From positions 37,093 through 101,092 of the IMG/VR virus record IMGVR_UViG_3300029288_000111: a stretch of 64,000 nucleotides of DNA; one strand, 5' to 3'. The notes under the pieces are model-generated. The model worked only from the letters and a program-made list of their open reading frames with translations. It had not been told where the DNA came from and made no database searches. This document shows positions 1 through 64,000 of the stretch, piece by piece; within the stretch, counting starts at the first letter, position 1; every line of letters starts with the position of its first letter. The stretch is from a virus (Duplodnaviria > Caudoviricetes). Both the position numbers and the translations under genes were made by a program.

Positions 1-662
1 GGTGTGAAGCCGTCAGACCATCCGGGGTAGGTGGGGCTCACCATGCGCGCCTGGACATCCAGCGGTGGGTAAGGCCGCCCCTTCCCCCATACTGCGCGGT
101 TCAGGTCAACGGCTTCCAGCAACGGTTCCATGCTGACGAATTTCACCGCCGCGTTAACCCGGAGCAGGTCCGGGATCCGCTCGTCGGCGCCCTTCTGCGT
201 GCCAGCAGTCGTACCCACCCACAGATGTGCCGGCAGCTCCTCTCTGACGAGGAGCCGCGCCAGCCGCGCCGGCCTCTTCGTGAGGATCTGCCAGTCTACA
301 TCCGTTCTCAGGGTCAAGACTCCCAGCGCCCGCCGGATGAACTCGTCCGGCACGTTCGGGTGGCACAGGTCCCCCATATCGCACACGAAGCACAGCGGCC
401 GGCTGCCCGGCCCCCGGCGATACGCCTCCCCACCATCCTTCGGCTCCCAGCGGGAGAGCGCGATCAACTTCTCGACGGAGTAGGTGGTGTGTTCGCCCGC
501 CGCATTGGAACGCAGTAGGATGGCGCGAGCGTAACAGTGCTCACACTCCGGCGAGCACTCGCAGTCGCCCGCGGCGGTGCCGCGCAGCACGAAGTTCGCG
601 CAGCCGCCGCTGTAATCGGTCCAGCCGATGGACGAGCGTTTCGGGTTCGCAAGTCGGCTCAT
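1..662 (-). CDS. Gp37/Gp68 (DUF5131) family phage protein, runs off window edge
   Basis: Manual translation from ATG 662 (absent from ORF track): SIGWTD, CECSPECEHCYA, FVCDMGDLCH, WQILTKRP, FVSMEPLL motifs. Confidence 0.85.
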   Translation of the reverse strand, partial: MSRLANPKRSSIGWTDYSGGCANFVLRGTAAGDCECSPECEHCYARAILLRSNAAGEHTTYSVEKLIALSRWEPKDGGEAYRRGPGSRPLCFVCDMGDLCHPNVPDEFIRRALGVLTLRTDVDWQILTKRPARLARLLVREELPAHLWVGTTAGTQKGADERIPDLLRVNAAVKFVSMEPLLEAVDLNRAVWGKGRPYPPLDVQARMVSPTYPGWSDGFT

Positions 663-1573
663 GATCCCGTTCCTTCCAGCCACTCCCGCGTCAGCTTCTC
701 CGCCTCCAGGGTGACTCCGGCCTCCAGGGTGGTGAGCCAGGCGACGGCGTAGGTGACAGACAGTTCGGAATCGTCGTCCTCCCAGTCCTCGGGCAGGTCC
801 ACGCCGTGATCCAGGTCGGACCGCGCCCCCGGCCGCGTGAACCGGCGATACTCTCGCTCCTGGATGTATTCGAGGCACAGCCTATCCCGATCAACCTCGA
901 AGACGTAGCGGCCCGACCGCAGCGCCTCCAACACGAACTCCGTGATCCCGAACTCGGAGCACCAGTGAATCACGTGCTCGCGGAACGTCTCCGGGTCATC
1001 CTCCGTGCTACCAACTCCGGTGAAGTCGAGGCCATCCACATACCGCAGATGACGGCAGACGCAATCCTCCTGGTTCAGAAACACCCCCGGTGTGCAGATG
1101 TTGCAATAGGCGAACCCCCCATCCGACTCCGCGGAGACCAGAAACGGGTTGCGCGTGTCCTCAATGGGATACGCCTGCTCCATCCACAAGCGCCGGTGCC
1201 TCTTCAGATCGAGGGGCTTCCGCAGCAGGCGATGCCCCAGTGCTCGCGCCGCACGCCGGGTGATCGGCTGATAGACGCCATCCACCCACCGTCGCAGGGG
1301 CACGCCGGGAGCGACCCAGATGCGCGCATGGCTACCGTCAAAGAGGGTGGCATCGAGGCTTCCTGAGCCGCTGGAGTGACGATAGAGAGCGCCCCCGTTC
1401 ACCACCTCGAAGTTCCACCAATCCATGGACTCGTAGGTCTCGGCGGGGCTATTCCATCTGGGAGTTTCCGTCGCGGTGATCGCCTCGAACGGGATGCCAT
1501 CGTCCGCGTAACGGATCATCAGCACCCGGCGCAGACGGCCATCAAACAACTTGTACTCCACACAAGCATTCAC
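659..1573 (-). CDS. hypothetical protein
   Basis: ORF 659..1693; likely GTG start 1573 overlapping the upstream stop (GTGA); stop overlaps next ATG. Confidence 0.7.
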   Translation of the reverse strand: MNACVEYKLFDGRLRRVLMIRYADDGIPFEAITATETPRWNSPAETYESMDWWNFEVVNGGALYRHSSGSGSLDATLFDGSHARIWVAPGVPLRRWVDGVYQPITRRAARALGHRLLRKPLDLKRHRRLWMEQAYPIEDTRNPFLVSAESDGGFAYCNICTPGVFLNQEDCVCRHLRYVDGLDFTGVGSTEDDPETFREHVIHWCSEFGITEFVLEALRSGRYVFEVDRDRLCLEYIQEREYRRFTRPGARSDLDHGVDLPEDWEDDDSELSVTYAVAWLTTLEAGVTLEAEKLTREWLEGTGS

Positions 1574-2088
1574 AGGTGCCCTCCTCTCTTCAGCATCTCC
1601 TCCACCTCCGCCGGCAACTGCCACGTCCACAACCCCTGTGCGCCGCGCGCCGGGATCGGCGGCTCTAGGCGCAGGACCGGGCGCGTGATCCACCCGTAGC
1701 GGCCGGGAGCGTAGTTACCCAGGTCCGCCTCACACTCTCGCCAGAAAGGGCTGCTCCGGATGTGCGTCGTCGGCCAGGCGTCCCGGTACTGCACGATGGT
1801 CCGGACCACGCCTAGCGGGAGGTTCCATCGCTCCTCGCCGCGTCTCGTGATCTCGTGGCGATACCCGGCCGCCTCCAGATAGGATCGGATCGGCTCGCGG
1901 CAACACTCGCGCAGGCCATCCTCGCTTTTCGAGGCGTGGATGCCCAACAGATCCCCGGGCCGCAGTTGACCGGAAAGCGGCTTCCAACTCCGCGTTTCGA
2001 TGCACTTCCACGGCAACTCGTCCGGGCCGAGGATCGACATCAGCGTCGCCCACGGCTCCCAGAGGGTCACACACCAGATCCAGGCCAT
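1570..2088 (-). CDS. ASCH domain protein
   Basis: TLWEPWATL..KCIETRSW..GIHASK..GRYGW..PIPARGAQGLW motifs; ATG 2088 with RBS. Confidence 0.85.
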   Translation of the reverse strand: MAWIWCVTLWEPWATLMSILGPDELPWKCIETRSWKPLSGQLRPGDLLGIHASKSEDGLRECCREPIRSYLEAAGYRHEITRRGEERWNLPLGVVRTIVQYRDAWPTTHIRSSPFWRECEADLGNYAPGRYGWITRPVLRLEPPIPARGAQGLWTWQLPAEVEEMLKRGGHL

Positions 2089-2093
2089 GTCAG

Positions 2094-2513
2094 CTACCTC
2101 CTTCCCTGACCGCCTGCAGCGCCGCCAACACCAGGCATGGTCGCCAAGCCATCGTAGGGCATGGCGAGTTCGCGCACACACCTCACCGCCACCCGGCACA
2201 CCGCCTCCATGAGCGTGGTGCCCGGCGATTGGTAGCCCGGGCGGCCATTCCAGCCTGCCCAGCCCTGCGCCGTCAACCCGGCCCAGTAGGTGTCGCCCGG
2301 CGCGAACGGTGTCAGCAGGCGCCAGTGGTGGGTGCGCTCCATGTGCTCGATCACGTGATCAAGGCATCTCCACCACTCAGAGACAGGCGTGACCATCCCG
2401 CCTGTGAACCCGAGCGCCTCCCATACCAGCAGGTTCAGTTGCGGCCCTGCCGGCAGGGCGTCCACCTCCTCGGCGGTGGGCTGCCAGCCGATCTCGATCG
2501 TCACTAGCGGCAC
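2094..2513 (-). CDS. hypothetical phage protein
   Basis: ORF with GGAGG RBS in a tightly packed operon. Confidence 0.65.
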   Translation of the reverse strand: MPLVTIEIGWQPTAEEVDALPAGPQLNLLVWEALGFTGGMVTPVSEWWRCLDHVIEHMERTHHWRLLTPFAPGDTYWAGLTAQGWAGWNGRPGYQSPGTTLMEAVCRVAVRCVRELAMPYDGLATMPGVGGAAGGQGRR

Positions 2514-2531
2514 TTCCGTCCTCCCGTTCTC

Positions 2532-2708
2532 CTACAGCGGCAGCGCGAGCTGCTCCACCCGCCCCCGGCGGGGTTCCGCCGGGGGCGGTGGCTCAACAGC
2601 AGGCGCGGCCGGTCCTTTCAGCTTCCTGCCGCAGTGCGTGCAGTAGGCCTCCCCCGGCACGCACAGCTCGATCTCCCGCGTGCACCGGGGGCAGGCCACT
2701 CTCCCCAC
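2532..2708 (-). CDS. small zinc-ribbon protein
   Basis: CPRC..CTHC pairs; GTG 2708 after GAGGGAG. Confidence 0.55.
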   Translation of the reverse strand: MGRVACPRCTREIELCVPGEAYCTHCGRKLKGPAAPAVEPPPPAEPRRGRVEQLALPL

Positions 2709-2715
2709 GTCTCCC

Positions 2716-2994
2716 TCACGACGAGACCGGCGCATACGCTCGCTCCTCGCCCGCGTAGGCCAGCATCCGGCCAGTGAGCTCGCGCCGTACCAGCTTCTCG
2801 GCGGCCTCCATCGCGACCCGATGGAGGTCGGCCATCAACCCCAGCGCGGCGACCCGGTCCTCGCTGCACGCGCGCCTCAATATCTCCTGCAGGCGCTCCA
2901 GACCCTCCTCAGCCTCTGCCAGCGCCGTCTCGTGCGTGCCCCGGCAGAGATTGGCCCCCGCCACGTCCAGGTTCGCCCGTGCTCTCTCCATCAC
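2716..2994 (-). CDS. hypothetical protein, first gene of leftward operon
   Basis: GGAGGGAGGAG RBS directly downstream of promoter 3017-3042. Confidence 0.7.
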   Translation of the reverse strand: MMERARANLDVAGANLCRGTHETALAEAEEGLERLQEILRRACSEDRVAALGLMADLHRVAMEAAEKLVRRELTGRMLAYAGEERAYAPVSS

Positions 2995-3016
2995 TCCTCC
3001 TCCCTCCTGCCACTGC

Positions 3017-3042
3017 TAACGATCCAAACCGGTCAGCGTTCC
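3017..3042 (-). promoter_or_regulatory. ECF-type promoter GGAAC-N16-CGTTA (leftward)
   Basis: GGAAC gctgaccggtttggat CGTTAGC. Confidence 0.8.
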
Positions 3043-3078
3043 CGGAATCTGCACCCGTTCATCGGAGTCGAGATTCCG

Positions 3079-3104
3079 GGAACGCTCGGCCCCCTCGCGC
3101 GTTA
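3079..3104 (+). promoter_or_regulatory. ECF-type promoter GGAAC-N16-CGTTA (rightward, divergent pair)
   Basis: GGAAC gctcggccccctcgcg CGTTAGC, then GGGAGG RBS and ATG 3126. Confidence 0.8.
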
Positions 3105-3125
3105 GCAGTGGCAGGGAGGAAACGA

Positions 3126-3440
3126 ATGAGCGACGTGGCGAGAGAGTTCCGAAACGCAAGGCGCGTGGATACGGCCAAGGACTCCGCCCTTCTCGGGCCG
3201 CGCGGCCTTCCCGACTACGACCGCATGGCGACCGTGTCGGCGTTCGGGCGCGCGCTGGATTACCTCTGCCAACTGTCGGAAAGCCGGCGGACGGCCCTCG
3301 TCTGCAGCGAGGGCGACCCGATGCAGTGCCACCGGGAGAAGTTGCTGGCCCGCGAGCTACGCGCCCGCGGCGTGGAAGTGCGGCACATCCTGAGGGATGG
3401 GAGCATCGCCCCGCCGCCTGCACAGGGAGCCCTGCTATGA
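3126..3440 (+). CDS. DUF488-like protein (C-terminal half)
   Basis: ALVCSEGDPMQCHR..LL..G.EVRHI motif. Confidence 0.7.
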   Translation: MSDVAREFRNARRVDTAKDSALLGPRGLPDYDRMATVSAFGRALDYLCQLSESRRTALVCSEGDPMQCHREKLLARELRARGVEVRHILRDGSIAPPPAQGALL

Positions 3441-3461
3441 AGAAGAAGGAGAAGACCGACA

Positions 3462-3722
3462 ATGGGCACACATGACACCCCTCCGAGCGGCGGATCGCAC
3501 GTCCGCTCACTCACGCTCTCTCACACCTTCGTCGTCGGCGACGGCGAGGACGCCCGCCTGCACTGCGACCACTGCGGTGAGGAAGTTCCGATGCCCTACG
3601 GGGTCGTCACCTGGGTCTGTGGCGTAATCGACGCCTTCAATGCCGCTCACTGCCGCTGCCACCCAGGCGACGAACCCTTTGGCCGCACCCGCTTTGCCGG
3701 AGAAAGGAATCCCGATGCCTGA
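3462..3722 (+). CDS. hypothetical protein with CxxC
   Basis: RBS AGGAG; ORF fits operon. Confidence 0.55.
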   Translation: MGTHDTPPSGGSHVRSLTLSHTFVVGDGEDARLHCDHCGEEVPMPYGVVTWVCGVIDAFNAAHCRCHPGDEPFGRTRFAGERNPDA

Positions 3723-4482
3723 GACGATCACCCCCGCGCCGGAGCCGGACGTCGAGGAACTCAACGCCGACCGCTGCCCGATGACGCTGCCCCTCTCCAT
3801 GTGGCAACTCCTCGCCAAACTGTCCTGGCCCGACGGCCTCTCGAAGCGCCTTCGCAAAGCGGTGGCCGAGGCGGACATCAAGGATGTCATGCTCACCCTC
3901 TGGCCGAACCCCGGGGAGTATTTCGTCCTCGCCCCGACGGCGTTCGCCCTCCTCAATACCGAGATCGACCGCCTGAAAGGGCACGCCGAGTCGGTGATCA
4001 CCGACCTGCGACTGCGGAGCCAGGAGGTCAAGGACGGCAAGTTCTGCCTGAATGTCGAAACCCGGCACGAGCTGATGACCGTCCTGGCTGCGAGTCTGGC
4101 GAACATCCTGTCATCAGCAGGCGCATCGAACTACGTCGAGTTCACGGTGGCGCACCCAGACTTCGGCCCGCTCACCCTCACCCTTCAGCGCCAGCAGGGC
4201 AAGACGCCTGGACAAGTCGCCGCCGAGGTGATCGCCGAGCGCGATGCCGCCCGCGCCGAGGTGAGTGCGGCTTGCTGCTTTAAGTTCGTCGGACCGGGCG
4301 GAAGGTGGGTGGCAAGTAGTATCCCGGACGGCAAGTGGATCTGTTACCGGAACGATGGGCCGCTCGCACTGCGGTTGCCGTGGACGGACCACGCCACCCA
4401 GGCCGAGGCCGTCGCCCATGCGCGCGCTGAGGCCGCTGTCTACGACGCCGCGCTGAAGGAGCAGGAGAACGCCAATGTCTGA
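3715..4482 (+). CDS. hypothetical protein
   Basis: ATG 3715 with AAAGGA RBS; high GC3. Confidence 0.7.
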   Translation: MPETITPAPEPDVEELNADRCPMTLPLSMWQLLAKLSWPDGLSKRLRKAVAEADIKDVMLTLWPNPGEYFVLAPTAFALLNTEIDRLKGHAESVITDLRLRSQEVKDGKFCLNVETRHELMTVLAASLANILSSAGASNYVEFTVAHPDFGPLTLTLQRQQGKTPGQVAAEVIAERDAARAEVSAACCFKFVGPGGRWVASSIPDGKWICYRNDGPLALRLPWTDHATQAEAVAHARAEAAVYDAALKEQENANV

Positions 4483-4672
4483 GACGCACTCCGTATACCG
4501 CGCCGGCCAGGAGCGCGAGCCACTCAAGGTGGGCGACCGCGTTCGCGTGGAGGGCGTCGTGACTAACATAGGACACTGGAGCGCGGCGATCCGCCTGGAG
4601 ACCGGCGATTTCGTTTTCATATCGCTACCTACCGCCAACCGCCTGCCGAAGATCCAGGAGGTGCAGGAATGA
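4475..4672 (+). CDS. hypothetical protein
   Basis: Translationally coupled ORF. Confidence 0.55.
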   Translation: MSETHSVYRAGQEREPLKVGDRVRVEGVVTNIGHWSAAIRLETGDFVFISLPTANRLPKIQEVQE

Positions 4673-6081
4673 CCACCGCGCAGGAGCGCCGGCATCCACA
4701 CACCCTGGGCAGCGGAGAAGGTCAGCAGGTGAGCTACCAGATCCTTCAGGGTGACTGCTGCGAGGTGCTGGTGGGCCTGCCGGACGGGCACTTCCAGACC
4801 TGCATTACGTCGCCGCCCTACTACAACCTGCGATCCTATAATGCGGGCGACCGCGAGATAGGGCAGGAGAGCACCCCGGAAGCCTATGTGGCGCGCCTGG
4901 TGACCGTGTTCGCCGAAGTGCGTCGGGTGCTGCACGATACCGGGGTACTGTGGGTCAATCTTGGCGATAGCTATGCGAACTGCGGCGGCCCCGAACCGGC
5001 GCTGCCAGCGGGCAACCTCCTTGGCATTCCCTGGCGGTTCGCCTTCGCGATGCAGCAGGACGGGTGGCTCTTGCGTTCGTCTGTGGTGTGGGCTAAGGCG
5101 GTGAGCTATAACCCTGGCTACAGCGGGTCGGTGATGCCCGAATCAGTAAGGGGGTGGATATGGGGACGGTGCCGGGTGAAGGCGGAGGGGCGCCCGTACC
5201 GGCAGCATCAAAGCGTTGCCGGGGAAACGTGGACAGGAGACGTATCGCGCAAGCTGACTGCCACGTACAGTGACTGCCCCGGATGCGAACGCTGCCTTCC
5301 CAACGGCGGCTACGTCCTTCGCCGGGGTTCCTGGCGGCCCACCAGCGCCCACGAGATGGTGTTCATGTTCACGAAGGGTGGTGATTACTTCTGCGACAGC
5401 ACGGCAGTGGCGGAGGTGGGAAGTGGGCGTGTACCAGGAAATGTGAAGCCACAGAAAGGTGTGGGGGATAAAGGATTTGAGATTCGCGGAGGGCTACTCG
5501 CTTCACAGCAGCAGCCACAGATGACCCGCAACCCACGGAACGTGTGGGATATACCCCTAGAAACCGACGTGCTGAAGCTGAGCCCGCGTGGGTCATCGCT
5601 TCCCCACTACGCTTTGTTCCCGCCCGACCTGGTACGCCCGATGATCCGGGCGGCAACCGGCGGCAGAGAACATCCGGGTGTGTGTAGCTCCTGCGGGATG
5701 CCGTGGAGCCCTGTAGTGGAAACACAGCGAGGGTTCCGCGTTGACCGCCCGGCGGTCAACGCGGAACAGACCGGACGTTCTGATGGGTTCACACCACCAC
5801 CTGCTTCCAAGGATATATACCAAAAGCACGTTTCATCCTACCGCCCATCCTGCCCCCACGCCGACGCCCCGGCGCGGCCGGCGCGCGTCCTAGACCCCTT
5901 CTCGGGCATGGGCACCACCTGCCTGGTGGCTATCCAGGAGGGTTGCGACGCCACCGGGATCGAGCTGAACACGGATTACGCCCGCATGTCCGAGGAGCGC
6001 ATAGATCGTGAGGGGGTGATCGGCCCCCGCGCCTACGACCGGCAGCAGGCCGGGCAGTTGCGACTCATGGAGGTAGGCTGA
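4669..6081 (+). CDS. site-specific DNA amino-methyltransferase (N4C/N6A, beta order) with Cys-rich insertions
   Basis: Catalytic TSPPY precedes SAM-binding VLDPFSGMGTT; GIELN; HYALFP. Confidence 0.92.
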   Translation: MTTAQERRHPHTLGSGEGQQVSYQILQGDCCEVLVGLPDGHFQTCITSPPYYNLRSYNAGDREIGQESTPEAYVARLVTVFAEVRRVLHDTGVLWVNLGDSYANCGGPEPALPAGNLLGIPWRFAFAMQQDGWLLRSSVVWAKAVSYNPGYSGSVMPESVRGWIWGRCRVKAEGRPYRQHQSVAGETWTGDVSRKLTATYSDCPGCERCLPNGGYVLRRGSWRPTSAHEMVFMFTKGGDYFCDSTAVAEVGSGRVPGNVKPQKGVGDKGFEIRGGLLASQQQPQMTRNPRNVWDIPLETDVLKLSPRGSSLPHYALFPPDLVRPMIRAATGGREHPGVCSSCGMPWSPVVETQRGFRVDRPAVNAEQTGRSDGFTPPPASKDIYQKHVSSYRPSCPHADAPARPARVLDPFSGMGTTCLVAIQEGCDATGIELNTDYARMSEERIDREGVIGPRAYDRQQAGQLRLMEVG

Positions 6082-6085
6082 CACA

Positions 6086-6603
6086 GTGCAACTCGTGCCG
6101 CTGAAACTATCCGACGCTAACGCCCTGGTGGCCCGCTACCACCGACACAACAAGCCTGTGGTGGGCTCCCGCTTTTCTATTGGTCTAGTGTTCGGCGGCC
6201 AGTTGGTCGGCGCGGCCATTGTCGGACGGCCAGTAGCTCGACACCTGGACGACCTCATGACCGCTGAAGTGACACGGGTGTGCGTGACGCCGGAAGCGCC
6301 GAGGAATGCGAACTCTTGTCTCTATGGTGCCTGCTGGCGGGCATGGCGGGCGATGGGCGGCAGGCGCATGGTGACGTACACGCCACGCGGGAGAGCGGTG
6401 CGTCCCTGCGTGGGGCGGGGTGGCGGTGCGTTAGCGACGTGCGTGCTGATGAATGGTCTTGCAAGAGCCGGCCGCGTCAAACACAAACTGTCTACGGCGA
6501 GACGAAGTACCGTTGGCAGGTAGGGGAAGATTCGCCGGAAGTGCCGACGTGGGAAACGAGTGACCGGCAGCTGGCCGGGCAACTTGCCCTGTTGGAAACC
6601 TGA
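6086..6603 (+). pseudogene. XF1762 / Mom-like family protein, frameshifted near 6385
   Basis: HRHNKP..GRPVAR.LDD..EVTR..LYGA..TYT in one frame; ESGASLRGAGW..KYRW in another. Confidence 0.75.
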
Positions 6604-6618
6604 GAGGAACTGAACACC

Positions 6619-6942
6619 ATGGACTCGCGTGAACAAGCTGAAGACCGCCCCGTTTTCGACGAGTGGGCCGTTGTCGAACTCCTCGGCCACACCACCCTCG
6701 CCGGCCGCTGCACCGAGGAAACCATCGCCGGCGCGGGCGTCCTGCGGATCGAGGTGCCCGCGACGAACGACACTCCCGCCTTCCGCCGCTATGTCGGCCC
6801 GAAGGCGCTCTACTCCATCACGCCTTGCTCGGAATACGAGGCGTACCGGCTGGCCGCCCGGCTGAAGGCCGACCGCCTCCCATTCGGCTTCGAGCGCCCG
6901 GAGGCCGGCGGCGAACCCGAGGACCCCTGCGAGAGGGAGTAA
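6619..6942 (+). CDS. conserved phage hypothetical protein
   Basis: WAVVELLGH..AG..LRIEVP..ALYSITP motif; RBS GAGGA. Confidence 0.75.
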   Translation: MDSREQAEDRPVFDEWAVVELLGHTTLAGRCTEETIAGAGVLRIEVPATNDTPAFRRYVGPKALYSITPCSEYEAYRLAARLKADRLPFGFERPEAGGEPEDPCERE

Positions 6943-6979
6943 GCACAAGAGTCAAGATTCCGAGAAAGGGAAAGAAGCG

Positions 6980-7267
6980 ATGAAGAGAACCCCAGAACAG
7001 ATCCGCGCAGAGTTGAGCGAGGTGTCGAGGATACATGCCCAACTGGAATCCCTGGTCAAGAATGCGAATACGTTCTTCCGGTCGAGTGCGGAAGAAGGAT
7101 GCGACTCCAGCGTCTTGGAGTGCAGACGAAGCTTGTGTAGAGACTACCAGCGGGCAGCCCAGGTGTTGGACACGGTCACGACCATGCTGACCTATGAACT
7201 AAACGACTCGGTGCGGCTCACCCGTGGGGCCAAACAGGAGGACGCCCCGAACGCAGCATCCTCGTAA
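6980..7267 (+). CDS. hypothetical protein (lower GC)
   Basis: ORF with purine-rich RBS; last gene before hairpin. Confidence 0.55.
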   Translation: MKRTPEQIRAELSEVSRIHAQLESLVKNANTFFRSSAEEGCDSSVLECRRSLCRDYQRAAQVLDTVTTMLTYELNDSVRLTRGAKQEDAPNAASS

Positions 7268-7363
7268 CCCCGCACCCGCCAACCGGGCGAGCACTTTGGC
7301 CGTTTCGGTCGTTCCGACCACAAACGGGAGGAGATAGGAGGGCGTCATGTAGCCCGTACACGC

Positions 7364-7401
7364 GAAGAGGCCCGGGCAGGTTTCCCCACCCGGGCCTCTT
7401 C
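7364..7401. terminator. inverted repeat between convergent operons
   Basis: GAAGAGGCCCGGG...CCCGGGCCTCTTC 13-bp stem. Confidence 0.65.
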
Positions 7402-7450
7402 TCTCCGCCCGCCTGAAAATCAACCGCCGCAAAATGCGCGAGAGACAGGT

Positions 7451-8008
7451 TCAGCTACCCAGCGCCCGCAGCCGCTTTGCCAACTCTGCCGCGAACCGCA
7501 CCCGCGTCTCCCGCGCCGCGATGATCCGCCGGTCCCTCGGGCAGGTGAGATACCCCACCTCCACCAGCGCGCAGGGGCCGCGAAAGTCCATCACCGCCAG
7601 CCGATGCACTGCGGTCTCCCGCTCGTTCCGCACGCCCCTGTCCCTCAGCCCGGTGGCTCGCAGGCAGGCAGCATGAACGATACAGGCGAACTTCTGATCC
7701 TCACCGTCGCGGAAGAACGTCTCCACCCCGCTGGTCAGGATGCTCCCGGCGTTGGCGTGGATGCTCAGGAAGTGCGTGCAGCCCGCCGCGCGGGCACGCT
7801 CGTCGCGGTTGCCTACCGGCGCGGCGTCGCGGTCGTCGGCGCGAGAGAGCCAGCAGGCGATCCCTGCCTGCACCAGTGCCCACTTCAGCGTCAGCGCCCA
7901 CTGGAGCGCCAGGTCCGCTTCCTGGATGCCCCCCGCACACGCGCCGCAATCGTACGAGCCGGAAGTCTTATTCGAGAACCCATGTCCGGGATCAAGGGCG
8001 AGTTTCAT
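7451..8008 (-). CDS. N-acetylmuramoyl-L-alanine amidase (Amidase_3) endolysin
   Basis: LDPGHG, E, LSIHAN, VEVGY zinc/catalytic motifs. Confidence 0.92.
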   Translation of the reverse strand: MKLALDPGHGFSNKTSGSYDCGACAGGIQEADLALQWALTLKWALVQAGIACWLSRADDRDAAPVGNRDERARAAGCTHFLSIHANAGSILTSGVETFFRDGEDQKFACIVHAACLRATGLRDRGVRNERETAVHRLAVMDFRGPCALVEVGYLTCPRDRRIIAARETRVRFAAELAKRLRALGS

Positions 8009-8213
8009 CGATCCACCCCCCGTCCGGGTCCTCGTCCATCTCCGGCACGGCCGGCGACTTAGGCCACGGCACGATCAGCGGAACCGACCCCCCCTTCAGT
8101 TCAGGATCGGTCGGCGGCGCCTTCTCCCGCCGCCGCAGCCACGCCCCGATCCGCACGACGAGTTGCCAGCCCTTCACCGTCACGATGATCTTCTCCGGGA
8201 TCGGCAGCTTCAC
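7992..8213 (-). CDS. small hypothetical protein, lysis region
   Basis: GTG 8213 after AAAGGAG; overlaps neighbours. Confidence 0.55.
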   Translation of the reverse strand: MKLPIPEKIIVTVKGWQLVVRIGAWLRRREKAPPTDPELKGGSVPLIVPWPKSPAVPEMDEDPDGGWIDETRP

Positions 8214-8521
8214 GGCGCTTCTCCTTTCGCCCGCAGCCGCTTCAGCGCGGCCTGCACCAGCGCCTTCGCCCGCCGGCAGGCCCGCCGCACCAGCGCCCGC
8301 ACCAGCGCATCCGGCAGGAGCCGCCCGAACCGATGGGCACGGATCCATGTCACCGCCGTGTCTTCGAGGACCCGCTCCAACTCCTCCTCACTAAGGCAGG
8401 AGTCGGGATCCACCCGCGCTGTCTTCTCCGCCTGCCGAACCGCCAACGCGGTCCGCTCCTCCACCGCCTTCAGGCCCGCCAGCAGCGCCGCGGCGATGGC
8501 TAGGCCCGTTTCGAGGTTCAC
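8210..8521 (-). CDS. hypothetical protein, lysis region
   Basis: Coupled ORF with hydrophobic N-terminus. Confidence 0.6.
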   Translation of the reverse strand: MNLETGLAIAAALLAGLKAVEERTALAVRQAEKTARVDPDSCLSEEELERVLEDTAVTWIRAHRFGRLLPDALVRALVRRACRRAKALVQAALKRLRAKGEAP

Positions 8522-8838
8522 TCTTCGGTTCCCTTCCTACCGACCATCAGGTGCTCTATCGTGCTCCTCATGCGGTCGATCTGCGCATGCAGCGTTTCGA
8601 TTTCCGCCAACGCCTGCGAGAGCCGGGAGTTTACCAGCGTATGGATCTCGGCACTTGCTTCTGCTTGCGACAGAGCAATCTTCTTCGCGTTCCCAGCCTG
8701 TACCTCGGCGGCATTCTTGGCCTCCCGTGCCATTCGGAGTGCTGTCCGCTGTTGGACAATCAGGGTGAGGATGCCCCCGAGCAATCCTACCAGCGCCACT
8801 CCCACAGCGCCCAGTGCAGTCCACATCGCGTCAGTCAT
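8518..8838 (-). CDS. membrane protein (one TM + coiled coil), holin-like
   Basis: WTALGAVGVALVGLLGGILTLIV TM segment upstream of amidase. Confidence 0.65.
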   Translation of the reverse strand: MTDAMWTALGAVGVALVGLLGGILTLIVQQRTALRMAREAKNAAEVQAGNAKKIALSQAEASAEIHTLVNSRLSQALAEIETLHAQIDRMRSTIEHLMVGRKGTEE

Positions 8839-9106
8839 GGCGTTTACAATGCTCCATCAGCGCCCCGATGGCCAGGCGCAGTTCGACGAGGGCCTTCGTG
8901 TTCTCCGAGAGACTTCCACGAAGCAACGTATAGAGGAGCATGAATGCAGTGATCGGGAACCCTACGTCCCTGATCCCGGCCCACACGTCATAACCTCCCT
9001 GCACCGCTATTGCCGCAACGGGCGCCTGGCCCCCTGCCAACGTGGCAGCCAGAACCGCGGTCGCCGCCGATAGAACCATCACCAAACTGAAACGGATCAG
9101 TGTCAT
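8831..9106 (-). CDS. membrane protein, holin-like
   Basis: Two hydrophobic segments, DVGFPI motif; ATG 9106 with AGGAAGGAG RBS. Confidence 0.6.
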   Translation of the reverse strand: MTLIRFSLVMVLSAATAVLAATLAGGQAPVAAIAVQGGYDVWAGIRDVGFPITAFMLLYTLLRGSLSENTKALVELRLAIGALMEHCKRHD

Positions 9107-9141
9107 CAGGCTCCTTCCTGGCTCACGGGGCCAGCCGAATC

Positions 9142-10197
9142 CTATGGCAGCGCGTGTGTGCGCGCCACCAGTGCCGATAGGTCCGGGGTTCGCAGGGCCG
9201 TCTCTACGGCGTCCGCATAGTCGGCCTGCATCGGGCTGCCGACCCCCCGCCAACGCGGCGTCTGGTTGTACAGCCAGACGATGCCGTTCTCCTCACTGCT
9301 CATCCCCCATGCCTGGCGGATGGAATACGCCAGTTCCTGCGGTGCGAACCAGTTGTTCGAGAGATCGACGGCATCCCAGGGGTAGACGCCATTCTGGTTG
9401 TCGAGCCATATCCCTTTCCCCTGCGCCATCTGCGCCGCCGCCACGGCCGCCGCCGCTGGGGAGAAGGCGCTAATGGGCAGCGCCAAGGCGGTATCTCTCG
9501 CCGCGCGGAACTGCGCGCAGGTGCGGTAGCCGTAGGACGGCTCAAACCCCTCGATCAGTCGGGTGCCCGAGTCCATCGTCTCCAACATCCCTTCGAAGAA
9601 CTCGAAGGCCAGTCCATAGAGCGCGTCCTCTGGGTTCGCTTCCTGCGTCCGGCGATACGCCGGGAAGTAGGGGCCATAGGGACAGAAAACGTGAATGGCT
9701 GGGAACTCCGCGTTGAGCGCAGCCATGAACGCCGCCCCCTGCACCTTCGCCTGCGCCTGGTATTCACCGAACGTGTGCGCGGCCTTGCGCCCGGCGTCGA
9801 AGCTGCTGTAAGTCCAGAGAACCGTGCCATACTCCTCGATGTCGAAACAGATCCCCCGGCAGCCCCCGAGGTAGGCCGTGCGCGCCATCAGACCGGCGTT
9901 GGCGAGTGTCGGCACCCAGTTTCCGAACAGATCAACGGCGTTGAGGATGTTGACGCGAGGGAAGTTGCTATCCCACCTCAGCCAGACCGTCGCCTGCAGA
10001 TCAGCCAGCGCCGCCGCGTAGTCTCCCTCTACCTGCGTTGTGGACGAGAGCACGTAGTTCCCGAGGTTGGTCGCGCCGTCCATCACCCAGAACACCACGC
10101 CCTGGAATGGCTCGCTCGCCTCCATCGCGAGGGAGTTGGCCCGCAGGTAGGCCGTGTCCTGGGTGTCAAAACCCCATTGTATGATGCGCCTTCTCAC
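9142..10197 (-). CDS. putative glycoside-hydrolase-like (TIM barrel) protein
   Basis: PFQGVVF, GCRGICFDIEEY, VWLYNQ..W pattern; aromatic-rich. Confidence 0.5.
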   Translation of the reverse strand: MRRRIIQWGFDTQDTAYLRANSLAMEASEPFQGVVFWVMDGATNLGNYVLSSTTQVEGDYAAALADLQATVWLRWDSNFPRVNILNAVDLFGNWVPTLANAGLMARTAYLGGCRGICFDIEEYGTVLWTYSSFDAGRKAAHTFGEYQAQAKVQGAAFMAALNAEFPAIHVFCPYGPYFPAYRRTQEANPEDALYGLAFEFFEGMLETMDSGTRLIEGFEPSYGYRTCAQFRAARDTALALPISAFSPAAAAVAAAQMAQGKGIWLDNQNGVYPWDAVDLSNNWFAPQELAYSIRQAWGMSSEENGIVWLYNQTPRWRGVGSPMQADYADAVETALRTPDLSALVARTHALP

Positions 10198-10199
10198 AT

Positions 10200-10421
10200 C
10201 TACTCCAAATCCTCAACCCAGACGAAACGCCCGTCGGCCTTCATAATCGCTATGGTTGCGGGCGGCGCGTCTACCTCCACGCGCATTGGTGCAGCCGGGC
10301 TTTCGAGGAGCGTTGCGCTGCCGCGAAGCTGGCCCTCATCGTCTATGTATGCCAACTGGACGCCGCCCCCGTAGGCAGGCGGTAGGTCATCCATGCTCGT
10401 CACCTCGAAGATCGATCTCAT
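10200..10421 (-). CDS. small hypothetical protein
   Basis: ATG 10421 with GAGGGG RBS. Confidence 0.55.
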   Translation of the reverse strand: MRSIFEVTSMDDLPPAYGGGVQLAYIDDEGQLRGSATLLESPAAPMRVEVDAPPATIAIMKADGRFVWVEDLE

Positions 10422-10432
10422 GCTAGCCCCTC

Positions 10433-12526
10433 TCAGGCGAACTGATTCAGGCCGTCCTCGTGCTCGCCGCTGGCCCCACCGGGCCACACCTCGAAATCAT
10501 CCAGAGTGTTCCCCTGGTAAGTGGAGAACACGCCCGCAAGCCGTGCGCTCGCGATGTCGGCATCTGCGATAGTACTGGCCGCGCCAACGGGCGTGCCGTT
10601 GTAGAACGCTCGGTAGGAGTTGTCGCGCCGGTGGACTTCGACGGCGGAACCGGCCACGTAGGTGATTGCGGATGGCACGATCACCGTTGACCACGAGCCC
10701 GCGACACACTTCCTGAGCGTGAGCGTGTAGTTCCCGGCTCCATCACTCACGATGGACGCCAACACGAGATTGGCTGGCGCCGCTGCGCTGTCCAGGGAGA
10801 TCGCCACGCCCGCCGGGTGCGTCGGGTCGGTAGCGTCGAGAGTGACTTTCGCTGAGACAATCACATCGCGGGTGGCCGGGTTGACCGATGAGAAGAGCTC
10901 ACTCAGGGTGAGCGGCTTCAGGGAGGCATCGTCTATCGTCACGTCGCAGGCCGCCGTGCGCACAAGGATCACGTCCGCATGACTGGCCAAGAACGAAGCC
11001 GACCGGACCCCGGTGGCGCCGAGCCGCCGGATGGCGGTGGCGTTGTTGAGGATGTCCAGTGTTCCCGTGGTGAGCGCCTTCACGTCCACACTCACCCGGT
11101 GCCAGGTATCTACGACGGCGACGGCCTGCTTGACTCCCATCGCCTTGCCGTTGTCAGACACGATCTGCGCCTGCCCCGCCGGATTCTCGGAGACGTAGTT
11201 CGTGCCGTCCTCCACGGCGTTGAGCGTCCAGTTGTCCGGGTCGCCCCCCGTCCATGCCGCGAAGTTCCCGTTGACGAGTGCCTCCGCGCCCGGCGTCGGG
11301 GTATTCAGCACCGCCCCCGCGCCGTTGAGCGTCCAAAGCCCGTCGTCAGTCCATGCCATGCCCGCCCCGCCGTTTGCCTCCGCGTGCCCCTCACCGTCGC
11401 TGAGGCGGCCGTTCAGGACCCCCGCCAGCCCCCCGAACGCATCACTCACCAGCGGCTGGGGGAGCCACAGCGTCAGGGTACTGGAACTCTTGAGGTTGTC
11501 AGCGGTGAGACCCGTGGCGACGGTGGCGGAGATGTAGGCGGTGGCACCGAGGTACATCGTCGCGGTTGTGCCGATTCGACAGACGTACACCAGGGTCCAC
11601 TTTGCGAATGCGCCTCCACGGACGAAGAAGAACGCACCAGTGCTCCGAAGGACAATGGCAACCCGGTACGTCGCGGCTGCATAGGTGGCGGCGGTCTTGT
11701 TGCCGCTGCCGGAAATCATGCAACGCAGGTCCGCAGCGGAGTCTAACCACAAGGCGTAGGGAGTGCCCAGGATCCCGGGGTTGGATGCGGCAAATCCGAA
11801 CCGCTGTTCCTGGTTCGTTGCCGCGGGCGTGAGATCGGCACAAGCTACAAACCCCGCCCGGCGAGTGATTGCCCGGTCGTACCAGAGTCCGGGGTTCTCC
11901 CACGACGCCGGGTTGCCCGCGTCCGCCGCCTTGGAGAACGTCAGCTTCCCGGCGGCCACCGAGAGCGCGTTGACAGTATCCACCACGTTTCTGGTATCCG
12001 CACTTCCGTCCGAGGCCGTGCCATCCACCGAACCGGCGCCGTGGGCGGTCGTGAAGGCATCCACAAACGCCGTCAGGGTCGCCAACAGGTCCACTCCGCT
12101 GGCGATCACCAGCGCCTTCAGGGACTCCAGTTCGGCGCGCAGGCCCAGGATGTAGTTCGCCACGTCTTCGCCGTAGGTCACGGCGCTGAAGACCCGTTTG
12201 TGTTCTCCCGGGGGCAGCGATGACGAGCGACCGGAGGCGCTGAGGCCCGAACGCGCCGCCGCTGCCGTGGACGCTCCGGTGCCACCGTCGGCAACGGCCA
12301 GGTCGGTGATGCCCGTGACCGTGCCCCCGGCGATGGCCACGGTGGCGCCGATGATCGACCACAGGTCCGCCAGGGCGGCACAGGCGAGGGTCGTTACCGA
12401 GAAGTCCGTGACAGGGAGCCCCTCGAACTTGCGCAGCGCGGCGTTGAAGCGGGGGAAGTCATCGTCGGCGAAAGTGGACGGGTCTACCCGTAACTGCTGG
12501 GCCGTTGTCGTCGGGATGGATGGCAT
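10433..12526 (-). CDS. tail fibre / receptor-binding protein with CBM- or lectin-like domains
   Basis: 697 aa Ala/Gly/Thr-rich; ITDLAVADGGTGAS fibre motif; LVNGNF..W CBM-like start. Confidence 0.7.
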   Translation of the reverse strand: MPSIPTTTAQQLRVDPSTFADDDFPRFNAALRKFEGLPVTDFSVTTLACAALADLWSIIGATVAIAGGTVTGITDLAVADGGTGASTAAAARSGLSASGRSSSLPPGEHKRVFSAVTYGEDVANYILGLRAELESLKALVIASGVDLLATLTAFVDAFTTAHGAGSVDGTASDGSADTRNVVDTVNALSVAAGKLTFSKAADAGNPASWENPGLWYDRAITRRAGFVACADLTPAATNQEQRFGFAASNPGILGTPYALWLDSAADLRCMISGSGNKTAATYAAATYRVAIVLRSTGAFFFVRGGAFAKWTLVYVCRIGTTATMYLGATAYISATVATGLTADNLKSSSTLTLWLPQPLVSDAFGGLAGVLNGRLSDGEGHAEANGGAGMAWTDDGLWTLNGAGAVLNTPTPGAEALVNGNFAAWTGGDPDNWTLNAVEDGTNYVSENPAGQAQIVSDNGKAMGVKQAVAVVDTWHRVSVDVKALTTGTLDILNNATAIRRLGATGVRSASFLASHADVILVRTAACDVTIDDASLKPLTLSELFSSVNPATRDVIVSAKVTLDATDPTHPAGVAISLDSAAAPANLVLASIVSDGAGNYTLTLRKCVAGSWSTVIVPSAITYVAGSAVEVHRRDNSYRAFYNGTPVGAASTIADADIASARLAGVFSTYQGNTLDDFEVWPGGASGEHEDGLNQFA

Positions 12527-14097
12527 CAGAGCGTTCCTTTCACGTCCAGGACAATGACATCGCCAGCGACGAGATCGTTGACGCCGTCATTCACGAACTC
12601 AACCTGGCCGTTCGCATCCGACGTGGAGCCGTCGAACATGCCCGGATCGATGTCCGCGTGCCAGCGACGGATGTCACTCAGGCCGGTGATGATCACCACG
12701 CGCCCCCATGCCACCTCGGCGGCTGTCACGGTGTGCTGGACTGTATATTCGTACAGGACGGCGGGTACCAGCTCGTCCGCATTGTCCTGCGCGGCCACCT
12801 CAGCCGGGTGGCTGCTCGTCAGCGTCATTGTCGCGCCGGGCTCAACCGTGGCGATGTCGATGTAGGCGGTATCGGTGGGATGGACGGCCGAGTTCAGCAC
12901 CGTGCCCTGGTTCGCGACGATGGCTGCGCGAAGCGCCGTAGCGGTCAGCGCCGCCGTGCCCCCGATCAGCACCTGCACGTTCCCCGCGCCCACGCCTCCG
13001 CCGTCGTCGAACTCATAGACGACGCTGCTGAGGACTCCCCCGGGTGGCGTCACGTCGATCTGGAGGGTACGCCCGTCGGCGGGGTTCGAGAGGATGCCGA
13101 GGAAGCCTGTGGCTGGACGCCCGGCATCGAGGATCGTGTTGACGAGCGCGAACGTCGGATTACCAGCAACCCCAGCCGGGTTGGTAATGCCAAAGCCATC
13201 CGATGGCGCGGTCAACGTGCGCAGAGCCCAGGTGTTTCCTGCCGTCCTGGTGGCGATGCCCGTTGTAGCTAGTGCCGCCACCGCATCGAGGTCATCATCG
13301 TGCGCCTGCACGTCCACGCCGATCTCGGCGTCCAGCGGCACGATGTTCGTGGCATCGCACCATACGACCATCGCCGACCCCTGCGTCACCTCCACGCCCG
13401 TGCCGGCCGCTGTCTTGACCGTGACCGTGAAGGCGCCCGTGGTGTCGTTCTTGACCCAGAGGAAACGGCCCGACAAGGTCTCCAGGATCACGTTGCGGTT
13501 GCCGGTCAGAAGGCCGGTCAGAGTCAAGACTCCGGTGTCGAACTCCCCGGCGATGAGCGTCACGTCGCCCGGCCCACCCGCGATGCTGACCGACGTTCCC
13601 TCGGCCATCAGTCGCCGCGCCGCTACCAGCGCACTCCCCAGGTGCGTCCTCCCCGCGGGCGCGTCGTCAATACTCGTCACCTCCGTGCCGTCCGTGACGC
13701 AGGTGAGCAGGAGACATGAGTCGGCGGGCGCGACCCCCGTCACGTTCGCGACGATGTTCAGCCCCGTTACCGGGTCCGCCTCTTGGAGCAGGTAGAGGTA
13801 GTTCGTATCGCTCGCGGTGAGGTTCAGCACCTTCACGGCGGCCGCGTTCCAGACGATCTTCTTCGCCCCGGCCGCCCCTGGGAAGCCGATGCCGGTGGCG
13901 ATCTGGATGCTCAGTTCTCCCGCCACGATGGACCCCGCGAAGTCCGTCGGGCTGCGCACCGTCGCCCCGAGGAGATCGGCCAGCAACACCAGCACCGACT
14001 CCAACGAGTCGCTCCAGTTGTTCACGTCGCTCGGGTTCAGGTACGAAAGCGGCGAGAGCGTTTTTCCGTTCGCGAACCTCCAGACTGTCGTTGACAT
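12526..14097 (-). CDS. tail fibre protein
   Basis: LTGLLTGNRNV..NDTTGAFTVTVK and IGVDVQAHDDDLDA fibre motifs. Confidence 0.75.
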   Translation of the reverse strand: MSTTVWRFANGKTLSPLSYLNPSDVNNWSDSLESVLVLLADLLGATVRSPTDFAGSIVAGELSIQIATGIGFPGAAGAKKIVWNAAAVKVLNLTASDTNYLYLLQEADPVTGLNIVANVTGVAPADSCLLLTCVTDGTEVTSIDDAPAGRTHLGSALVAARRLMAEGTSVSIAGGPGDVTLIAGEFDTGVLTLTGLLTGNRNVILETLSGRFLWVKNDTTGAFTVTVKTAAGTGVEVTQGSAMVVWCDATNIVPLDAEIGVDVQAHDDDLDAVAALATTGIATRTAGNTWALRTLTAPSDGFGITNPAGVAGNPTFALVNTILDAGRPATGFLGILSNPADGRTLQIDVTPPGGVLSSVVYEFDDGGGVGAGNVQVLIGGTAALTATALRAAIVANQGTVLNSAVHPTDTAYIDIATVEPGATMTLTSSHPAEVAAQDNADELVPAVLYEYTVQHTVTAAEVAWGRVVIITGLSDIRRWHADIDPGMFDGSTSDANGQVEFVNDGVNDLVAGDVIVLDVKGTL

Positions 14098-14100
14098 CCT

Positions 14101-14349
14101 CTACTCCTCCGGCCCGAGGGCGTAATCCGTATCGCCCAGGGGCGAGAACCCCAGCGCGAACCAGATCGTCGCCCGCGCCCCGCCGAACCCCCCGCTCACC
14201 GCCGTGGCGCCACTCAGGCGGATCGGCCCCGATACGTCGCCCCCGACCACCCGCTGCACCATCGCCGCGCTCGTCTCGCTGTCCAGTTCGCTCGTGGCCG
14301 CCCCGGAGAACTCCTGCTCGCCGGCAGCGGCGAAGTTCACCTTCGCCAT
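14101..14349 (-). CDS. small tail-region protein
   Basis: Packed ORF with RBS. Confidence 0.6.
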   Translation of the reverse strand: MAKVNFAAAGEQEFSGAATSELDSETSAAMVQRVVGGDVSGPIRLSGATAVSGGFGGARATIWFALGFSPLGDTDYALGPEE

Positions 14350-14352
14350 CGA

Positions 14353-15177
14353 CTAACTCCAGGTCCAGGGGAGTTCCCATGCGAGTTCTCCCACCGGCAG
14401 CGCCGGCTCGTTCGTGGCGACGAAACTCTTCGCCGTGGCCAGCACCGCCGCCAGCAGCAGGTTGCCCGCCGCCGCGGCGTCCATCAGCGCCAGGTGCGTC
14501 ACCGGACCGACGGGGCCCGCCAGCGCCGCCCAGGCCACCTCCGCCGCGTTTGCCAGGATCCGTCCGTAAGTGGTGGGGAAGATCGCCGTACTCACGTCTA
14601 CCCGCGCCACCCCTGCGGGCTCCGAGAGGCCGCTGCCGTCCTGATCCGGGTCCGCCAGGGAGAGCGCCAGGTGGAGTGCCGCCGGCATCGCCCAGGCCCC
14701 CTGCCCCAACAGGTGCGCCAGGAGGGCGTTCGCCACGTCGTCGCTCGCTCCTCCGAGGGTTGCATCCCAGGGGAGAGAGAAGTCCAACTCCCCCGCGGGG
14801 ATCTTCAGCGTGCCGCCGATCCCCACCGTCACGGCCGGCGCGAGCGCGTGGCTCGTCCAGTACTCGCTCCCCGCCGAGGCCGAGGCGTAGGGAGAGGTGA
14901 AGTAGTAGCCGATCTCTCCCCAGGCGGCCGTTGCCTTCGCGAAGCTGATGATGCCGCTGTTCGTCGCCGCCCGCGCGGCCGCCGCCCCCATCGAGGCGGT
15001 GATGTTCACTCGCGCGTAGGCGGCATCGGTCGGCTCGCTAATCCCGCTGCCGTCCGGGAGCGGGTCCGTCACCGAAGCCCCCAGGTAGATCGACCCGGGC
15101 AGCGCCCACGTCGCCTTGCGCGCGAGGTGGTTCCAGACGCGCTGGCAGAGCGCGTCGCTGAAACCTGTACTGGCCAT
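14353..15177 (-). CDS. minor tail protein with two homologous domains
   Basis: Internal duplication: DP..DGSG.SEP..ARV..N..F/W..P.GEL twice. Confidence 0.75.
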   Translation of the reverse strand: MASTGFSDALCQRVWNHLARKATWALPGSIYLGASVTDPLPDGSGISEPTDAAYARVNITASMGAAAARAATNSGIISFAKATAAWGEIGYYFTSPYASASAGSEYWTSHALAPAVTVGIGGTLKIPAGELDFSLPWDATLGGASDDVANALLAHLLGQGAWAMPAALHLALSLADPDQDGSGLSEPAGVARVDVSTAIFPTTYGRILANAAEVAWAALAGPVGPVTHLALMDAAAAGNLLLAAVLATAKSFVATNEPALPVGELAWELPWTWS

Positions 15178-15662
15178 CAGTATCCCTTCATCGCCGGGTT
15201 GCGGATCGCCGGCGTCAGCGTCTCACCCTCGGCCCACACCGGCCCGCCGCACCCCGGACACGCCTTCCCGCCGCTCTCCGGGGCGCACCGGGCGCACCAG
15301 TGCCTGCCGCACCCGAGACAGCGCCGGTCGGCCGCTCCGCCGCACCGGCAGGTAGGCCCCGCCGGTTCCGCTCGCGGCGCTTCCGTGCCCCACGCCCACC
15401 GCCGCCGCTGCAGTTCGCGCAGCTCCCGGTGCGCCTCCACCAGCCGGCGGCCCTCGGGGGTATTCGCTTCGGGATCCCCCTGCCGGAGCCCATCCATCGC
15501 TGCCTGGAACTCCGCTTCCGCCGCCTGCTCCAGCTCGGGGAAGGAGCGCAGCGGTGCCATCTCGTCGAGGAAGCCGAACAGCGCCGCCGTCTGCGTCAGA
15601 TCAAGAACCGGCCCGTGATCTGGCTCGTCATGTCCTGCGGCCCCTGTGGGGAGAGCGTCCAT
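15177..15662 (-). CDS. hypothetical Cys-rich protein (start uncertain)
   Basis: 3' part of ORF 15177..16145 fills the gap; CRC..CLGC..CARC..CPGC. Confidence 0.45.
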   Translation of the reverse strand: MDALPTGAAGHDEPDHGPVLDLTQTAALFGFLDEMAPLRSFPELEQAAEAEFQAAMDGLRQGDPEANTPEGRRLVEAHRELRELQRRRWAWGTEAPRAEPAGPTCRCGGAADRRCLGCGRHWCARCAPESGGKACPGCGGPVWAEGETLTPAIRNPAMKGY

Positions 15663-18034
15663 GAGTTGGTCATCTCCATGATGTAGAACGGCACGAGCGC
15701 CGCGCCCGAGCGCAACTCGCTCACCCAGATCGTGTCCATCGGATAGAGCTGCGGCTGCATCCAGGTCTCGATCTGCACCTCCCACTCGGGGATCCGCAGC
15801 ATCGCGAGGAGGCGGTTGGCGGCGCTGCTGGCGAACGGGAGACTGGCGAATCGGCTGTCCACCCAGACGAGCGGTGCCCGGTAGCCGACGTAGTTCGACG
15901 GCTCCGCCCCCGGCGCGGCCAGGATACTGGCGGCGTCCTCCCGCTTGCTGATGATCGGGTTCCAGCCGTTGGAGAAGACATCGATCCCGATCAGGAGGAT
16001 CACGTTGCGAACGTTCTCCACCGAGGTGCGGAACCGGAAGTGGCGGAACTCCGCCAGGTCCTTTCCCCAGTCCGAAGCGCCGCTGCCCCCCTTGGGATCC
16101 TCGTAGAACGTCTTGACCGCCGTGCCGCGTGTCTCCGGGATCCACCGCTCGTACCGGAAGTAGGCCTGCGCGTCAATGTAGAACAGCCAGGCGCGCACCC
16201 GCCGGATGTACTCGATCAGGTCGCGCCCGGTCATCATCCGGTTGCGCGGCGTCCAGGCGTTGATGCCATACCCCATCGGCAGGAAGTATGGCTCCGGGTC
16301 TCCCGGCGCACTGCTGTAGGGATCGCTGGGGATCAGCGCCTGGAACGCCATCATCGAGCGGGGAATGCCGCACTTCTCCAGTACCCAGGCGATGGCCGCG
16401 TAGTGATTCCACCCGTCCATCACCGGCACGCTCCCCATCGCCTGATTGAGCACCGGCATCAGGTCGGTGCAGCAGATCGAGAGCGTTGCCCGGTTCGCCT
16501 CCATCTTCTCGAAGTCGAACGTGCGCGCCATGCCGGTGAAGCGCCGGTACATGTTCCCCGGGCGGTTCGGCGCCGGCGAGCCCTTCACGTAATCAAGCGT
16601 CGCCGGGCTCGCGTACCCCAGGTCGAGGCTGATGGCGCGCGCCCCGCTCATTCCCGCCCACTGTCCATACCAGTTGTCGACGTTGAACTCCAGGCTGTGG
16701 TGCACGGTGAGGGCGTTCGGGTCGAACCGGATCCGCTCCACCACGCGGTTCTTCGGGATCAGGTTCCGCCCCATCGCCGGGGAGGCCACCCAGATCCCGT
16801 CCGTGCGCACGTCCACCCGCGTCGCCACCGCCGTCAGGTCGGCGAAGTCAACGCCCTCGTACTCCCCCGAGATGTCACTGCTCTGCTCGTTCGTCAGGTC
16901 CAGCTTGTAATTGTGCTCGCTCGTCACCCAGGAACCGTAGGCGGAGCACTTCAGGATGCTCCCCGAGGGAAAGTTGACGTGCCACTCCTGCCCTGAGGCG
17001 AGTTTCTGCACGCCCGAGGCCCCCATCAGCGTGTAGTACGGCTGCGTCTCCGGAATGAACCCCAGGGAGATCGGCATCCCGCGCAGCCAACTCGCCGTGG
17101 CCCAGCGGTGCAGGAACACATCCCCCCGCAACCGCCAGAAGTAGGCGCCTCGCAGGTGGATCTCGCTGATCAACGGCCAGGTGTTGTTGTACCCGGCCAC
17201 CGGCGTCACGTCCACCAGCGTGTCGGTGCTCGGATGGGGCACCGAGAAGTTCGCCGTGGCGCCGCCGGCGCTGATCTGCACGATCCCGTTCAGGAAGCGC
17301 ACGTCGAGCGGGAAACTCCCCTTCGCCCCGTGATTGTTCGTGATGATCGCCGTGTCACCGGCCAACTTCAGGTTCATCGCCAGCGTCACCGCGCCGGACC
17401 CCCACACCGAGCCGTCGTTCGTCGCCCGCTGCACCGTGACGTACTCGGCGTTGCCGAAGATCACGCTGTAGAGGTAACTCCCGATCACGAACTGGACGGC
17501 GAACCAGGGCGCCACCGTCTTCGAGAGGTTCGTCGGCAGACTCCGCTCCAGGAGCACCAGGAACCCCTGCGCTTTCACTAGGAACGGCTGCGGGTCCTCG
17601 GTGCTATCGGTGTCTCGGAAGTAGATGCTGCCGGAGAAGGTGGTGTCGGTGTCGTTTCCCGTGCCATTCCACAGTACGTCGAAATACTGCTGCCCCCAGG
17701 GCACCCCGCGGAAGAAGTGGATCAGGGCGTTCGCCGAGAGGGCGACATCCTCCCACTCCAGTGCCGGCAGGTCGGCATTCACCCAGTCATCTTCGTCTAC
17801 CACCTGCGCGCCGAGGCCGTGCCCTGCCTTCAACTTCTGGTGGAACGGCACCAGTACCTGCTTCGCGTGCACGCACCCGGCGATGGGGTCTACCCGCAGC
17901 CACGACATTCCCTGCGAGGTGGACCCGGAGTAGCGCGCCAACAGGTCCGGAATGCAGCTCTGGGCTTGCCGCTGGTAGGGGAACATCGAGTGCAGCGGCG
18001 TCATCTCGATCCGACCGGCCGCTTCGACTTGCAT
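15596..18034 (-). CDS. tail tip / baseplate hub-like protein
   Basis: 812 aa downstream of tape measure; assigned by position and composition only. Confidence 0.65.
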   Translation of the reverse strand: MQVEAAGRIEMTPLHSMFPYQRQAQSCIPDLLARYSGSTSQGMSWLRVDPIAGCVHAKQVLVPFHQKLKAGHGLGAQVVDEDDWVNADLPALEWEDVALSANALIHFFRGVPWGQQYFDVLWNGTGNDTDTTFSGSIYFRDTDSTEDPQPFLVKAQGFLVLLERSLPTNLSKTVAPWFAVQFVIGSYLYSVIFGNAEYVTVQRATNDGSVWGSGAVTLAMNLKLAGDTAIITNNHGAKGSFPLDVRFLNGIVQISAGGATANFSVPHPSTDTLVDVTPVAGYNNTWPLISEIHLRGAYFWRLRGDVFLHRWATASWLRGMPISLGFIPETQPYYTLMGASGVQKLASGQEWHVNFPSGSILKCSAYGSWVTSEHNYKLDLTNEQSSDISGEYEGVDFADLTAVATRVDVRTDGIWVASPAMGRNLIPKNRVVERIRFDPNALTVHHSLEFNVDNWYGQWAGMSGARAISLDLGYASPATLDYVKGSPAPNRPGNMYRRFTGMARTFDFEKMEANRATLSICCTDLMPVLNQAMGSVPVMDGWNHYAAIAWVLEKCGIPRSMMAFQALIPSDPYSSAPGDPEPYFLPMGYGINAWTPRNRMMTGRDLIEYIRRVRAWLFYIDAQAYFRYERWIPETRGTAVKTFYEDPKGGSGASDWGKDLAEFRHFRFRTSVENVRNVILLIGIDVFSNGWNPIISKREDAASILAAPGAEPSNYVGYRAPLVWVDSRFASLPFASSAANRLLAMLRIPEWEVQIETWMQPQLYPMDTIWVSELRSGAALVPFYIMEMTNSWTLSPQGPQDMTSQITGRFLI

Positions 18035-19435
18035 CTACGCCCAGCTCCCCGTGCCGTCGTTCGAGACCGCCCGGCACTTCACGATCTGCACGTCCTGGCT
18101 GGTGTCAATGTAGGCGAACGCCAGCACGTCTTCGCCCTCCTCACTCACCACGAACGACCCCTTGCCGCTCGGGCTCGTCAGCGCCATGCTCACCTCGCCG
18201 CTCCACACACCGTCATCCGGCTTCACCCGGCACACCCAGGCCGTGCCGTTCCACCCGGCGAACACCCGCCGCCGCTTCTGCCTCACGCTGCTCTGCGCCG
18301 TGTAGCTGCCCGCGATGCTCACCAAGGTCCAGGTCCTCCCGTGATCGTAACTGCGCGCCACGTAGGCGGTGCTCCCTCGCAGGTAGCTCCCCTCAATGAG
18401 CGGTGCCTCCGCCTGCTGGAAGCTCGGCCAGGTGCAACCCGCGTTCCCGTCAATGGTGAAGTCGGCAGGGCTGGCGTCGTCGGGGTCGTAGACACTGGCG
18501 ATCAGGTGCCCGCTGGTGTCGACGTGGACGACGACGAGCCGCTCGGCCCAGGTGCGGAAGGCGGAGAGACTCCCGGCGCCGCTCCCCGGTCCGATCAGCC
18601 AGTAGCGGAAGCCGTAGCCCTCCACCTGCTCGTAAGCGGAACCGGCCCAGGATCCGTCAATGCTCGCGGCGTGCGCGTGCGGCCCCGGTGCGGCGTAGTC
18701 CTCCTGGGAGATGGCGTAGGCTATCGCCTGCGCACCCCGGAACTGCCAGAAGTAGAGCCATGGTACGAAAGGGGCGTCCCTCACGTCGGCGCCCGAGGAG
18801 AGCAGCGTCAGCGTCGGAATGTCGGCCGCCGCCGAGACCACCGGGGGCGCCGGGGGCGGAACCGCGCCCCCGGTGATGGCCGCCACGCCTACCCGGTGAA
18901 CGAGCAGGCACATCACCACGTCATCCCAGTTCGCGGTTTCCGCCGCGTCGGGCGTCATGTCCTCGCTCTCGGAGACGCTCCCGCCCGCGCTCGGCCCGTA
19001 GTCCGCGTACAGGGACAGGGGCACCGCCGTCAACGTCCACCCCGACAGACCGTCGAGCCGGATGTTGCCGTCCGCGCTCCGCAGCGTGATCGCCACCGCC
19101 TTCGCCCACCACGTGGAGACGCAAGCGCCGCTCACCGTGAAGGCACCCGCGGCGTCTCCCGCGCGCACATCCCAGGCCCGGAAGTCCTGATACCGGCTGG
19201 CCGGCGAGGTGAACCGCAACCGACCATCGGCCGCGAACGTGACGCCCGAGGAGGGCATCATCCACCAGGGCGGAGGATAGTCGTGTACCTGGGCGGTGAT
19301 GTTGTAACACACGTACAGGCACACCAGGTCGCCAACCTGCGTGTCTACGTGCGGCGTGATGGTGAAGGAGATCGCCCCGGCCACCCCGGTCTGCTCTACC
19401 TCCACCACGCCGACCACTGTCGGGGGGCGAGACAT
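18035..19435 (-). CDS. tail structural protein
   Basis: 466 aa, RBS GGAGGG, first structural ORF after tape measure. Confidence 0.65.
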   Translation of the reverse strand: MSRPPTVVGVVEVEQTGVAGAISFTITPHVDTQVGDLVCLYVCYNITAQVHDYPPPWWMMPSSGVTFAADGRLRFTSPASRYQDFRAWDVRAGDAAGAFTVSGACVSTWWAKAVAITLRSADGNIRLDGLSGWTLTAVPLSLYADYGPSAGGSVSESEDMTPDAAETANWDDVVMCLLVHRVGVAAITGGAVPPPAPPVVSAAADIPTLTLLSSGADVRDAPFVPWLYFWQFRGAQAIAYAISQEDYAAPGPHAHAASIDGSWAGSAYEQVEGYGFRYWLIGPGSGAGSLSAFRTWAERLVVVHVDTSGHLIASVYDPDDASPADFTIDGNAGCTWPSFQQAEAPLIEGSYLRGSTAYVARSYDHGRTWTLVSIAGSYTAQSSVRQKRRRVFAGWNGTAWVCRVKPDDGVWSGEVSMALTSPSGKGSFVVSEEGEDVLAFAYIDTSQDVQIVKCRAVSNDGTGSWA

Positions 19436-19456
19436 GGACTATCCCTCCGATTTCCG

Positions 19457-19482
19457 GGAACGTTTTCCACCCTCGTGCGTTA
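19457..19482 (+). promoter_or_regulatory. ECF-type promoter GGAAC-N16-CGTTA
   Basis: GGAAC gttttccaccctcgtg CGTTAGC. Confidence 0.8.
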
Positions 19483-19525
19483 GCAGTGGTAGCGGACGAC
19501 TTCGGCCGCCGAAAGGAGAAGAACT

Positions 19526-20011
19526 GTGTGCGCTAACCGAGAAACATCCGAAGAGGTGCCTGCCACGACCCCCGCGTTCTGCTGGAAGGAGAGCCTGGAT
19601 CAGGACCCGCCATCCGAACAGGAGACGTTCTGGGGCATACGCCGCATGGGATTCGCGCGTGCCAAGCTGGACCCGGAGAAGTACGACCTCGCGGCCATCT
19701 ACATCGGTTCGCATGGACAGATGGTGGAACACGACCCGGAAGTCCATCGATATCGCCCCGTCCTGGAGGGAGTCATCCGCGGCTGTAACGACGACTCCGG
19801 GGAGATGCACACCCTGAAGACCGCGCTGGGCCTGTACCCGGTCGCCGTGCCCAAAGGCCAATCCTTGCGTCAGTTCTTGTCCTCCTGGACCGGCGTCAAC
19901 ACGTTCGAACTTTCCAATGCCCCGGAAGATCGCGTCGTCTGGGGCAATCCCCCGGAACTGGTTGAGCGCGCTCGCCAACTGGCGCTGTCCTGGCAGAAGC
20001 AGAAGCCCTAG
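19526..20011 (+). CDS. hypothetical protein, counter-oriented accessory cassette
   Basis: AAAGGAG RBS, own promoter, inserted in the tail operon. Confidence 0.75.
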   Translation: MCANRETSEEVPATTPAFCWKESLDQDPPSEQETFWGIRRMGFARAKLDPEKYDLAAIYIGSHGQMVEHDPEVHRYRPVLEGVIRGCNDDSGEMHTLKTALGLYPVAVPKGQSLRQFLSSWTGVNTFELSNAPEDRVVWGNPPELVERARQLALSWQKQKP

Positions 20012-22842
20012 CCCTTCGCCTGCTCGGAAGCCTGGTATCTCACATTGAGGTCGTGGAGCAACTCGTCCAGCGGACCCATGATGTCTTCCGCTATCTTCCC
20101 CTGGCGGCTCGTGCCCTGCTCCGCCTGCGACGCCATCCTGGACACCTCCTGCGCCGCGTCCGCCAGGTTCGCCATCGCCGCCGCGAAGCTGCCCGGTGTT
20201 CCCCGCCCCCGGCCCGCCGACGCGCCTCCACCTGCCACGCCCGCCCGCGGCCCCGCCGTCTCGATCCCCGGCCCCGCGCTCATCGCCGCCCCCACAATCG
20301 GCGCCGCGCCCCACACCCCGGGGCCCCCCGTGCCGGGCCAGTTCCGCACCCCGGGCATGACGGGCTGGCCCACGAGCTGTGCCATCCGCAGGAACCAGGG
20401 GAGCTGCGCCGCATTCGCCCCCATCATCGGGTTTGCGATCCCCCAGCCTGAGACGGCATCCGCAATCGCGAAGCCGCGCGCCTGAACGTCGAACGAGCCG
20501 GGCATCCCGAGGGCCTGCGAGACGAGCCGGTTCTCCCAACCATACGAGAGTTCAGTGAAGGTCTGAAACTGGCGCGTCGCCACATCCTGCCGCCGCTGCT
20601 GGATGATGAACTGCTGCTCCGGCGTGATCCCGCCCGGCTGCCGCCGCAGACCGGCCTCAATCGCCTCGATCTGGTAGCCCTCCTGCTCCAGGGTGCCCAT
20701 CACGCCCCGCAACGCCTGGCGCACGCTGCCGTAGCTGCCGGGCACCCGCGAGAGAATACCCGCCGAGAACACCGCCGCCGACTCCCGCATCTGCAACCCG
20801 ATGTCTACCGGCGCCCGCGCTGCGTTCGCTCGCGCCTCGACGGCCGCCGACTCCGCCTGCTCCCAGGCGAGGCGGTACTGCTCCAACTCCGGCCCCTCCA
20901 GCGTGCCGATTTTCGACTCGTAGCGCGCCCTGGCGCTCTGCGCGGCAATGTCGCTCTGACTGATCGCCCCGCCCAACTCTCCCATCCGCGCCTGGATCCC
21001 TGCTCCCGTCGCCCACATCCGGCCGGCGCGCGTCATACCGATCTGGGCACCCAACTCCGCCTCCCGCTGGGCGCCACCGTACCGCGCCTCCGATGCCTGA
21101 ACGCGGGCATACGTCTCCTGCTGGTGGAGAGAGTAGGTTTGGGTCTCCAACTCCGCGAGGATCCGGTCGAGCACCGAAACCGTCGCATCGTCGCCTTTGG
21201 CGACCGCTTGACTCCGCTGAAACTCCTTGATGTTGATGAGCCCCTCAAGCTCCATCCGCTCCTCGTGGGTGGCGCCGCGCGCCCGCCGCCACTGCTCTCC
21301 TGCCGTGGCGTAGGCGCCGATAGAGGTGTAGTATCCGGCCCCCGCGCGTGCGCGACCCGCCTGCGCGCCCGCGATCCCCCCAAACGTCGTGTACGTCGCC
21401 TCGCCACCCCGGAAGGCACCCGCCATCATCTGGCCCTGATACCGCTCGGTGTCGTCCTCGCTCATTCCGAAGAGCTGCCACGCCGCCGCATAGTCGCCCC
21501 GCGCCATCGCCTGCCGCGCGGCGTCCGCGAACGACGGCGTGCCGTTCATTGGCCACCAGGTCATCGTTTCGGGCGTGAACCGCTGCTGCAGATAGGTCTG
21601 GATGATGCTGCCCTGCAGCGGCACCGGTACGCCGCCGTTCTCCGGCGTGCGCCCGAACCGTGTCCATGCCTCGCGGGGAAGAGTCGCGCCGCCGAGGAGC
21701 GCCTGGCCGAGACCAGGGAAGATGGATTTGTTGGTGTTGATGAGATCCCATTCCCCACCAACAATGCCCTCCGGCACAATGCCCGCCCGGTCGATCCCCA
21801 TGAATGCGCCGACCTGGGTTGCATTCAGCCAGTCCGAAATTTTCTCCATCGGCGGACGCCAGATGGGAGCGAGGAACGGCGCCAAGATCCCCATGAGCCC
21901 CGAAGAGCGCTGAGCGGCGTTCATCGAGGTGGCGTTCAGCCCCACATCCACGCCCGTGCCGATGGCCTGAACCGCCTGCTGCGCCGCCTGCACGGCCGCG
22001 ACGCCCGCAACCGCCCCGATCGCTCCCTGGATGCCACCCGAAGCGAGACCACCGAGCATCTGATTCCAGGTGCCCCCACCCCTGGATGGCTGCTGGTAGC
22101 CCATGTAGGTCGCGAACCCGCCACTTGCGTCTCCGGTGGCCACCGCCGCCTGCCATCTCTCGTGGTGAACCGACATCCAGTCGGCGCGCGGCAGCACATA
22201 CTCCGGCCCGACGGCCCCCGTGGTGTGGGTCCGGTACGCCTCGTACTGCTTCCGGAAGAATCTCTCTTCCCCGGTCATATCGGCGCCGGCCATCCGCCGG
22301 AACGTCGCATCCTCGTGCTCGCGCACCCGCTGCTGCAGCAGGTCGAGGTTCAGTTCCGCCCGCTGCTGAGATGCCATGACGATGGCGTCGGCCGCCGCTT
22401 GGCGCACTTCGGGGGTGGCATACCGGCCCGGCTGGAAATACCCCCCGCGCCCCCAACCTGCCCCACCGCCATCCCCACCTGCCGCGCCCGGCACAATGCC
22501 GCCCTGCGCGTTGACCACGACCGTGGCCGTCGTCACGGTCACGCTCTGCGCGCTGATGGTGATCGACTGGGCCGTGATGGATGAGGAGAACGAGGTGCCG
22601 CTCTGAGGCCCCTGGGCGAACCAGGGAGTCGTCTGCGACTGCGGCCCGGCAGGAGAGCCGTAGGGGGCGAATGAGGCGGGCGGCCCGCCGATGTTCGAGA
22701 GGGCGACCGAGCCGCCGGCGGCGTTCCCGTTGGGCGCCAGGATCTCGCGGATCTGGCTGCTGACCGAACGCAGGTCCGAAATCAGCGCGTCGCGATTGGT
22801 CAGTTCGAACTCGATCCCGACCTTGGCAGATTGCTGCAGCAT
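20008..22842 (-). CDS. tape measure-like protein
   Basis: 944 aa Ala/Gly/Gln-rich, helical; lies after tube/chaperone and before tail tip genes. Confidence 0.7.
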   Translation of the reverse strand: MLQQSAKVGIEFELTNRDALISDLRSVSSQIREILAPNGNAAGGSVALSNIGGPPASFAPYGSPAGPQSQTTPWFAQGPQSGTSFSSSITAQSITISAQSVTVTTATVVVNAQGGIVPGAAGGDGGGAGWGRGGYFQPGRYATPEVRQAAADAIVMASQQRAELNLDLLQQRVREHEDATFRRMAGADMTGEERFFRKQYEAYRTHTTGAVGPEYVLPRADWMSVHHERWQAAVATGDASGGFATYMGYQQPSRGGGTWNQMLGGLASGGIQGAIGAVAGVAAVQAAQQAVQAIGTGVDVGLNATSMNAAQRSSGLMGILAPFLAPIWRPPMEKISDWLNATQVGAFMGIDRAGIVPEGIVGGEWDLINTNKSIFPGLGQALLGGATLPREAWTRFGRTPENGGVPVPLQGSIIQTYLQQRFTPETMTWWPMNGTPSFADAARQAMARGDYAAAWQLFGMSEDDTERYQGQMMAGAFRGGEATYTTFGGIAGAQAGRARAGAGYYTSIGAYATAGEQWRRARGATHEERMELEGLINIKEFQRSQAVAKGDDATVSVLDRILAELETQTYSLHQQETYARVQASEARYGGAQREAELGAQIGMTRAGRMWATGAGIQARMGELGGAISQSDIAAQSARARYESKIGTLEGPELEQYRLAWEQAESAAVEARANAARAPVDIGLQMRESAAVFSAGILSRVPGSYGSVRQALRGVMGTLEQEGYQIEAIEAGLRRQPGGITPEQQFIIQQRRQDVATRQFQTFTELSYGWENRLVSQALGMPGSFDVQARGFAIADAVSGWGIANPMMGANAAQLPWFLRMAQLVGQPVMPGVRNWPGTGGPGVWGAAPIVGAAMSAGPGIETAGPRAGVAGGGASAGRGRGTPGSFAAAMANLADAAQEVSRMASQAEQGTSRQGKIAEDIMGPLDELLHDLNVRYQASEQAKG

Positions 22843-22944
22843 GGCACCCCCCGAATCAGAAGGGGCGCCTCCAACGGCGCCCCGTACATGCGAAAGGCCG
22901 GGTCTAGACCCGGCCTATACTATACTCAGAGTCAAGACTCCAGA

Positions 22945-23427
22945 TTACTGCCTCGTGAAGACCACGTCAAAGCGATCCAGGGGAGAGGTTGACTCGCCAC
23001 GCACGAGCGATCCCTGCAAACTCGATCCGCTGACAGACCCTTGGAGCCGCCAAACGTCGGCGATGAGATCCACCCGTGAGCCGCGCAGATAGCCGGTCTG
23101 GATCTGATAGCGGTCACGCCATGGCACCACCACCAGCGTTCCCTTCACCTGGTTCGCAGACTGGACAAGAACGAGTTCGAACATCCGCTGGCCATTGCGC
23201 CAGCACACCCAGCTCCCCGTCACATCCACCGCCCCGGCCGGCGGTGTACTCGCCGCTGCCGGCGGCTCCACCGCGGGAGGAGCATCGGGTGCGGGTTGCA
23301 CCGGCGTTACCGGCGCCACCCGCTGCCCCGGCGTTACCGGCATCACCGGCTGCGTCCGCACCCTCTCGCAACCGGCCAGCAGCACGAGCAGACATATCCC
23401 GACCCAGAGCAAACGAGTGTTCACCAT
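22945..23427 (-). CDS. lipoprotein
   Basis: Signal peptide with lipobox LLAG-C, Pro-rich linker, beta-rich C-terminal domain. Confidence 0.75.
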   Translation of the reverse strand: MVNTRLLWVGICLLVLLAGCERVRTQPVMPVTPGQRVAPVTPVQPAPDAPPAVEPPAAASTPPAGAVDVTGSWVCWRNGQRMFELVLVQSANQVKGTLVVVPWRDRYQIQTGYLRGSRVDLIADVWRLQGSVSGSSLQGSLVRGESTSPLDRFDVVFTRQ

Positions 23428-23452
23428 CCGCGTAACCCCTTCCGCTATAGGA

Positions 23453-23659
23453 CTACGCGGAGGCCTGAGATGTTCCCGCTCGGGCCTCCCGGCGTGCGGC
23501 AGCGATCTCCCGCTCGATCTCCTCGGGCGAGAGCCCGGAACGCCGTGCGTTCGCCCAGGCGCGTTCGACGATCTCCTGGAGGCCCTCCCACGCCTGTTCA
23601 CGCTCCCGTGGGAGAGAGTTTGATATCACAATCTGTGATTTCAAAACATCCTCTTTCAT
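23453..23659 (-). CDS. small hypothetical protein with palindrome-encoded LKSQIVISN motif
   Basis: GAGGGG RBS; helical 68 aa. Confidence 0.55.
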   Translation of the reverse strand: MKEDVLKSQIVISNSLPREREQAWEGLQEIVERAWANARRSGLSPEEIEREIAAARREARAGTSQASA

Positions 23660-23700
23660 GTTCGCCCCTCGCGTTCACCGGCTCCCGACGAACACTGTAC

Positions 23701-25089
23701 TCATACCCGTCCACCCGCTGCACGACGCGGATCTCCTTCTGGCTCCTCGGGCTGTAACTGCGCTTCGTGCCATCGGGATAGGAGACGATCCCCTTGCCCG
23801 CCCGTCGCCTCCAACCTGGAAACCCGCCCACACCGGCCCCGGAACAGCACCATATCGCCGGTGCCGAAGTGGAAGCGCCGCTTCCACCGCCTGGCCGTCA
23901 TCGGCAGGCCGTCCTTCCCCAGACGGGGAAAACCGGGAGCGCGATACCGCCGCAGTCCGCGGTCTCCATGCCCCTTGGCAGTCGCGAAGAGAACCCACAC
24001 CTCCCGCGCCCCTCGCTTGACCGACAGGAGCGGCGCCTCGCTCCAGGCATACGCCGAGCGACCGACACAAAGAGCATCCAGCGAATGTGTCTTCGCCAAG
24101 CGGAACTGATCCCGAACGAAGTGCGTCATCCCGCCCGAGCCGGTTTCCAGGGGCAAGCCCATGCGCCGGATCCGGGCACAGAGATCGGTCCGCGCCGAGT
24201 TTACCGCCGCCGCGTCTTTATACGACTTACCCACCTGCGCTTGCACATCGGGGTGCCCAAACTCTACCGCCGTCCGGTTCTTCTTGGCCTGGTTGCACGG
24301 TCCGCAGGCGATGGTGAGATTGCTCACCCGATTGGTTCCGTCCCTGCCTTTCGGAATGATGTGCTCCACCTGAAGCGGCCCCGGAAACTTCTTGTTGCAG
24401 TAGGAGCAGCGGTGGTGGAACTTGTAGAGAAGATACTGCTTCAACTCGTAGCCGGCGAGGGTGCCGCGTTGATACTCCATCCCCTTGATGTCCGGCTTCT
24501 CCATCTTCTGGGTGTCGAAGCGCACCGCCTCGACCGATATTCCCGTCACCGGCGCCCACCGGCACAACCGCTCAATCCACGAAACCTGCGAAAGGACCCG
24601 CGCCTTCACCGCCGGAGACAGCCAGCGCCCGCGCGTGTCCTCGCCGTTGTGCCGCACGCCCTTGTGGCGCCAGCACCAGTCCTTGCCACTTCTGGCGTTC
24701 TGCCCGCAGATGTGGCACTTCACGCGCGGGCGGTTCCTGAAGCGCCGGGGGCGGTAGCGGCGATACTTGTTGCGGCGCATCCGGCGCCAGTTCCGACGCT
24801 GCTGCATCTTCTTGTGAATGCCCCGGCGGTGCTCAATCTCCATCAGCGCCAGGGCGCGCGGTCGGTTCCCGCCTTCTCGGACGACGGCCAGTCCAGTTGC
24901 CTTCGATCCCGGATCCAGCTTCACCCGCACCGACTGCAACTCGCTCTCTTCCACCGTTCGGTCCGCCAACCGGATCACGAAGGGGGAGCGGCGGTGAACA
25001 CGCGCCCGGCCCCTCTCCAGGAGGAGTCGCGCCCGCTTCTCCGTGCAGGGCATCAGCGGATTCTGATGTTTGTCCAGAACGTAGACCAT
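23701..25089 (-). CDS. iscB: IscB RNA-guided endonuclease (C-terminus appears frameshifted)
   Basis: PLMP, RuvC-I LDPGS, Arg-rich bridge helix, RuvC-II VEAVRFD, HNH CSYC..EHIIP..GTN..NL..C..CN, RuvC-III HSLDA. Confidence 0.95.
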   Translation of the reverse strand: MVYVLDKHQNPLMPCTEKRARLLLERGRARVHRRSPFVIRLADRTVEESELQSVRVKLDPGSKATGLAVVREGGNRPRALALMEIEHRRGIHKKMQQRRNWRRMRRNKYRRYRPRRFRNRPRVKCHICGQNARSGKDWCWRHKGVRHNGEDTRGRWLSPAVKARVLSQVSWIERLCRWAPVTGISVEAVRFDTQKMEKPDIKGMEYQRGTLAGYELKQYLLYKFHHRCSYCNKKFPGPLQVEHIIPKGRDGTNRVSNLTIACGPCNQAKKNRTAVEFGHPDVQAQVGKSYKDAAAVNSARTDLCARIRRMGLPLETGSGGMTHFVRDQFRLAKTHSLDALCVGRSAYAWSEAPLLSVKRGAREVWVLFATAKGHGDRGLRRYRAPGFPRLGKDGLPMTARRWKRRFHFGTGDMVLFRGRCGRVSRLEATGGQGDRLLSRWHEAQLQPEEPEGDPRRAAGGRV

Positions 25090-25091
25090 CT

Positions 25092-25398
25092 TCTTGTCCT
25101 TACGGACCTTGTGACGGTGGCGGTTGGCATCCCGCCACGCTCACCACGCCCATGTCAACCGGCAGTCCGGCATTGAGCCATGTCGCGTTCCGTTTCGTGG
25201 CCTCTCAACCATTGTCTACAAGTACCTTTCGGTACGAACGCGACTTCGAGAGGGTCAGGCTGGTGAAGCACCGACCGTCGGTTTTAGACATCCGGCCAAC
25301 GTAGCTCACGGCCCGAAGGCCGCTTCAGCGGTTGTTACTCCCGCCTCCTCATCTGCCTTGCCATCGGCATCGGTGGCTCGGGCTAGTTCGCAGTTGAC
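25092..25398 (-). ncRNA. omegaRNA (HEARO-like) scaffold; 5' boundary uncertain
   Basis: Non-coding interval 5' of iscB with CTACGTT, TGCTTCACCAGC pairing to GGCGTGGTGAGC, GACATGG, GTCAAC at 25398, several hairpins. Confidence 0.85.
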
Positions 25399-25447
25399 AG
25401 ACTTTTCAGCCCGCGCGCTTCAACTCGGAATCCGCATCGCGCAAGGA

Positions 25448-25820
25448 GTCGCAACGGACTCCGAATAGAAGCGGAGAGTGCGACGTTCTGGCGGGATGCA
25501 CGCCCCGAAGATCCTCCGTCGCAACGGACTCCGAATAGAAGCGGAGAGTGCGACGTTTCACGCCGCCGCTCCGATCCTGACCGGGCGAGTCGCAACGGAC
25601 TCCGAATAGAAGCGGAGAGTGCGACCCTCGTTTCATGCCGATACCGGCAGGTGCCGGCTGTCGCAACGGACTCCGAATAGAAGCGGAGAGTGCGACTCGG
25701 CGCTGTGATCGTGCCGCCCCTCCTGCCGGCGTCGCAACGGACTCCGAATAGAATCGGAGAGTGCGACTCCCAACCGTTCTGGCGTCGCAACGGACTCCGA
25801 ATCGGAACGAAGAGTGCGAC
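25448..25820. CRISPR. CRISPR mini-array: 6 x 37-bp repeats, 5 spacers (33, 34, 34, 34, 16 bp)
   Basis: GTCGCAACGGACTCCGAATAGAAGCGGAGAGTGCGAC at 25448, 25518, 25589, 25660; variants at 25731 and 25784; unique spacers; no cas1/cas2/cas6 recognised in window. Confidence 0.95.
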
Positions 25821-25855
25821 TGACACTCACCGCCGTTATCCCCTTCCACCCTAGA

Positions 25856-25881
25856 TAACGCTCGATGGCCGCGAGCGTTCC
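25856..25881 (-). promoter_or_regulatory. ECF-type promoter pointing into CRISPR array and iscB
   Basis: GGAAC gctcgcggccatcgag CGTTATC. Confidence 0.8.
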
Positions 25882-25900
25882 CACTTTTTTTCAAGGCGTT

Positions 25901-25969
25901 TTGAGATGCCGATTTGGCACCTCAAAGGTGACAATCTGTTACCTTTGAGGTCACAATCTGTGACCTCAA
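25901..25969. repeat. three interlocked 25-27-bp palindromes (related copy at 23620-23644)
   Basis: TTGAGATGCC-GATTT-GGCACCTCAA; TCAAAGGTGAC-AATCT-GTTACCTTTGA; TTGAGGTCAC-AATCT-GTGACCTCAA. Confidence 0.8.
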
Positions 25970-26140
25970 GATTCAGCGTGGCCTGCCGCCGTCGTTCCCA
26001 CCCGCCGCGACCCGGCGGGCCGGCCGTCAACGTGGGCTTCCCCGGTCGTTTGAGTGACTCGCACACGAATACGTCGCGTGCTGATCCCACGCGGCATACG
26101 CTCGGCGCGGGGGCGGGCTCCCACCGCCAGGCGGCCACGC

Positions 26141-26353
26141 TCAGACCTCCCGCACCCGCCGCAGCGTCCTCCCCGGCACCACGACGAACGATCCGTCACC
26201 GAACTCCACCAGCACGTTCCGAGGCCCGGGCCCGCCGCTCCAGACCACCGCACGGCACTCCTGGCCGTAACGGCCGTTCCCCAGCGGGAAACTCGGATCC
26301 CAGGACGAGCGCCCGGCGCGGGCCACGTAACGGTAACGGCGATCAGGTTCCAT
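26141..26353 (-). CDS. small hypothetical protein
   Basis: Coupled ORF; RNVLVEFGDG..VVVP. Confidence 0.6.
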   Translation of the reverse strand: MEPDRRYRYVARAGRSSWDPSFPLGNGRYGQECRAVVWSGGPGPRNVLVEFGDGSFVVVPGRTLRRVREV

Positions 26354-26792
26354 CGTCTTCCGGGAACCCCGGCAGGAGCCGCGCCTTCGCGAAATCCCGC
26401 CGCCATCCCTTGAGCATCCCGAACCGCTCCCAGTACTCCACGACCTCCAGATCCTCGCAGTTCATCGAATCGCCGGTGCAGCCGTGGGCAGGCGGGTCGC
26501 CGTAGTGGATGCCGTCTTGGTACACGCCGCCCTTCGCGATCTGCTCCGCGAGGGTCGGGAACGGCTTGTCGGATTCCGCCCACTGGACTTTCTGCATCAA
26601 CCCCCAGGAAATCGCCACGAGGAACTCCTGCAGGCACGCCTGGCAGCGAATCCGCACCAGGGCGATCTCGTCGCAGTAGATATCATGGGCCATCGCAGGC
26701 TCGAATGGAGCATAGCGCGGCACCCCGGCCTCGTCGTACCAGTCGGGTTTCCGGTCCGTCAGCGCCTTGATGTCCTCGTAGAGAGCGTTCAC
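26343..26792 (-). CDS. conserved phage hypothetical protein
   Basis: WYDEAGVPRYAPF, CQAC, HYGDPP.H.C; own promoter and RBS. Confidence 0.75.
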   Translation of the reverse strand: MNALYEDIKALTDRKPDWYDEAGVPRYAPFEPAMAHDIYCDEIALVRIRCQACLQEFLVAISWGLMQKVQWAESDKPFPTLAEQIAKGGVYQDGIHYGDPPAHGCTGDSMNCEDLEVVEYWERFGMLKGWRRDFAKARLLPGFPEDDGT

Positions 26793-26814
26793 TCGGTCTC
26801 CCCTTCCTCCTCTG

Positions 26815-27741
26815 CTAACGCTCCACTCGCCGAATCGTTCCCGCTCCCTTCGCCCGGGCCACCTTCCGCATCGCCATCGCGAAATCCCACGCCGCCATCG
26901 CCTTGACTTCCTCCTTGGTCCACGTATCGGGGTCCTTGGAGATGCACGCCGGCCGCGGCGGCACCGGCGGCAGCGGCGGCGGCAGCGCCTTTCGCAGGTG
27001 CATCTCCTCGCGGATCTCGGGGAGCTTGCGCAGCAGCAGATCGCGCGCCCGGAACAGCCGAGTGCGCACGGTCGCGGGCGAGACGCCGATCCTCTCGGCT
27101 GCCTCCGACGGCTCCAGCCCCTCCATCCACACCAGCCGTGCCGTCTGGCGGAACGGCTCCGGAAACGCGGAGACGGCCCGCATGATCGCCGTCATCATCT
27201 CACGGCTCACCACGTGCTGCTCGGGGGTCATCCCGGCCGCTGCCAGGATGTCACTCAGCACGCCCCCATCCTCGCCCCCGAGCGGCGCGTCGAGGCTCTC
27301 CAGGGATGGCTGCCGGTTCCGCTGTCTCCCCAAGTCGCGCCATTTGTTCCTCGCAATCGTGAACGTCCACGCGCGGAAGTTCCTCACTTCGGCATCCTCC
27401 TCGCTCTCATCCTCTTTCTGGCTGGCGAGCGGGTCGAACTGCTCCAGCCCGCCCCACGCCGCGGCGAGGGTATCCTGCACCAGGTCGGCGGCATCATCCT
27501 CGCTCAGGCCGTGCTTGCGCGCCCAGCCGAACAGTTCCTGTTCCACCGCCTCATGCCACTCCTCGAACCGCCGCGTGCGCTCCGCGTCGGAGACGTGCCG
27601 CCAGTAGCCCTCGGCACCCGGCTCGCGAGTCCATTGCCCGCCCTCCGCGCTGCCCTTCGGCACGCGCGGCTCCTCACGCCATCCCTTCAACAGCCGCGAC
27701 GCCAGGATGTCACACGCAATCGCCTTCGCCAATCGGCTCAT
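26815..27741 (-). CDS. ECF-type RNA polymerase sigma factor with N- and C-terminal extensions
   Basis: Region 2 DAADLVQDT..F..W.FTIARNKWRD; region 4 FRQTARL..EGL..EAAERIGVSPATVRTRLFRAR. Confidence 0.92.
   Translation of the reverse strand: MSRLAKAIACDILASRLLKGWREEPRVPKGSAEGGQWTREPGAEGYWRHVSDAERTRRFEEWHEAVEQELFGWARKHGLSEDDAADLVQDTLAAAWGGLEQFDPLASQKEDESEEDAEVRNFRAWTFTIARNKWRDLGRQRNRQPSLESLDAPLGGEDGGVLSDILAAAGMTPEQHVVSREMMTAIMRAVSAFPEPFRQTARLVWMEGLEPSEAAERIGVSPATVRTRLFRARDLLLRKLPEIREEMHLRKALPPPLPPVPPRPACISKDPDTWTKEEVKAMAAWDFAMAMRKVARAKGAGTIRRVER
26816..26841 (-). promoter_or_regulatory. ECF-type promoter overlapping the sigma gene stop codon
   Basis: GGAAC gattcggcgagtggag CGTTAGC. Confidence 0.75.
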
Positions 27742-27757
27742 GGCTCTCTCCTATAGA

Positions 27758-27783
27758 TAACGACGAAACGCGCGGAGCGTTCC
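27758..27783 (-). promoter_or_regulatory. ECF-type promoter upstream of the sigma gene
   Basis: GGAAC gctccgcgcgtttcgt CGTTATC, then AGGAG and ATG 27741. Confidence 0.82.
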
Positions 27784-27789
27784 CGGAAT

Positions 27790-28011
27790 CTACTGCCAGC
27801 CGTACAGCGGCAGCCGCTTCACCGGCCGGGCGCACCGGACGTAGCCGGCGTGGATGTGTTTCAGCGAGAGGGAAATCTGGCAGGGGAGATCGTGGAGCGC
27901 GATCGGTTGGAGGCCGTCGCGCCACTCGGTGTAGAGGTGCGCTTCCGGCACGCAGTAGCGGTCCTCAAGGTTCCCCTCAGTCGTCGCCAGCGCCTCGCCG
28001 ATCTCCTCGAA
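27790..28011 (-). CDS. putative frameshift extension of tail assembly chaperone (GT-like)
   Basis: 73-codon high-GC3 frame (FEEIGEALATTEGNLEDRYC..YGWQ) with no start codon at its 5' end, entered by +1 slip at TTC TTT CGA. Confidence 0.6.
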   Translation of the reverse strand, partial: FEEIGEALATTEGNLEDRYCVPEAHLYTEWRDGLQPIALHDLPCQISLSLKHIHAGYVRCARPVKRLPLYGWQ

Positions 28012-28693
28012 AGAAACGGGCGAGCTGGGGGTCCAGCCCGTTACTGCTCCACATCCTGCTGTTCAGCGTGCGCACGATCATCGGCTCCCATTCCTCGGGG
28101 TCGGCCAACGGCAGCACCTTCGCCCCCGGCATCTCCTGCCCGGGCTCCCAGCCCGCCAGACCCCACACCCGCGGGTCCGTCTCCGCTTCCAGGAGATACC
28201 GCCCTTTCACCGCCGCGCGCAGCAACTCCAGGTCGCGCTCGCTCTCGTCCACCGTGCGCACGTTCGTCTTCGCGTTCACCTCGGTGTGCGCGCTCTCCGC
28301 CCGCCGCATCATCCCGTAGGTGAACGGCGCCAGGACGTAGGCTTCGCGGTACAGCGGCAGTCCTCCCAGGGCGAGCGCGTCCTGCATCTGCGAGAGAGCC
28401 AGTTCGCCGGCCGCGATCCGCGCGCTCAGGATCTCCCAGCGCGCCGTCCGCTCCGTCCGGTCCGCCCCGATGGTCTGCTCCGCCTCGGCGCGCTTCCCCT
28501 CGTCGCCGCTGTCCAGGGACAGTTTCGCCAGCTTCACCGGCGGCGGCAGCGACCCCTCCTCGAACAGCTTGTCACGGGCGTTCTGCAGACTGGCGATCTC
28601 CGCCCGCCGCAGGGCGATGTCTACCTCGTCCGGGCGCAGGATCTTCGCCCGCCCGCAGATGTGCATCTCGATGATCTCAACGTAGTGTTCCAC
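27977..28693 (-). CDS. tail assembly chaperone
   Basis: Directly follows tail tube; ends at a slippery site. Confidence 0.65.
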   Translation of the reverse strand: MEHYVEIIEMHICGRAKILRPDEVDIALRRAEIASLQNARDKLFEEGSLPPPVKLAKLSLDSGDEGKRAEAEQTIGADRTERTARWEILSARIAAGELALSQMQDALALGGLPLYREAYVLAPFTYGMMRRAESAHTEVNAKTNVRTVDESERDLELLRAAVKGRYLLEAETDPRVWGLAGWEPGQEMPGAKVLPLADPEEWEPMIVRTLNSRMWSSNGLDPQLARFFRGDRRGAGDD

Positions 28694-28699
28694 AGAGAC

Positions 28700-29113
28700 T
28701 GCGGCAGGGAGCCGCCGACTTCAGGCGGCGGAGGAATGCCGCACCTGCTTCGGAAGCAGGTGGAACTCCCTGCCTACTCCTTTCCATCAGATAGTTGACG
28801 GCAACCGCCAGTATGTTGATCCGCCAGTACTCCGCGAACAAGGCGCAGGAGTACTCCCTGGCAATCGCCGAAGTGGAGCCGCGCGGCACGAGCAAGAACT
28901 GCTCGCGTTGTGGACTTGCCGGTAAGCGCCGCCGTCACCAGTTCACCTGCCCGTCCTGTGGTCATGCGGAGCACGCCGATGTCAACGCGGCGCGCAACAT
29001 CCGCAACCGCTATACCGTGTCACGGCACGGTGGGGATCCGTCAGTATCCCCCGAAGCCCGGAACCCCTCGGGGAACGCGGGCAAGCTGCTGCCTTCAGGC
29101 AGCAGTCACTGAC
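28700..29113 (+). mobile_element. tnpB: internally deleted IS200/IS605-family element carrying a tnpB 3' fragment
   Basis: Subterminal hairpins GCCGCC-GACTTCA-GGCGGC and CTGCTGCC-TTCA-GGCAGCAG; TSKNCSRCG..FTCPSCG..ADVNAARNI; ends TGAC. Confidence 0.85.
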
Positions 29114-29116
29114 CTC

Positions 29117-29986
29117 TTACGTGGCGCTGATCGTCATCGGGTAGGCCGCCGTCGTCGCCAGCCCCCGGTAGCGCAGGTCCCTCAGCACCCGCTGGTTCGG
29201 GTCCTGCACGCTCTTGGCGTTCGGGTTCGCCAGCAGCAGCGAGGTGAACGAGAACGTCGTGTACGTCGCCACCCCGATCTTGACGCTGAGGGTTGCGTCC
29301 GTGACCGCCGTCACGGTGTTGTCGTCGGTGAGACCAGGGATCGTCACCGCCGTCTCGGGGTAGACCTGGAGGTTCACGCTCAGGTTCGGGATCCCGGCGT
29401 TGTGTTCGCTTGGGTAATGGCTGCCGTTCATGTCCTCCAGGGGCGTCAAGCCGGTGTTCCACTGGATGCTCCCCGAGCGGATCTTCACCGTCGAGAAGGA
29501 GCCTCCGAAGCTCACCTCCGCGTAGGAGAGCGGTGCGGTATTCACGAATGCCGGCGCGGCATCGGCGGTATCCAGCGCCGTGCCGTGGAACTGCATCCCC
29601 ATCGTCAGGATCGCCTGCCCGGCCGAGAAGTTGAGGCTGAACCCCGCGCCCTTCGGGGAAAGGATCTTGTGCTTCCCGAGGGTGCTCTCGTAGAAGTTCA
29701 GGTTCCCCGCGATCGCCGTCAGGTCGAACGGCGCGGCGCCGCCGCGGGTGCAGAACCAGGCGTTCAGGTTCGCCGCCGTAAACCACGAGGCGTGCAGCAC
29801 CGCGTTCAGCGAGACCGCCGGGAATCTCATTCCCTGGCTGTAGTTCACCCCGCCGTAGCGGTTCCCCACCGGCTGCGGCACCTGTTCGCCCAACGGCCGG
29901 TCCATGTTCGAGCCGGGGATCAACATCGCCACCGCCGTGCCGATCTTGCACCCCCCGCTGTAGCCGTAATCTCCCGCGAACGGCAT
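29117..29986 (-). CDS. major tail (tube) protein
   Basis: 289 aa beta-rich, Thr/Ser/Ala-rich; between neck genes and chaperone; strong RBS. Confidence 0.7.
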   Translation of the reverse strand: MPFAGDYGYSGGCKIGTAVAMLIPGSNMDRPLGEQVPQPVGNRYGGVNYSQGMRFPAVSLNAVLHASWFTAANLNAWFCTRGGAAPFDLTAIAGNLNFYESTLGKHKILSPKGAGFSLNFSAGQAILTMGMQFHGTALDTADAAPAFVNTAPLSYAEVSFGGSFSTVKIRSGSIQWNTGLTPLEDMNGSHYPSEHNAGIPNLSVNLQVYPETAVTIPGLTDDNTVTAVTDATLSVKIGVATYTTFSFTSLLLANPNAKSVQDPNQRVLRDLRYRGLATTAAYPMTISAT

Positions 29987-30045
29987 CTCTCACCTCCAGA
30001 AATGCGAAAGGCCCGGCTGTCACCAGCCAGGCCCGGAATCTCTCT

Positions 30046-30420
30046 TCAGATGTGCGCCCGCACCTGCCGTGCGTGCGTCTCTTCCCAGCCCCGTCGCGCC
30101 GCGGCGATCTCCTCGGGCGTCACCGCCACCCGCTCTCTGTCGTGAACGCGCGCATACAGCGCCGGCACGCCGCACCCCTGCAGCGCCGCCTTCTCCTCGT
30201 CGCCTCGGAACATCTCCCGCAGCAGGCGCGAGCAGAAGAGACGCGAGCCGTCTTCGTTCAGGCTCGTGAAGCCGCAGCAGTCAATGCACCCGTGCCCGAG
30301 CACGAGCGCCACCCGGGCGCTGTGTTCCTGCCCCGCCCGAATCCGCTCCTCCGGGGGGTGCTCCCCCCACTCCCGCTTGTTGACGGCCTCCGGCTCGGTG
30401 TCCAGCCCTACCAGCCTCAT
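30046..30420 (-). CDS. hypothetical protein
   Basis: ATG 30420 overlapping upstream stop (ATGA). Confidence 0.55.
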   Translation of the reverse strand: MRLVGLDTEPEAVNKREWGEHPPEERIRAGQEHSARVALVLGHGCIDCCGFTSLNEDGSRLFCSRLLREMFRGDEEKAALQGCGVPALYARVHDRERVAVTPEEIAAARRGWEETHARQVRAHI

Positions 30421-31100
30421 GTGCCCGACATCCTTTCCAGCACCCACGTCCGCGCCCGCGCGCCGATGGCCTCCAGGTCCTCGTCCTGGATCACTCCCAC
30501 CGGCCGCGCCGGCATCTTGCTCGTGCCCGCCTCGTGGAACGCTGCCAGCGGAACCCGCGCCGATGCTCTCCCGCGGCGCCGCAACTCCCGCTGCGCCTTC
30601 TTCGTCAGCAGGTGATACGGCCGCACCTGCTCGGGCGTCACCGTGCGCTCGATGGTGAGCTGGCTGCCGAAGAACGCCCCGTCGGCCGTGACCTCGCTCA
30701 CGTTGCCGCGCGCGCCCTTCTGCACCCACGAGTCGCGCAGGGTACCGCTGCGGATCAGGATCGTTCGCGCCGAGAACCCCATCCCGCCCGTCACCGGGTC
30801 GCGCTGCTGCAGCCGCGGCGGGATCTTCCCCGCCGGGGTGTGCTTCGGGATCGCCCGCGCCGCCAACATCCGCGACCGCTGGCGCACCGTGCTCTCCGCC
30901 AACGGCCGCCACGCCGGCCGGCCCCCCTCGGCGAAGTTCTTCCCGTAGGAGGCGCGCACGATCCTCCCGATCTCCTCCAACAGGCCCTGCGGCGCCTGCA
31001 CCGCGCCCTGGACCCGCGCGACGAGCTCCTCCAACGCGCGCGTGTCCATCCGCACCCGCACCCCGAGCGGCCCCCAGAGCGGGAAGAGCACCTCGCTCAT
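30417..31100 (-). CDS. phage virion morphogenesis (Mu gpG-like / neck) protein
   Basis: F..GG.P.WRPLAEST, IL..SGTLRDS, FHEAGTSKMPARP motifs. Confidence 0.85.
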   Translation of the reverse strand: MSEVLFPLWGPLGVRVRMDTRALEELVARVQGAVQAPQGLLEEIGRIVRASYGKNFAEGGRPAWRPLAESTVRQRSRMLAARAIPKHTPAGKIPPRLQQRDPVTGGMGFSARTILIRSGTLRDSWVQKGARGNVSEVTADGAFFGSQLTIERTVTPEQVRPYHLLTKKAQRELRRRGRASARVPLAAFHEAGTSKMPARPVGVIQDEDLEAIGARARTWVLERMSGT

Positions 31101-31891
31101 GTCGTCATCCCGCGGTTGTAGGCGGTCTGGCAGGTCCACATCACGGTCGCCGAGGTGAGCGTCCAGTTCTGCTGCAGGTCTATCTCTTCCGTCTCCAACG
31201 AGCGCGGCGAGCAGTTCTTCACGGTGAGGCCGCAGTCGAGGACCATGATGTTGTACTGATTCTGAGCCAGCACGTCGAAGACGGCGCTGCCAAGTGACTC
31301 GATGGCGCTCTCCCACGGCACGCGCGCCTGGTGAACGGCGTAGGCGAGGATCGTCGCCGTCAAGTTCACGCTGGCGCCCTTCGGCACGGCGTACCAGTCC
31401 TCTTGCCGCGAGTGGCAGGAGACTGCTACTATCGGATAGGACCCCTCGCCCTGCACGTTCGGCACGTCCAGGACGACCCGCGCCTGCGCCGCTTCCCCGT
31501 TCGGCCAGGTGCCTCCAATCTGGTGATACAGCGCCCGATCAATGGCGTTCAGGTTCAGCGTCAGCACCTCGTGTACCAGGCTCGCCGTCTGGCGCACGAT
31601 GGAGAGGAGCGAGGTGTCGGCCAGCCACTCGCAGACCGCGCTCCCCTGGCCGGTATTGTCCTCTGCCGTGATGTAGTACGGATACCGCACCGGCGAGGCC
31701 GCCGCACGCACCGTCAGGGTGTACTCCCCGACGCCCGGCCCCGCCACGTAGGAGACCGACGACCCGAGCACCGACGGATCGCGCGAGGCATAGAACTTCA
31801 GCGTGCCCACCGGCGCCGCTGCCGGCTTCGCGATCAGGTGCAGGCCGTCCGGCGTCGCCGGGTTCACGACCGAGGTCAGTTGCAGGGCCAC
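31097..31891 (-). CDS. tail terminator-like structural protein
   Basis: Position; YPIVAV and C-terminal alpha/beta pattern; GGAGG RBS. Confidence 0.55.
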   Translation of the reverse strand: MALQLTSVVNPATPDGLHLIAKPAAAPVGTLKFYASRDPSVLGSSVSYVAGPGVGEYTLTVRAAASPVRYPYYITAEDNTGQGSAVCEWLADTSLLSIVRQTASLVHEVLTLNLNAIDRALYHQIGGTWPNGEAAQARVVLDVPNVQGEGSYPIVAVSCHSRQEDWYAVPKGASVNLTATILAYAVHQARVPWESAIESLGSAVFDVLAQNQYNIMVLDCGLTVKNCSPRSLETEEIDLQQNWTLTSATVMWTCQTAYNRGMTT

Positions 31892-31926
31892 GAGAACCTC
31901 CGAGAGAAAACAGAGTCAAGATTCCG

Positions 31927-31952
31927 GGAACGCTGGCGCGCGGCCGTCGTTA
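31927..31952 (+). promoter_or_regulatory. ECF-type promoter
   Basis: GGAAC gctggcgcgcggccgt CGTTATC. Confidence 0.82.
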
Positions 31953-31977
31953 TCTAGGGTGGAGAAAGGAGAAGACG

Positions 31978-32226
31978 ATGAAGTACTGGGTTGTCGCTAC
32001 CGAGGAGCCGGTGCCGGAGCACGCGCCGATGTTCAACCGCGCCACCAACCTGCGCCACTACCTCGCGGAACACCCCGAGGAACCCGGCGCGCTGCTCTAC
32101 TGGTGGTATGGCGAAGACCTCGTCGAGGTGGCCTTCCACTCCCGCGAGGAGATCCTCGCCGGCGGTGCCACGAAGGCGAAGCGCGGTGCCACGCTGGAGT
32201 GGCTCTCCGCGAGAGGGATGGTCTGA
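31978..32226 (+). CDS. hypothetical protein (accessory cassette)
   Basis: AAAGGAG RBS directly after promoter. Confidence 0.75.
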   Translation: MKYWVVATEEPVPEHAPMFNRATNLRHYLAEHPEEPGALLYWWYGEDLVEVAFHSREEILAGGATKAKRGATLEWLSARGMV

Positions 32227-32270
32227 TATACGGGGGCGCCCCGCCAGCCCCCTTCCGAAAGGAGACTCTG

Positions 32271-32540
32271 ATGAAAAAGGATGATTTGGATATCGCGAAT
32301 GCCGCCGAGATAGCTTGGGAAGGCGCTCACGCCACTCTTGCCGAGCACGGCATAGAAGTCACGTGGGAGCGCCACGGAAAGACGAAGTGGGTGTGCTACT
32401 ATGAGCACACCGACCACATGAAGCAGTTCAACCCGGGCAAGCACGTGCTCATATCTGGCGTCAACCTCAAGGACGCAGAGAGACTCATGAGCTTCTGTGC
32501 CATCCTCCTGACGACGCCCAGGCGAGACGAAGAGGGATAG
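32271..32540 (+). CDS. hypothetical protein
   Basis: GAAAGGAGACTCTG-ATG. Confidence 0.7.
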   Translation: MKKDDLDIANAAEIAWEGAHATLAEHGIEVTWERHGKTKWVCYYEHTDHMKQFNPGKHVLISGVNLKDAERLMSFCAILLTTPRRDEEG

Positions 32541-32559
32541 AACCCGAAAGGAGACTCCG

Positions 32560-32758
32560 ATGCCCACCCTTGCACCCGAACCGCCGCGCCCGTCTCCTGC
32601 GGGATGCCGCCTTCTGGCGCAACGCCGCCGCCAGCGCCGAGGCCACCGCCGCCCGCACCCGGCACAGACCCCGTTCCTCTGCCTTCGCCGAGGTGATGGA
32701 ATCGCGAGCCTCCGAATACCGGCGCATCGCCGAACACTACGCCCGAGCGGCTTGCTGA
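32560..32758 (+). CDS. hypothetical protein, possible +1 indel just after start
   Basis: RBS-supported ATG 32560 is out of frame with the coding-like frame 32570..32758. Confidence 0.45.
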
Positions 32759-32790
32759 ACCGCCGCGCACCCCCAAGGAGAGCAACCGTG

Positions 32791-33006
32791 ATGCTATGGA
32801 AAGCCTACATCCCTGGAGACTCGGACTACGCGTCGGAACGCGCCGACTCGGAAGAGGAAGCCAAGAAGACCTTCGTCCGATGGTTCAAGGGAGTGGCCAA
32901 ATCCTTCGAGCGCCAGAACATGCCCACCGCCGCCAAGGAGATGCTCAAGTACCTCAAGCACTGGCAGGAAGCTGGCAGCCATGTACGGCCAGTCGAGGAT
33001 GAATGA
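32791..33006 (+). CDS. hypothetical protein
   Basis: AAGGAG RBS; GTG/ATG start at 32788/32791. Confidence 0.65.
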   Translation: MLWKAYIPGDSDYASERADSEEEAKKTFVRWFKGVAKSFERQNMPTAAKEMLKYLKHWQEAGSHVRPVEDE

Positions 33007-33008
33007 AC

Positions 33009-33263
33009 CTACATCCCCCGGTTGGAGAGTTCGGATACCAGGAAGCGTATCCGGGATGCCGACCGCGCCGGACCCTCAAGCCCCAGGCAGTAGGCCCTCA
33101 CCAGGCCCGCCGCGTATCGGCGCTCCGCCCGGTGCAGCCAACCCTTCAGGAGCTGGAGATACCGGCCGTCGTGGTGGCTGTGCCCGCCGATGAGCCGCCC
33201 CGAGGTCGCCACCCGGCGCGTATCCCAGCGGTTCCACCTGCCGCCCCCCTTCCGGTTCGCCAT
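33009..33263 (-). CDS. small basic hypothetical protein
   Basis: ATG overlaps upstream TGA; AAGGAG RBS. Confidence 0.45.
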   Translation of the reverse strand: MANRKGGGRWNRWDTRRVATSGRLIGGHSHHDGRYLQLLKGWLHRAERRYAAGLVRAYCLGLEGPARSASRIRFLVSELSNRGM

Positions 33264-33949
33264 CAGTACGCTCCTTCGGCCATGTCCGTGGGCGCCTGCG
33301 CCCAGATCCGCATCACCACCCGGTAGGGGAAGAGGTCGCCATCTGTCGCCTCCACCCGGCGGTGGAACGACCCGCTCACGATGAACAGCGTCGGGTAATA
33401 CCAGTAGCTCACCGTGTAGACGCTGCCCGCCGCCGGCCCGCTGGTCCAGGTGATGCCGCGCTCGTCGGTGCTCACCGCGAACCCGGTCGTTACCTCTCCG
33501 GTGCTCTTGTACACCGCCTGAATCCGCGTCACCGGCCAGTGCTTCAGCGTGTCGCTGGCGCCACTCCCCCGCAGGAGCTGCTGGGTGAAGCGCACCTCGC
33601 GCGTGTCGAGGATGATCCGGTCGCCCTCCTCGAACGGGTACTCCGTGTGCAGGTAGGTGCAGTACACATCCCCGTCCTGGAGCAGGATCGGCGCCTTCAC
33701 CTTCACGAGCTGCGCGTTCTGCAGGACGAGCTTCCCCCCCGTCGGCCCGGTCGTCGGCAGCGTCATCTGCTTCCAGAGGACCCCGACGCCGCCGCATACG
33801 GTGCACGCCGGGTTCAGCGAGAACCCCGTGCGCGGATGGTGGCACACCGGGCACTCCCCCTCGAAGCGCAACCAGTATGCCGGCACCTCGCCATACGACT
33901 CGATCAGGTGCTCGAAGTGCTCCGTACGCAGTTGACCCAGGGTGCCCAT
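33263..33949 (-). CDS. head closure / neck protein with zinc-finger insertion
   Basis: I..YG..W..CPVC..CTVCGG.G, GDRII, YTVSY pattern; position. Confidence 0.7.
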   Translation of the reverse strand: MGTLGQLRTEHFEHLIESYGEVPAYWLRFEGECPVCHHPRTGFSLNPACTVCGGVGVLWKQMTLPTTGPTGGKLVLQNAQLVKVKAPILLQDGDVYCTYLHTEYPFEEGDRIILDTREVRFTQQLLRGSGASDTLKHWPVTRIQAVYKSTGEVTTGFAVSTDERGITWTSGPAAGSVYTVSYWYYPTLFIVSGSFHRRVEATDGDLFPYRVVMRIWAQAPTDMAEGAY

Positions 33950-33963
33950 GCAGTGCTCCTACT

Positions 33964-34389
33964 TCAAGCAGGCTTCAGTTCTCCCGATGCCCAGCGGTAG
34001 TAGATGTGCCCTTCTACCCATTCGACGCCCACGATACAGTGAGTGGGCTTTGCCAGCCATCCATCCCGAGGCTTCCTTGGGGAGAAGAGCGGGAGATCCG
34101 AGGACCTGATCGGCTGGGGCGCCTGTTCCGGCACCCGAGCCACCCGGATCGCTCCACGGCGGCTGGACCGACAGGCGACCACCTGCGCGTTGGACGCACG
34201 CAGACTGCTCCGAGCATCGCACCCCATTGCCAAGCCGTCGATGCCACACTCCCACAGTTCCGCGAAGCACAACGTGTGAGTGTGAACCGTGCGCGACCCG
34301 CGCCCGCGCAGGCGAACACTGTCGCTATACAATCGATGCTTCTGTCTCGGCTCCTCCGGTACCAGCAGACTCTCTTCCGTAGTGCCCAT
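33964..34389 (-). CDS. hypothetical protein (atypical codon usage)
   Basis: ATG with AGGAG RBS after methyltransferase. Confidence 0.45.
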   Translation of the reverse strand: MGTTEESLLVPEEPRQKHRLYSDSVRLRGRGSRTVHTHTLCFAELWECGIDGLAMGCDARSSLRASNAQVVACRSSRRGAIRVARVPEQAPQPIRSSDLPLFSPRKPRDGWLAKPTHCIVGVEWVEGHIYYRWASGELKPA

Positions 34390-34398
34390 GCGCTGCTC

Positions 34399-35601
34399 CT
34401 ACCGATCGGACTGAAGGGCGCCAGCCGCCGCCATGATCGCCAGCCCCACGGCGTATGCCACCTGCGGCGGGTTGGCGTTGCCCAACGCCTTCAGGGCGCG
34501 GCGGTTGTGGACACGCGCCAGCCTCACTTTGTTGTGCCGCCACCACGCTTTGGCTTCAGCAGCAGGCCAACCAGTTCGCTCTCGGATAGCACGCACCAGT
34601 CCGGGGGCAGGCCCATGAGTTCCGAGACCCAGGCCGCGTTGAGTGATCCTCGGGGCTTCCCAGGGGTGCTGGGGTTCGCCGGGTCCAGCGGGCCACTCAC
34701 CACACCAGGTATATGCACGTCCGTCCTCAAACTGCTGTGCTGCCCGCCTCCGTGGCTCCCTGGGCAGTGCGCTGTGCACGGCGTCGCCCAACTCCGCCGC
34801 GTCGCACTCGTCAGCGTATCCGGGGTGCCCGAGTGCGCCCCTGTCTGTTCGCTGTCCTCCGCTCGCGGCGTCAGCCACTGGCGGGAAACCGCGCTCGGTA
34901 AGTCGTCGTCGCATGGCGGGCGTCTCCCCTGCGGCTGGCTCTCGCCCTTCCAGTCCGTTGCGCCCGGCGTTGGCCAGTTCGCCCTCACTGCCTCCCGAAG
35001 ATTGAATCCGCCGCTGCCCCGCGCCGCCTTCGTCTCCCGGCTCTCCGGACCGCGCTTGCCGTTGCGTGCGTTCGGCGTCGGCCAGGCCGACGCAGCGGCT
35101 TGCCACGATCCACACCCGTTTCCTTCGGTGCGGTGCGCCCACGTCTTCAGCACCCACCAGGAGCGGCCAGACGGTGTAGCCGATTTCCTCCAGGCTGCCG
35201 GCAATCCGGTCATAGCCGCGAGTGCGGAGACAAGGAACGTTCTCAGCGAGGATCCAACGGGGTCGGAGGTCTCGCACGAGCCGCCACATCTCCCACCACA
35301 GACCAGACACGTCTGTTGGCTCCTCCAGTGTTCCAATGCCTTCGCCGCGCCCGGCGACGCTGATCTGCTGGCATGGGAAACCGCCCGTGATGAGGTCAAC
35401 CCTCCCACATCGAACCCGAACAGACTCGGCTGTGACATCGCGCACGTTCTCCCATCGGGGCAGGCCCAGCCAGTGCTTCTCCAACACGGCGCGGCAGTAC
35501 GGGTCGCTCTCACATTGGCCCACGATAGTCATCCCGGCCCATTCCAACCCTAGGTCGTGTGCGCCGATACCGGAGAAGAGTGAGAGCGTATTCATCGTCA
35601 C
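34399..35601 (-). CDS. C5-cytosine DNA methyltransferase, alpha chain
   Basis: Motifs I SLFSGIG, IV GGFPCQ, VI ENV, VIII HRRKR, X LKALGN. Confidence 0.92.
   Translation of the reverse strand: MTMNTLSLFSGIGAHDLGLEWAGMTIVGQCESDPYCRAVLEKHWLGLPRWENVRDVTAESVRVRCGRVDLITGGFPCQQISVAGRGEGIGTLEEPTDVSGLWWEMWRLVRDLRPRWILAENVPCLRTRGYDRIAGSLEEIGYTVWPLLVGAEDVGAPHRRKRVWIVASRCVGLADAERTQRQARSGEPGDEGGAGQRRIQSSGGSEGELANAGRNGLEGREPAAGETPAMRRRLTERGFPPVADAASGGQRTDRGALGHPGYADECDAAELGDAVHSALPREPRRRAAQQFEDGRAYTWCGEWPAGPGEPQHPWEAPRITQRGLGLGTHGPAPGLVRAIRERTGWPAAEAKAWWRHNKVRLARVHNRRALKALGNANPPQVAYAVGLAIMAAAGALQSDR
34524..35438 (-). CDS. nested alternative-frame beta chain of the C5 methyltransferase
   Basis: W(P/L/A)TP repeats x4 and LNAAWVSELMGLPPDW (motif IX-like) in a second open frame. 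Confidence 0.75.
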   Translation of the reverse strand: MSQPSLFGFDVGGLTSSRAVSHASRSASPGAAKALEHWRSQQTCLVCGGRCGGSCETSDPVGSSLRTFLVSALAAMTGLPAAWRKSATPSGRSWWVLKTWAHRTEGNGCGSWQAAASAWPTPNARNGKRGPESRETKAARGSGGFNLREAVRANWPTPGATDWKGESQPQGRRPPCDDDLPSAVSRQWLTPRAEDSEQTGAHSGTPDTLTSATRRSWATPCTAHCPGSHGGGQHSSLRTDVHIPGVVSGPLDPANPSTPGKPRGSLNAAWVSELMGLPPDWCVLSESELVGLLLKPKRGGGTTK

Positions 35602-35607
35602 TCTTGC

Positions 35608-35633
35608 TAACGCGCGAAACCTCGATCCGTTCC
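35608..35633 (-). promoter_or_regulatory. ECF-type promoter of methyltransferase (leaderless or very short 5' UTR)
   Basis: GGAAC ggatcgaggtttcgcg CGTTAGC, 6 nt before GTG 35601. Confidence 0.78.
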
Positions 35634-35641
35634 CGCTTTCT

Positions 35642-36490
35642 TCAGATCACCACCATCACCGGACCGCGCTGCTGATCTCTCACCCGGTTCGCCCAGGCCA
35701 TCGCCGCGTCGCTCATCTTCTGCGCCCGCTGATCCATCACCCCTGGGTTGATGCTCTCCGACATCCCATCAATCGCGGCCGAGACGCCGCCGGCATCGAG
35801 GGCGTTGCCGAGCTGCCACATCCACTTCGCCGCTGCCAGCCGCGCGATGGCGCTCTGGTAGGCCACCACCTCCATCTGCCCCCACGAGGTGCTCTTCGCC
35901 GCCGCGTCGGGGTCGTAGGCCGTCCGCGAGACGAGGCCCGCCGTGTACTGCAGGTGCAGCACCGCCGGCAGAATGCCCGCCATCATCCCCGGCTGGTAGA
36001 ACGGAAAGAGGGTGATCAGGTTGAAATACACCGGGTTGCCTCCGTAGGCGATGGTGTGCACCTGCCCCTGGCGGGCCACCACGTTCAACCACTCGTCGGG
36101 AAGATCCGCGATCTTGTTGTCGTGCAGGGCGAAGCGCACCCGGGTGAGCGTGCTCACCGGCGTGTACCGGAAGTCTAACTCCCCGGTGTTGAAGCGCCAC
36201 GCCTCGATCTCGTAGGGCACCGGATCGATCAGCTCGTCGTAATCGGTATCCAACACCAACGCCTCGGCCGTCGCCACTTCCCCAGTGACGAAACGGGTAG
36301 AGAAGAAAGGCATGCCGCACGCTTCGCGCAGTTCATACTGCGCCGTCAGGATGTGCTCGCGGGCGATGTCTGCCGAAGAGAGGAGCGGCGAGAGCGCCTG
36401 CACATCCTCTTCCTGCGCGTCGATCAGCGGCCCCAGCCGGGTCATCTGCCGCCGCACCCACTGCTCGCTCACTGCTAGGGGTTCTGCCAT
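35642..36490 (-). CDS. head-tail adaptor protein
   Basis: Position after capsid; LQYTAG, GVSAAIDGMSES motifs. Confidence 0.7.
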   Translation of the reverse strand: MAEPLAVSEQWVRRQMTRLGPLIDAQEEDVQALSPLLSSADIAREHILTAQYELREACGMPFFSTRFVTGEVATAEALVLDTDYDELIDPVPYEIEAWRFNTGELDFRYTPVSTLTRVRFALHDNKIADLPDEWLNVVARQGQVHTIAYGGNPVYFNLITLFPFYQPGMMAGILPAVLHLQYTAGLVSRTAYDPDAAAKSTSWGQMEVVAYQSAIARLAAAKWMWQLGNALDAGGVSAAIDGMSESINPGVMDQRAQKMSDAAMAWANRVRDQQRGPVMVVI

Positions 36491-36570
36491 CGCCGCCTCC
36501 TCGGGCGTACTCCACTATGCCGCCACTGCCGGAGACACAGTGGAGTACGCCGACGCCACTCCCACGCTCT

Positions 36571-36867
36571 CTACGTGCCCCACGCCCGGAACACGAGGTT
36601 CACCACCGTCGAGAGGTTCGTGCCGTTCCCCACCTGCGTGGCCGTGGCCGTGTAGGCCAGCAGCTTGTTGTTCGCGGCATCGAACCGATACCAGCGGGTG
36701 CCGTCGAACCCCACCTCCATCCCCTCCACCTCGTGCATCCCCTCTGCGGTCAGCGCGTCCAGCACGTCATAGCCGCCGGTGGTGTAGGAGGAGTCCAGAT
36801 CGAGCTGCCCGAACACCTCCACCTTGCGCCCCGTGAACTCCTTCGTCGCATCATGGATCGTAATCAT
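36571..36867 (-). CDS. small virion (head decoration-like) protein
   Basis: DSSYTTGG, NKLLAY, NGTNLS motif. Confidence 0.65.
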   Translation of the reverse strand: MITIHDATKEFTGRKVEVFGQLDLDSSYTTGGYDVLDALTAEGMHEVEGMEVGFDGTRWYRFDAANNKLLAYTATATQVGNGTNLSTVVNLVFRAWGT

Positions 36868-37454
36868 CCCTCATCATCACCCTTCTTCGCCCGCCGGCCT
36901 TGCCGGGGCGGCCGCGGCGCGGCCGGCGCCGGCGCCTCCTCCTCATCGAGGATGTGCTCGTCCTCTTCCAGGTCGCCGGGCAGCACCATGCCGTAGTTCG
37001 GATCGGCCTCCGCGGCGGTAGGTGTCTGCGCCGCCACCGGCAGGGGCACGGTACCGTCATAAGCCCCCAGGTTCTGGAAGCCGGGCACCTCCGCCAACCC
37101 GCAGTTCTCGGGCGCCGCAAAGCGCCCCTGCGCGTCCATCAGGCACGCCAACCCGCTCGGGCAGGTGACCTGCTGCCCCGCCACCGGGCGGTCCTTGCGG
37201 ATCGCCTGCGGCGGCGCCTGCCACAACACCAGCGGCCCATCCGGCGCCCGCACCTCACCTTCCACCTGCACGACCTCGGCGGGGGTACCATCCACCACGT
37301 TCCATCCGGGCACCAGGTGGATCGGGCAGGTCACGGGCACCTGCGCCTTCCCTTCGGCATCGGTGTCGAACTGTACCGCCGGCTGGCTCCCCAGCGAGGG
37401 CGCCACCACGTGCTGCCGCCGCACCTCCTGGTTCTGCACCGTCATCATCTGCAT
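36864..37454 (-). CDS. hypothetical protein downstream of capsid
   Basis: ORF with RBS, high GC3. Confidence 0.6.
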   Translation of the reverse strand: MQMMTVQNQEVRRQHVVAPSLGSQPAVQFDTDAEGKAQVPVTCPIHLVPGWNVVDGTPAEVVQVEGEVRAPDGPLVLWQAPPQAIRKDRPVAGQQVTCPSGLACLMDAQGRFAAPENCGLAEVPGFQNLGAYDGTVPLPVAAQTPTAAEADPNYGMVLPGDLEEDEHILDEEEAPAPAAPRPPRQGRRAKKGDDEG

Positions 37455-37533
37455 TGGAGTTCCCCTCTCTTCTCTGTTCCCGGAAAGGTGAGGGGTGACG
37501 GCTCACCCCTCACCGACACGCCAGCGCCCGTTC

Positions 37534-39027
37534 TCAGGCCGACACGGCCGCCACACCGGTGCGGCGCAGGCGCCCGATGTTCTTCACGTAGATGTTCTTC
37601 TCCGGCTCGGTCATGATCGGCGTGTGAATGAGGATCAGCGCGAAGGGATCCACCATCATCCCCGGCGGCAGCACGCGCTTCATGACCGGGCAGTACTGCG
37701 CGACGTAGGTCTGGTTGTCATCCATCGAGAGCGCGCACCCCTGATAGGTGTCGGGCTCCCAATAGCGGTCGTCATAGAACGTGGTGGTAGCACCGGTCGT
37801 GGTGCGGGCGACGGAGCAGAGGTGGCGCCGGTTGCCCGCCACGCTGCCATCGTCCGTGACTTTGTTCCGGAAGATGTGGAAGTAGATCACGTTGGCGTCG
37901 TTGCAGGTGATCGTCAGCGTGATTCGCTGCCCTGCCGTCGCCGTGATCGCCGCCGAGGTGGCGGCGGTGCTCATGCCGCCACGGCTGACAGCGCACACGT
38001 CGTAGTAGTAGGTGCCGGCCACCAGGCCGCGCCGGCTGTCGGTGGCGGTGTGCGCCCCGCCCGAGCCGGTGACACTCGTCGGTGCTGGCGGACTGTTCGG
38101 ACCTCCCACCAGGGGCGCCACGCGCGGCATCCCCATCGAAACGCCGGGGCGCAGCATGTGCACCCCCTTGACCTTCAGGTACTCGGGGTCGCCATCGAGA
38201 CTGGCCACGACGATCTCCCGGAACATCGCGCCCAACTGCCCCGCCCGCAGGTTCTCGTCCGCACGCTGCTCGGGGAACAGACTGCGCTGCAGATCGTTGA
38301 TCGCCCCGAACGGCAGGTAGACCCGCGACAGGTCGCAGTTGTTCTGCTCGGCGATGTCGGCCAGTACGGTGAGGCTCTCCTTGTCGAGCGGCGCGTTGCG
38401 CATATCCCACATGATGTTGTTGTCGGCCGTCGCCGCCGCCTCGATCTGGCAGAAGTAGCCATCGTGCTGAAGGCTGCTCACGGCGCTGCGGTCGAAGAAG
38501 AGACTGCGCTCGCAGTGGATGAGGAGTTCGCGCATCTTGAGCTGCTCCAACGTCTGCGTGATGTTCCGGCCGACGCCGTTGAACCCCACGCTGCGCTGAA
38601 GCTGCGCGATCAACTCCGCCTCCGCCTTGACGTACTTCGCCTTGACCGACTTTCCGGCACGCCGGAAGGTCGGGTCACTCACCACCCCCACGTCGGAGAA
38701 CCCGGCGGAGCCATCCATGCCGTAGGCGCCGAACCCGGTGTGCACGGCATACTCCACCATGATAGAGCCAGTCGGAATCTTCGTCACGTCGCGCCACGCC
38801 ACGAGCTGGCGCTGCTTCACCTCGACGCTACGCAGAGTGCCGTCGAGGTACTCCACGCCCAGTTGGGTAGCGCTGGTGGCGCCCCCCGCCGTGGTGCGCG
38901 GGATGGTGGAATCGGCAGTGATAGCCTTGCGCACCTCTTCCGTGATCAGGTTCACCTCGTTATCGAGATCGGAGCCGCCGCCATTCGGGAAGAAGGCATC
39001 CGGCCCCAGCACACTTGCGAACTCCAT
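37534..39027 (-). CDS. major capsid protein (SPO1/Twort-like, with Ig/FN3-like insertion)
   Basis: VRKAIT..L.VEYLD.TL, ERSLFF..Q.DG, DMRN, GTYYY.V.AV; follows protease and scaffold. Confidence 0.85.
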   Translation of the reverse strand: MEFASVLGPDAFFPNGGGSDLDNEVNLITEEVRKAITADSTIPRTTAGGATSATQLGVEYLDGTLRSVEVKQRQLVAWRDVTKIPTGSIMVEYAVHTGFGAYGMDGSAGFSDVGVVSDPTFRRAGKSVKAKYVKAEAELIAQLQRSVGFNGVGRNITQTLEQLKMRELLIHCERSLFFDRSAVSSLQHDGYFCQIEAAATADNNIMWDMRNAPLDKESLTVLADIAEQNNCDLSRVYLPFGAINDLQRSLFPEQRADENLRAGQLGAMFREIVVASLDGDPEYLKVKGVHMLRPGVSMGMPRVAPLVGGPNSPPAPTSVTGSGGAHTATDSRRGLVAGTYYYDVCAVSRGGMSTAATSAAITATAGQRITLTITCNDANVIYFHIFRNKVTDDGSVAGNRRHLCSVARTTTGATTTFYDDRYWEPDTYQGCALSMDDNQTYVAQYCPVMKRVLPPGMMVDPFALILIHTPIMTEPEKNIYVKNIGRLRRTGVAAVSA

Positions 39028-39130
39028 GGTCGTCCCTCCAAACGCAGAGGGGCCGACCCTCGAATGGGCCAGCCCCCGCTCGTTATCCGCTCGGGCCGCC
39101 AGCGGCCCGCTTCGCTCTTGTCTGCTTCCG

Positions 39131-39964
39131 TCACTCCTGGAGACAGTTCTCCAGCACCATCTCCGGCGTCATCTCGGAGTCGGCGGGATGATCCACCGCC
39201 CAGCACGCATCGTCGAAGGCGGCCCCGTCGATCTTGCCGTCGAGGTATGCCTTCTGGAGGCGATCCAGCACCACGCCCTTCGTCAGTCTCCGAAGCGCCG
39301 GCGACTCCGCCTTGCGCAGCAGCCTCCGGGGGTGCGGGCTGGAGGGGCGGCCGGCCGCGGTCTCCGACATCTCCTCCAACTGGCCGACGAGCACGTCCAT
39401 CTTGTCGGCCAGCCCCTTCATCACCCGGCGCGCCGCCGCGTCTTCCGGGCTATCAGCGGCCGGCTCGGCCGCTGCCGGACGCGCCGCTACCGCCTTCTGC
39501 AGCTTCGCCACGTCCCTGCGCAGCGTGCCCAGGCCCTTCGTCAGCCCCTCCAGGTGATCGGCCACCGCCTTCAGGTAGGGCACGGCATCGAAAATCAACT
39601 CGTTACCCCCGGCCGCCTTCAGGAGGGTCTCGTGGAGGTCGTCGGCATCCACATCCGGCGTCGAGACGCTCTTGCGCACCTTGCGCGGGGGCGCCTCCTC
39701 CTCCTCCTCCTCCGACTCGTCCTCTTCCTCCGGCTCCGGCTCTGGCTCCGGCTCCTCCTCCTCCTCCGACTCCTCTTCCTCGTCGTCGGGAGCAGGGGCG
39801 GCCGCCGGCTTCCGCTTGCGCTCCTTGCGGATCTCCTCGGCCAGCGCGGCCGGGTTCTCCTCCAGCGCCTTCACCAGCGGCAGCGCCTGGTCCAACTCAT
39901 CCTCAGTGGCGGTGCCCGCTCGCAGGCGCCCCACGAACTGCTTCATCTCAGTCAGTAGAGACAT
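39131..39964 (-). CDS. capsid scaffolding protein
   Basis: Acidic low-complexity tract, coiled coil, many hydrophobic-x-K[AGS] sites. Confidence 0.75.
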   Translation of the reverse strand: MSLLTEMKQFVGRLRAGTATEDELDQALPLVKALEENPAALAEEIRKERKRKPAAAPAPDDEEEESEEEEEPEPEPEPEEEDESEEEEEEAPPRKVRKSVSTPDVDADDLHETLLKAAGGNELIFDAVPYLKAVADHLEGLTKGLGTLRRDVAKLQKAVAARPAAAEPAADSPEDAAARRVMKGLADKMDVLVGQLEEMSETAAGRPSSPHPRRLLRKAESPALRRLTKGVVLDRLQKAYLDGKIDGAAFDDACWAVDHPADSEMTPEMVLENCLQE

Positions 39965-39983
39965 CTCTCTCCTCCTTGCGCCC

Positions 39984-40784
39984 TCAAGCAGCGCGTTCCG
40001 CCGCCTCGATCAGCGCGTCAATACGGTCGGCCCACAGCGCCCCCAGCGCCTTCTGGACCGGCGTCGGCTTGCGGCGCTTCTTCTTCGCCGCCTGGCCTTC
40101 CTCACAGTGACCCTCGATCTGCTCCACCCCGAGCGCGCTGACCGTTGGCCCCACGTGCGGCAGCGCCGCGCTGGCGGTGATCGCCTTGATACAGGGCAGC
40201 TCGCTCACGAGCTCGGGGATGATCGGAAACTGAATCTCCTCGAATGGCAGGTCCGACCGGAGTGCCTTCGCGAAGGCGATGGTGCCCACGTTCCGGCTCT
40301 GGATCGGCCGGGCGGTGATTCCCACCGTCGAAATGAACGGAACTACCTTCGACCCCAGCCGCTTCTTCACGCACCCGGCCACCGAGTAGCCGTACTTCCG
40401 GCCGTGCGCCAGGCCGTCCACCATCTGATCGGCCCATTTGGTGCCCTTGAGGAGATTGGTCCGCAGCCACGGCACATCCACCCCACTCTGGGGATGGGGC
40501 GCCCGGTAACGCTCGATGCCGTACCCCATGATGTAGTTGTCATCGAGGGTGCGCTCGTAGAGGTGCTCGTGATCGACGATCTGACCCAGGCGGTCGAACC
40601 CCTCCTCCAGGCCCTTCTCGAACTCCTGCGAACAGTCCATCTCGTCGCCTTCAAGATCGGCCGTCGGCTCCGTCAGCGGCCCCTCCACGATCCAGGTCTT
40701 GCCGTCCGCCGACGCCGCCGCTTTCTCAATCGGCACGTAGAACGAGAACGGCTTGACCAGTTCCTCTGCTACCACGGCGCTCAC
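39984..40784 (-). CDS. prohead maturation protease
   Basis: IEKA..VEG..DLEGD, DHEH..IMG, GYSVAG, IT.RP motifs. Confidence 0.8.
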   Translation of the reverse strand: MSAVVAEELVKPFSFYVPIEKAAASADGKTWIVEGPLTEPTADLEGDEMDCSQEFEKGLEEGFDRLGQIVDHEHLYERTLDDNYIMGYGIERYRAPHPQSGVDVPWLRTNLLKGTKWADQMVDGLAHGRKYGYSVAGCVKKRLGSKVVPFISTVGITARPIQSRNVGTIAFAKALRSDLPFEEIQFPIIPELVSELPCIKAITASAALPHVGPTVSALGVEQIEGHCEEGQAAKKKRRKPTPVQKALGALWADRIDALIEAAERAA

Positions 40785-40864
40785 CTCCTCGCGGGTGCCT
40801 CACGCGAAAGGCGGCTCTCTCCCCAATGGCGAGAACCGCCTTTCACCACTCAGTCAGCGACCGC

Positions 40865-41710
40865 TCAGGCTGCGTTCTGCAGCCCGCACTCGAACAGACT
40901 GAACACCACGGCGCCCGCCACCGGCGCGGCGGCGTTCAGGAAGAAGAAGAACGGAACCACTTCCTCACCCGAGTCGAACGAGAACGCTGCCACCGTCGTT
41001 GGCGCCGCATCGTCGATCTCATAGGTGACAACCCCGGTCGCAGACACCTTCACACAGAGCGTGTGGGTCTCCGTGTCCGCCCAGTTGTCGGTGGTGTCCG
41101 TCGTGGTCGTCGCGGCGCCGTTCAGGATCGTCTCGATCTTGATGTCGCCCGAGATCACGTTCAGGCAGGCCAGCTCGTCATAGTCATCAATGTTCGCCTG
41201 ATAGGCCTCCGCCTTGCGGAAGCCGATGGCGCAGTCGTCCGTGCCGCTGACGTTGGCGATGGAGAAGGTCGCCTTGAAGTAGAAGGCGCCGTCAGTCCCC
41301 ACCTTGAACGAGTGCGGCGCGCCAGCCCGGTAGAGGATCCCGGCGGTGATCTCGATGCCGTCATCCTCGGTCTGATCCATGTTGACGTCGAGGCCGGTGG
41401 CCGCCGTCTTCGGCGCGAGGATCGTCTGGGTGCCCTTGGGGCTCCACTCCAGGCAGACGGCCGGCTTGTTGCCGTAGCCGTAGCCCCCCACGATCATCAA
41501 GTCCTCGTCACCGCCCGCGCCGGTGGCCGCCCCGCCCAGCTTCTTGGAGGTCACGATCCCTCCCATGAAGTCGGTCTGGATGGATCGCTGGAAGTTGGCG
41601 ATGTTGCGCAGCGCCCCCTCGACCGTATCGAAGCGGTCGCCGAATCCCTCAATGTCGCCGTGATAGTTCAGGGCGGCTTTCTCACCCGTCGTCAGTGCTG
41701 GTTTGAGCAT
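40865..41710 (-). CDS. virion structural protein (beta-sandwich)
   Basis: 281 aa beta-rich, strong codon bias. Confidence 0.6.
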   Translation of the reverse strand: MLKPALTTGEKAALNYHGDIEGFGDRFDTVEGALRNIANFQRSIQTDFMGGIVTSKKLGGAATGAGGDEDLMIVGGYGYGNKPAVCLEWSPKGTQTILAPKTAATGLDVNMDQTEDDGIEITAGILYRAGAPHSFKVGTDGAFYFKATFSIANVSGTDDCAIGFRKAEAYQANIDDYDELACLNVISGDIKIETILNGAATTTTDTTDNWADTETHTLCVKVSATGVVTYEIDDAAPTTVAAFSFDSGEEVVPFFFFLNAAAPVAGAVVFSLFECGLQNAA

Positions 41711-41844
41711 GCTCTTCTGCCTTTCTCCCGCCGTGATGGCGGAATCAGAAGGGGCCGCCCCGCTTCCGGCGCGAGCGGCCCCCGAATCGAAAAGGCCAGC
41801 CCCGAGAGGGACCGGCCTTCGGTGTTGTGCTATTCAGTTGTCAC

Positions 41845-43035
41845 TCAGAGAAACGTTGGGTCTATCTCGTGCAGGAACGCAAACCGATCCGGTGCTGCCG
41901 CGAACCTGTGTCCGATAACACCAGCACCGCCCGGGAGGATGACATTGTTCCGGCTCCAGTCATCCCCATCGGCGCCATTGTTCACTAGCAACCAGATGTG
42001 CTCTCGGTCGCCTTCGACCAAGAACTCTTCTCCGGTTCCGTAGATAGTGAATCCGCCGTGGTACTTCACTCGTCGACCATCCGGCAGCGGAACGTTCAAT
42101 GGGTGTTCCGCATCTCCTGGGTTGAAGAGAGACGCCTTGCGCTGGGCGAGCATCTTGTCTGCCGAGTTCCTCTGCTCGACCTCACGCCGAGCCTTCTCAG
42201 CGCGCTCCGTGCAGGCTTTCGTATCGCGGCAGAATACGTGCCACCCAGGTCGAGCACCGAACCCGAGGTGATCGTCCACGTCATCCTCGTCATAGTGAAC
42301 GAGGCTTCCTTCACCCGCTGGCACCATTCTGCCGCATGTAGAACAGTGCTGGGCGCGACGGTTCGTGCGCTTGGGCGCCGCACTTGCCTTCGGTGTTGCT
42401 GCGCGTTGGGGCGTCCTCTGCATCGCCAGCGAGCAATGCCTTCGGACACTCTCCTCAGCCTCAGCGGGGAAGACCCACATTTCGTTCACCGGACTCCACT
42501 GACCACCCAGCGCCCGAGCGCCCGACTCGAACGCAGGGTCCCTCAGTATCCACTTTGCCCCAAGCAACCTCGCTGACACAAGTAGCTTCTTGGACCCACG
42601 ACTGGGGAAACGCCCGAGTTCGAACTCGAACATTTCCTCGGGGTTGTACTGCTTCTTTTCCATCGTCGTTTCCCCTTTCCCTGGAGATAACGACGATTTC
42701 GACGCCGCGTTCCCGGAATCTTCCCTCCCAGCGAAGAGATCCGGCCCCGCTTCCTTGACCTTCTCCCGCTTGGTCATGTCCGGCCGCTTCCCCTTCGCCT
42801 TCTCGGGCTTCTTGTCCTCCACCCAGTAGGTCTGGGTGAAGTGCTCGGTCTTCCCGCCCCGCTTGCGGGTGACGCTCTTGCGCTCCTCGTGCAGCCCCTG
42901 GCGGGGCGCGCTGTGGGGCGTGTCACTCTCGCCGAAGCACAGCCACCGCTGCCCGCCCCGCTCCCGCCGGCCGTACTTCGAGAGCGCCTTCTCCAGCAGG
43001 AGTTTCAACGCGATGCACTTCGCCAGCTTACTCAT
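41845..43035 (-). CDS. leader-module fusion protein A; internal restart at ATG 42663
   Basis: MSKLAKCIALKLLLEKA leader, duplicated module, lower-GC cargo with CSTC; GGAGG RBS. Confidence 0.75.
   Translation of the reverse strand: MSKLAKCIALKLLLEKALSKYGRRERGGQRWLCFGESDTPHSAPRQGLHEERKSVTRKRGGKTEHFTQTYWVEDKKPEKAKGKRPDMTKREKVKEAGPDLFAGREDSGNAASKSSLSPGKGETTMEKKQYNPEEMFEFELGRFPSRGSKKLLVSARLLGAKWILRDPAFESGARALGGQWSPVNEMWVFPAEAEESVRRHCSLAMQRTPQRAATPKASAAPKRTNRRAQHCSTCGRMVPAGEGSLVHYDEDDVDDHLGFGARPGWHVFCRDTKACTERAEKARREVEQRNSADKMLAQRKASLFNPGDAEHPLNVPLPDGRRVKYHGGFTIYGTGEEFLVEGDREHIWLLVNNGADGDDWSRNNVILPGGAGVIGHRFAAAPDRFAFLHEIDPTFL
42688..42713 (-). promoter_or_regulatory. intragenic ECF-type promoter
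   Basis: GGAAC gcggcgtcgaaatcgt CGTTATC, then AAAGGGG RBS and in-frame ATG. Confidence 0.8.
42709..42991 (-). repeat. 283-bp direct repeat, copy A
   Basis: Gapless, high-identity alignment to 48389-48671 (offset 5680). Confidence 0.9.
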
Positions 43036-43088
43036 CTGAACCTCCGCAGGAAAGACATCAGTGGACACGAAATAGAGTCAAGATTCCG

Positions 43089-43114
43089 GGAACGCTCGCG
43101 CGCGGCCGTCGTTA
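43089..43114 (+). promoter_or_regulatory. ECF-type promoter
   Basis: GGAAC gctcgcgcgcggccgt CGTTATC. Confidence 0.82.
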
Positions 43115-43140
43115 TCTACCGTGGAGAGAGGAACAAGACG

Positions 43141-43551
43141 ATGAACATCAAGACGCTGGAGACGCTGGAATGGAAGTCCGGGCCGGAGTATCTCAGTGAC
43201 GAAGCGAAAGTCGATCATGGCGTCTACTCGATTGACAGCCCCGAGGGTTGCGGCCATAGCAATGTCTGGTACACTCCTCGCGGCGGCACGAAGATCCACC
43301 TCGCTACGGTGAGTGACACGGATTCGGACAGCCGGGCGCACATCCTCGTGGAGTTTGCCGAGGAGACGGTGGCCACCATCCGCGACTGCGACATCAGTGA
43401 ACCCATCTGCGACACCCTCGCAGATCACGACTTTGAAGAGGCGGTGCGGCGATCTTGGGATTATGACGACAACAGCAGGCGCGCCGTCTTCGCCGACTTC
43501 CAAGCATTCCGCACGTTGGTGGTGCGCCTGCTCCACCTCATCACCGCCTAA
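43141..43551 (+). CDS. hypothetical acidic protein
   Basis: ATG 43141 after promoter and GAGAGG RBS. Confidence 0.75.
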   Translation: MNIKTLETLEWKSGPEYLSDEAKVDHGVYSIDSPEGCGHSNVWYTPRGGTKIHLATVSDTDSDSRAHILVEFAEETVATIRDCDISEPICDTLADHDFEEAVRRSWDYDDNSRRAVFADFQAFRTLVVRLLHLITA

Positions 43552-43624
43552 CCCGCCATTGGGAGGAGTCCTGCTCCCCACGCCCCGCCCGCCGGGCCAA
43601 GGCGGGCAGAAGGAGACGGATAAG

Positions 43625-43822
43625 ATGATAGTCGGTTACATCGGACGAAACACACCCAGCAAGCCTGACAGAACTTCGGTCTTGATGGCGCTGGGAGGAC
43701 AGGTGTCACCCGGCGGTGACTTCATCTACTTGCCCGGTGATCAGTTGCCGGCCATGCTCGCGCACCTCGCACACGAGTGGAATCCCGTCACGCGCGAGCC
43801 CGAGTGGTTCATAGCACGATGA
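43625..43822 (+). CDS. small hypothetical protein
   Basis: AAGGAG RBS. Confidence 0.55.
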   Translation: MIVGYIGRNTPSKPDRTSVLMALGGQVSPGGDFIYLPGDQLPAMLAHLAHEWNPVTREPEWFIAR

Positions 43823-43853
43823 CACCCCCGGGGGCGCCCCGCACGCCCCCGTT

Positions 43854-44138
43854 CTACCCCTCCCGCCCGATCTGCTCGTGCGCCATCGCTTCCACCTGCC
43901 GCGCCCGCGCCAGCGTCTGCACCGCCCGCAGGTAAGCGATGCGCGCTTCCCGGCGCTTCACCGGGTCCGGGTCATCCACCAGTGGCGCGAACCGCTCCTG
44001 CGCCGCCAGCGCCTTCTTGATCAGCGCCTCGGCCGCTATCTGGCACTCCCGCGCCCGCAACCGTACCGCGTGGGCACTCTTCTCCGCCCGCGCCAGCGCC
44101 CGCCGCGCCCGCTCCTGGCTCTTGGGGAGGGTTGGCAT
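43854..44138 (-). CDS. hypothetical helical protein
   Basis: Coupled to upstream gene (TGATG). Confidence 0.65.
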   Translation of the reverse strand: MPTLPKSQERARRALARAEKSAHAVRLRARECQIAAEALIKKALAAQERFAPLVDDPDPVKRREARIAYLRAVQTLARARQVEAMAHEQIGREG

Positions 44139-44524
44139 CAGTCCTCGTCATCCCACTCCATCTTGCCGGACAGGGTTGCCCGATGGTGAACCGTAGCAAC
44201 CCGTATGGCACTCTCATGGGATGGCAGAACTGCAATACGCTTCTCCACCCCTCCCGCCTTCTGGTGGTAAGTGAGCCAGTGCCGGCCGTTAGGCGCGCCC
44301 TCAATATAGTAAACACCATGCCCGGCGTCCGCACGATGCACGGGGGCCCCCTTCGCTTCCCTGCTCCCCTGCGAGAAGTGGAGTTGCGGTTTGGCGTCCG
44401 TAGCATCAAAGTCCATGACCCCCTGCCCGGCCTTCTCCGCCCGCTGCTTCCCCGCCGCCGTCAACCCTTTCAGGAGCCGCTCCACCACGATGTTGAGCGC
44501 GATGGACTTGCCCAGTCTACTCAT
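44138..44524 (-). CDS. leader-bearing hypothetical protein
   Basis: MSRLGKSIALNIVVERLLKG. Confidence 0.7.
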   Translation of the reverse strand: MSRLGKSIALNIVVERLLKGLTAAGKQRAEKAGQGVMDFDATDAKPQLHFSQGSREAKGAPVHRADAGHGVYYIEGAPNGRHWLTYHQKAGGVEKRIAVLPSHESAIRVATVHHRATLSGKMEWDDED

Positions 44525-45675
44525 CCCCGTCCCTCCAGCCGCTCCAGGAGCAACTTCAGCGCGATCGCCTTCGCCAGGCGTCCGCCGCGCGTCGCCCGGC
44601 CCCGGATCATCCGCAGGAAGGTGCTCTCGCTCACGCGCGTCGCCTCATGGTCGAACTTCCCCAGGTCCGGCACGTGCTTCCACTGCCCGCGCACCAACAT
44701 CTGCGGCCAGGAAGCGTGCGCCCGCCGGACCGCCGGCTGCCCATCCCACGAGTAGTATCCCGCGGAGAGCGCCGGTCGCCCCCGCCGCGCCACGTCCGGG
44801 TGGTGGAAGTGTGACCGCCGCTTCCCCTGCCCCTTCATCAGCCCGCCCTTCTTCCCCAGCACCGGCGTTCGCCCCTCCATATTCCGCACCGCCTGCCCGT
44901 AGAGGCGGTTGGAGCGCGCGTTCAGGTCCTGATACCGTACCTTCCCCTCCGGCGTCTCCAGGTCCGCCGGCTTCATCGAGCGCATCCCCTCGTAGAGCTT
45001 GTGCCCCGCCGCTTCCCCGCCCAGACCGTGCTGCTTGGCCTGCAGCATGTCGATCGGCATGATCTGCAGTTCTCCAACGTGCCCGGTCTGGGGGTGCTGT
45101 GGGCGCACGGTGATGTCCTGGTAGCCGGCGTCCGTCTTCTTGTAATCCGGGGCGCCCGCCAGCGGCATCCCCGCCTGCCGCAGGTGGTGCGTCACGTGCG
45201 CGATGTCGTCGGGGTGGCTCACGGCGATGGTCGCCCGGCTCACGTCCTTGAGCTGTCGGTAATCGCCTCCCTTTCCCTCGATCTTCTCCTTCGCCCGCTT
45301 CTCGCCCTTGAGCGGCGCCAGGATCACCATCCCGCCCTTGCGGTGCCCCGCCGCATAGTCCTCCGGCGTCGGAGAGTGCCCCTCGACGACGTGCAACCCC
45401 AGTTTCGACGAGAGCCCCTTCTCCCGGTCAATCACGTTGTCCAGCCACTCCTTGTGCGCCGCGGCGTGCTGGTAGAGCGTCGGCAGGTGGCCGCTCTTCT
45501 GGCGCACCTCGTGTTCCGGGGTGGCCGTCATCTCCTCGTGGGTGAAGTGCTCCGTGGCCTCCGGCCCGGTCCGCCGGTGCGCCGATTCCGGGTCGAAGTG
45601 CGGGGCGCCTATCGGCGGGGCCGCCGGGCGCGTGGCAGGAGTCGAGACTCCGGGGCGGGGTTGTGGGTAGATCAT
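44521..45675 (-). CDS. RelA/SpoT-like nucleotidyltransferase domain protein
   Basis: LK..RA.EK, LKDVSRATI, GYQD, ELQI, GHKLYE motifs; leader-like sequence at C-terminus. Confidence 0.75.
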   Translation of the reverse strand: MIYPQPRPGVSTPATRPAAPPIGAPHFDPESAHRRTGPEATEHFTHEEMTATPEHEVRQKSGHLPTLYQHAAAHKEWLDNVIDREKGLSSKLGLHVVEGHSPTPEDYAAGHRKGGMVILAPLKGEKRAKEKIEGKGGDYRQLKDVSRATIAVSHPDDIAHVTHHLRQAGMPLAGAPDYKKTDAGYQDITVRPQHPQTGHVGELQIMPIDMLQAKQHGLGGEAAGHKLYEGMRSMKPADLETPEGKVRYQDLNARSNRLYGQAVRNMEGRTPVLGKKGGLMKGQGKRRSHFHHPDVARRGRPALSAGYYSWDGQPAVRRAHASWPQMLVRGQWKHVPDLGKFDHEATRVSESTFLRMIRGRATRGGRLAKAIALKLLLERLEGRG

Positions 45676-46481
45676 GACCTCTCCGATCCTCTCAGTACCT
45701 TCTGCCGTTCTCCATACTCGGGGTAATCGGCCAGCACTTCCGGCGGCACCGGCTTCCCGTCGTACCGCACCGCATCGCTCACACTCGTCCGGTGCATAGC
45801 CTCAAGATCGTGTTGCACCATCTGCATGTTGAAGCGATGCCCGGGAGCGAGTCCCTTTTCCTCCTGCCGCGTCTGCTCCAGGCCCGCTGTCACGAACTCC
45901 TCCCGCGTCATCTGCCAAGGCTCTCTCTTGGCAGGCTTCTCGCGCTTCGCTCCTGTGCTGCTGCTCCTCCCACCGTCAGGCGCTGCACCCACGCGGGCTT
46001 CCTGCGCCCCCCCAGTCACCGCGGAGAATCTCGGCGTTGGCACGGTCGTAGGTGTGCTGGGTGTCTCCGCCACCCGGGAACCCCATGCGCGCGCCACATC
46101 GCCCGCGAAGTCATCATGACTTTGCCACAGTTTGCTCTGCTCCAGTGGTAGGTTGAAGAATTCGTTGGCAGCAACGTTCCGCACTTGAGTGGCACTGCCC
46201 GAACCATGCAACTGCGTCCGTATGCGCCTAAGCACCACTTCAACCACCTTGGGTTTGCTGTCCGCACCCTCGGCGGCGGCCGCAGGCGTGCTAGGTGCCC
46301 CTCTCCCCTTCGGCACGAACTCCCCGCCCCGGTACTGCCCGGTGGCTCCCTGCTGCGCCCGAGGGTGCTGCTGCTCGAAGTCGAACCCCATCTGCCCGGC
46401 CGCCGCCGCCGCCCGGAAGGCCCGCTTCGAGGCCGCCTTCACCAGGATGTCGAGCGCGATCGCTTTGCCGAGAAGACTCAT
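45672..46481 (-). CDS. leader-bearing protein with polyvalent-protein motifs
   Basis: MSLLGKAIALDILVKA; HPR..GGEF; PWQMTREEF; KPVPPEVLADYP. Confidence 0.7.
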   Translation of the reverse strand: MSLLGKAIALDILVKAASKRAFRAAAAAGQMGFDFEQQHPRAQQGATGQYRGGEFVPKGRGAPSTPAAAAEGADSKPKVVEVVLRRIRTQLHGSGSATQVRNVAANEFFNLPLEQSKLWQSHDDFAGDVARAWGSRVAETPSTPTTVPTPRFSAVTGGAQEARVGAAPDGGRSSSTGAKREKPAKREPWQMTREEFVTAGLEQTRQEEKGLAPGHRFNMQMVQHDLEAMHRTSVSDAVRYDGKPVPPEVLADYPEYGERQKVLRGSERS

Positions 46482-46536
46482 GGCAGGACCCTCTCTCTCT
46501 CAGGGCGAACTCGGAATCTTGACTCTGGAGAACACC

Positions 46537-47076
46537 ATGCACCAGTACGAAGTCGGCAAGCCCTACCACCCGAACCGCCGCTCCTGGCCCGAGCGCGGCG
46601 TCTACGAGTACCGCGGCGGCCAGCACGAGCTGCTCCTCTTCTGGAGCCAACCCACCACGAAAGAGGTCGAGGACGTGAAGCGCGGCCCCGCCGAGTTCGC
46701 CCTCTACACCGAAGGGCCGCTGATCGTCTTCCTCTTCCGCTTCGGCCGAAACACCCCCTGGAGCGATTCCCCCTACACCATCCACCTGACGCTGCCCGAC
46801 GAGCGCACCCTGCCGCCGCCCGTCGCCTCCACCGAGACGCGCATCCTGCTCCACGTGGTGCTCGTGGACGCCGCCACCGGCATCATCCGCGCCCTGCGCG
46901 CCGTCACTCTCTCGCCCGAGTTCACCGCCGCCCTCCAGGACGCCATCCGCGCCCAGAGCGAACAGCCGTTCCACCCCGCTGCCTATGACGCCGCCATCGC
47001 AGGCATCTACCGCCGCTTCCCCCACAGCGACCGCCTGGCCGCCGCCGCGTCGGTGAAGTGCATCGGCGGGGAGTGA
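46537..47076 (+). CDS. conserved hypothetical protein
   Basis: GGAG RBS; W.DSPY..H, LVDA.TGII.ALR motif. Confidence 0.75.
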   Translation: MHQYEVGKPYHPNRRSWPERGVYEYRGGQHELLLFWSQPTTKEVEDVKRGPAEFALYTEGPLIVFLFRFGRNTPWSDSPYTIHLTLPDERTLPPPVASTETRILLHVVLVDAATGIIRALRAVTLSPEFTAALQDAIRAQSEQPFHPAAYDAAIAGIYRRFPHSDRLAAAASVKCIGGE

Positions 47077-47084
47077 AGATTCCG

Positions 47085-47110
47085 GGAACGCTCGCGCGCG
47101 GCCGTCGTTA
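47085..47110 (+). promoter_or_regulatory. ECF-type promoter
   Basis: Identical to the 43089 copy across the promoter and into the leader. Confidence 0.82.
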
Positions 47111-47136
47111 TCTACCGTGGAGAAAGGAGAACGACG

Positions 47137-47475
47137 ATGCCGAGCACGATCGATCTGAAGGACCGGCTGGACACGATGCTCACCGGCGAGCCGAATCCGA
47201 AAGACACCCTCGCCTTGATCAGGGAGATGCTCCCCAACATTGCTTCCAGGATTCCAGCGATGCTGGAGCACGAGGGTGGATCCAACACGGTCTCCGCGCT
47301 CTTGGCGAAGACCCTGGCGAAGACCCCGATGGCGCCCGATGTGCCCGAGGCCGAGAAGGTCGGTTGCACCAACCCGAGCGCGGTGGCCGACTACCTGATC
47401 GTCGCCGCAAGCGACGTGTTCGGCCCGCACATGCGCGCCGTGGCGCTGGCTACCGCCCGGGCCTTCCTCGTCTGA
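47137..47475 (+). CDS. hypothetical protein
   Basis: AAAGGAG RBS after promoter. Confidence 0.75.
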   Translation: MPSTIDLKDRLDTMLTGEPNPKDTLALIREMLPNIASRIPAMLEHEGGSNTVSALLAKTLAKTPMAPDVPEAEKVGCTNPSAVADYLIVAASDVFGPHMRAVALATARAFLV

Positions 47476-47531
47476 TCATCACTTCCGGGGGCGCCCCGCA
47501 CACCCCCGGCGCGTTACCTTCCCACCCATAA

Positions 47532-47565
47532 CAAAGGCCCGGTCGCTCATCCGACCGGGCCTTTG
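47532..47565. terminator. inverted repeat between convergent genes
   Basis: CAAAGGCCCGGTCG-N6-CGACCGGGCCTTTG. Confidence 0.7.
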
Positions 47566-47578
47566 GCGATCCTATGGG

Positions 47579-48724
47579 TCAATCCCACTGATGCCGATTC
47601 GCCTTCTCCTCGCGCTCCTTCTTGATCGCAGCAAGAATCTCGGGGTGCTCCGCGTCGAACTGTGCCAGTCGCTCCCTGGCTTCCTCAGCAGCCTCCACAT
47701 GCTTCGCCCGTTCGTGGTATCCCACATCCACGATGCCGCGATCGTGCGCGCGGTTCACGGCATCATCGGCATCATCCATGTGGCCTGACACCTCGGCCGC
47801 CAGCCGCTGCCGCTCCGCGCGAAGCGTATCCAACTTGCCCGATGGAGTCTGCCGCTCCGCCTCGTCGGCTACCCGGATCGCCTCGATGATCGCCTTGGCC
47901 TCTTCGCTCGTCAAACCGATGGCGGGCTTCGTGTGGCTCAGGTAGTGGGTCGTATCCCCAACCCGCTTGTTGAGTTTGGTAGGATCTCCGGTACCAACGT
48001 ACTTGCCGTCCAGATACGCTTGGGCGACGTGCTGACCCGCGTACCGGTGCAGCTTGATCTCGACGGTTCTCCCGTCCTTTCCTGTCTTCTTGATGACCGC
48101 ATTCATCGTCGTTTCCCCTTTCACTGGAGATAACGACGGGGAGGCGCCAGCGTTCCCGGAATACTTCTCTTCGGAAGAAGCCATCCCCGCTGCCTCTCGA
48201 AAGACCTTGAGGAGTTCTTGCGCCAACTCTAAACTCATGCCGTGTCCTGGATACTCCCCTGTGTCAATCCCGAGTTTGACAGTATAGGCATTATCCACGT
48301 TCCAGGCGACGCTATGACCTGCTGCGGCCGTCTTCATTTGCTCCAACAGCCTTGTTTCTTCCTGGTTCAGGCTTCTCTTCTCCCCAGCGTTCCCGGAATC
48401 TTTTCTCTCGCTGAAGAGGTCCGGTCCCTCATCCTTCGCCTTCTCCCGCTTGCCGAAGTCCGGCCGCTTCCCCTTCGCCTTCTCGGGCTTCTTGTCCTCC
48501 ACCCAATACGTCTGGGTGAAGTGCTCGGTCTTGCCGCCCCGCTTGCGGGTGACGCTCTTGCGCTCCTCGTGCAACCCCTGGCGGGGCGCGCCGTGGGGCG
48601 TGTCACTCTCGCCGAAGCGCAGCCACCGCTGCCCGCCCCGCTCCCGCCGACTGTACTTCGAGAGCGCCTTCAGCACTCGCTCGGTGAGGATGTCAAGCGC
48701 AATCGCTTTCGCCAACCTGCTCAT
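47579..48724 (-). CDS. leader-module fusion protein B; internal restart at ATG 48106
   Basis: MSRLAKAIALDILTERVLKA leader, duplicated module, different cargo; GGAGGT RBS. Confidence 0.75.
   Translation of the reverse strand: MSRLAKAIALDILTERVLKALSKYSRRERGGQRWLRFGESDTPHGAPRQGLHEERKSVTRKRGGKTEHFTQTYWVEDKKPEKAKGKRPDFGKREKAKDEGPDLFSERKDSGNAGEKRSLNQEETRLLEQMKTAAAGHSVAWNVDNAYTVKLGIDTGEYPGHGMSLELAQELLKVFREAAGMASSEEKYSGNAGASPSLSPVKGETTMNAVIKKTGKDGRTVEIKLHRYAGQHVAQAYLDGKYVGTGDPTKLNKRVGDTTHYLSHTKPAIGLTSEEAKAIIEAIRVADEAERQTPSGKLDTLRAERQRLAAEVSGHMDDADDAVNRAHDRGIVDVGYHERAKHVEAAEEARERLAQFDAEHPEILAAIKKEREEKANRHQWD
48131..48156 (-). promoter_or_regulatory. intragenic ECF-type promoter
   Basis: GGAAC gctggcgcctccccgt CGTTATC, RBS, in-frame ATG. 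Confidence 0.8.
48389..48671 (-). repeat. 283-bp direct repeat, copy B
   Basis: Aligns to 42709-42991. Confidence 0.9.
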
Positions 48725-48737
48725 GTGGACCTCCCCA

Positions 48738-49991
48738 TCACACCGCGGGCGAGCGCACCGGCACGCTCTCGACCACGAACACCCCCCGGCCACCCACGGT
48801 GGACACGACCCAGCCGGTGGATGACACCGCACGCACCCCGGTGTCCGCGCCGTTGAGCGTCACCCCCACGGTGCCGAGCGCCGCCGGGTTCCAGGGCGCC
48901 TGCGCCTGCGTCTTGGCGCCGCCGTCCTGATCGGTGTAGCTGACCGTCAGGGTCGCGGCCGCCCCGAAGGCGTTCAGCGCCCGCAGCCGCACGGCCGGCG
49001 AAGTGAACCGCGTGTACTCCGCCCCGACAATCGGCGTGACCGTCAGGGCATCGTTCGCGGTGATCACCCCGATCGCCAACGGCGGCTGCCTCACCCCGAG
49101 GTGCAGCCCGCTGCCGTTCACCGCCGCTGCCGGCACCAGCCGCGCGCACGTCGCCACCGGGGGCGTCACCAGCACGTCGGCGGTCCGCCGGATCGCGATG
49201 TAGTACAGGGGGCTCGTGTCCGCGAAGGCGTTGCCCGCGCGATCCACGTTCGTGCGCCCGATGTCCGTTGGCACCGTCCACGAGAGGATCCCGTGCGCCG
49301 ACAACCCCGTGGAGCCGTCCGTCACTGTCAGCGCCGTCCACGCCGAACCGTTCCAGTAGTAGAAGAGGGGCGTCATCGTCGCGGACGCGAGCGTCGAGAG
49401 ACCGAGTGCCAGGCGAGAGGGCTTCGCCCGCAGCCCCAGATAGAGCATGTGATCATCGGCGGCGAAGAGGTTCACGTCTCCGACATCGGCGTCGCTCAGG
49501 TCGGTCGTCACGTCCACCAGCGCCCCGTCGGCGCCTGCGTAGGCCCGATCCGCGCTCACCACCCCGTACTGCGGCGCGAAGACGTTCGCCGCCGACAGGA
49601 TACTCTCCCCCAGGTGCCTCCGAAACAGTTCCGCCGCCAACGGGTGCAGCACCGCTGAGACCCCGGTACAGTAGGCATCCAGGCTGGCATAGCCGCCGTA
49701 GGTCTTAACCTGACTCTCGATCTGGCGCGCGATGTCGGCGTAGACCGTGCGCCCCAGAAGATCGATGAGGAGGGTCTCAGCGTTCTCCCACAGCGGCGCC
49801 TTGTCAAAGGCGTTCGCGTAGTTCACCAGCGCCCCCTCGATCTCGGGGTCGCCGGTGCCGTCCACGAGCGCGTAGAGGCCGCTGCCGGTGTTCGTCAGGC
49901 CCGCTTCGATGAGGTTGTCGAAGTCCTGCTGCAGCTTCGCCGCGATCCGGTCGCTCACGTTGTGGAATGCCGTCTGCGAAAATGTGCCCAT
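48738..49991 (-). CDS. virion structural protein
   Basis: 417 aa; YYWNGSAW..L.V.DG motif; AGGAG RBS. Confidence 0.65.
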   Translation of the reverse strand: MGTFSQTAFHNVSDRIAAKLQQDFDNLIEAGLTNTGSGLYALVDGTGDPEIEGALVNYANAFDKAPLWENAETLLIDLLGRTVYADIARQIESQVKTYGGYASLDAYCTGVSAVLHPLAAELFRRHLGESILSAANVFAPQYGVVSADRAYAGADGALVDVTTDLSDADVGDVNLFAADDHMLYLGLRAKPSRLALGLSTLASATMTPLFYYWNGSAWTALTVTDGSTGLSAHGILSWTVPTDIGRTNVDRAGNAFADTSPLYYIAIRRTADVLVTPPVATCARLVPAAAVNGSGLHLGVRQPPLAIGVITANDALTVTPIVGAEYTRFTSPAVRLRALNAFGAAATLTVSYTDQDGGAKTQAQAPWNPAALGTVGVTLNGADTGVRAVSSTGWVVSTVGGRGVFVVESVPVRSPAV

Positions 49992-49999
49992 GTGCTCTC

Positions 50000-52900
50000 C
50001 TATGCCGCCCGCCGCATGTGCTGCTGCAGGAGCGCCTCTTCATCCCGCGCGATCCGGTCCGCCAGCCCCGTGTCGTCGAGCAACTCGCTCGCGCGTGTCA
50101 ACATCTCCCGCAACTCCTGCTTCCCCGCCAGGATCTCTCGCCGCCGGTGCTCGTAGGGGGTGTCCGTGGCGAGCGTGTGAACCTCCACATCGTGCTTCTG
50201 CCCCATTCGCAGCACCCGCCCGGTGCGCTGCTTCTGAGTCAGCGCCGTGTAGGGCGTGTCGTACTGGATCACCCGGCTCCCCCGCTGCAGGTTGAGACCC
50301 ACCGCGCCGGCATCCGAGGATACCAGTACGTCATACTCCGCCTCCCCGACGCCCCCGGTCGGCGCGAATCTCTCTTTCGTCTGGTTCCGCTTCCTCGCCC
50401 CGTCCGGGCCTTTGTAGGTCGCAACCCGGTGCCCCGCCGCCTTCAGCGCCCCGGCAATCGCGTCCACCGCTTCCAGTCGGTGCGCGAACACCACCAGCGG
50501 CCGCGCCCGGCTCTCCTCGGGGCTGCCGGCAAGTTCCACCACCTTCTTCAGCTTCGCCGCCTCGGGATGGGTGTTCACCACCCGGTCCAGCGCCGCTTGC
50601 GTCGTCATCCCCAGAGACATCTGCACCCGACGCGCGATCTCCTCGTGCGCCTCTTCCGGCCGCCCCCGGAAGGAGCTGGGCGAGAGCGCCCGGATCGCCT
50701 CGACATCCACCCGCCCCTGCTGCCGCGCCGCCCGTGCCCGCCGGTAGAGCTGCTCCACCCGCGCGTATGCCTCTCGCTCGGCAGGTGACGGCTCCAGCCG
50801 GTGATCCCGCTCCTCGCTCTTCACCCCCGGATCGATGCTCTCGGCGTAGTGGTACGGCGCCATCTCCAGCGCCAGCGCCCGATACGCCGCGTCCGTGCCC
50901 GTCGCATACCGCCGCAGAAACTCCTCGCGGTTCGAGTCGTTGTAGCGGTCCGGGCGGATCTTGGAGAGGAAGTCGAACGCCTCACTGTTGTGATGCCAGA
51001 TGCCCTGCGCCAGATAGTTGTGGTAGACAGGGACCGTCAGATCGTAGACCTCAGCTTCGCCGACCTTGTCAATAATATTGACTTTGTGGTATACTAAGGC
51101 AGCGCTCTCCGAAAGGTGCTCCCATGCGACATAGGATGCGTGACTACGATGCCGAGATACGGCGGATGGCAGCCGAAGGGAAACAGGTCTCCCAGATCGC
51201 CCGCGCGTTGAATATCCCAGCACGCAGCGTCCACGGCTATTGCGAACAGCAGCAGATTGAACACATACGCCAGCGCGGATGCCCCGGGAGCGTCCTTGAT
51301 CCGCATGATTCCCAGATTCGAGCAATGGCTGCCGCAGGTCTGACCCTACGCGAGATGGGAGAAGCCTTCGGAGTGACGGACGGAGCAGTGCGACGATTCT
51401 GCGTGCAACATGGCATCGAGCACTGCCACAAGCGAGGCTGGAGGCCCGGCACACATACCGGACTTGACCATCACTCATGGAAGGGCGGTCGCTATGTATC
51501 TGGTGGCTATGTCTACGTCCTCCGCCCGGAGCACCCAGAATCCGACAGCGATGGTTATGTTCGAGAACACCGGCTCGTCGCTGAGGGGATGTTAGGCCGC
51601 CCCCTTCTCCCATCGGAAGTGGTCCATCACAAGGATGGGAACAAGTCCAACAATGCGCCCGGGAACCTGAGGGTCTATCCATCGAACCGCGAGCACTTCC
51701 TTGATGCACACCCTGGCGAGCCGTGGTCTGAGGAGATTCGCGCCAAGATGATGACCGGCCAGAAACGTGGTCACAAGAAAGGTGTGCCCCACTCAGAAGA
51801 GACGCGCGCGAAGATGAGCGCCGCGAAGAAGGGCAGACCAATGTCTCCTGAAACGAAGGCGAAACTCTCTGCCGCGAAGAAGGGCACGCACCTCTCTCCA
51901 GAAGCGCGGGTTCGCGTTGCAGAAGCTGCTCGGAATCGCGTTGTCTCGGAAGAGACGCGCCAGAAGCGTGCTGCGACGTGGGCGCGCAAGCGAGCAGAGC
52001 GCCTGGGGCAATCTCCCGTAGGTGGCGCCAACCCTCCGGCGTCAGGAACCGATGATTCCCGGCAACCGTGATCTCCGCGCCATTGTCCAGAACGACCCGG
52101 TACATCGGCGCGATACATTTCACGAAGGGTACCGACGCCTGCATCAGCCGCCGCACCCCGGCTGGATCCAGCGTCCATACCCACGGCGCCATGCCCCGCG
52201 CCGTCCACTCTCTCACCGGCATAGCAATCCGGCGCACCGGATCCTCTATGATCGTGTCCGGATGGATGCACCCGTCGTTTCTGATCGGATCGGCGCTCAT
52301 CGAGATATGGTGACTCGTGCCGTCCGTCAGCGCGTCAATGGCGTTCGCCATCTGCGAGCCTTCGGCGCTCCCCCGCCGCAGCAGGTTGTGGCCTTCGTCT
52401 ACCACCGACATCCCGAAATCCCACCCCTTCGCCGCCAACGCCTCCTTCATCGCCCGCTGCCGCTGCCGCCGCGGCGCCGTCTCCAGGTAGCCAATCGCCT
52501 TCTGCCGGTTCCCCCCGAAGCGGTGCTCCGCCAGCGCGTCGATCAGGTCATCCCGGAGCGCCTGGTGCGTCACCACCACCATCCCCAGGTCGGGGTTCGC
52601 GTAGGCCGCCTGCCGCTCCTCGCGCGATGCCCCTGGCTTCGAGTGCCAGGTGATCCCCGCTTCCGGGTCCACAAATCTAATCGCCTCCCCCGAGAACTGG
52701 CCGACCACCCCGCTCGGCACGGCGTAGATCGCCCGCTTCACCTTCCCCTTGGCCCGCTGATCGGTGTAGGCCGCGATGCTCGCCAGCGTCTTGCCGGTTC
52801 CCACGGCCATGCTGTTGCCGATCCGGTGCGCCGCGTCGAACTGACGCAGAAACCGCTGCCGCTTCACCGCATCCCCGGTGGTGAAGTCGGCGTCCGCCGC

Positions 52901-55900
52901 CGGTGCCGGCCGCTCGATGTCGAGGCGGGGCATCATCCCGGCGAGTTCCGCTTCCGCCGCATCCCCGAGGGTCGTCCGGACCATCTCCTGCTGCAGCTCC
53001 TGGCTGCGCCCCTCTTCGCCCCCGAGTTTGAGCTGCTTGCTCTCCTGCGCCGCGGCGATCTCCGCCACCCCGGCCCCGAGGCTCCCTTCGGCGTAGCGCC
53101 CCTGCTTCCGCTCGCGCGCCGGGTCGGCCAGGCTCTGCTGCCTGGCCCGTTCCTTCGCCCGCTGCTCCGCGCTCTGGACGCGCTGCGCGTGCTCCTCGGC
53201 GTAGGTGAGCCGCTTCACCCCCCGCCGCAGCCGCGTGCCGGTCGCCCGCTCCAGGGCCGCCGCGAACTTCCCCGACACCTCCCCGCGCATCTTCTCCAGG
53301 ATGCTCTGGTAGGCCCGGCGCTCTCCTTCCGGCCCCATCGTGAACCCCGAGAGGTAATCCGTCCAGGTCAGGCCGGTCGCTCGCTCCGAGTCGGCGGTGA
53401 CCACCTTGCCCGGGTCGAACTCCCCCGAGACATCCCCGTGCTTCGCCAGCACATCGCCGAAGAGGTTCTGATAGGCCCAGCCCCGCAGCCGCTCCTCGAT
53501 CCGCGCCCGTGCTTCCCGCGCCAGCGCGTCCACGCCCCGGGTTTCTGTCGGGTACAGTTCCGGCGTCAGGGTGCTTCCCGGTTCCCGCGCCATCTCTTCC
53601 AGGCGCGCCGCTTCGGCTCCCAGCCGCGCCGCTTCCTCTCCCTGCGCCCCGGCCGCCTGCCGCCGCAGCCGCGCCGCCTCGAAGGAGACCGCCTCCCGCG
53701 CCACCGGCTGGTATCCCAGTTCCCCGGCGTGCTCCCGCGCCGCCCGCAACACCGCCGCGTCGTCGCTCAGGTCCATCGTGGCGAAGGAGTGCCCCGCCGG
53801 CTTCTCCTCCCCCAGGTCCATCCCGAACATGCCGCCGGAATCGGCCGGCGTCGCCTTCTCGTCGCTCTCGCGCCACTGCTTCTGGATCGCCGCGTAGGCT
53901 TCCCGGCCTTTCCCGAGTCTGGACTCCCACTGCTCCCAAATCGCCCGTTTCGCCCCGGCGTTCTCCCCGGTGAGACCCAGCGGCTCCTGCCCCGCCTCTC
54001 CCACCCGGAAGACGTTCCGGCGTGCCCAGTCGCGCACCGCCTGCCGCCCCTCGCGCCCCAGGTCGCCCACGTCGCCGAAGGCATACTGGAGCGCTGGCTC
54101 GCGCGTCACGATCTGATACGCCAGGTCCCTCGCCTCCTGGCTCCGGGGGATGCTTTGCGCCCCCAGCGGCCCCCCGCCACTCTCCTTCAGCCAGTCGGCA
54201 TGGTAGCCCCGGAAGCGGCGTGCCGTCTCCCGCATGTACTCCTTGGCCGCCTTGCCCCCTTCGGTGCCCCTGGCGGAGTCGGTGTGCAGTGGTGCCACCT
54301 CGGAAAGCGCATCCTCGAACTCGGCGTTCTGGTGCGGCTGCACGCCCGCCTCTGCGCGCACTTGCGGGCTCCACAGCGCGCTCACGATCTGCTCAGGAGA
54401 GTAGCCCACCTCCAGGCGCCGCGCGACGTTCTCCTTCAGGCGCGCGGCCAATTCCTCCTTGCCGTCGAAGGCATCCACCGCCAGCCGGATCTCCTCGGGC
54501 TTCACCCGCTCCGGGTCATACTCGAACGACGGCGGTGCCGGCCGCCGACTGATCCCCTCGGGCAGCCACCCCGGCTCGTCCTGCGTGCCCCGCTGGATGT
54601 CGAGGACCTGCCGCCGCAGCGCCGCTTCCCGCGGGTCCACGTGCAGCCGCGCCGCCAGCTTGTCCATCCCCCTCGCGGTGATCTCCAGGAACTTGTTCGC
54701 CCCGTTGGTGTGGAGGACGTAATCCCCCTCCTGCGCTTCCCGGTAGCCGGTGGGCGAGAACGGGTCCGGCGCCATCACCGACGGCTCGTCGAGGCCCACG
54801 GCGCGCGCCTTCACGATCGCATCCTCGTAAGAGGTCGCCCCGAGGCTGATCTGCAGCCGGTCGCGCGGACTCCCCATCAGCGCCTCGTTCAGCGCCGCCG
54901 CCGCTTCCAGGCGCCCCAGCGCCGTCCCTGCCAGCCGCCGGGCGTCCCTGACCAGCTCCTCGCGCTCGCTGTTCTGGTGCAGCGCCGCGATCAGGCTGAT
55001 CTCGTCGCTCAGAGGGATCAGGTCCGTGTTCTCCGCCGCGTTCATCCGCTCGTGCGCGGCTTCCACGGCCTCCTCGGCCGCCTTCACCTGCCCGGCGATG
55101 TGCGTCTCCCGCAGCGCCCGCGTCGTCGCCTCCAGGCGCACCGGGTCGAGCTGCTGTGCCATCGCCCGCGCCATGACGTTCGCCGTCGCCCACTCGCCCA
55201 GGATGTCCGCGGTCAGCGGGTCCACCCCCGCCCCGCCGAGTGCCACCTGCGCCACCTCGCCGAAGAGGGCGTTGTGCCCGGCCAACCGGTGTTCGCGGAT
55301 CGGCGCCGTCGCCTCCAGGGAGTGAACCGTCTCTACGAGCCCCCGCATCGCCCGCTGCCGCCCCTCTTCGTGCAGGTCCTGCGCCACCTTCCGCAGCGCC
55401 TCCTCGTCGGTTAGGGGTGAGACGCGCAGCACCGCCACCGTCGGCAGCGACCCCACATCCTCGATGCTCTCCATCTCCTTTTCGAGGGTGCGGCTCTCCC
55501 GCTCCAGCGCTTCCAGCTTCTTCGCCGCCTGCGCCAGCGAGATCGCCTGCCCGATATCCATGTTCGCCGCGTCCGTGGGCAGGCCCTCCGCCTTCTCCCG
55601 GATGCCAGCGGCTTCCGCCAGCGCCTTCCGGTCCGCGCGCGATTGCGCCGCCGCCTCCCGCATCGCCGCCAGCGAGGCCAGCGCCGCTTCCGGCTCCTCG
55701 CCCTTCTCCGCCGCTCTCCGCCGCTGGATCTCTTCCTTCTCCCCGGCCAGCAGCTCGGGCGTCACCCCCCGCTCGCGCGCCTTCTCGTCGAGCGCCGCCA
55801 GGTAGCCCTTCCCGGTGTCTCCCATTGTGGAATGGACGAGATCCCCGAGGCCCACGTCCCCCAACTCCCGCCCGGCCAGCTCCTCGTGCGCGTTCAGGAT

Positions 55901-57733
55901 CCGCTCGCTCACCGAGCGCGCCATCTCCCGCACTCTCGAGAGGACGGCATCCTCATGCGCTTGCTCCGTCTGCGCCGCCCGCTTCTCCGAGCGCGCCTGC
56001 GCCCGCTTCTCCACCGTCGCGCGCTGCTTCGCCGTGAGCTGCGCGGCGTCATCGAGGTTCTCCCGCTTCAGCGCCCGCGCGGTCTCCGTCGCCCGCGCCT
56101 GCTCCAGCGCCTGGCTCTTGATCTTCGCCTTCTCGTCGTCGCTCAGGGAGAACTGCTCCGGCTTCCACCCCGCATCCCGCGCGAGCTGCTCCAGGACCTT
56201 CTGCTGCTGCTCCTTCTTCAGGCTCTGCACGTGCGCGATCCGCTCCTGCTTCGCCTGCTCTACCTGCCGGGCCTCGCCCGCCGCCCGCTTCGTCGCTTCG
56301 AGGGAGGCCTCCTCGCCCTTCAGCCCCTCCGTCTTCGCCGCTTCGAGGTGCCGCTCATACCGCTCCTGGTGCTCCTTGTCCTGCGCCTCCCGCCGCTGCT
56401 GGGCCTTCGCCTTCGCTCGCCGCTTCGCCTCCTCGCGGTGTTCCGCCATGGTCCGCACCCCGGTCAGCCGCAGGCCGTTCAGCGCCCCGCCGGCGCCCCC
56501 GATCACCGTGTGCGTGCCGTCGGGGTTTTCCTTGATCAGGACCGGATGCCCCTCCTCGTCATCCCCGTTCGGGTGCACCGTGATCCAGTGTTCCCCGGTG
56601 CCCAGCTTCGAGGGCGCCGCCTTCTTCTCCGGCTGCTGCTCGTCGGCGCCGACCGCCTTGCGGATGTCGGGGTCGCTCGGATCGAAGGTACCTCGGTTGC
56701 CGATGGCCGACTTGATCTGCTCGGGATAGAATACGGCGTAAGTAGTCGCTCCCTGCTCGCGCGCTTCAATGCCATCATACCCGAGTGACTTCAGTTCTAT
56801 AGCAACCCCCGGAAGCCGGAGAATCTCATAGATCGGCATCCTGGTGGATAACGTGTCACGAGCAACACCCACAAACGCAGAGCGACGAGATCGTGCACTT
56901 ACAGCGTACTCATGTGCTCGTATCGCGTCCACCTGCTCCTGCGTTGGAACATGCTCATCCTCTAGCCAACCCAGATTCCAGTCATAAGGACGCCCCTCCA
57001 AGTCCGTGTACCGCATACCGGTCGGAGCGTCTGGCACATATCGAACGCCAACAGCCAATAATGCCCCAACGAGGCGATCCAGTTCCGCTTTTGTGGGGAT
57101 GCGGATGTCACGGTCAAGGACGAAACCCCCCGCCACTGCATTGGCGAGACGCAGACGTGGCACGCTCGTCAGCTCGGCCACCTCTGCAACAGACGCCTCT
57201 TCTTCGATATTCCGCCCGATTCGCAGTGGGCGCTCCACTCGCAGATAGACAGGATACACTCCATGAGCACCACCCTCGCGCCCCACCGCTTCGGAGTATG
57301 TGTCCGCATATCTTGGCGCGTCGGTGAACCATGAGGGACCAAACTGTGTGCGGAACTGAGAGAAGCCAGATCCGGGAGTGCCGTGGTAGACCACCAGCGG
57401 CTTCCCATGCTCGTCCACCACCTTGCTGTCGCCGAACCACCGCTTGAACTCGGGCGTCTCCGTCTGCTCCGGCTTCCTCCCCTTGATCCGCACCCCGAAC
57501 GTCACTTTGCCGCTGGCATGATGGATCGGCACCTTCTCCCGGCGCTGATACGGCTGCTGCGCCTTCAGCAGCGGCTCCACGGGCTGCCCGTGATACCGGA
57601 TCGTATGGCAGAGCGGGCACCACGACGCGCTTCTCCCGCGCCGGCTCCGGTCCTCCCGCACCCACACCCGCAGGCTCGTCTCATCCGAGCACTCGCACTT
57701 CGGGCGCCTGCCTTTGAAGATCGCTCGCAGCAT
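50000..57733 (-). CDS. large polyvalent protein: ART-PolyVal-like domain, helical region, SF2/SNF2-like helicase, with intein
   Basis: FKRWFGDSKVVD..VVYHGT..GYDG..QIKSA.GN.GTF; helicase VGTGKT, DEGH, SADP, GLNLQ, QRTGRVLRMGQ. Confidence 0.88.
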   Translation of the reverse strand: MLRAIFKGRRPKCECSDETSLRVWVREDRSRRGRSASWCPLCHTIRYHGQPVEPLLKAQQPYQRREKVPIHHASGKVTFGVRIKGRKPEQTETPEFKRWFGDSKVVDEHGKPLVVYHGTPGSGFSQFRTQFGPSWFTDAPRYADTYSEAVGREGGAHGVYPVYLRVERPLRIGRNIEEEASVAEVAELTSVPRLRLANAVAGGFVLDRDIRIPTKAELDRLVGALLAVGVRYVPDAPTGMRYTDLEGRPYDWNLGWLEDEHVPTQEQVDAIRAHEYAVSARSRRSAFVGVARDTLSTRMPIYEILRLPGVAIELKSLGYDGIEAREQGATTYAVFYPEQIKSAIGNRGTFDPSDPDIRKAVGADEQQPEKKAAPSKLGTGEHWITVHPNGDDEEGHPVLIKENPDGTHTVIGGAGGALNGLRLTGVRTMAEHREEAKRRAKAKAQQRREAQDKEHQERYERHLEAAKTEGLKGEEASLEATKRAAGEARQVEQAKQERIAHVQSLKKEQQQKVLEQLARDAGWKPEQFSLSDDEKAKIKSQALEQARATETARALKRENLDDAAQLTAKQRATVEKRAQARSEKRAAQTEQAHEDAVLSRVREMARSVSERILNAHEELAGRELGDVGLGDLVHSTMGDTGKGYLAALDEKARERGVTPELLAGEKEEIQRRRAAEKGEEPEAALASLAAMREAAAQSRADRKALAEAAGIREKAEGLPTDAANMDIGQAISLAQAAKKLEALERESRTLEKEMESIEDVGSLPTVAVLRVSPLTDEEALRKVAQDLHEEGRQRAMRGLVETVHSLEATAPIREHRLAGHNALFGEVAQVALGGAGVDPLTADILGEWATANVMARAMAQQLDPVRLEATTRALRETHIAGQVKAAEEAVEAAHERMNAAENTDLIPLSDEISLIAALHQNSEREELVRDARRLAGTALGRLEAAAALNEALMGSPRDRLQISLGATSYEDAIVKARAVGLDEPSVMAPDPFSPTGYREAQEGDYVLHTNGANKFLEITARGMDKLAARLHVDPREAALRRQVLDIQRGTQDEPGWLPEGISRRPAPPSFEYDPERVKPEEIRLAVDAFDGKEELAARLKENVARRLEVGYSPEQIVSALWSPQVRAEAGVQPHQNAEFEDALSEVAPLHTDSARGTEGGKAAKEYMRETARRFRGYHADWLKESGGGPLGAQSIPRSQEARDLAYQIVTREPALQYAFGDVGDLGREGRQAVRDWARRNVFRVGEAGQEPLGLTGENAGAKRAIWEQWESRLGKGREAYAAIQKQWRESDEKATPADSGGMFGMDLGEEKPAGHSFATMDLSDDAAVLRAAREHAGELGYQPVAREAVSFEAARLRRQAAGAQGEEAARLGAEAARLEEMAREPGSTLTPELYPTETRGVDALAREARARIEERLRGWAYQNLFGDVLAKHGDVSGEFDPGKVVTADSERATGLTWTDYLSGFTMGPEGERRAYQSILEKMRGEVSGKFAAALERATGTRLRRGVKRLTYAEEHAQRVQSAEQRAKERARQQSLADPARERKQGRYAEGSLGAGVAEIAAAQESKQLKLGGEEGRSQELQQEMVRTTLGDAAEAELAGMMPRLDIERPAPAADADFTTGDAVKRQRFLRQFDAAHRIGNSMAVGTGKTLASIAAYTDQRAKGKVKRAIYAVPSGVVGQFSGEAIRFVDPEAGITWHSKPGASREERQAAYANPDLGMVVVTHQALRDDLIDALAEHRFGGNRQKAIGYLETAPRRQRQRAMKEALAAKGWDFGMSVVDEGHNLLRRGSAEGSQMANAIDALTDGTSHHISMSADPIRNDGCIHPDTIIEDPVRRIAMPVREWTARGMAPWVWTLDPAGVRRLMQASVPFVKCIAPMYRVVLDNGAEITVAGNHRFLTPEGWRHLREIAPGALLACAPTSQHASGASLPRQRDSEQLLQREPALLERGACPSSRQRVSPSFQETLVCPSSRRSSSRASLLSGAHLSCDHVSGRSSSWRESPQTTARQGVHQGSARGSMDRPSGSRAHCWTCSHPCDGPLPMGEGGGLTSPQRRAGVLEHNHRCRILGAPGGGRRHSHQIHSDRPSMSDGQVRYVCRASSLACGSARCHVARRIVALLRPSLRRLLPSRVGSDLRQPLLESGNHADQGRSRGIRAGVCVQSAAVRNSRGRCVLGYSTRGRSGRPVSLRLPSAVSRHRSHASYVAWEHLSESAALVYHKVNIIDKVGEAEVYDLTVPVYHNYLAQGIWHHNSEAFDFLSKIRPDRYNDSNREEFLRRYATGTDAAYRALALEMAPYHYAESIDPGVKSEERDHRLEPSPAEREAYARVEQLYRRARAARQQGRVDVEAIRALSPSSFRGRPEEAHEEIARRVQMSLGMTTQAALDRVVNTHPEAAKLKKVVELAGSPEESRARPLVVFAHRLEAVDAIAGALKAAGHRVATYKGPDGARKRNQTKERFAPTGGVGEAEYDVLVSSDAGAVGLNLQRGSRVIQYDTPYTALTQKQRTGRVLRMGQKHDVEVHTLATDTPYEHRRREILAGKQELREMLTRASELLDDTGLADRIARDEEALLQQHMRRAA
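51066..51095 (+). promoter_or_regulatory. sigma70-type promoter for the antisense HNH gene
   Basis: TTGTCA-N18-TATACT with extended -10 TG; RBS AAAGGT; ATG 51124. Confidence 0.7.
51124..52071 (+). CDS. HNH homing endonuclease (2x HTH, HNH, NUMOD3-like repeats), antisense inside the intein
   Basis: WKGGR..GY, EHRLVAE..LGR.L..EVVHHKDGNKSNN..NL; HSEETRAKMS/PETKAKLS repeats. Confidence 0.92.
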   Translation: MRHRMRDYDAEIRRMAAEGKQVSQIARALNIPARSVHGYCEQQQIEHIRQRGCPGSVLDPHDSQIRAMAAAGLTLREMGEAFGVTDGAVRRFCVQHGIEHCHKRGWRPGTHTGLDHHSWKGGRYVSGGYVYVLRPEHPESDSDGYVREHRLVAEGMLGRPLLPSEVVHHKDGNKSNNAPGNLRVYPSNREHFLDAHPGEPWSEEIRAKMMTGQKRGHKKGVPHSEETRAKMSAAKKGRPMSPETKAKLSAAKKGTHLSPEARVRVAEAARNRVVSEETRQKRAATWARKRAERLGQSPVGGANPPASGTDDSRQP

Positions 57734-57746
57734 GGTGGAGATTCCT

Positions 57747-57772
57747 GGAACGCTTTGCCCCCTCGCGCGTTA
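57747..57772 (+). promoter_or_regulatory. ECF-type promoter
   Basis: GGAAC gctttgccccctcgcg CGTTAGC. Confidence 0.8.
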
Positions 57773-57795
57773 GCAGTAGCAGGAGGGAAGTACGG

Positions 57796-58179
57796 ATGAA
57801 ACCTGTCAGCACGAATCAGATCGCCGAGGCGCTCCCCATCGTCGCGGAGATCGAGCGTGAACTGTTCGGATCCAACCTGGCCGATGCCATTGCCCGCGAG
57901 GTGAACATTCGCATCCGGGATACGGATTTGTCGCCCAGTGGCCGACAGACAATCGAGTTCGCCCTCGGATATGGGGAGGAATCCCTGATCCGAAAGGCGG
58001 TGCGGTACGTGTTGGAACAGTCGAAAGAGCGCCCCGACCCGGATCCGGCACCCGAGCCGGATCCGGCCCTCAACCCCTGGCGTTCGCTATCCGCCCCCAC
58101 CACCCGGAGAGAGCGCGCCGCGATGCTCCTCGCCGAACGCTTTGCGGACATCCGAGAGAAAGAGACCGAAGATGCCTGA
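57796..58179 (+). CDS. hypothetical protein
   Basis: AGGAGG RBS after promoter. Confidence 0.7.
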   Translation: MKPVSTNQIAEALPIVAEIERELFGSNLADAIAREVNIRIRDTDLSPSGRQTIEFALGYGEESLIRKAVRYVLEQSKERPDPDPAPEPDPALNPWRSLSAPTTRRERAAMLLAERFADIREKETEDA

Positions 58180-58633
58180 ACCGAACCTCACTGAGCGCCA
58201 GCAGCAGATCCTGGACGTGATCTCTGCCCACCTGCGCCGCCACGGCTTCGCCCCCACCGTCCGCGACGTGGGCGACAGCATCGGGCTCTCGTCAAGTGCT
58301 ACCATCCAGAAGCACCTCGACTCCCTGCGCCGGAAGGGCTTGCTCTCGTGGTCGCACCACCGCAACCGCGTGCTCGTGCCGGTCGAGTGGACGAACGCCG
58401 TTCACCTCAGCGCCGAGGATGCCACCCACCTGGCCGATCTGCTGGATCAGGCCCTGCGTTGCGTGCCGGTGGACTCTCTCCTCGGACTCCGACTCTGCCA
58501 CTGGCGCACCTACCTTGCCGACCCCGAAGCGCAGGAATACGAGATCACCCCCGCCGGCCTCAGCGCCCTGGCTACGGAAGAGGATGACCCGGAGAAGCTG
58601 CAGGAGCTGGACGCCCCGGAGAAAGGTGGTTAG
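58172..58633 (+). CDS. LexA-type winged-helix DNA-binding protein lacking the peptidase domain
   Basis: LTERQQQILD.I..GFAPTVRD..IGLSS.ATIQKHL..L..KG. Confidence 0.85.
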   Translation: MPEPNLTERQQQILDVISAHLRRHGFAPTVRDVGDSIGLSSSATIQKHLDSLRRKGLLSWSHHRNRVLVPVEWTNAVHLSAEDATHLADLLDQALRCVPVDSLLGLRLCHWRTYLADPEAQEYEITPAGLSALATEEDDPEKLQELDAPEKGG

Positions 58634-58634
58634 G

Positions 58635-59528
58635 ATGCCGGTCGAAATGGTTAAGATCGCGGACATCATCTACCCACGATTCCAACTGCCGCGCGTGGGC
58701 ATCTCCGAGGAGACGGTTGAGGAGTATGCCGAGGCGATGCGTGCCGGCGCGGAGTTCCCGCCGGTCACACTCTACTGCGACGGCGACCGCCTCTGGCTGA
58801 GTGACGGCCTGCACCGCAAGCTGGCCCGCACGATGGCCGGGCATGACGACATTGCCGCCGATGTTCGCGAAGGCACCCGTCTGGAATCGATCCTCCACGC
58901 CGTAGGCGCCAATGCCGAGCACGGCCTGCGCCGCACCAACGCCGACAAGCGGAAGTGCGTGGAGATCATGCTCCGTGATCCCGAGTGGCAGCAGTGGTCC
59001 GACCGCCGCATTGCCGAAGCATGCTGGGTGAGCCACACTTTTGTGGATGAAATGCGAAAGAAGGTTGGCAACGCTGCCACCTGCGACGAGGAGCACGATT
59101 GGAACCGCATCGGCCGCGATGGCAAGACCTACTCGGAGCGCCGGAAGGAGCAGCAGCGCACAGCGGAGGAGGAGGACGGCGAGTGGACCCTCGAACCGGA
59201 CCGTCAGCCCAGGGAGCGCACGCCGCGCGATCACACGCCGCCTCCGCCGCCCGTGTCTCCTGCCGAGCCCGCCGACGCGCCCACGCCCCAACCGGCTGCC
59301 GATGAGCAGCCCGGCGTGCCGAACCTCGATGAGCTGGTGGAACGCTACCTGCAGGAGAGGCTGCGGATAGATATTGACACCCCCGGGGTGAGGGAGCGCG
59401 TCAAGGTGCTCCTGCGAAAGGCGATGCTGGCCGCCACCGAGCTGCTGCGCGATGCGCTGACCGCTGTTACCGCCGAGCGCGACGCCGCACTACTTGAGAT
59501 CGCGCGCACGCAGGAGGTCGGGAAATGA
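58635..59528 (+). CDS. ParB N-terminal domain protein
   Basis: YAEAM..G..FPP, DGLHR, AN..HGL.RT..DK, SDRRIA. Confidence 0.85.
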   Translation: MPVEMVKIADIIYPRFQLPRVGISEETVEEYAEAMRAGAEFPPVTLYCDGDRLWLSDGLHRKLARTMAGHDDIAADVREGTRLESILHAVGANAEHGLRRTNADKRKCVEIMLRDPEWQQWSDRRIAEACWVSHTFVDEMRKKVGNAATCDEEHDWNRIGRDGKTYSERRKEQQRTAEEEDGEWTLEPDRQPRERTPRDHTPPPPPVSPAEPADAPTPQPAADEQPGVPNLDELVERYLQERLRIDIDTPGVRERVKVLLRKAMLAATELLRDALTAVTAERDAALLEIARTQEVGK

Positions 59529-59911
59529 GTGACAAGCACCAACCGGAAACCCTGAGAATGCGCCCGTTGACGCTGGAAGACCTGTGCAACCCGGATATGA
59601 TCCGCTGGCACGTTCGGTGCCCCAGCGGCATCATGGACCCTAGCGATCTCTCGACGATCATCGCCTCCCTGGGAACGCAACTCACCGAGCAAATCATTCA
59701 CGATTCACGGTCCGCTGCCGATGTCAGGAGAGACCTGGATGCCCTCGCCACCCGCATCGCCTCCCTGGAGGCCGCCGAGACCCTCGGCCGCCGCGTGCAG
59801 GAGGTGGAGGAGCGGATCAAGGCGCTGGAGAAACCGGAGCCGACGCCCGAGGCGGACCCCGGTGAGGCCCCGCAGGAGGAACCGAACCGGACAGCGCCGG
59901 CGGCAGAATGA
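59525..59911 (+). CDS. hypothetical coiled-coil protein
   Basis: AGGAGGT RBS; ATGA overlap. Confidence 0.65.
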   Translation: MSDKHQPETLRMRPLTLEDLCNPDMIRWHVRCPSGIMDPSDLSTIIASLGTQLTEQIIHDSRSAADVRRDLDALATRIASLEAAETLGRRVQEVEERIKALEKPEPTPEADPGEAPQEEPNRTAPAAE

Positions 59912-60037
59912 CCGCCACGGGGGCACCCGCCACGCAGGACCGTCGAAACGATGCCCGGACGAGTAGAGGGTGCCCCCCGCGCCGGAAAGGCCCCTCTACG
60001 ACGTTCGCCGGAGTCGAGATTCTGAGGAACCGGCTCC

Positions 60038-60289
60038 CTATCGCGACTCACCCTCCGGCGCCTCCTCATACCGGGCATCCGCGCGCATGGCCGCGAGCGT
60101 CTCCTCGCTGGTATCCACCACGACGCGTACACGCGCGTCGGGAACCTGGCCCTGCGCGAGCCACCAGCCGCCGCCGCCGGGGTAGAATATCTGCACCCCG
60201 CCTTCATCCCCCTGGAGCGGCGGCAGGTCCGGCCCCCCGCCCTGGGATGGATCGCCCCGCCACGGAACGTTGAACGTTGCCTGCGGCAT
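60038..60289 (-). CDS. small hypothetical protein
   Basis: Coupled to upstream gene (TAATG). Confidence 0.6.
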   Translation of the reverse strand: MPQATFNVPWRGDPSQGGGPDLPPLQGDEGGVQIFYPGGGGWWLAQGQVPDARVRVVVDTSEETLAAMRADARYEEAPEGESR

Positions 60290-61329
60290 TAGCCACCTCC
60301 GATGCGCTCACACTGGAATCGAGTGAAGGGCGCTCCCCCCATGCTCCAGATTCCGACGCGCGTATTAGCAAGCAGGCCGGCAGGACAGGTCTGCGCCGCC
60401 CCTATCGCCACGCCGTTGTAGAATCCCTGGCACTTGCTACCCCAGGTCCGCAGGTCGAAAGGCGCCCCGGCCACCGCGGCCACGTTGGCCGTCGCCAATG
60501 TGGAAGGCACCCCGGCCACCACCTGCCGGAAGGTCGCGGTGCTCACTCCATCGTGGTTCAGAACGAGGTAGGAGTTGCGGTCGGCGCTGGCGCGGGCCAC
60601 GACCCCACCAGGACGCCAACGCGACAGTGTCGCCCAGGCGCGCACGCGATGGTCCGACCGGTGAACGTCAGAGACGAGCGGCAGATCGGTGGCCGTGATC
60701 GCCTTGAGACTCACATCATCGAACAACAGCTTGCGCCCCGGGCAGTTGGCACTCCTCCCGAAGATGATCGTGCCGTGCGTTGCCAGCACTCCGGCGACAG
60801 ACTGGGCGTACGCAGCGGTGAAGGGCTCCCAGTGCAGGAAGTAGGCGGGGCTGGCAGATCCATCGTAAACCGAGAACTGCGGTCCTCCGAGGATGCTATC
60901 CGCCTTCGACCACAGCGTGAGCAGATAGTAGTTGTTCGCTGCCATCACGGCCTGGGAAACAGACCCGTTGGAGTTCACAGCGTCCACGTTGATGGCGCAG
61001 GAGTGCGCGCCCGCGTAAACGTCGACCACCTCGTCGCTGATCGTGGTAGCACCGGCGATGGTCTCTGACCAGTTCAGGAAGACGTCGGCGCCACCCCCAC
61101 CCGCGTCCTCGAATCCAGGACTCTGGATCAGGTTGGGGATGCCGAGCGCGGGGGAGTGCCCCGCCGTGTTCCCCGTGATCGTCCATCCCGCCGCGCCCTC
61201 CCAGGCAGACTTGAAGCGGCTCAGGTTGGGTGTGTGCGCGGTCAGGAGCGCGCCATCAGCGCCCGTGAACGTGTCGAGCAGCAGAAGCCGGCCCGAAACC
61301 GGCTTCGTGAGTACTGGTAGGATACCCAT
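60289..61329 (-). CDS. virion protein with carbohydrate-binding-like domain
   Basis: DTFTGADG..L.AHTP; NLIQSPGFE..FDDVSL; similar to the 10433-12526 C-terminus. Confidence 0.7.
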   Translation of the reverse strand: MGILPVLTKPVSGRLLLLDTFTGADGALLTAHTPNLSRFKSAWEGAAGWTITGNTAGHSPALGIPNLIQSPGFEDAGGGGADVFLNWSETIAGATTISDEVVDVYAGAHSCAINVDAVNSNGSVSQAVMAANNYYLLTLWSKADSILGGPQFSVYDGSASPAYFLHWEPFTAAYAQSVAGVLATHGTIIFGRSANCPGRKLLFDDVSLKAITATDLPLVSDVHRSDHRVRAWATLSRWRPGGVVARASADRNSYLVLNHDGVSTATFRQVVAGVPSTLATANVAAVAGAPFDLRTWGSKCQGFYNGVAIGAAQTCPAGLLANTRVGIWSMGGAPFTRFQCERIGGG

Positions 61330-61339
61330 CGCCGCCTCC

Positions 61340-61930
61340 TCACGCCAGGGCCAGGTAGGTCAAATCGTCAGTGGCGTTGTCACAGATTAGGTAAAACCTG
61401 TTGAGGTTGTCCGTCGGGATCCAAACGGTGTCATCACCCGGCAGCAGTTCGATGCCCGTGGTGGCATCCGTGGTGCCGTCCGGCTTCGTCACCCCGGCCG
61501 CGCCCAGGTAGACGTTCCCAGTGTTGCTGATGCACGCCTTGAACCGAACCAGGCGACAAGCGATGCTCGGGAGTTGCGTGGCCGCCGCGTTCCCCTGCAC
61601 CTCACCGCTCTTTATGGTGGTGAAGGGCGCCTCCTGCACGGGAACGGCATTGGATGTGCTCACATCCGTGTCGTTCACCTGAAGGTTGGCGTTGGCGCAC
61701 AGGTCATCGTGCGTGCCCTGCCACACCTTGAAGGCGTTCTTGGCGTCCGTCCAGACGTCGGCGAGGATCTTCACGATCCCGCGCAGGTACTGCTGGATCG
61801 TGCCGGCGGCATCCGTCGTCACCGCCGTGCCCGCGGTGATACCCAGCACCGCGTTCGCCGACTCCAACTCGGTGGCCGACCCCTCATCCTGCGTGAGGAG
61901 CTTCCCGTCACGGTAGTTATCCTGGCTCAT
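61340..61930 (-). CDS. virion structural protein
   Basis: NTGNVYLG..V..GIEL.PGD motif; GGAGG RBS. Confidence 0.7.
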   Translation of the reverse strand: MSQDNYRDGKLLTQDEGSATELESANAVLGITAGTAVTTDAAGTIQQYLRGIVKILADVWTDAKNAFKVWQGTHDDLCANANLQVNDTDVSTSNAVPVQEAPFTTIKSGEVQGNAAATQLPSIACRLVRFKACISNTGNVYLGAAGVTKPDGTTDATTGIELLPGDDTVWIPTDNLNRFYLICDNATDDLTYLALA

Positions 61931-61960
61931 TCGCTTCCTCCCTGTCCGCCCGGCGCCGAC

Positions 61961-64000
61961 TCAGGACGCGCTCCAGTCCACGTCCAGCGAGGCTCCCGTG
62001 CCCGCGATCCGCTCCACCAGCAGCGCCATCTCCGCCGACCCCCGGCACTCGCACCGCAACCGACGCTTCAACGCCCCGTACTCCCCCGAGAGACCGCCGA
62101 ACGAGGGGATGATCGGGCTGTCGGCATACCAGCCACTGTTCCGGGAGTTCTTGTACCAGGGAGTCACCCACAACAGGGGCGCCACGGCGTCCCCCGTTCT
62201 CGAGAAGAGCAGGTCGAACTCCACGTACTGGTAGCCGTCCGTCTCGATGGTCGTCGCCGGAATCACGTAAGCCGTGTTCGCCACCGGTGCCACCTGCCCG
62301 GTACCCGCTACCTCCACGTCCACGGCCCCCGGAACCGACCCCACTTCGCTCACCGTCACGGCGAGCGTCTTCGGGCTGCTCCCCATGCCGGCCGCCGTCA
62401 CCACCACCTGCACGTTGCCGCTCAGGGTCACATCCCCGACGACCGTCGCCGTCTCCACCTGGAGCACCGGCGCCACGCCGGGCGTCGTATCGGCCGAGGC
62501 GGCCACCGCCACCACGCCACACGCCGCCGCGTTGTCCGAGGCGATGTTCATCGTCGGGTCATCGGCCGCCGCTGTCAGGGCGGTCAGCACGATATCCGCA
62601 CCCGCGCCCCCGACCGTGAAGAAGGCGACCACGTCCGCATCGAGGGCCAACGCCGCCCGGGCCTTCAAGGCGATGTCCTCCTCGTCATCCCCGAGCGCCA
62701 CGGCGAACCGGACGGTCTTCGGACTTCCCCCCATGCCGGCCGCCGTCACCACCACATCGGCATCCCCTGCCACCGTGATCAGCGACGCCGCGTTGATCGT
62801 CGCCGTCTCTACCTGCGCCACGGGGGCGACGCCGGGCGTCGTGTCGGCCGAGGCGGCCACCGCCACCACGCCACACGCAGGAGCCATCCGCCTGCGCGAT
62901 GTTCATCGTGCCATCGTCGGCCGCTGCCGCCAGGGCCGTCAAGACCACATCCGAACCGGCTCCCCCCACGGTGAAGAAGGCGCTCACGTCCGGGTCGAGA
63001 GCCAGCGCCACCTGCGCCTTCGAAGCGATTTCGGCCGGGTCGTCGCCAACCAAAACCGGCACGTTCACTCCCTTGGGGCTATGGGCCATTCCGGCGGCTG
63101 TTACCGTGAAGAGAGCATTCCCCGCGCTGGTGATCGCCGATCCGGCATCCACCGTCGCCGTCTCCACCTGGAGCACCGGCGCCACGCCGGGCGTGGTATC
63201 GGCACTCGCCACTTCGGCGGTGATGCCAGTGGACGCCCCGTCCTGCTGCTCCATGTTCATCGTGGCATCATCGGCCGCCGCTGTCAGGGCGCTCAGAACG
63301 ATGTCCGCAACCGCTCCCCCGACCGTGAAGAAGCCGGTCACATCGGCATCGAGGGCCAACGCCGCGCGGATCTTGCCCGCCACCGCCTCGTCATCATCTG
63401 CCGCGGCGACCGCTACCAGGATCGACTTGGGCGATGCCCCCATGCCGGCCGCCGTCACGATCACCCGGATGTGTCCATCCGAGGTGACAGCCGTGGCCCC
63501 GTCCGTGGTGGCCGTCTCCACCTGGAGCACCGGCGCCACGCCGGGCGTGGTATCGGCACTCGCCACTTCGGCGGTGATGCCAGTGGACGCCCCGTCCTGC
63601 TGCTCCATGTTCATCGTGGCATCATCGGCCGCCGCGGTGATCGCTGTCAGCACGATGTCCGCACCGGCCCCGCCCACCGTGAAGAAGCCGGTCACATCGG
63701 CATCGAGGGCCAGCGCCGCGCGGATCTTGCCCGCCACCGCCTCGTCATCATCTGCCGCGGCGACCGCTACCAGGATCGACTTGGGCGATGCCCCCATGCC
63801 GGCCGCCGTCACGATCACCCGGATGTGTCCATCCAAGGTGACAGCCGTGGCCCCGTCCGTGGTGGCTGTCTCTACCTGGAGCACCGGCGCCACGCCGGGC
63901 GTGGTATCGGCACTCGCCACTTCGGCGGTGATGCCAGTGGACGCCCCGTCCTGCTGCTCCATGTTCATCGTGGCATCATCGGCCGCCGCGGTGATCGCTG
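61961..64000 (-). CDS. large virion protein with 118-aa tandem repeats, 1-nt frameshift near 62880, runs off window edge
   Basis: ORFs 61961..62887 and 62685..>63968 encode the same QVETAT..VTAAGM..SPK..FFTVGG repeat. Confidence 0.75.
62478..64000. repeat. 354-bp tandem repeat, more than 4 units
   Basis: Anchor CCGGGCGT at 62478, 62832, 63187, 63541, 63895 (spacings 354, 355, 354, 354). Confidence 0.9.

Follow-up and report, generated by a model that had tools for sequence, protein, structure and literature searches.

A helix of about 20 residues is common to eight otherwise different proteins encoded on a 101-kb record of an uncultured phage (IMG/VR record IMGVR_UViG_3300029288_000111). We propose that this tag is a portable docking peptide by which proteins would be tethered inside the assembling prohead, enclosed there and later ejected along with the DNA. 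Based on genomic position and on analogy with known systems, we regard this reading as evenly poised between right and wrong. The window analysed comprised 64,000 nucleotides, i.e. positions 37,093 to 101,092 of the record.

All six reading frames of the 101-kb record were translated and searched with a profile of the tag, which retrieved the copies with E-values of 5e-8 to 2e-11. Seven copies are N-terminal and one is C-terminal; like the capsid-targeting sequence (CTS) of T4, the tag thus occurs as a short N-terminal peptide, in seven copies, on proteins of a single phage that are otherwise unrelated. The six peptides of the preliminary description were all present on the minus strand where it had placed them, and the profile yielded two further N-terminal copies outside the window, in ORFs of 160 and 2,464 aa. 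The five N-terminal tags of the window start at 48724, 46481, 44524, 43035 and 27741 (minus strand), each with an ATG 6-12 nt downstream of a GGAG-type ribosome-binding site. In leave-one-out tests every copy ranked above all non-member ORFs, with E-values of 6e-10 to 3e-4 except for the 2,464-aa protein (0.39), while the top non-member reached about 8-11. All eight copies are terminal, and none was found inside a protein or in another frame in the 101-kb record by the profile and the leave-one-out tests. The carriers and their tags are:

48665..48724, minus strand: tag helix of E, N-terminus, MSRLAKAIALDILTERVLKA, profile match
47579..48724, minus strand: protein E, 381 aa, composed of tag, N-module, spacer, promoter and cargo
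46422..46481, minus strand: tag helix of D, N-terminus, profile match
45672..46481, minus strand: protein D, 269 aa, leader GC3 0.90 versus 0.72 elsewhere
44524..44586, minus strand: tag of C, C-terminal, GGRLAKAIALKLLLERLEGRG followed by the stop codon, profile match
44521..45675, minus strand: protein C, 384 aa, RelA/SpoT-type nucleotide pyrophosphokinase domain, nearest to the (p)ppApp-synthetase toxin Tas1
44138..44524, minus strand: protein B, 128 aa, N-terminal tag, profile match
41845..43035, minus strand: protein A, 396 aa, composed of tag, N-module as in E (GC3 0.93-1.0), promoter and cargo
42680-42721, minus strand: ECF-type promoter and ribosome-binding site within A, read in frame
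26815..27741, minus strand: protein F, 308 aa, tagged ECF-type sigma factor (Pfam Sigma70_r2 and r4_2; phrog_1740)
27750..27791, minus strand: ECF-type promoter GGAAC-N16-CGTTA, subclass CGTCGTTATCT, immediately preceding the gene of F
L006:15126-15605, minus strand: tagged 160-aa ORF outside the window, GTG start, N-terminal tag, profile match
L006:849-8240, minus strand: tagged 2,464-aa ORF outside the window, N-terminal tag, DarB-like methylase-helicase

The helix follows the consensus x-L-[AG]-K-x-I-A-L-x-[IL]-[LV]-x-E-R-[LV]-L-K-[GA]. In six carriers (alignment A4) it is succeeded after 8-12 residues by [AG]GQ and [LMF]x?F[DE], together a GQxx[LMF]x?F motif, of which the [LMF]x?F[DE] part sits 30-40 residues into the leader. 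The sigma factor F, the leader of which covers residues 1 to about 40, and protein C possess the helix and lack the [LMF]x?F part; the universal element is the helix rather than the second motif. The length of about 20 residues originally ascribed to the leader therefore applies to the helix, while the leader of six carriers is longer because it includes the second motif. An AF2 model of protein E from a 7-sequence alignment placed a helix at residues 3-30, with a pLDDT of 86-89 over the first 20 residues and a low-confidence, apparently flexible stretch thereafter. Pairwise identities between the tags were 43-75% for DNA and 35-76% for protein, and 48% of the identical residues were encoded by different codons. 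Thus the codon comparison demonstrates that the tag is conserved and selected at the protein level.

The hydrophobic moment of the tag helix was 0.06-0.24, i.e. it is not amphipathic, unlike many surface-docking helices, and its hydrophobic residues are distributed all round. The leaders are basic, the first 100 aa having a net charge of +3 to +12. Because of the low hydrophobic moment and the charges throughout the tag, we rejected a membrane anchor of the amphipathic-helix type and a secretion signal.

The carriers are diverse. The 2,464-aa protein contains Eco57I-like methylase, ResIII and Helicase_C domains and is about 37% identical to 'DarB-like antirestriction' proteins of many phages over residues 280-2330 (~2,000 residues). 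Thus one carrier is a methylase-helicase homologous to DarB, a protein packaged by P1. For protein C the label 'RelA-like' of the preliminary description held: the closest solved structure was Tas1 (PDB 6ox6, E 4e-5), and while C itself scored 15.9 bits (E 0.016) against Pfam RelA_SpoT with its cut-off of 27, homologues carry this domain. PF04607 is present in the homologues P0017 and P0018, and homologues with PF04607 are 32-44% identical to C. Another homologue, P0012, is encoded on a 110-kb contig. The stop codon of D and the start of C overlap by 4 nt. The start of B in turn overlaps the stop codon of C (ATGA); both are translationally coupled, and the C-terminal and N-terminal tags lie back to back. 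Protein B may act as a partner of C or confer immunity to it.

Proteins A and E share an N-module of about 100 aa with 82% protein identity and 90% DNA identity over 294 nt. In E the basic N-module (aa 1-100, GC3 0.91) is followed by a decayed in-frame promoter, a 55-aa segment (GC3 0.56), an intact ECF-type promoter with ribosome-binding site, also in frame, and a 175-aa cargo. The 272-aa cargo of A (GC3 0.68) contains a CxxC...C motif reminiscent of a zinc ribbon. Neither Pfam, NCBIfam nor PDB gave a match for the cargo of the five carriers A, B, D, E and the 160-aa protein, and PHROGs gave a single borderline match, that of B to phrog_2923 (E 0.0098). The carriers had been described as unrelated. 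This is correct for all other cargo pairs, which showed no similarity, but A and E have the N-module in common.

Several comparisons bear on the portability of the tag. A paralogous sigma factor, 39% identical to F, is devoid of the leader, and homology begins at residue 42 of F. In the giant protein DarB homology begins only at about residue 280, far behind the tag. For A, B, D, E and the 160-aa protein GC3 was 0.85-0.93 in the leader versus 0.66-0.75 in the cargo; judged by codon usage, in these five genes the leader is native and the cargo compositionally foreign. Taken together, the untagged sigma paralogue, the late start of DarB homology and the GC3 contrast demonstrate at the sequence level that the tag is an add-on to its cargo. 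The C-terminal tag of C is collinear with the C-terminal ...GKLGKALAMMLLLKGMGL of P0010, the closest homologue of C (64% identity overall), and this C-terminus was the sole carrier found outside this genome. Because the C-terminal copy has been kept in P0010, sequence conservation shows that the tag works from either terminus. An origin of the C-terminal tag by recent tandem duplication was rejected in view of its 65% DNA identity to the adjoining tag of B and its retention in P0010. Portability of the tag thus has good support from the tagless sigma paralogue, the position ahead of DarB homology, the codon usage, the use of either terminus and P0010.

In the genome the tag is linked to the head module. 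The genes run in the order TerL (phrog_2, 2e-30), the probable portal, the tagged 160-aa gene, a polyvalent InPase-2H gene, the tagged DarB-like giant, a repeat gene that extends across the contig ends, the ART-helicase polyvalent gene, E, D, C, B and A, followed by candidates for protease and scaffold and by the capsid gene. Clustering upstream of the head genes with exception of the sigma gene, as first described, is thus borne out: all other tagged genes are flanked by the probable portal gene on one side and by the genes for protease, scaffold and capsid on the other. The relevant untagged genes are:

37534..39027, minus strand: major capsid protein (phrog_752, E 5e-38)
39131..39964, minus strand: candidate scaffolding protein, 277 aa, assigned by location and composition
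39984..40784, minus strand: candidate prohead protease, 266 aa, assigned by ESM Atlas neighbours only
50000..57733, minus strand: untagged polyvalent protein with ART-PolyVal, SNF2-type helicase and intein, upstream of the tag cluster

The capsid protein is at most 26% identical to that of any isolate, and those isolates are not T4-like. The scaffold candidate, whose gene is flanked by those of the protease candidate and the capsid protein, has a pI of 4.6, a net charge of -29 and a poly-Glu tract, and gave no family match. For the protease candidate the ESM Atlas provided a weak lead, namely Peptidase_S78 / HK97-type proteases as structural neighbours with a TM of about 0.5. It had no match in Pfam, PHROG or NCBIfam, and a single-sequence AF2 model was uninformative (pLDDT 37). 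A likeness of the tag to its C-terminal tail was rejected, as the tag profile does not pick up the tail. The profile did not detect the tag helix in the two polyvalent proteins (ART-helicase and InPase-2H) either, though these are the best a priori candidates for packaging.

Searches for further carriers were extended to large collections. The 130-residue N-module of E matched only the two proteins of the phage itself among 5.8 billion proteins, and the leader profile A4 matched only six of its own proteins among 1.84 billion representative proteins. No match was obtained in a tblastn search with one leader against 50,697 phage records or with the leader profile against the PDB. Three degenerate DNA patterns (two for IMG/VR, one for GTDB genomes) produced only chance matches, i.e. 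single copies on unrelated low-GC contigs. The only relatives of the capsid protein were P0003 (53% identity, on a 5.9-kb contig) and P0004 (28%). A scan of IMG/VR and JGI with the capsid alignment returned one unrelated contig of 28% GC, in which the tag is absent.

Encapsulin C-terminal cargo-loading peptides and the C-terminal tail of the HK97 maturation protease are transplantable and dock cargo at the interior surface of an HK97-fold shell. Our tag likewise is a short terminal peptide, and the copy on C is placed alike, but its sequence is dissimilar, and those peptides are extended or short rather than 20-residue helices. The CTS of IPI-III and Alt of T4 (Mullaney and Black, summarised in PMC9024508) has a length of about 10-19 aa, with the gp21 cleavage site L/I-x-E at its end. 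Both CTS and tag are short terminal peptides on several unrelated proteins that are encoded near the head genes and include host-modifying and anti-restriction functions. Yet they have no sequence similarity, and unlike the CTS the tag is a helix of about 20 aa lacking L/I-x-E, with a second motif 8-12 residues on and one C-terminal copy. The head module differs as well: T4 has a gp21-type S77 protease, a gp22 core and a gp23-like capsid, while here the capsid belongs to phrog_752 and the protease candidate is mostly Peptidase_S78-like. In phage P1 the N-terminal 30 residues of DarB, which are both required and sufficient to localise it to the capsid, package the protein into the virion (Gonzales et al. 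2022, PMC9024508). Similarly, the DarB homologue described here has a candidate targeting signal at its extreme N-terminus, and its N-terminal 280 residues have no counterpart in other DarB-like proteins. In contrast to the N-termini of the P1 Dar proteins, which yielded no consensus (PMC9024508), a single consensus is found on eight proteins. In other phages the head protein MuF carries fused RelA/SpoT domains, which are predicted to be injected (Iyer et al. 2017, PMC5512222). The portal-to-capsid region of our phage resembles these polyvalent and MuF effectors (PMC5512222) in its methylase-helicase dyad, RelA/SpoT, ART, InPase and 2H domains. There the effectors are covalently fused in one giant or to MuF, whereas here several separate genes are tagged.

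Location of the tagged genes between portal and capsid genes and cargo of classes packaged or injected elsewhere make head targeting the best reading. The capsid destination proposed in the preliminary description thus stands as that, on circumstantial grounds. What the tag binds, the packaging and ejection of its carriers and any cleavage are inferences. As working part we propose the helix at the free protein end, which would dock on an internal prohead component, be it the scaffold, the inner face of the capsid or the portal. A flexible basic linker would join it to the cargo, and the GQxx[LMF]x?F[DE] motif of six carriers may serve as second contact or processing site. Removal of the tag by the prohead protease, as suggested earlier, found no support, since L/I-x-E was missing at the helix end in the leader sequences and the protease candidate is only a weak structural lead. 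Charge pairing between the basic leaders and the very acidic scaffold candidate was counted for head loading. Counted against it were the location of gene F, which is not part of the head module, the non-amphipathic helix, the untagged polyvalent proteins, the missing T4-type site and the weak protease assignment. The clamp-like second motif with the phage's own clamp, and the lack of any carrier beyond the C-terminus of one homologue among proteins, IMG/VR, GTDB and PDB, were counted likewise.

The second motif is the basis for a different explanation. Bacterial clamp-binding peptides have the consensus QL[SD]LF / QxxLxF (Dalrymple-type motif), which the leader motif fits. Hence, the leader may dock its carriers on a hub other than the capsid, most specifically the sliding clamp of phage or host. 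GQxx[LMF]x?F would bring the DarB-like enzyme and the small effectors to replicating DNA, the helix providing an additional contact; a complete set of effectors would in this way be recruited to the replication fork. Indeed, Q-x-x-[LM]-(x)-F in a flexible region near a terminus is present in six of the eight carriers, twice in two of them. Of 11 occurrences in six-frame ORFs of at least 60 aa, eight fall into the N-regions of proteins with the tag. The phage also has a gene for a complete clamp of the DnaN type, in which all three Pfam domains are present. Yet sigma F and the RelA-like C, next to DarB the carriers with the clearest identities, are without the [LMF]x?F part, the motif was not found at a terminus of the phage's replication proteins, and the clustering of tagged genes between portal and capsid genes is left unexplained. 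We consider docking on such a hub rather improbable.

The distribution of hydrophobic residues all round the helix would suit a helix buried in a bundle, and the tags of C and B adjoin each other in two genes that are coupled in translation. Both points are consistent with a self-associating or partner-binding module, for one complex or for a toxin and its neutraliser, that has no packaging role. This we also judge unlikely: it is hard to see why a sigma factor should join a methylase-helicase of 270 kDa and small unrelated proteins in one complex, the location at the head module is left unexplained, and on our reading of the sequence the hydrophobic spacing misfits a heptad coiled coil. The 294 nt shared by A and E at 90%, their junction to the cargo via copies of a repeated promoter and the difference in composition between leader and cargo show that these genes were built by recombination. 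The shared 5' sequence might then be a by-product of cassette shuffling, i.e. a homology arm or a copied initiation region lacking peptide function. However, outside A and E the tags retain the residue pattern at a DNA identity of only 43-75% with many synonymous differences, and the C-terminal copy, useless for initiation, is conserved in the 64%-identical homologue. Synonymous-site divergence thus largely refutes the by-product, which we hold to be very improbable.

Should the tag serve as a signal for head loading, the set of packaged and injected proteins of an uncultured phage would be readable from its genome, and it would include a sigma factor; we know of no phage for which a sigma factor has been demonstrated as packaged cargo. 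It is doubtful, albeit conceivable, that the virion carries its own ECF sigma factor together with the DarB-like enzyme and the Tas1-like alarmone synthetase, and that the cargo of A and E exists in tagged and free forms. Upon entry of the DNA a packaged sigma factor would redirect host RNA polymerase to phage promoters of the type GGAAC-N16-CGTCGTTATCT. In genes A and E, where the reading frame of the tag module continues across such a promoter into the cargo, transcripts from upstream would yield the tagged, packaged form and the internal promoter the free, cytoplasmic form. Head loading by a tag would be a third route for delivery of early effectors beside polyvalent and MuF fusion, operating in parallel in one genome. 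A 20-residue helix that is found at either end of proteins of 128 to 2,464 residues would also be a handle for loading HK97-fold shells.

The window covers the final 64 kb of an IMG/VR virus record of 101,092 bp. The six tag peptides listed in the preliminary description were matched exactly, positions included, by a pattern search, all on the minus strand, in proteins A (window 41845-43035), B (44138-44524), C (44521-45675), D (45672-46481), E (47579-48724) and F (26815-27741). All five N-terminal copies in the window have an ATG start and an upstream GGAG-type ribosome-binding site. A six-copy profile run against the six-frame translation of the whole record recovered these copies with E-values of 5e-8 to 2e-11 and yielded two more, both outside the window (L006 and L007 denote sequence of the record there):

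L006:15126-15605, minus strand, tagged 160-aa ORF; tag at the GTG start, ORF beginning directly after the DUF3307 gene stop
L006:849-8240, minus strand, tagged 2,464-aa ORF (giant protein); tag at the protein start

In leave-one-out profile tests each copy outranked all non-member ORFs. The shared leader is confirmed and extends beyond six copies: the tag is N-terminal in seven family members and C-terminal in one. The carriers had been called unrelated; their cargo is indeed mutually dissimilar, save that A and E resemble each other with the leaders removed.

The copies align over a helix-forming core, x-L-[AG]-K-x-I-A-L-x-[IL]-[LV]-x-E-R-[LV]-L-K-[GA]. In leader alignments A2 and A4 it was followed after 8-12 residues by [AG]GQ in all seven N-terminal copies and next by [LMF]x?F[DE] in six of the seven. 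AF2 with a seven-sequence alignment predicted a single helix for leader residues 3-30, with a pLDDT of 86-89 for the first 20 residues and 50-59 for the remainder. Hydrophobic residues are distributed around the whole circumference of the helix, which is therefore not amphipathic (hydrophobic moment 0.06-0.24); this suggests that it is enclosed by a partner rather than lying on a surface. GQxx[LMFIV]x?F occurred 11 times in record ORFs of ≥60 aa, eight times in N-terminal regions of tagged proteins; the giant and the 160-aa protein have it twice each.

Pairwise identity over the 17 core codons was 43-75% for DNA and 35-76% for protein, while random in-frame 51-mers gave a mean of 31% and a maximum of 57%. 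Different codons were used in 48% of the same-residue codon pairs. Judged by these sequences, selection is on the tag peptide, not on its DNA. Recent copying or a purely nucleic-acid function was ruled out by the core identities together with the synonymous codon differences. The exception is the A/E pair with 294 nt in common at 90% identity.

A possible third short element, the basic [KR]-V-P-[IV]-H...G..[YF].[YV][RW].K+P, is repeated close to the N-terminus in A, E, the giant protein and the untagged ART polyvalent protein, and it also occurs in P0010, the closest homologue of C; its search pattern was built from the very sequences it matches:

Window 57460-57540, ART-helicase polyvalent protein
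Window 42830-42880 and 48510-48560, A/E module (the ~100-aa N-terminal part common to A and E)
L006 ~7990-8050, giant protein

Comparison with homologues and codon composition indicate that the leader is an add-on to its carriers. Protein F belongs to the ECF-type sigma factors (Pfam Sigma70_r2 and r4_2; phrog_1740), and the record holds a second one (genome 31844-32554, minus strand, 39% identity), to which homology begins at F residue 42; the paralogue's N-terminus is unrelated. DarB homology begins ~280 residues past the tag of the giant protein. GC3 of the first 40 codons of A, B, D, E and the 160-aa gene was 0.85-0.93, comparable to the phage structural genes (0.86-0.91), and 0.66-0.75 in the remainder, so native leaders precede compositionally foreign cargo.

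In A and E the leader module continues in frame via a copy of an ECF-type promoter and a ribosome-binding site to the cargo's own start codon. Initiation at the upstream start must yield the full-length fusion, and the internal promoter could provide untagged free cargo besides.

Window 42661-42721 (in A) and 48104-48164 (in E), promoter-plus-RBS units read in frame as peptides DSGNAASKSSLSPGKGETTM and YSGNAGASPSLSPVKGETTM
Window 48387-48400, decayed promoter copy inside E

The promoter, TCCGGGAAC-N16-CGTTA, is present in ~17 copies on both strands, each followed by a ribosome-binding site and a start codon:

Window, 3046(-), 3075(+), 19453(+), 26845(-), 27787(-), 31923(+), 35637(-), 42717(-), 43085(+), 47081(+), 48160(-), 57743(+)
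First 37 kb of the record, five more

There are two subclasses, ...CGCGTTAGCAG and ...CGTCGTTATCT, and a one-to-one assignment of the two sigma factors to them is possible. The ...CGTCGTTATCT subclass stands before the gene for the tagged sigma factor, before small plus-strand genes and, in A and E, before the cargo part. It precedes two of the three opposite-strand genes embedded among the tagged genes, which have no function assigned:

Window 43141-43551, plus strand
Window 46534-47076, plus strand
Window 47137-47475, plus strand

The giant protein contains Eco57I-like methylase, ResIII and Helicase_C domains plus an intein. Its residues 280-2330 share ~37% identity with proteins of many phages annotated as 'DarB-like antirestriction', and its first 280 residues had no match. 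Protein C matched the (p)ppApp-synthetase toxin Tas1 (6ox6) with an E-value of 4e-5 and Pfam RelA_SpoT below threshold; its homologues carry PF04607. Pfam, PHROG and other family searches gave no match for D, the 160-aa protein or the C-terminal portion of either A or E, and for B only a borderline PHROG (phrog_2923, E 0.0098). Stop and start codons overlap by 4, 4 and 1 nt along D, C, B and a 94-aa helical ORF (window 43854-46481, minus strand), which makes these genes a single translationally coupled unit. Gene B comes after the Tas1-like C, as would an immunity or antitoxin gene, a candidate role for which there was no identifying match.

In C the helix is at the extreme C-terminus, directly before the overlapping start of B. 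The closest homologue among 5.8 billion proteins, P0010, stems from a public sequencing run (4-kb assembly) and is 64% identical to C. It is collinear with C to the end and terminates in ...GKLGKALAMMLLLKGMGL. More distant homologues (54-55% identity and below) do not have the helix, and some have other N-terminal extensions. P0010, as the only comparative evidence, shows at the sequence level a C-terminal placement that is maintained, not accidental.

The minus-strand order starts with a candidate small terminase, the large terminase (phrog_2, 2e-30), a 640-aa probable portal (two weak PHROG portal matches) and DUF3307. The tagged 160-aa gene, a second polyvalent protein, a MazG-like gene, the tagged DarB-like giant and a repeat-rich gene running off the contig start come next.

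L006:9392-11332, minus strand, DUF3008-InPase-2H (phosphoesterase) polyvalent protein
L006:8311-8976, minus strand, MazG-like pyrophosphohydrolase

Past the contig ends follow the ART-helicase polyvalent protein, a 417-aa protein, E, D, C, B and A, then a 281-aa protein, a protease candidate, an acidic scaffold candidate and the capsid protein. The clustering by head genes noted earlier holds, all tagged genes except the sigma factor lying between the probable portal and capsid genes. Injected-early-effector domains of Iyer et al. (PMC5512222) occur among them.

Genome 100845-100970 recurs exactly as the first 126 nt of the contig, so both ends (window 62400-64000 and L006:1-795) lie in one repeat-rich gene, where the record probably closes and the assembly probably broke. 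CheckV's estimate is 72%, but the 101-kb record may represent almost the entire genome. Tandem repeats of 354 nt (118-aa units, motif VTAAGMGxxPK) include 100845-100970.

We give about even credence to the tag being a prohead-docking signal, which would dock carriers inside the prohead, to be packaged and then ejected along with the DNA. We favor this because the tags are terminal at either end, a flexible basic linker faces a very acidic scaffold candidate, the tagged genes are in the head module, and the cargo classes match packaged or head-fused proteins elsewhere: DarB of P1 is packaged by means of its 30 N-terminal residues (PMC9024508), and RelA/SpoT domains of other phages are fused to the head protein MuF (PMC5512222). 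A portable add-on tag at the head module, as first proposed, stands; its removal by the prohead protease is unsupported, the helix being without a terminal L/I-x-E site and the protease candidate being recognised from an ESM Atlas structural lead only. That [LMF]x?F[DE] is a processing site is a guess.

Docking on the sliding clamp or another hub is a less probable but live alternative: the second leader motif conforms to the consensus for binding the bacterial clamp, and among the phage's genes is one for a full DnaN-type clamp (L007:8109-9254, minus strand). Yet sigma F and C have the helix without the second motif, and clamp binding leaves the gene positions unexplained. A pure oligomerisation helix is a less likely reading, as is a recombination scar.

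As a candidate terminal targeting peptide the tag is of the same kind as the T4 CTS and the P1 DarB signal. Unlike these it is long, helical and bipartite, is used at either terminus, belongs to a phage with a non-T4 head, has cargo with recognisable functions, a sigma factor included, and is joined to cargo through in-frame promoters. Searches for it in 1.84 billion representative proteins, IMG/VR, GTDB (one genome per species), isolate phages and the PDB returned only the phage's own proteins or chance matches. The lineage is almost unsampled; the best capsid-protein homologue (53% identity) is on a 5.9-kb contig.

The N-terminus of the capsid protein (window 38950-39027) contains ...VLGPDAFFPNG, VIGADAYFPGG in that homologue, and resembles GPDLF[AS] closing the A/E module (42735-42750, 48415-48430); the likeness may be fortuitous or may mark a processing or binding motif common to both. 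Elsewhere, window 25448-25823 holds six 40-nt repeats at 70-71 nt spacing, resembling a CRISPR array.

Follow-up and report, generated by a model that had tools for sequence, protein, structure and literature searches.

How does a phage gene come to be read, in frame, through a complete promoter, and does such a gene yield one protein or two? The question is raised by two genes, here called A and B, in a 64,000-nt stretch of a Caudoviricetes genome (the window, from whose first letter positions are counted). In both genes the frame is free of stops through a full promoter (GGAAC-N16-CGTTA), the 5′ UTR and a Shine–Dalgarno (SD) sequence, and continues into the ATG of a downstream ORF, the cargo (Table 1). 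The evidence base is the sequence of a single genome, represented by a metagenome-derived contig record. The source phage is novel, about 100–140 kb in size with 65% GC, and database searches for relatives found no related genome. In a public protein collection, the entries for a 101-kb contig include products of exactly 396 and 381 aa, presumably the output of automatic gene calling.

Table 1. Positions in the window of genes A and B, their parts and associated features.
Feature	Position	Strand	Basis or remark
Gene A, continuous 396-aa ORF (leader, core, linker/promoter, cargo A)	41845–43035	−	translation
Leader A, ~20-aa amphipathic helix; GQxxxxF motif ~10 aa further on	42976–43035	−	leader HMM, alignment, codon variation
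Module core A, 70 aa, basic	42781–42990	−	alignment; 96% identical to B
Tail/linker of module A, diverged	42721–42780	−	alignment; 73% identical to B
Complete ECF-type promoter and 5′ UTR A, read as 19 codons	42661–42720	−	motif match
Elements of promoter A	−35 42707–42720; −10 region 42685–42695; SD 42671–42675; ATG 42661–42663	−	
Hairpin A, −10 region paired with SD and bases before AUG	42662–42697	−	−18.5 kcal/mol, z −5.5
Cargo A, 272 aa	41845–42663	−	C-terminal half in widespread family of unknown function
Predicted terminator hairpin and U run behind gene A	41791–41820	−	−25.7 kcal/mol, z −3.5
Gene B, continuous 381-aa ORF	47579–48724	−	translation
Leader B	48656–48724	−	leader HMM, alignment, codon variation
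Module core B	48461–48670	−	alignment
Exact −35 box without −10 behind, probable recombination joint	48387–48400	−	motif match, homology breakpoint
Extra in-frame segment of gene B	48164–48386	−	coding-type GC1/2/3 pattern
Second, complete promoter and 5′ UTR of gene B	48104–48163	−	−35 48150–48163; −10 region 48128–48138; ATG 48104–48106
SD-sequestering hairpin B	48107–48138	−	−16.2 kcal/mol, z −2.95
Cargo B, 175 aa, orphan	47579–48106	−	single-sequence structure model: small beta sheet and long helices
Predicted terminator hairpin behind gene B	47524–47581	−	−39 kcal/mol, z −5.7
ECF sigma factor with leader, behind same-class promoter	26815–27741	−	leader HMM, sigma domains
Leader-bearing 128-aa gene	44138–44524	−	leader HMM
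Leader-bearing 269-aa gene	45672–46481	−	leader HMM
Opposite-strand promoter and 136-aa ORFan cassette	43075–43551	+	divergent from gene A
Second opposite-strand promoter and 112-aa ORFan cassette	47071–47475	+	promoter and first-cassette promoter 93% identical

The duplicated module and its embedded promoters

Judged by their sequences, A and B are paralogues of mosaic build; the hyperplastic cluster to which they belong has the head genes on one side and a polyvalent-protein gene on the other. The repeat that they share (42698–42991 and 48378–48671, minus strand, 5680 nt apart, 90% identical) is 294 nt long and not 283 bp, as the first-pass annotation had it, although that annotation was right in recognizing a duplication that ends at a −35 box. 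The repeat is a mosaic in which identity is about 60% in the leader, where there is also a 9-nt indel, 96% in the 210-nt core and 73% in the 60-nt tail; the −35 box at its end, GATTCCGGGAACGC, is identical at 14/14 positions, and homology between A and B breaks directly after it. Within the core the copies differ at five synonymous and three non-synonymous positions (dN/dS 0.17; P = 0.02 against neutrality), and in each of them the core seems subject to purifying selection. Residues 16–105 of the module are basic (pI about 10), and the tail behind the core is probably flexible. No homologue of the module was present in protein collections of 1.8e9 and 5.8e9 proteins, and no Pfam or PHROG family was matched by genes A and B or their neighbours.

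It had also been proposed that the duplicated module is joined in frame, via promoter and RBS, to unrelated cargos of lower GC. Translation agrees with the continuous ORFs, the in-frame ATGs at 42663 and 48106 and the linker peptides quoted for them; the promoter and RBS at the join are complete, and the cargos are indeed unrelated and compositionally foreign. GC3 is 0.90–0.93 in the module, 0.68 in cargo A, 0.61 in the extra segment of gene B and 0.75 in cargo B, against 0.86–0.91 in the core genes of the phage and 0.86–0.93 in the genes surrounding the cargos. That homology ends at the −35 box is consistent with promoter-based recombination, the route envisaged at first pass. For copy B, the layout of a promoter remnant, an extra segment and an intact promoter stands, except that the first promoter is truncated rather than decayed, since its −35 box is perfect and no −10 lies behind it. 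From this box to the next is 237 nt (79 codons), and the extra segment, flanked by the two boxes, is stop-free in the gene-B frame only; as had been suspected, copy B looks like the outcome of two successive captures.

The promoter motif is of the ECF class (−35 GGAAC, 16-nt spacer, −10 CGTT), and the same genome encodes two ECF sigma factors, evident as Sigma70_r2/r4_2 matches in two ORFs. Near-matches to the motif number 23, against 11 ± 3 in shuffles; eight exact copies occur in the record, and six copies or relics fall within 42.6–48.4 kb. The fit of the two embedded promoters to the consensus is no worse than that of the intergenic copies. Between promoter A and the second promoter of B, identity is 13/14 in the −35 box, 2/11 in the spacer and 34/35 from the −10 region to the ATG; taken as a pattern of sequence conservation this is promoter-like, the spacer having diverged and the −35 box, −10 region, SD and start context having been kept (47/49). 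The distance from −35 to ATG is 57 nt, and hence in frame, in the two embedded copies only; in intergenic copies of the same flavour and with the ACGATG start context it is 58–59 nt, a spacing at which the ATG would be out of frame with the module. Three of four intergenic copies fold weakly (−5 to −9 kcal/mol); the intergenic copy at 47098 folds well too (−17.7 kcal/mol). The stem extension that would lock the SD is confined to the two embedded copies. The promoter/UTR segments of A and B are nearly the same in sequence and show no covariation, and their shared in-frame spacing and hairpin must therefore be counted as a single evolutionary event.

The leader family and its probable role

The leader (~20–40 aa) stands at the N-terminus of eight otherwise unrelated phage proteins, those of A and B and six others. 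A leader HMM run against the six-frame ORFs recovered eight N-termini, with i-Evalues of 1e-9 to 1e-12 for six and a weaker match for a giant protein, and one relic besides these eight. The conserved Leu, Lys, Arg and Ile positions are each written with 2–4 different codons, and conservation of the leader, as far as codons can tell, acts at the protein level. By analogy with the capsid-targeting sequence of T4, the most likely function of the leader is to bring proteins into the procapsid, so that they are delivered together with the DNA. The internal proteins of T4 are diverse anti-defence proteins with only that targeting sequence in common (PMC3012670), and for phage polyvalent proteins packaging and injection have been inferred (PMC5512222).

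Alternatively, the leader might be a shared interaction tag of another kind, for a partner from host or phage (RNA polymerase, chaperone or sliding clamp, for instance), and the fusions would then recruit cargos to that partner. We regard this as unlikely, if not negligibly so. The GQxxxxF motif bears what we take to be a loose resemblance to clamp-binding peptides. The presence of the leader on a sigma factor would suit such a tag, a limited literature search having returned no virion-packaged sigma, as would its absence from the 2577-aa polyvalent protein beside the cluster and the fact that the leader family is not seen in the distant relative L012. Against it, the leader is also carried by the giant 2465-aa methylase/helicase polyvalent protein, which is of a type for which delivery in the capsid has been inferred (PMC5512222), the genes with the leader lie together next to the head genes, and unrelated proteins that have only an N-terminal peptide in common are the pattern of the T4 targeting sequence (PMC3012670). 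The targeting role given to the module at first pass is plausible, in view of a leader on eight proteins, the giant one included, and of genes that lie between the polyvalent-protein gene and the head genes. The locus thereby supplies a concrete candidate tag for capsid targeting in a phage that belongs to neither the T4 nor the phiKZ group, and the leader could help to trace injected anti-defence proteins among uncultured phages.

Capture of the cargos and their products

The reading that we favour, tentatively and at slightly less than even confidence, is that moron-like cassettes were captured through their promoters behind a probable virion-targeting module and so came to be produced as tagged and free isoforms. 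The captured unit would have consisted of promoter, UTR, foreign ORF and terminator, and homologous recombination at the 14-nt −35 box of the phage's own promoters would have placed such self-contained cassettes right behind the module; given the 57-nt spacing, promoter and UTR would then be read as a 19-codon linker rich in Ser, Gly, Pro and Lys, with the cargo ATG in frame. Each gene has two in-frame SD/ATG pairs, the SD at the leader ATG being strong in both, while the internal SD lies within a significant hairpin; the 5′ ends of the transcripts are predicted. Transcripts started upstream would encode the leader-tagged fusion, for gene B probably as an operon with the polyvalent protein (the 2577-aa gene is followed by a 417-aa gene and, after 14 nt, by the start of B), and in this read-through RNA the internal SD would be locked in the hairpin. 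A promoter for the long form of gene A was searched for and none was found. Transcripts from the embedded promoter, by contrast, are predicted to begin inside the 5′ arm of the hairpin, which would leave the SD free for synthesis of the untagged cargo. It is the promoter-type conservation pattern, together with the SD-sequestering hairpin, that lends support to two isoforms. If so, this would be a simple route by which any horizontally acquired promoter–gene–terminator unit is turned into a cargo delivered along with the DNA while its free expression is kept, and a natural case of a complete promoter doubling as a protein linker. A bolder version, which we find rather doubtful, is that new virion-delivered effectors are made by in-frame cassette capture, the ECF promoter serving as joint and linker, that the tagged, packaged and injected form from read-through RNA and the untagged intracellular form from the embedded promoter are kept apart by the hairpin, and that the injected leader-bearing sigma factor fires these promoters at once. 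The first-pass annotation proposed a free early protein and a tagged late one; in phiEco32-type phages the promoters of the phage sigma are middle/late (PMC8948821).

Possibly, the read-through is incidental: the functional products would be the free cargos, perhaps with a small leader-plus-core protein, the stop of the module having been lost or omitted by recombination and the extension being tolerated or neutral. With a GC content of 65%, the genome has, by chance, over 50 open codons ahead of 5 of 13 promoter-proximal ATGs, so that openness through the promoter carries weight only on the ground that the frame of the module itself, which is demonstrably coding, contains no stop; a matching frame is merely a one-in-three event per junction, the junction between module and −35 box is common to A and B by descent, and the cargos are complete promoter–ORF–terminator units for which the module is not needed. 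Roughly, and by our own estimate, the chance that frame continuity arose without selection is 1/9 to 1/27. On the other hand, with no stop in the way, ribosomes from the well-formed SD/ATG of the leader must enter the cargo, the 79-codon insert of B is in frame as well, and open in that frame alone, and both the in-frame spacing and the SD-locking stem belong only to the embedded promoters; the apparent purifying selection on both cores also counts against this reading. Incidental read-through seems to us distinctly unlikely, and even then the locus would still be a clear case, outside T4, of modules shuffled by way of promoters. The converse, that only the tagged multi-domain proteins are made and the embedded promoters are silent fossils of recombination, is in our opinion very unlikely. 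The first −35 box of gene B, perfect with nothing promoter-like behind it, does indicate that a box can outlast promoter function, and the near-identity of the UTRs could simply reflect a recent duplication; however, a spacer that has diverged around conserved elements is the pattern of a working promoter and not of a uniformly young duplicate, and the embedded promoters are as close to the consensus as their intergenic counterparts. That a repeat-driven chimeric join in a single metagenome-derived contig created the arrangement is scarcely credible, because the copies differ at 28/291 positions in an in-frame comparison, in a mosaic pattern and with an indel, as distinct loci and not a collapsed repeat would, and the flanking sequence on either side is unique and coherent.

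Relation to known phage systems

Morons are promoter–ORF–terminator units in phage genomes, the classical ones sitting between genes. Each cargo here has, by prediction, the hallmarks of a moron, namely its own promoter and terminator and a deviant composition; like morons, the cargos have an SD, an ORF, a strong terminator and a base composition unlike that of the flanking genes, but they are joined in frame to the preceding gene, such that the promoter is also a linker. In T4 genes 49, e, soc and I-TevI, and in T7 4A/4B, in-frame isoforms are switched by the 5′ end of the transcript and by hairpins that hide the RBS. Genes of the gene 49 type have two in-frame starts, an RBS hidden on the longer transcript and a promoter inside the hairpin that frees it, an arrangement predicted for A and B as well; in A and B, by contrast, the longer RNA would yield the long form, the short form coming from the internal promoter, and the two halves of each gene differ in origin.

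The T4 internal-protein locus (PMC3012670) is similar in that a short N-terminal peptide is the sole common part of unrelated small proteins in a variable cluster, the products are presumed to act in anti-defence or take-over, and conserved 5′ ends serve as recombination joints. Its proteins, however, have no sequence homology to the leader proteins; the present leader is longer and bipartite and occurs in addition on a giant polyvalent protein and on a sigma factor, and in A and B it is not the tag that forms the cargo joint but a promoter downstream of it. With the PeSL cassettes of T4-type phages (PMC2839356, PMC4122927) the locus shares repeated promoter motifs in an ORFan-rich hyperplastic region and breakpoints at the motif. 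The PeSL promoters are of the sigma70-like early type, while ours are ECF-type and predicted to depend on a phage sigma; their stem-loop is an upstream terminator, while here the stem-loop lies between −10 and AUG and holds the SD, terminators being at the 3′ ends of the ORFs; and only here is the cassette read through as coding sequence.

No prohead protease was securely identified in the phage; a sub-threshold Peptidase_S78 hint (E 0.008) came from the syntenic gene of the distant relative, with a weak match to a 266-aa ORF. The major capsid protein module adjoins the leader-gene cluster, and the capsid protein is distantly SU10-like. A capsid of this kind, a phage sigma and a repeated bipartite promoter with a 16-nt spacer are also features of phiEco32/7-11-like sigma regulons (PMC8948821), from which the present phage differs in its classic ECF promoter (GGAAC/CGTT) and in having two sigma factors, one of them with the leader.

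Anatomy of the two fused genes

Genes A and B are each a single open frame, in which a common N-terminal module, made up of a leader, a core and a tail, is followed by an ECF-type promoter that is read through as a linker and then by a cargo ORF unrelated between the two. Both products are listed for the 101-kb contig in a public protein collection, presumably as automatic gene calls. The two open frames, the in-frame ATGs of the cargos at 42663 and 48106 and the end of the homology at the -35 box, all described in the first-pass annotation, are borne out by the sequence; the repeat, given there as 283 bp, measures 294 nt (90% identity). The repeat is a mosaic of a leader that is about 60% identical and carries a 9-nt indel, a 210-nt core (96%) and a 60-nt tail (73%). 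The 14-nt -35 box is identical between the copies, and homology stops directly after it. What follows the box in gene A completes a consensus promoter and leads, through an SD, to the ATG. In gene B unrelated sequence follows the first box (48387-48400), and a complete second promoter comes 237 nt (79 codons) further on, so that a copy of the box in direct orientation stands at either end of the extra segment. The first promoter of gene B had been called decayed, yet its -35 box is intact (14/14), as opposed to a divergence of 27% just upstream (P=0.013). Either recurrent recombination holds this box or it is very young; since no complete promoter stands behind it, a perfect box is by itself no proof of activity.

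In our reading, genes A and B arose when cassettes were captured behind what is probably a packaging module, by recombination at the -35 box, with a promoter that may serve as a linker and give two outputs. The earlier interpretation of the duplicated module is supported in part, as regards its anatomy and the signals of selection on it; both isoforms, the switch, the packaging role and the timing are conjectural.

Features of the record discussed in the text (positions in the window unless a sequence handle, L014 or L015, is given; L014 is numbered in record bases upstream of the window)
Feature	Position	Strand	Remarks
Gene A	43035->41845	minus	396 aa, one open frame
Gene B	48724->47579	minus	381 aa, one open frame
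Opposite-strand cassettes (n=2)	43075-43551 and 47071-47475	plus	promoters 93% identical
29-nt element	43823-43851 and 47480-47508		copies 90% identical
384-aa ORF	44521-45675	minus	weak, sub-threshold RelA_SpoT match (E 0.016)
179-aa gene	46537-47076	plus	GC3 0.94
ECF-type sigma factor with leader	27741->26815	minus	its promoter is of the class seen in genes A and B
Second ECF-type sigma factor	L015:14850-15602	minus	without leader
Major capsid protein	39027->37534		phrog_752
2577-aa polyvalent protein	57733->50000		ART, intein, helicase C-terminal domain
2465-aa polyvalent protein	L014:846-8243	minus	second giant polyvalent protein; Eco57I-like methylase, ResIII helicase and Helicase_C matches
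462-aa protein	23701-25089	minus	RRXRR + HNH, IscB-like
646-aa protein	L014:9392-11332	minus	DUF3008, InPase and 2H phosphoesterase domains

The embedded promoters and the continuity of the frame

Before gene starts across the record stand about 14 copies of a motif resembling a promoter, GGAAC-N16-CGTTA, in which the conserved -35 box is extended; this is well above the shuffled expectation. The copies share the -35 box and CGTTA, and immediately downstream they carry either TCT or GCAG and so form two flavours. Between promoter A and the complete promoter B, the -35 box is conserved at 13/14 positions, the spacer at 2/11 and the stretch from the -10 to the ATG at 34/35; a spacer apparently free to diverge while the elements are kept is the pattern of a working promoter. 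The match at 46505-46526, which lies between divergent genes, has a mutated -35 and lacks a -10; it was rejected as a working promoter, being a relic. We also observed that a conserved stretch (AGAGTCAAG) preceding the -35 box, present at 43073-43078 and in other class-1 promoters (31910s, 46510s), reads TTGACT on the opposite strand; this is a sigma70-like -35 hexamer directed toward the divergent gene, and the promoters are possibly arranged back to back.

An open frame across a promoter could arise by chance, and among 13 promoter-proximal ATGs taken as a control, five have an upstream frame without a stop for over 50 codons; bare openness is therefore weak evidence, and we do not use it by itself. 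The module frame, which has no stop until the end of the cargo, is clearly coding: it opens with an ATG behind a strong SD, its leader has homologues at seven other N-termini, and its GC3 of 0.90-0.93 is like that of the phage core genes, as against 0.61-0.75 on the side of the cargos, which agrees with their earlier description as ORFs of lower GC. Moreover, the cores of A and B differ by five synonymous and three non-synonymous changes (dN/dS 0.17; P = 0.02 for at least five synonymous among eight changes under neutrality). The extra segment of 79 codons has a length that is a multiple of three, shows a coding-type GC1/2/3 pattern and is stop-free in the frame of the gene only, each of the other five frames having 1-4 stops. 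The 57-nt spacing from box to ATG, which sets the cargo in frame, is found only in the two embedded copies, while in intergenic copies with the same -10 flavour and an ACGATG start context it is 58-59 nt and would be out of frame. A rough estimate of the probability of frame continuity in the absence of selection is 1/9 to 1/27, a value that is suggestive but falls short of decisive, since the junction of module and -35 box is common to A and B by descent. An RNA or translation-operator signal, as another possible source of the conservation of the leader, is ruled out by the use of two to four different codons for its conserved residues, which places the constraint on the protein.

Each embedded copy folds, from its -10 to the AUG, into a stable hairpin (A, -18.5 kcal/mol, z -5.5; B, -16.2 kcal/mol, z -2.95). 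The 5' arm of this hairpin is the -10 region itself, and an extension of five base pairs joins UCUCC to the SD GGGGA. Of four intergenic copies that were folded, three give weak structures (-5 to -9 kcal/mol) and the fourth reaches -17.7 kcal/mol. At ECF promoters, the transcript begins a few bases past the -10, so RNA from the embedded promoter would lack the 5' arm and its SD would be free. In read-through RNA the internal SD would be hidden, and the fusion alone would be translated. Such an SD-locking switch between two isoforms is what we infer from the folding of two hairpins so nearly identical that they offer no covariation. A promoter for the long form of gene A was not found by a shared-motif search or a sigma70 scan: no motif that could represent a late promoter was common to the upstream regions of gene A and the polyvalent gene, and the scan gave matches at chance level only. 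In phiEco32-type phages, the promoters of phage sigma factors are middle or late (PMC8948821), and thus the early timing proposed in the first-pass annotation is not established here, unless the leader-bearing sigma factor is delivered with the DNA.

The leader family and its setting

Searched with a leader HMM, the record yields eight proteins that share this N-terminus, among them the products of genes A and B, proteins of 128 aa and 269 aa from the same cluster, a 160-aa protein encoded upstream of the window, an ECF-type sigma factor and the 2465-aa methylase/helicase polyvalent protein. An invariant GQ, a hydrophobic stretch and then a Phe follow about 10 residues past the leader helix; the polyvalent protein begins with a variant of the leader, together with this GQ..F motif. 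Past the leader the module has a basic composition (pI about 10), and a single-sequence model gives a leader helix of low confidence, a core beta hairpin (pLDDT about 80) and disorder elsewhere. The 384-aa ORF ends in a leader relic (44542-44586), fused to it in frame and followed at once by the next gene's own leader; this looks like a tandem leader duplication with the ATG lost.

A short N-terminal peptide on otherwise unrelated phage proteins, which cluster by the head genes and include a polyvalent protein, recalls the capsid-targeting sequence of T4, which is carried by diverse internal proteins (PMC3012670); by sequence, however, the leader is not a member of the T4 family. Polyvalent proteins of the leader-bearing type have been inferred to be delivered by the virion (PMC5512222), and a packaging role of the module would be in keeping with both likenesses. 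Breakpoints at a promoter motif are also a trait of PeSL-mediated shuffling (PMC2839356), from which the promoter class and layout of this phage differ.

The whole analysis concerns one metagenomic contig of about 65% GC, a 101-kb IMG/VR virus record of which the window takes up bases 37093-101092; in this record, estimated to be 72% complete, PF04860 is absent and the portal is not secured, nor is there a secure candidate for the prohead protease. The capsid protein has two homologues only, at 53% and 28% identity, the closer one on a 5.9-kb contig and the distant one carrying the SU10_MCP family. The distant relative L012 shows no leader family, and no module homologue of any length was found outside the record in a representative library or a word-indexed collection. 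Searches of IMG/VR with the module and capsid protein or with the promoter pattern, and megablast against phages, returned no relative; in metagenome contigs the pattern gave 78 single matches, none related by tblastn with the phage ORFs. The 2465-aa polyvalent protein also has a sub-threshold intein-like match. DUF3008, InPase and 2H phosphoesterase domains, seen in the 646-aa protein, are typical parts of phage polyvalent proteins.

Cargos and neighbouring cassettes

Each gene is followed by a strong terminator hairpin, that of A at -25.7 kcal/mol (z -3.5) with a run of U and that of B at -39 kcal/mol (z -5.7). With their own promoter, SD and terminator, and a deviant GC3, the cargos are self-contained cassettes with the anatomy of morons. 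The C-terminal half of cargo A belongs to a widespread family of unknown function (625 matches), often standalone at about 170-180 aa or C-terminal in varied proteins; among phages, cargo A has one weak match. The predicted fold of the family is confident (pLDDT 83), and there is no convincing match in the PDB (best Foldseek E 0.1; best VIA Z 5.4, for the N-terminal part only). Neither cargo B nor the extra segment has a match in phages or the ESM Atlas, and both are orphans; a single-sequence model of cargo B has a small sheet and long helices.

The 179-aa gene is flanked by the 269-aa leader gene and the promoter cassette at 47071, and a minus-strand 379-aa ORF across it is spurious. A GC-rich palindromic element of 29 nt follows both plus-strand ORFan cassettes; it forms a modest hairpin with no clear U run and is possibly a cassette end or a bidirectional terminator.

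Follow-up and report, generated by a model that had tools for sequence, protein, structure and literature searches.

A phage intein with a candidate HNH homing endonuclease gene on the opposite strand

Inteins that carry an endonuclease ORF on the opposite strand have been described before. According to later papers, antisense LAGLIDADG ORFs in the Synechocystis DnaX and Chloroflexus SpoVR-like inteins were described by Gorbalenya (1998) and Gogarten (2002), and actinophage inteins with antisense LAGLIDADG or VSR-like ORFs, together with an out-of-frame EndoVII-like ORF, were reported by Gosselin, Arsenault, and Gogarten (bioRxiv 10.1101/2025.01.02.630785), where HNH is given only as an in-frame intein type. 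Frame-specific selection was described for the +2 ORF of cyanobacterial dnaX (bioRxiv 10.64898/2026.09.14.751524), and a same-strand hidden HNH insertion is known from a phage methylase (ShiLan), where it occurs without an intein (PMC11855218). Among the papers searched, none describes an antisense HNH version in an intein. The locus analyzed here had been noted in an initial annotation as an intein with its endonuclease encoded on the opposite strand. The novelty implied there was overstated because antisense endonuclease ORFs in inteins were published in 1998 and 2025, though not of the HNH type. As judged from sequence comparisons, the locus represents a widespread HNH form of an intein architecture that is known but has seldom been reported.

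The analyzed stretch of DNA (the window, 64 kb) is part of a 101-kb viral contig from IMG/VR with a GC content of 66.5%. The host gene is located on the minus strand (50000 to 57733) and was identified from its ORF, domain matches, and homologues as encoding a phage polyvalent protein of 2577 aa. The protein consists of an ART-PolyVal domain, a long coiled middle, and an SNF2-like helicase with ResIII and Helicase_C domains, and it matched a PHROG DNA helicase family at 3.4e-59. The GC content at third codon positions of the exteins was 0.87. A class-1 intein of 428 aa (50987 to 52270, minus strand) is present directly past helicase motif III, between SADPIRNDG and SEAFDFL; it begins with Cys1 and ends with His427-Asn428, which is followed by Ser+1. 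The last N-extein codons (SADPIRNDG; 52271 to 52291, minus strand) and the first C-extein codons (SEAFDFL; 50966 to 50986, minus strand) would form the left and right halves of a predicted homing site in an allele that lacks the intein. Homologues without the intein, which are 57-65% identical, are uninterrupted at this point and read ...SADP(I/V)(R/K)ND(A/V)SEAF..., so the insertion is precise and in-frame.

The initial annotation had described intact splicing blocks around an antisense linker, and this was borne out by Cys1, the terminal His-Asn, Ser+1, and a match to the Pfam Intein_splicing profile (PF14890) at 57.1 bits against a cut-off of 35.8. In the alignment of the family, residues C1, H73, D410, H427, and N428 do not vary, C1 being conserved in all of 10 members. 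His73 is the histidine of block B; the threonine at position -3 relative to it is replaced by alanine (A-G-N-H), so the TxxH motif is only partly canonical. Assignment to class 1 was based on Cys1, the block-B histidine, HN with S/T/C at +1, the profile score, and the precise in-frame insertion.

The intein is divided into two Hint lobes and a long middle. The N-terminal lobe (residues 1-99, blocks A and B; 51974 to 52270, minus strand) and the C-terminal lobe (residues 388-428, blocks F and G; 50987 to 51109, minus strand) were both predicted to be beta-rich, with pLDDT values above 90 at residues 1-99 and from about residue 390 to 428, and codon-position conservation in both follows the intein frame. 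The segment between them (residues 100-387; 51110 to 51973, minus strand) is rich in Ser, Arg, Cys, and Pro, and it was modelled at a pLDDT of about 33 and without secondary structure. It had no Pfam match and no PHROG match, and the second position of its intein-frame codons is the least conserved.

That the insert does not splice at all, being either a tolerated insertion or part of a dead helicase gene whose open frame is incidental, or that the locus is an assembly chimera, is hardly credible. The departure from the canonical threonine in block B would agree with loss of splicing, but all nucleophile and block residues are invariant, stops are strongly avoided in the intein frame, and a loop of 300-400 aa would be disruptive inside helicase motif III, or inside the P-loops in which relatives are inserted. 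Short contigs identical to parts of the region 49500 to 53500 make a chimera less likely, since they came from two further studies (three runs). When the contigs of four additional runs were compared with this region, they comprised short pieces only, none of which bridged the intein, and no intein-less allele of the same phage was found among them. Two joints listed for these contigs had short sides and were rejected as not credible.

The middle of the intein is the stop-free antisense of a complete gene on the plus strand (51124 to 52071), as the initial annotation had proposed. The gene encodes a protein of 315 aa that was assigned as an HNH homing endonuclease from profile matches, alignment, and a structure model. 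Its N-terminal part contains helix-turn-helix (HTH) modules at residues 1-45 and 59-95, which are followed by an HNH_3 core, predicted to be of the beta-beta-alpha-metal type, at residues of about 119-195, NUMOD3 helical repeats at residues of about 203-293, and a disordered tail. The HNH_3 and NUMOD3 profiles matched at 37.5 bits (cut-off 24.8) and 44.8 bits (cut-off 20.4), respectively, several HTH families in Pfam matched more weakly, and HNH endonucleases in PHROG matched at 4.6e-25. Across 13-36 divergent sequences, H168/H169, N177, and H191 are invariant and N181 is nearly so. About 950 nt are read on both strands, and 288 intein residues correspond to the stop-free antisense of the HNH gene. 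The gene reaches into the N-terminal Hint lobe, where its tail is encoded opposite intein residues 68-95. Its stop codon, which had been placed at intein block B, is a TGA at 52069-52071 that overlaps intein codons I67/T68, five residues ahead of His73.

The structure of the HNH protein was modelled with AlphaFold2 using an alignment of 36 sequences. The mean pLDDT was 83.6, the beta-beta-alpha core had values of 93-98, and the two HTH modules and the NUMOD3 helices were also modelled; the final 15 residues, which overlap Hint block B, were disordered. The HNH family profile matched I-HmuI (1u3e) with an E value of 5.6e-4. A Foldseek comparison of the whole model with the PDB returned nothing at E <= 0.001 and placed 1u3e at rank 5 with a probability of 0.77, the beads-on-a-string arrangement of the model being one that weakens a global comparison of this kind.

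Candidate expression signals for the HNH gene are contained in the codons of the C-terminal Hint lobe. The sigma-70-like sequence TTGTCA-N18-TATACT (51066 to 51095, plus strand), which was identified by hexamer scoring, has a TG ahead of the -10 hexamer, is written over intein codons L392-K402 (LVYHKVNIIDK), and ends 28 nt upstream of the HNH ATG. Both the sequence and its overlap with these codons agree with the initial annotation. No other site on the two strands of the window (128 kb in all) reaches a score of 10 of 12, with the reservation that the sigma-70 consensus may not be that of the host. The 35 nt around it have a GC content of 0.31 (0.03% quantile), and the site falls in one of the window's two richest spots in AT. 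A Shine-Dalgarno-like AGGTG (51114 to 51118, plus strand), read directly from the sequence, is located 5 nt ahead of the ATG. In related loci, -10-like hexamers (TATAAT, TACAAT, or TATACT) were observed upstream of the HNH start in L084, L085, L090, L091, and L003; a good -10 hexamer was present in only about half of the related loci and the others were weaker. GC content upstream of the HNH start was below that of the rest of the intein in 9/9 loci checked. The TTGTCA-N18-TATACT site is thus termed a candidate promoter, a role we infer from these features. The initial annotation had further proposed that homing would be uncoupled from late expression of the host gene; PHROG scans of ten neighbouring ORFs gave one ParB-like match only and no clue to the timing of expression.

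The open intein frame was compared with what would be expected by chance. Across the HNH gene there are no stops in the intein frame, and the two remaining antisense frames contain 5 and 10. When the codons of the HNH gene were shuffled synonymously, a mean of about 5 stops arose in the intein frame and none arose in 0.06% of trials (P = 6e-4); the same procedure gave P < 2e-4 for each of 8 related inteins. None of 71 non-nested HNH relatives, 12 of which have a GC content of at least 0.55, was free of stops in the corresponding register, where 5.3 stops per 100 codons were counted. By these comparisons, chance is not the explanation of the nesting, and the open intein frame is evidently kept by selection.

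The strand on which protein sequence is selected was examined from nucleotide conservation by codon position. Mean pairwise nucleotide identities over the HNH core were.55/.62/.34 for the three positions of HNH codons. In the intein frame, the values were.50/.56/.30 for the part of the N-terminal Hint lobe that is not overlapped,.49/.57/.34 where the HNH tail overlaps it,.55/.37/.57 for the middle, and.57/.65/.36 for the C-terminal lobe. Codon-position conservation therefore changes strand at the Hint boundaries, which indicates that selection at the protein level acts on the HNH frame between the Hint lobes and on the intein frame within each lobe. When the same DNA was translated in the two frames, amino-acid identity was 47% for the HNH and 21% for the intein. 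The GC content by codon position in the HNH frame (.68/.51/.64) forms a pattern that is milder than that of the host, and the intein frame is without such a pattern over the middle. Within the overlap, these comparisons indicate that the intein frame is selected for the absence of stops and the HNH strand is selected for its protein sequence.

A further reading, in which the HNH ORF is a relic without activity or now serves elsewhere (for example, as a DNA-binding regulator) and the intein persists by vertical descent only, is very improbable. The extra HTH modules could serve in regulation, and a single allele type of this phage was seen, both of which would be compatible with such a history. 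Against it, alignments of 13-36 divergent sequences show no change in the catalytic residues, the variation at third positions of the HNH frame reflects purifying selection on the protein, and decayed copies look different, with the core deleted and stops present.

The locus is probably a composite selfish element, in which a class-1 intein carries a homing endonuclease gene on the opposite strand, with the nuclease predicted from sequence. This composite arrangement had been suggested by the initial annotation, and it agrees with the avoidance of stops, the strand-switching conservation, the structure prediction, and the 12 and 74 related loci described below. The endonuclease loop of a canonical intein is occupied here by a separate, opposite-strand HTH-HNH_3-NUMOD3 gene, whose candidate promoter and ribosome-binding site lie inside the codons of the C-terminal Hint lobe and whose 3' end enters the codons of block B. 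The host gene would be translated through the antisense stretch as a disordered linker of roughly 288 residues, and protein splicing would discard this linker plus the Hint lobes and restore the helicase. The HNH protein would be made from its own antisense transcript and would nick or cut intein-less alleles of co-infecting relatives, and repair would then copy in the whole element.

Several of these properties are shared with the known antisense-ORF inteins, in which a separate opposite-strand endonuclease ORF likewise occupies the endonuclease slot, the intein frame remains open but foldless there, and the unit appears to move together. Those inteins have LAGLIDADG or VSR-like nucleases, whereas an HNH_3/NUMOD3 nuclease carrying HTH modules is encoded here, the interrupted genes are those of polyvalent helicases and P-loop NTPases in uncultured phages, and Hint codons contain a promoter-like site. 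With at least 550 relatives in IMG/VR and 74 of the best 80 nested, the family is also large. Canonical inteins have in common with this one a Hint fold that is split by an endonuclease slot, insertion at a conserved NTPase motif, and a presumed homing cycle that leads to mini-inteins; here, by contrast, the nuclease is outside the intein polypeptide and depends on separate signals for its transcription and translation, and in its place about 288 disordered residues are present in the precursor.

The nuclease itself resembles the free-standing and intron-encoded phage HNH enzymes of the I-HmuI type (1u3e) in its catalytic motif and modular DNA-binding tail, and free-standing relatives of it are common in phages. 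It differs from them in that its gene is nested antisense in coding sequence and is constrained to avoid TTA, CTA, and TCA in one register. In the same-strand hidden endonucleases (ShiLan, the EndoVII-like ORF, and dnaX +2), a nuclease is likewise concealed in a frame overlapping an insert through which the host frame stays open, and the nuclease frame is selected, whereas the gene described here is on the opposite strand and lies within an intein that is complete. The split inteins of fractured genes (Dassa et al. 2009, PMC2677866) similarly have a separate endonuclease gene between the Hint halves, but in the present case the Hint halves form one continuous frame, as for cis-splicing, and the host gene is unsplit.

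Relatives of the intein were sought at the protein and DNA levels. A HMMER search against 1.84 billion representatives recovered about 24 homologous inteins in related helicases, all with junk-looking middles that share a common motif, which results from reading the HNH_3 motifs in antisense. Among 50,697 phage records, blastn detected no match to the region, and neither the C-extein nor the intein retrieved relatives from IMG/VR when used as a single-sequence pattern, but profile-based and HNH-based scans of IMG/VR succeeded. Twelve full-length inteins with DNA were available, namely that of the window and those of L084, L085, L086 (two in one gene), L003, L004, L005, L014, L089, L090, and L091. 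These have GC contents of 37-60% and are inserted at five or more different sites. In 12/12, an HTH-HNH ORF was intact on the antisense strand and kept the same frame relative to the intein, starting about 37-46 codons before the intein end and stopping at intein codon 61-84, and no intein-frame stops were observed where 5-9 were expected.

The initial annotation had named stops in the intein frame of homologues as evidence against its reading. Such stops were absent from all 12 inteins with DNA, but the frame was broken in one same-site relative (L087). Since the extein of L087 is also frameshifted, an assembly error is likely. A split-intein or fractured-gene form was considered for L087 and set aside because the extein frameshift points to assembly indels.

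IMG/VR was surveyed using a profile built from 13 such HNH proteins, and at least 550 relatives were found. Among the best 80 of these loci, 74 lay antisense within a longer open frame; the offset was 1 in every case, and Hint matches were present in 71-73 of the nested loci. The 47 loci with clean junctions all contained Cys1, HN, and S/T/C at +1 (47/47), and nearly all of these are inserted in Walker-A P-loops. The motif-III site of the window intein is rarer and is common to L084, L085, P0126, and L087; P0126, the closest same-site intein, was assessed at the protein level using a 'shadow' profile. From these comparisons, the whole layout is evidently passed on together within a large family of phages.

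A mini-intein of 220 aa (P0127, L082) has, in this antisense register, an HTH segment fused to a NUMOD3-like one with loss of the HNH core. The antisense remnant contains stops, and the intein frame is open. This condition would be expected for a mobility gene in decay, as the homing cycle predicts.

An arrangement of this kind could also arise if the HNH gene were a parasite of the intein, that is, an autonomous homing element directed at the loop-coding DNA of mini-inteins with this type of Hint, which would spread between inteins regardless of their host gene and would not mobilise the intein. We regard this as unlikely, though it would account for part of the data. Nesting with the same frame and boundaries at many host sites and in many genes would be automatic if insertion were site-specific in conserved Hint DNA. 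The intein of a terminase (L003) has an HNH that is 46-50% identical to the others and a Hint region that is only 24-33% identical, and the 2026 dnaX preprint (bioRxiv 10.64898/2026.09.14.751524) likewise proposes that an endonuclease gene invaded a mini-intein secondarily. On the other side, Hint and HNH agree on the closest pairs (L004/L005, L084/L085, and L086a/b), and the interweaving of the candidate HNH promoter and 3' end with Hint codons indicates long co-evolution. The sole mini-intein examined (L082) is a deletion derivative rather than an empty target. Hint and HNH identities were correlated with a Pearson r of 0.61 and a Spearman coefficient of only 0.30 over non-independent pairs, values that do not separate co-inheritance from exchange of the HNH. 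If the HNH gene were such a parasite, mini-inteins would be empty HNH sites and not dead ends, and the recurrence of the same frame and boundaries across host sites would be explained.

The composite element with a mobilising nuclease remains the preferred reading, and the locus raises the question of whether it is the intein that the nuclease moves or just its own gene. If it is transcribed separately, the nuclease could be produced on a schedule different from that of the host protein. If active, modular HTH-HNH-NUMOD3 enzymes would be expected to act on conserved P-loop and helicase-motif DNA, and they are candidate site-specific nickases. The long antisense dual coding, in which about 950 nt appear to be selected for protein on one strand and only for freedom from stops on the other, provides a test bed for models of overlapping-gene evolution.

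The layout also affects automated annotation. Gene callers may report a giant protein with an unexplained low-complexity insert of 300 aa, or they may call the HNH gene and truncate the host gene, and through this behaviour hundreds of phage inteins are probably mis-annotated as being without an endonuclease. The second outcome was observed in L087 and L088, in both of which the HNH gene was called and the host gene was truncated.

Inteins carrying an antisense HNH gene were found in several host genes, and in the best 80 of at least 550 IMG/VR relatives (loci L092-L171) nearly all of them are housed in Walker-A P-loops. The insertion point in these P-loops is G..G|[S/T/C]GK[S/T], or one residue further, GK|T. 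The inteins of these 80 loci are 272-347 aa in length, compared with 428 aa for the longer window intein, and the window HNH protein differs from theirs in having an additional HTH module and more NUMOD3 repeats. A terminase large subunit (database protein P0005) also contains an intein with an antisense HNH gene (L088, 1289-4303). At this locus the HNH gene was called by the gene caller and the terminase was cut to 552 aa, which is an example of how the antisense-HNH intein layout becomes mis-annotated.

The closest database relative, P0004, has its intein and antisense HNH gene in helicase motif III, the same site as in the window (L087, 1886-6583). At this locus the intein frame is frameshifted, and so is the extein upstream of it. 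The N-extein part also contains the end of another intein-like segment and matches LAGLIDADG_3 weakly. The frameshifts are likely to have arisen from assembly indels, although they may instead reflect a split or degenerate form. A helicase gene at another locus (L086; P0215, 1940 aa) contains two inteins of the antisense-HNH family at different sites (3736-4818 and 5263-6339). Each has an intact antisense HNH gene of its own, and the two are mutual closest relatives, with 57% identity in the HNH core and 47% in the Hint splicing domain.

A mini-intein of 220 aa is located in the helicase P-loop of P0127 (L082, 7186-7845). Its linker is what a deletion has left of the antisense HNH gene: an HTH fused to a NUMOD3-like part, with stops and without the catalytic core. 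More distant HNH relatives at five loci (L042, L070, L073, L074, and L075) have Hint-domain matches on the same strand and are probably canonical in-frame HNH inteins; both layouts, antisense and in-frame, thus appear to exist for this HNH family. At locus L089, a GIY-YIG/NUMOD3 endonuclease gene (6753-7309), a second homing-type nuclease, lies directly downstream of the intein-bearing helicase gene and is convergent with it.

In the window, the host gene is overlaid in antisense by very long open frames of up to 1130 aa (e.g., 52022-55414, plus strand), none of which had a family match. Such frames are typical for DNA of 66% GC, and ORF length alone is therefore no evidence in the window. The sole other spot in the 64-kb sequence that matches the AT-richness of the HNH promoter region (35-nt GC of about 0.29-0.31) is located at 23612-23660.
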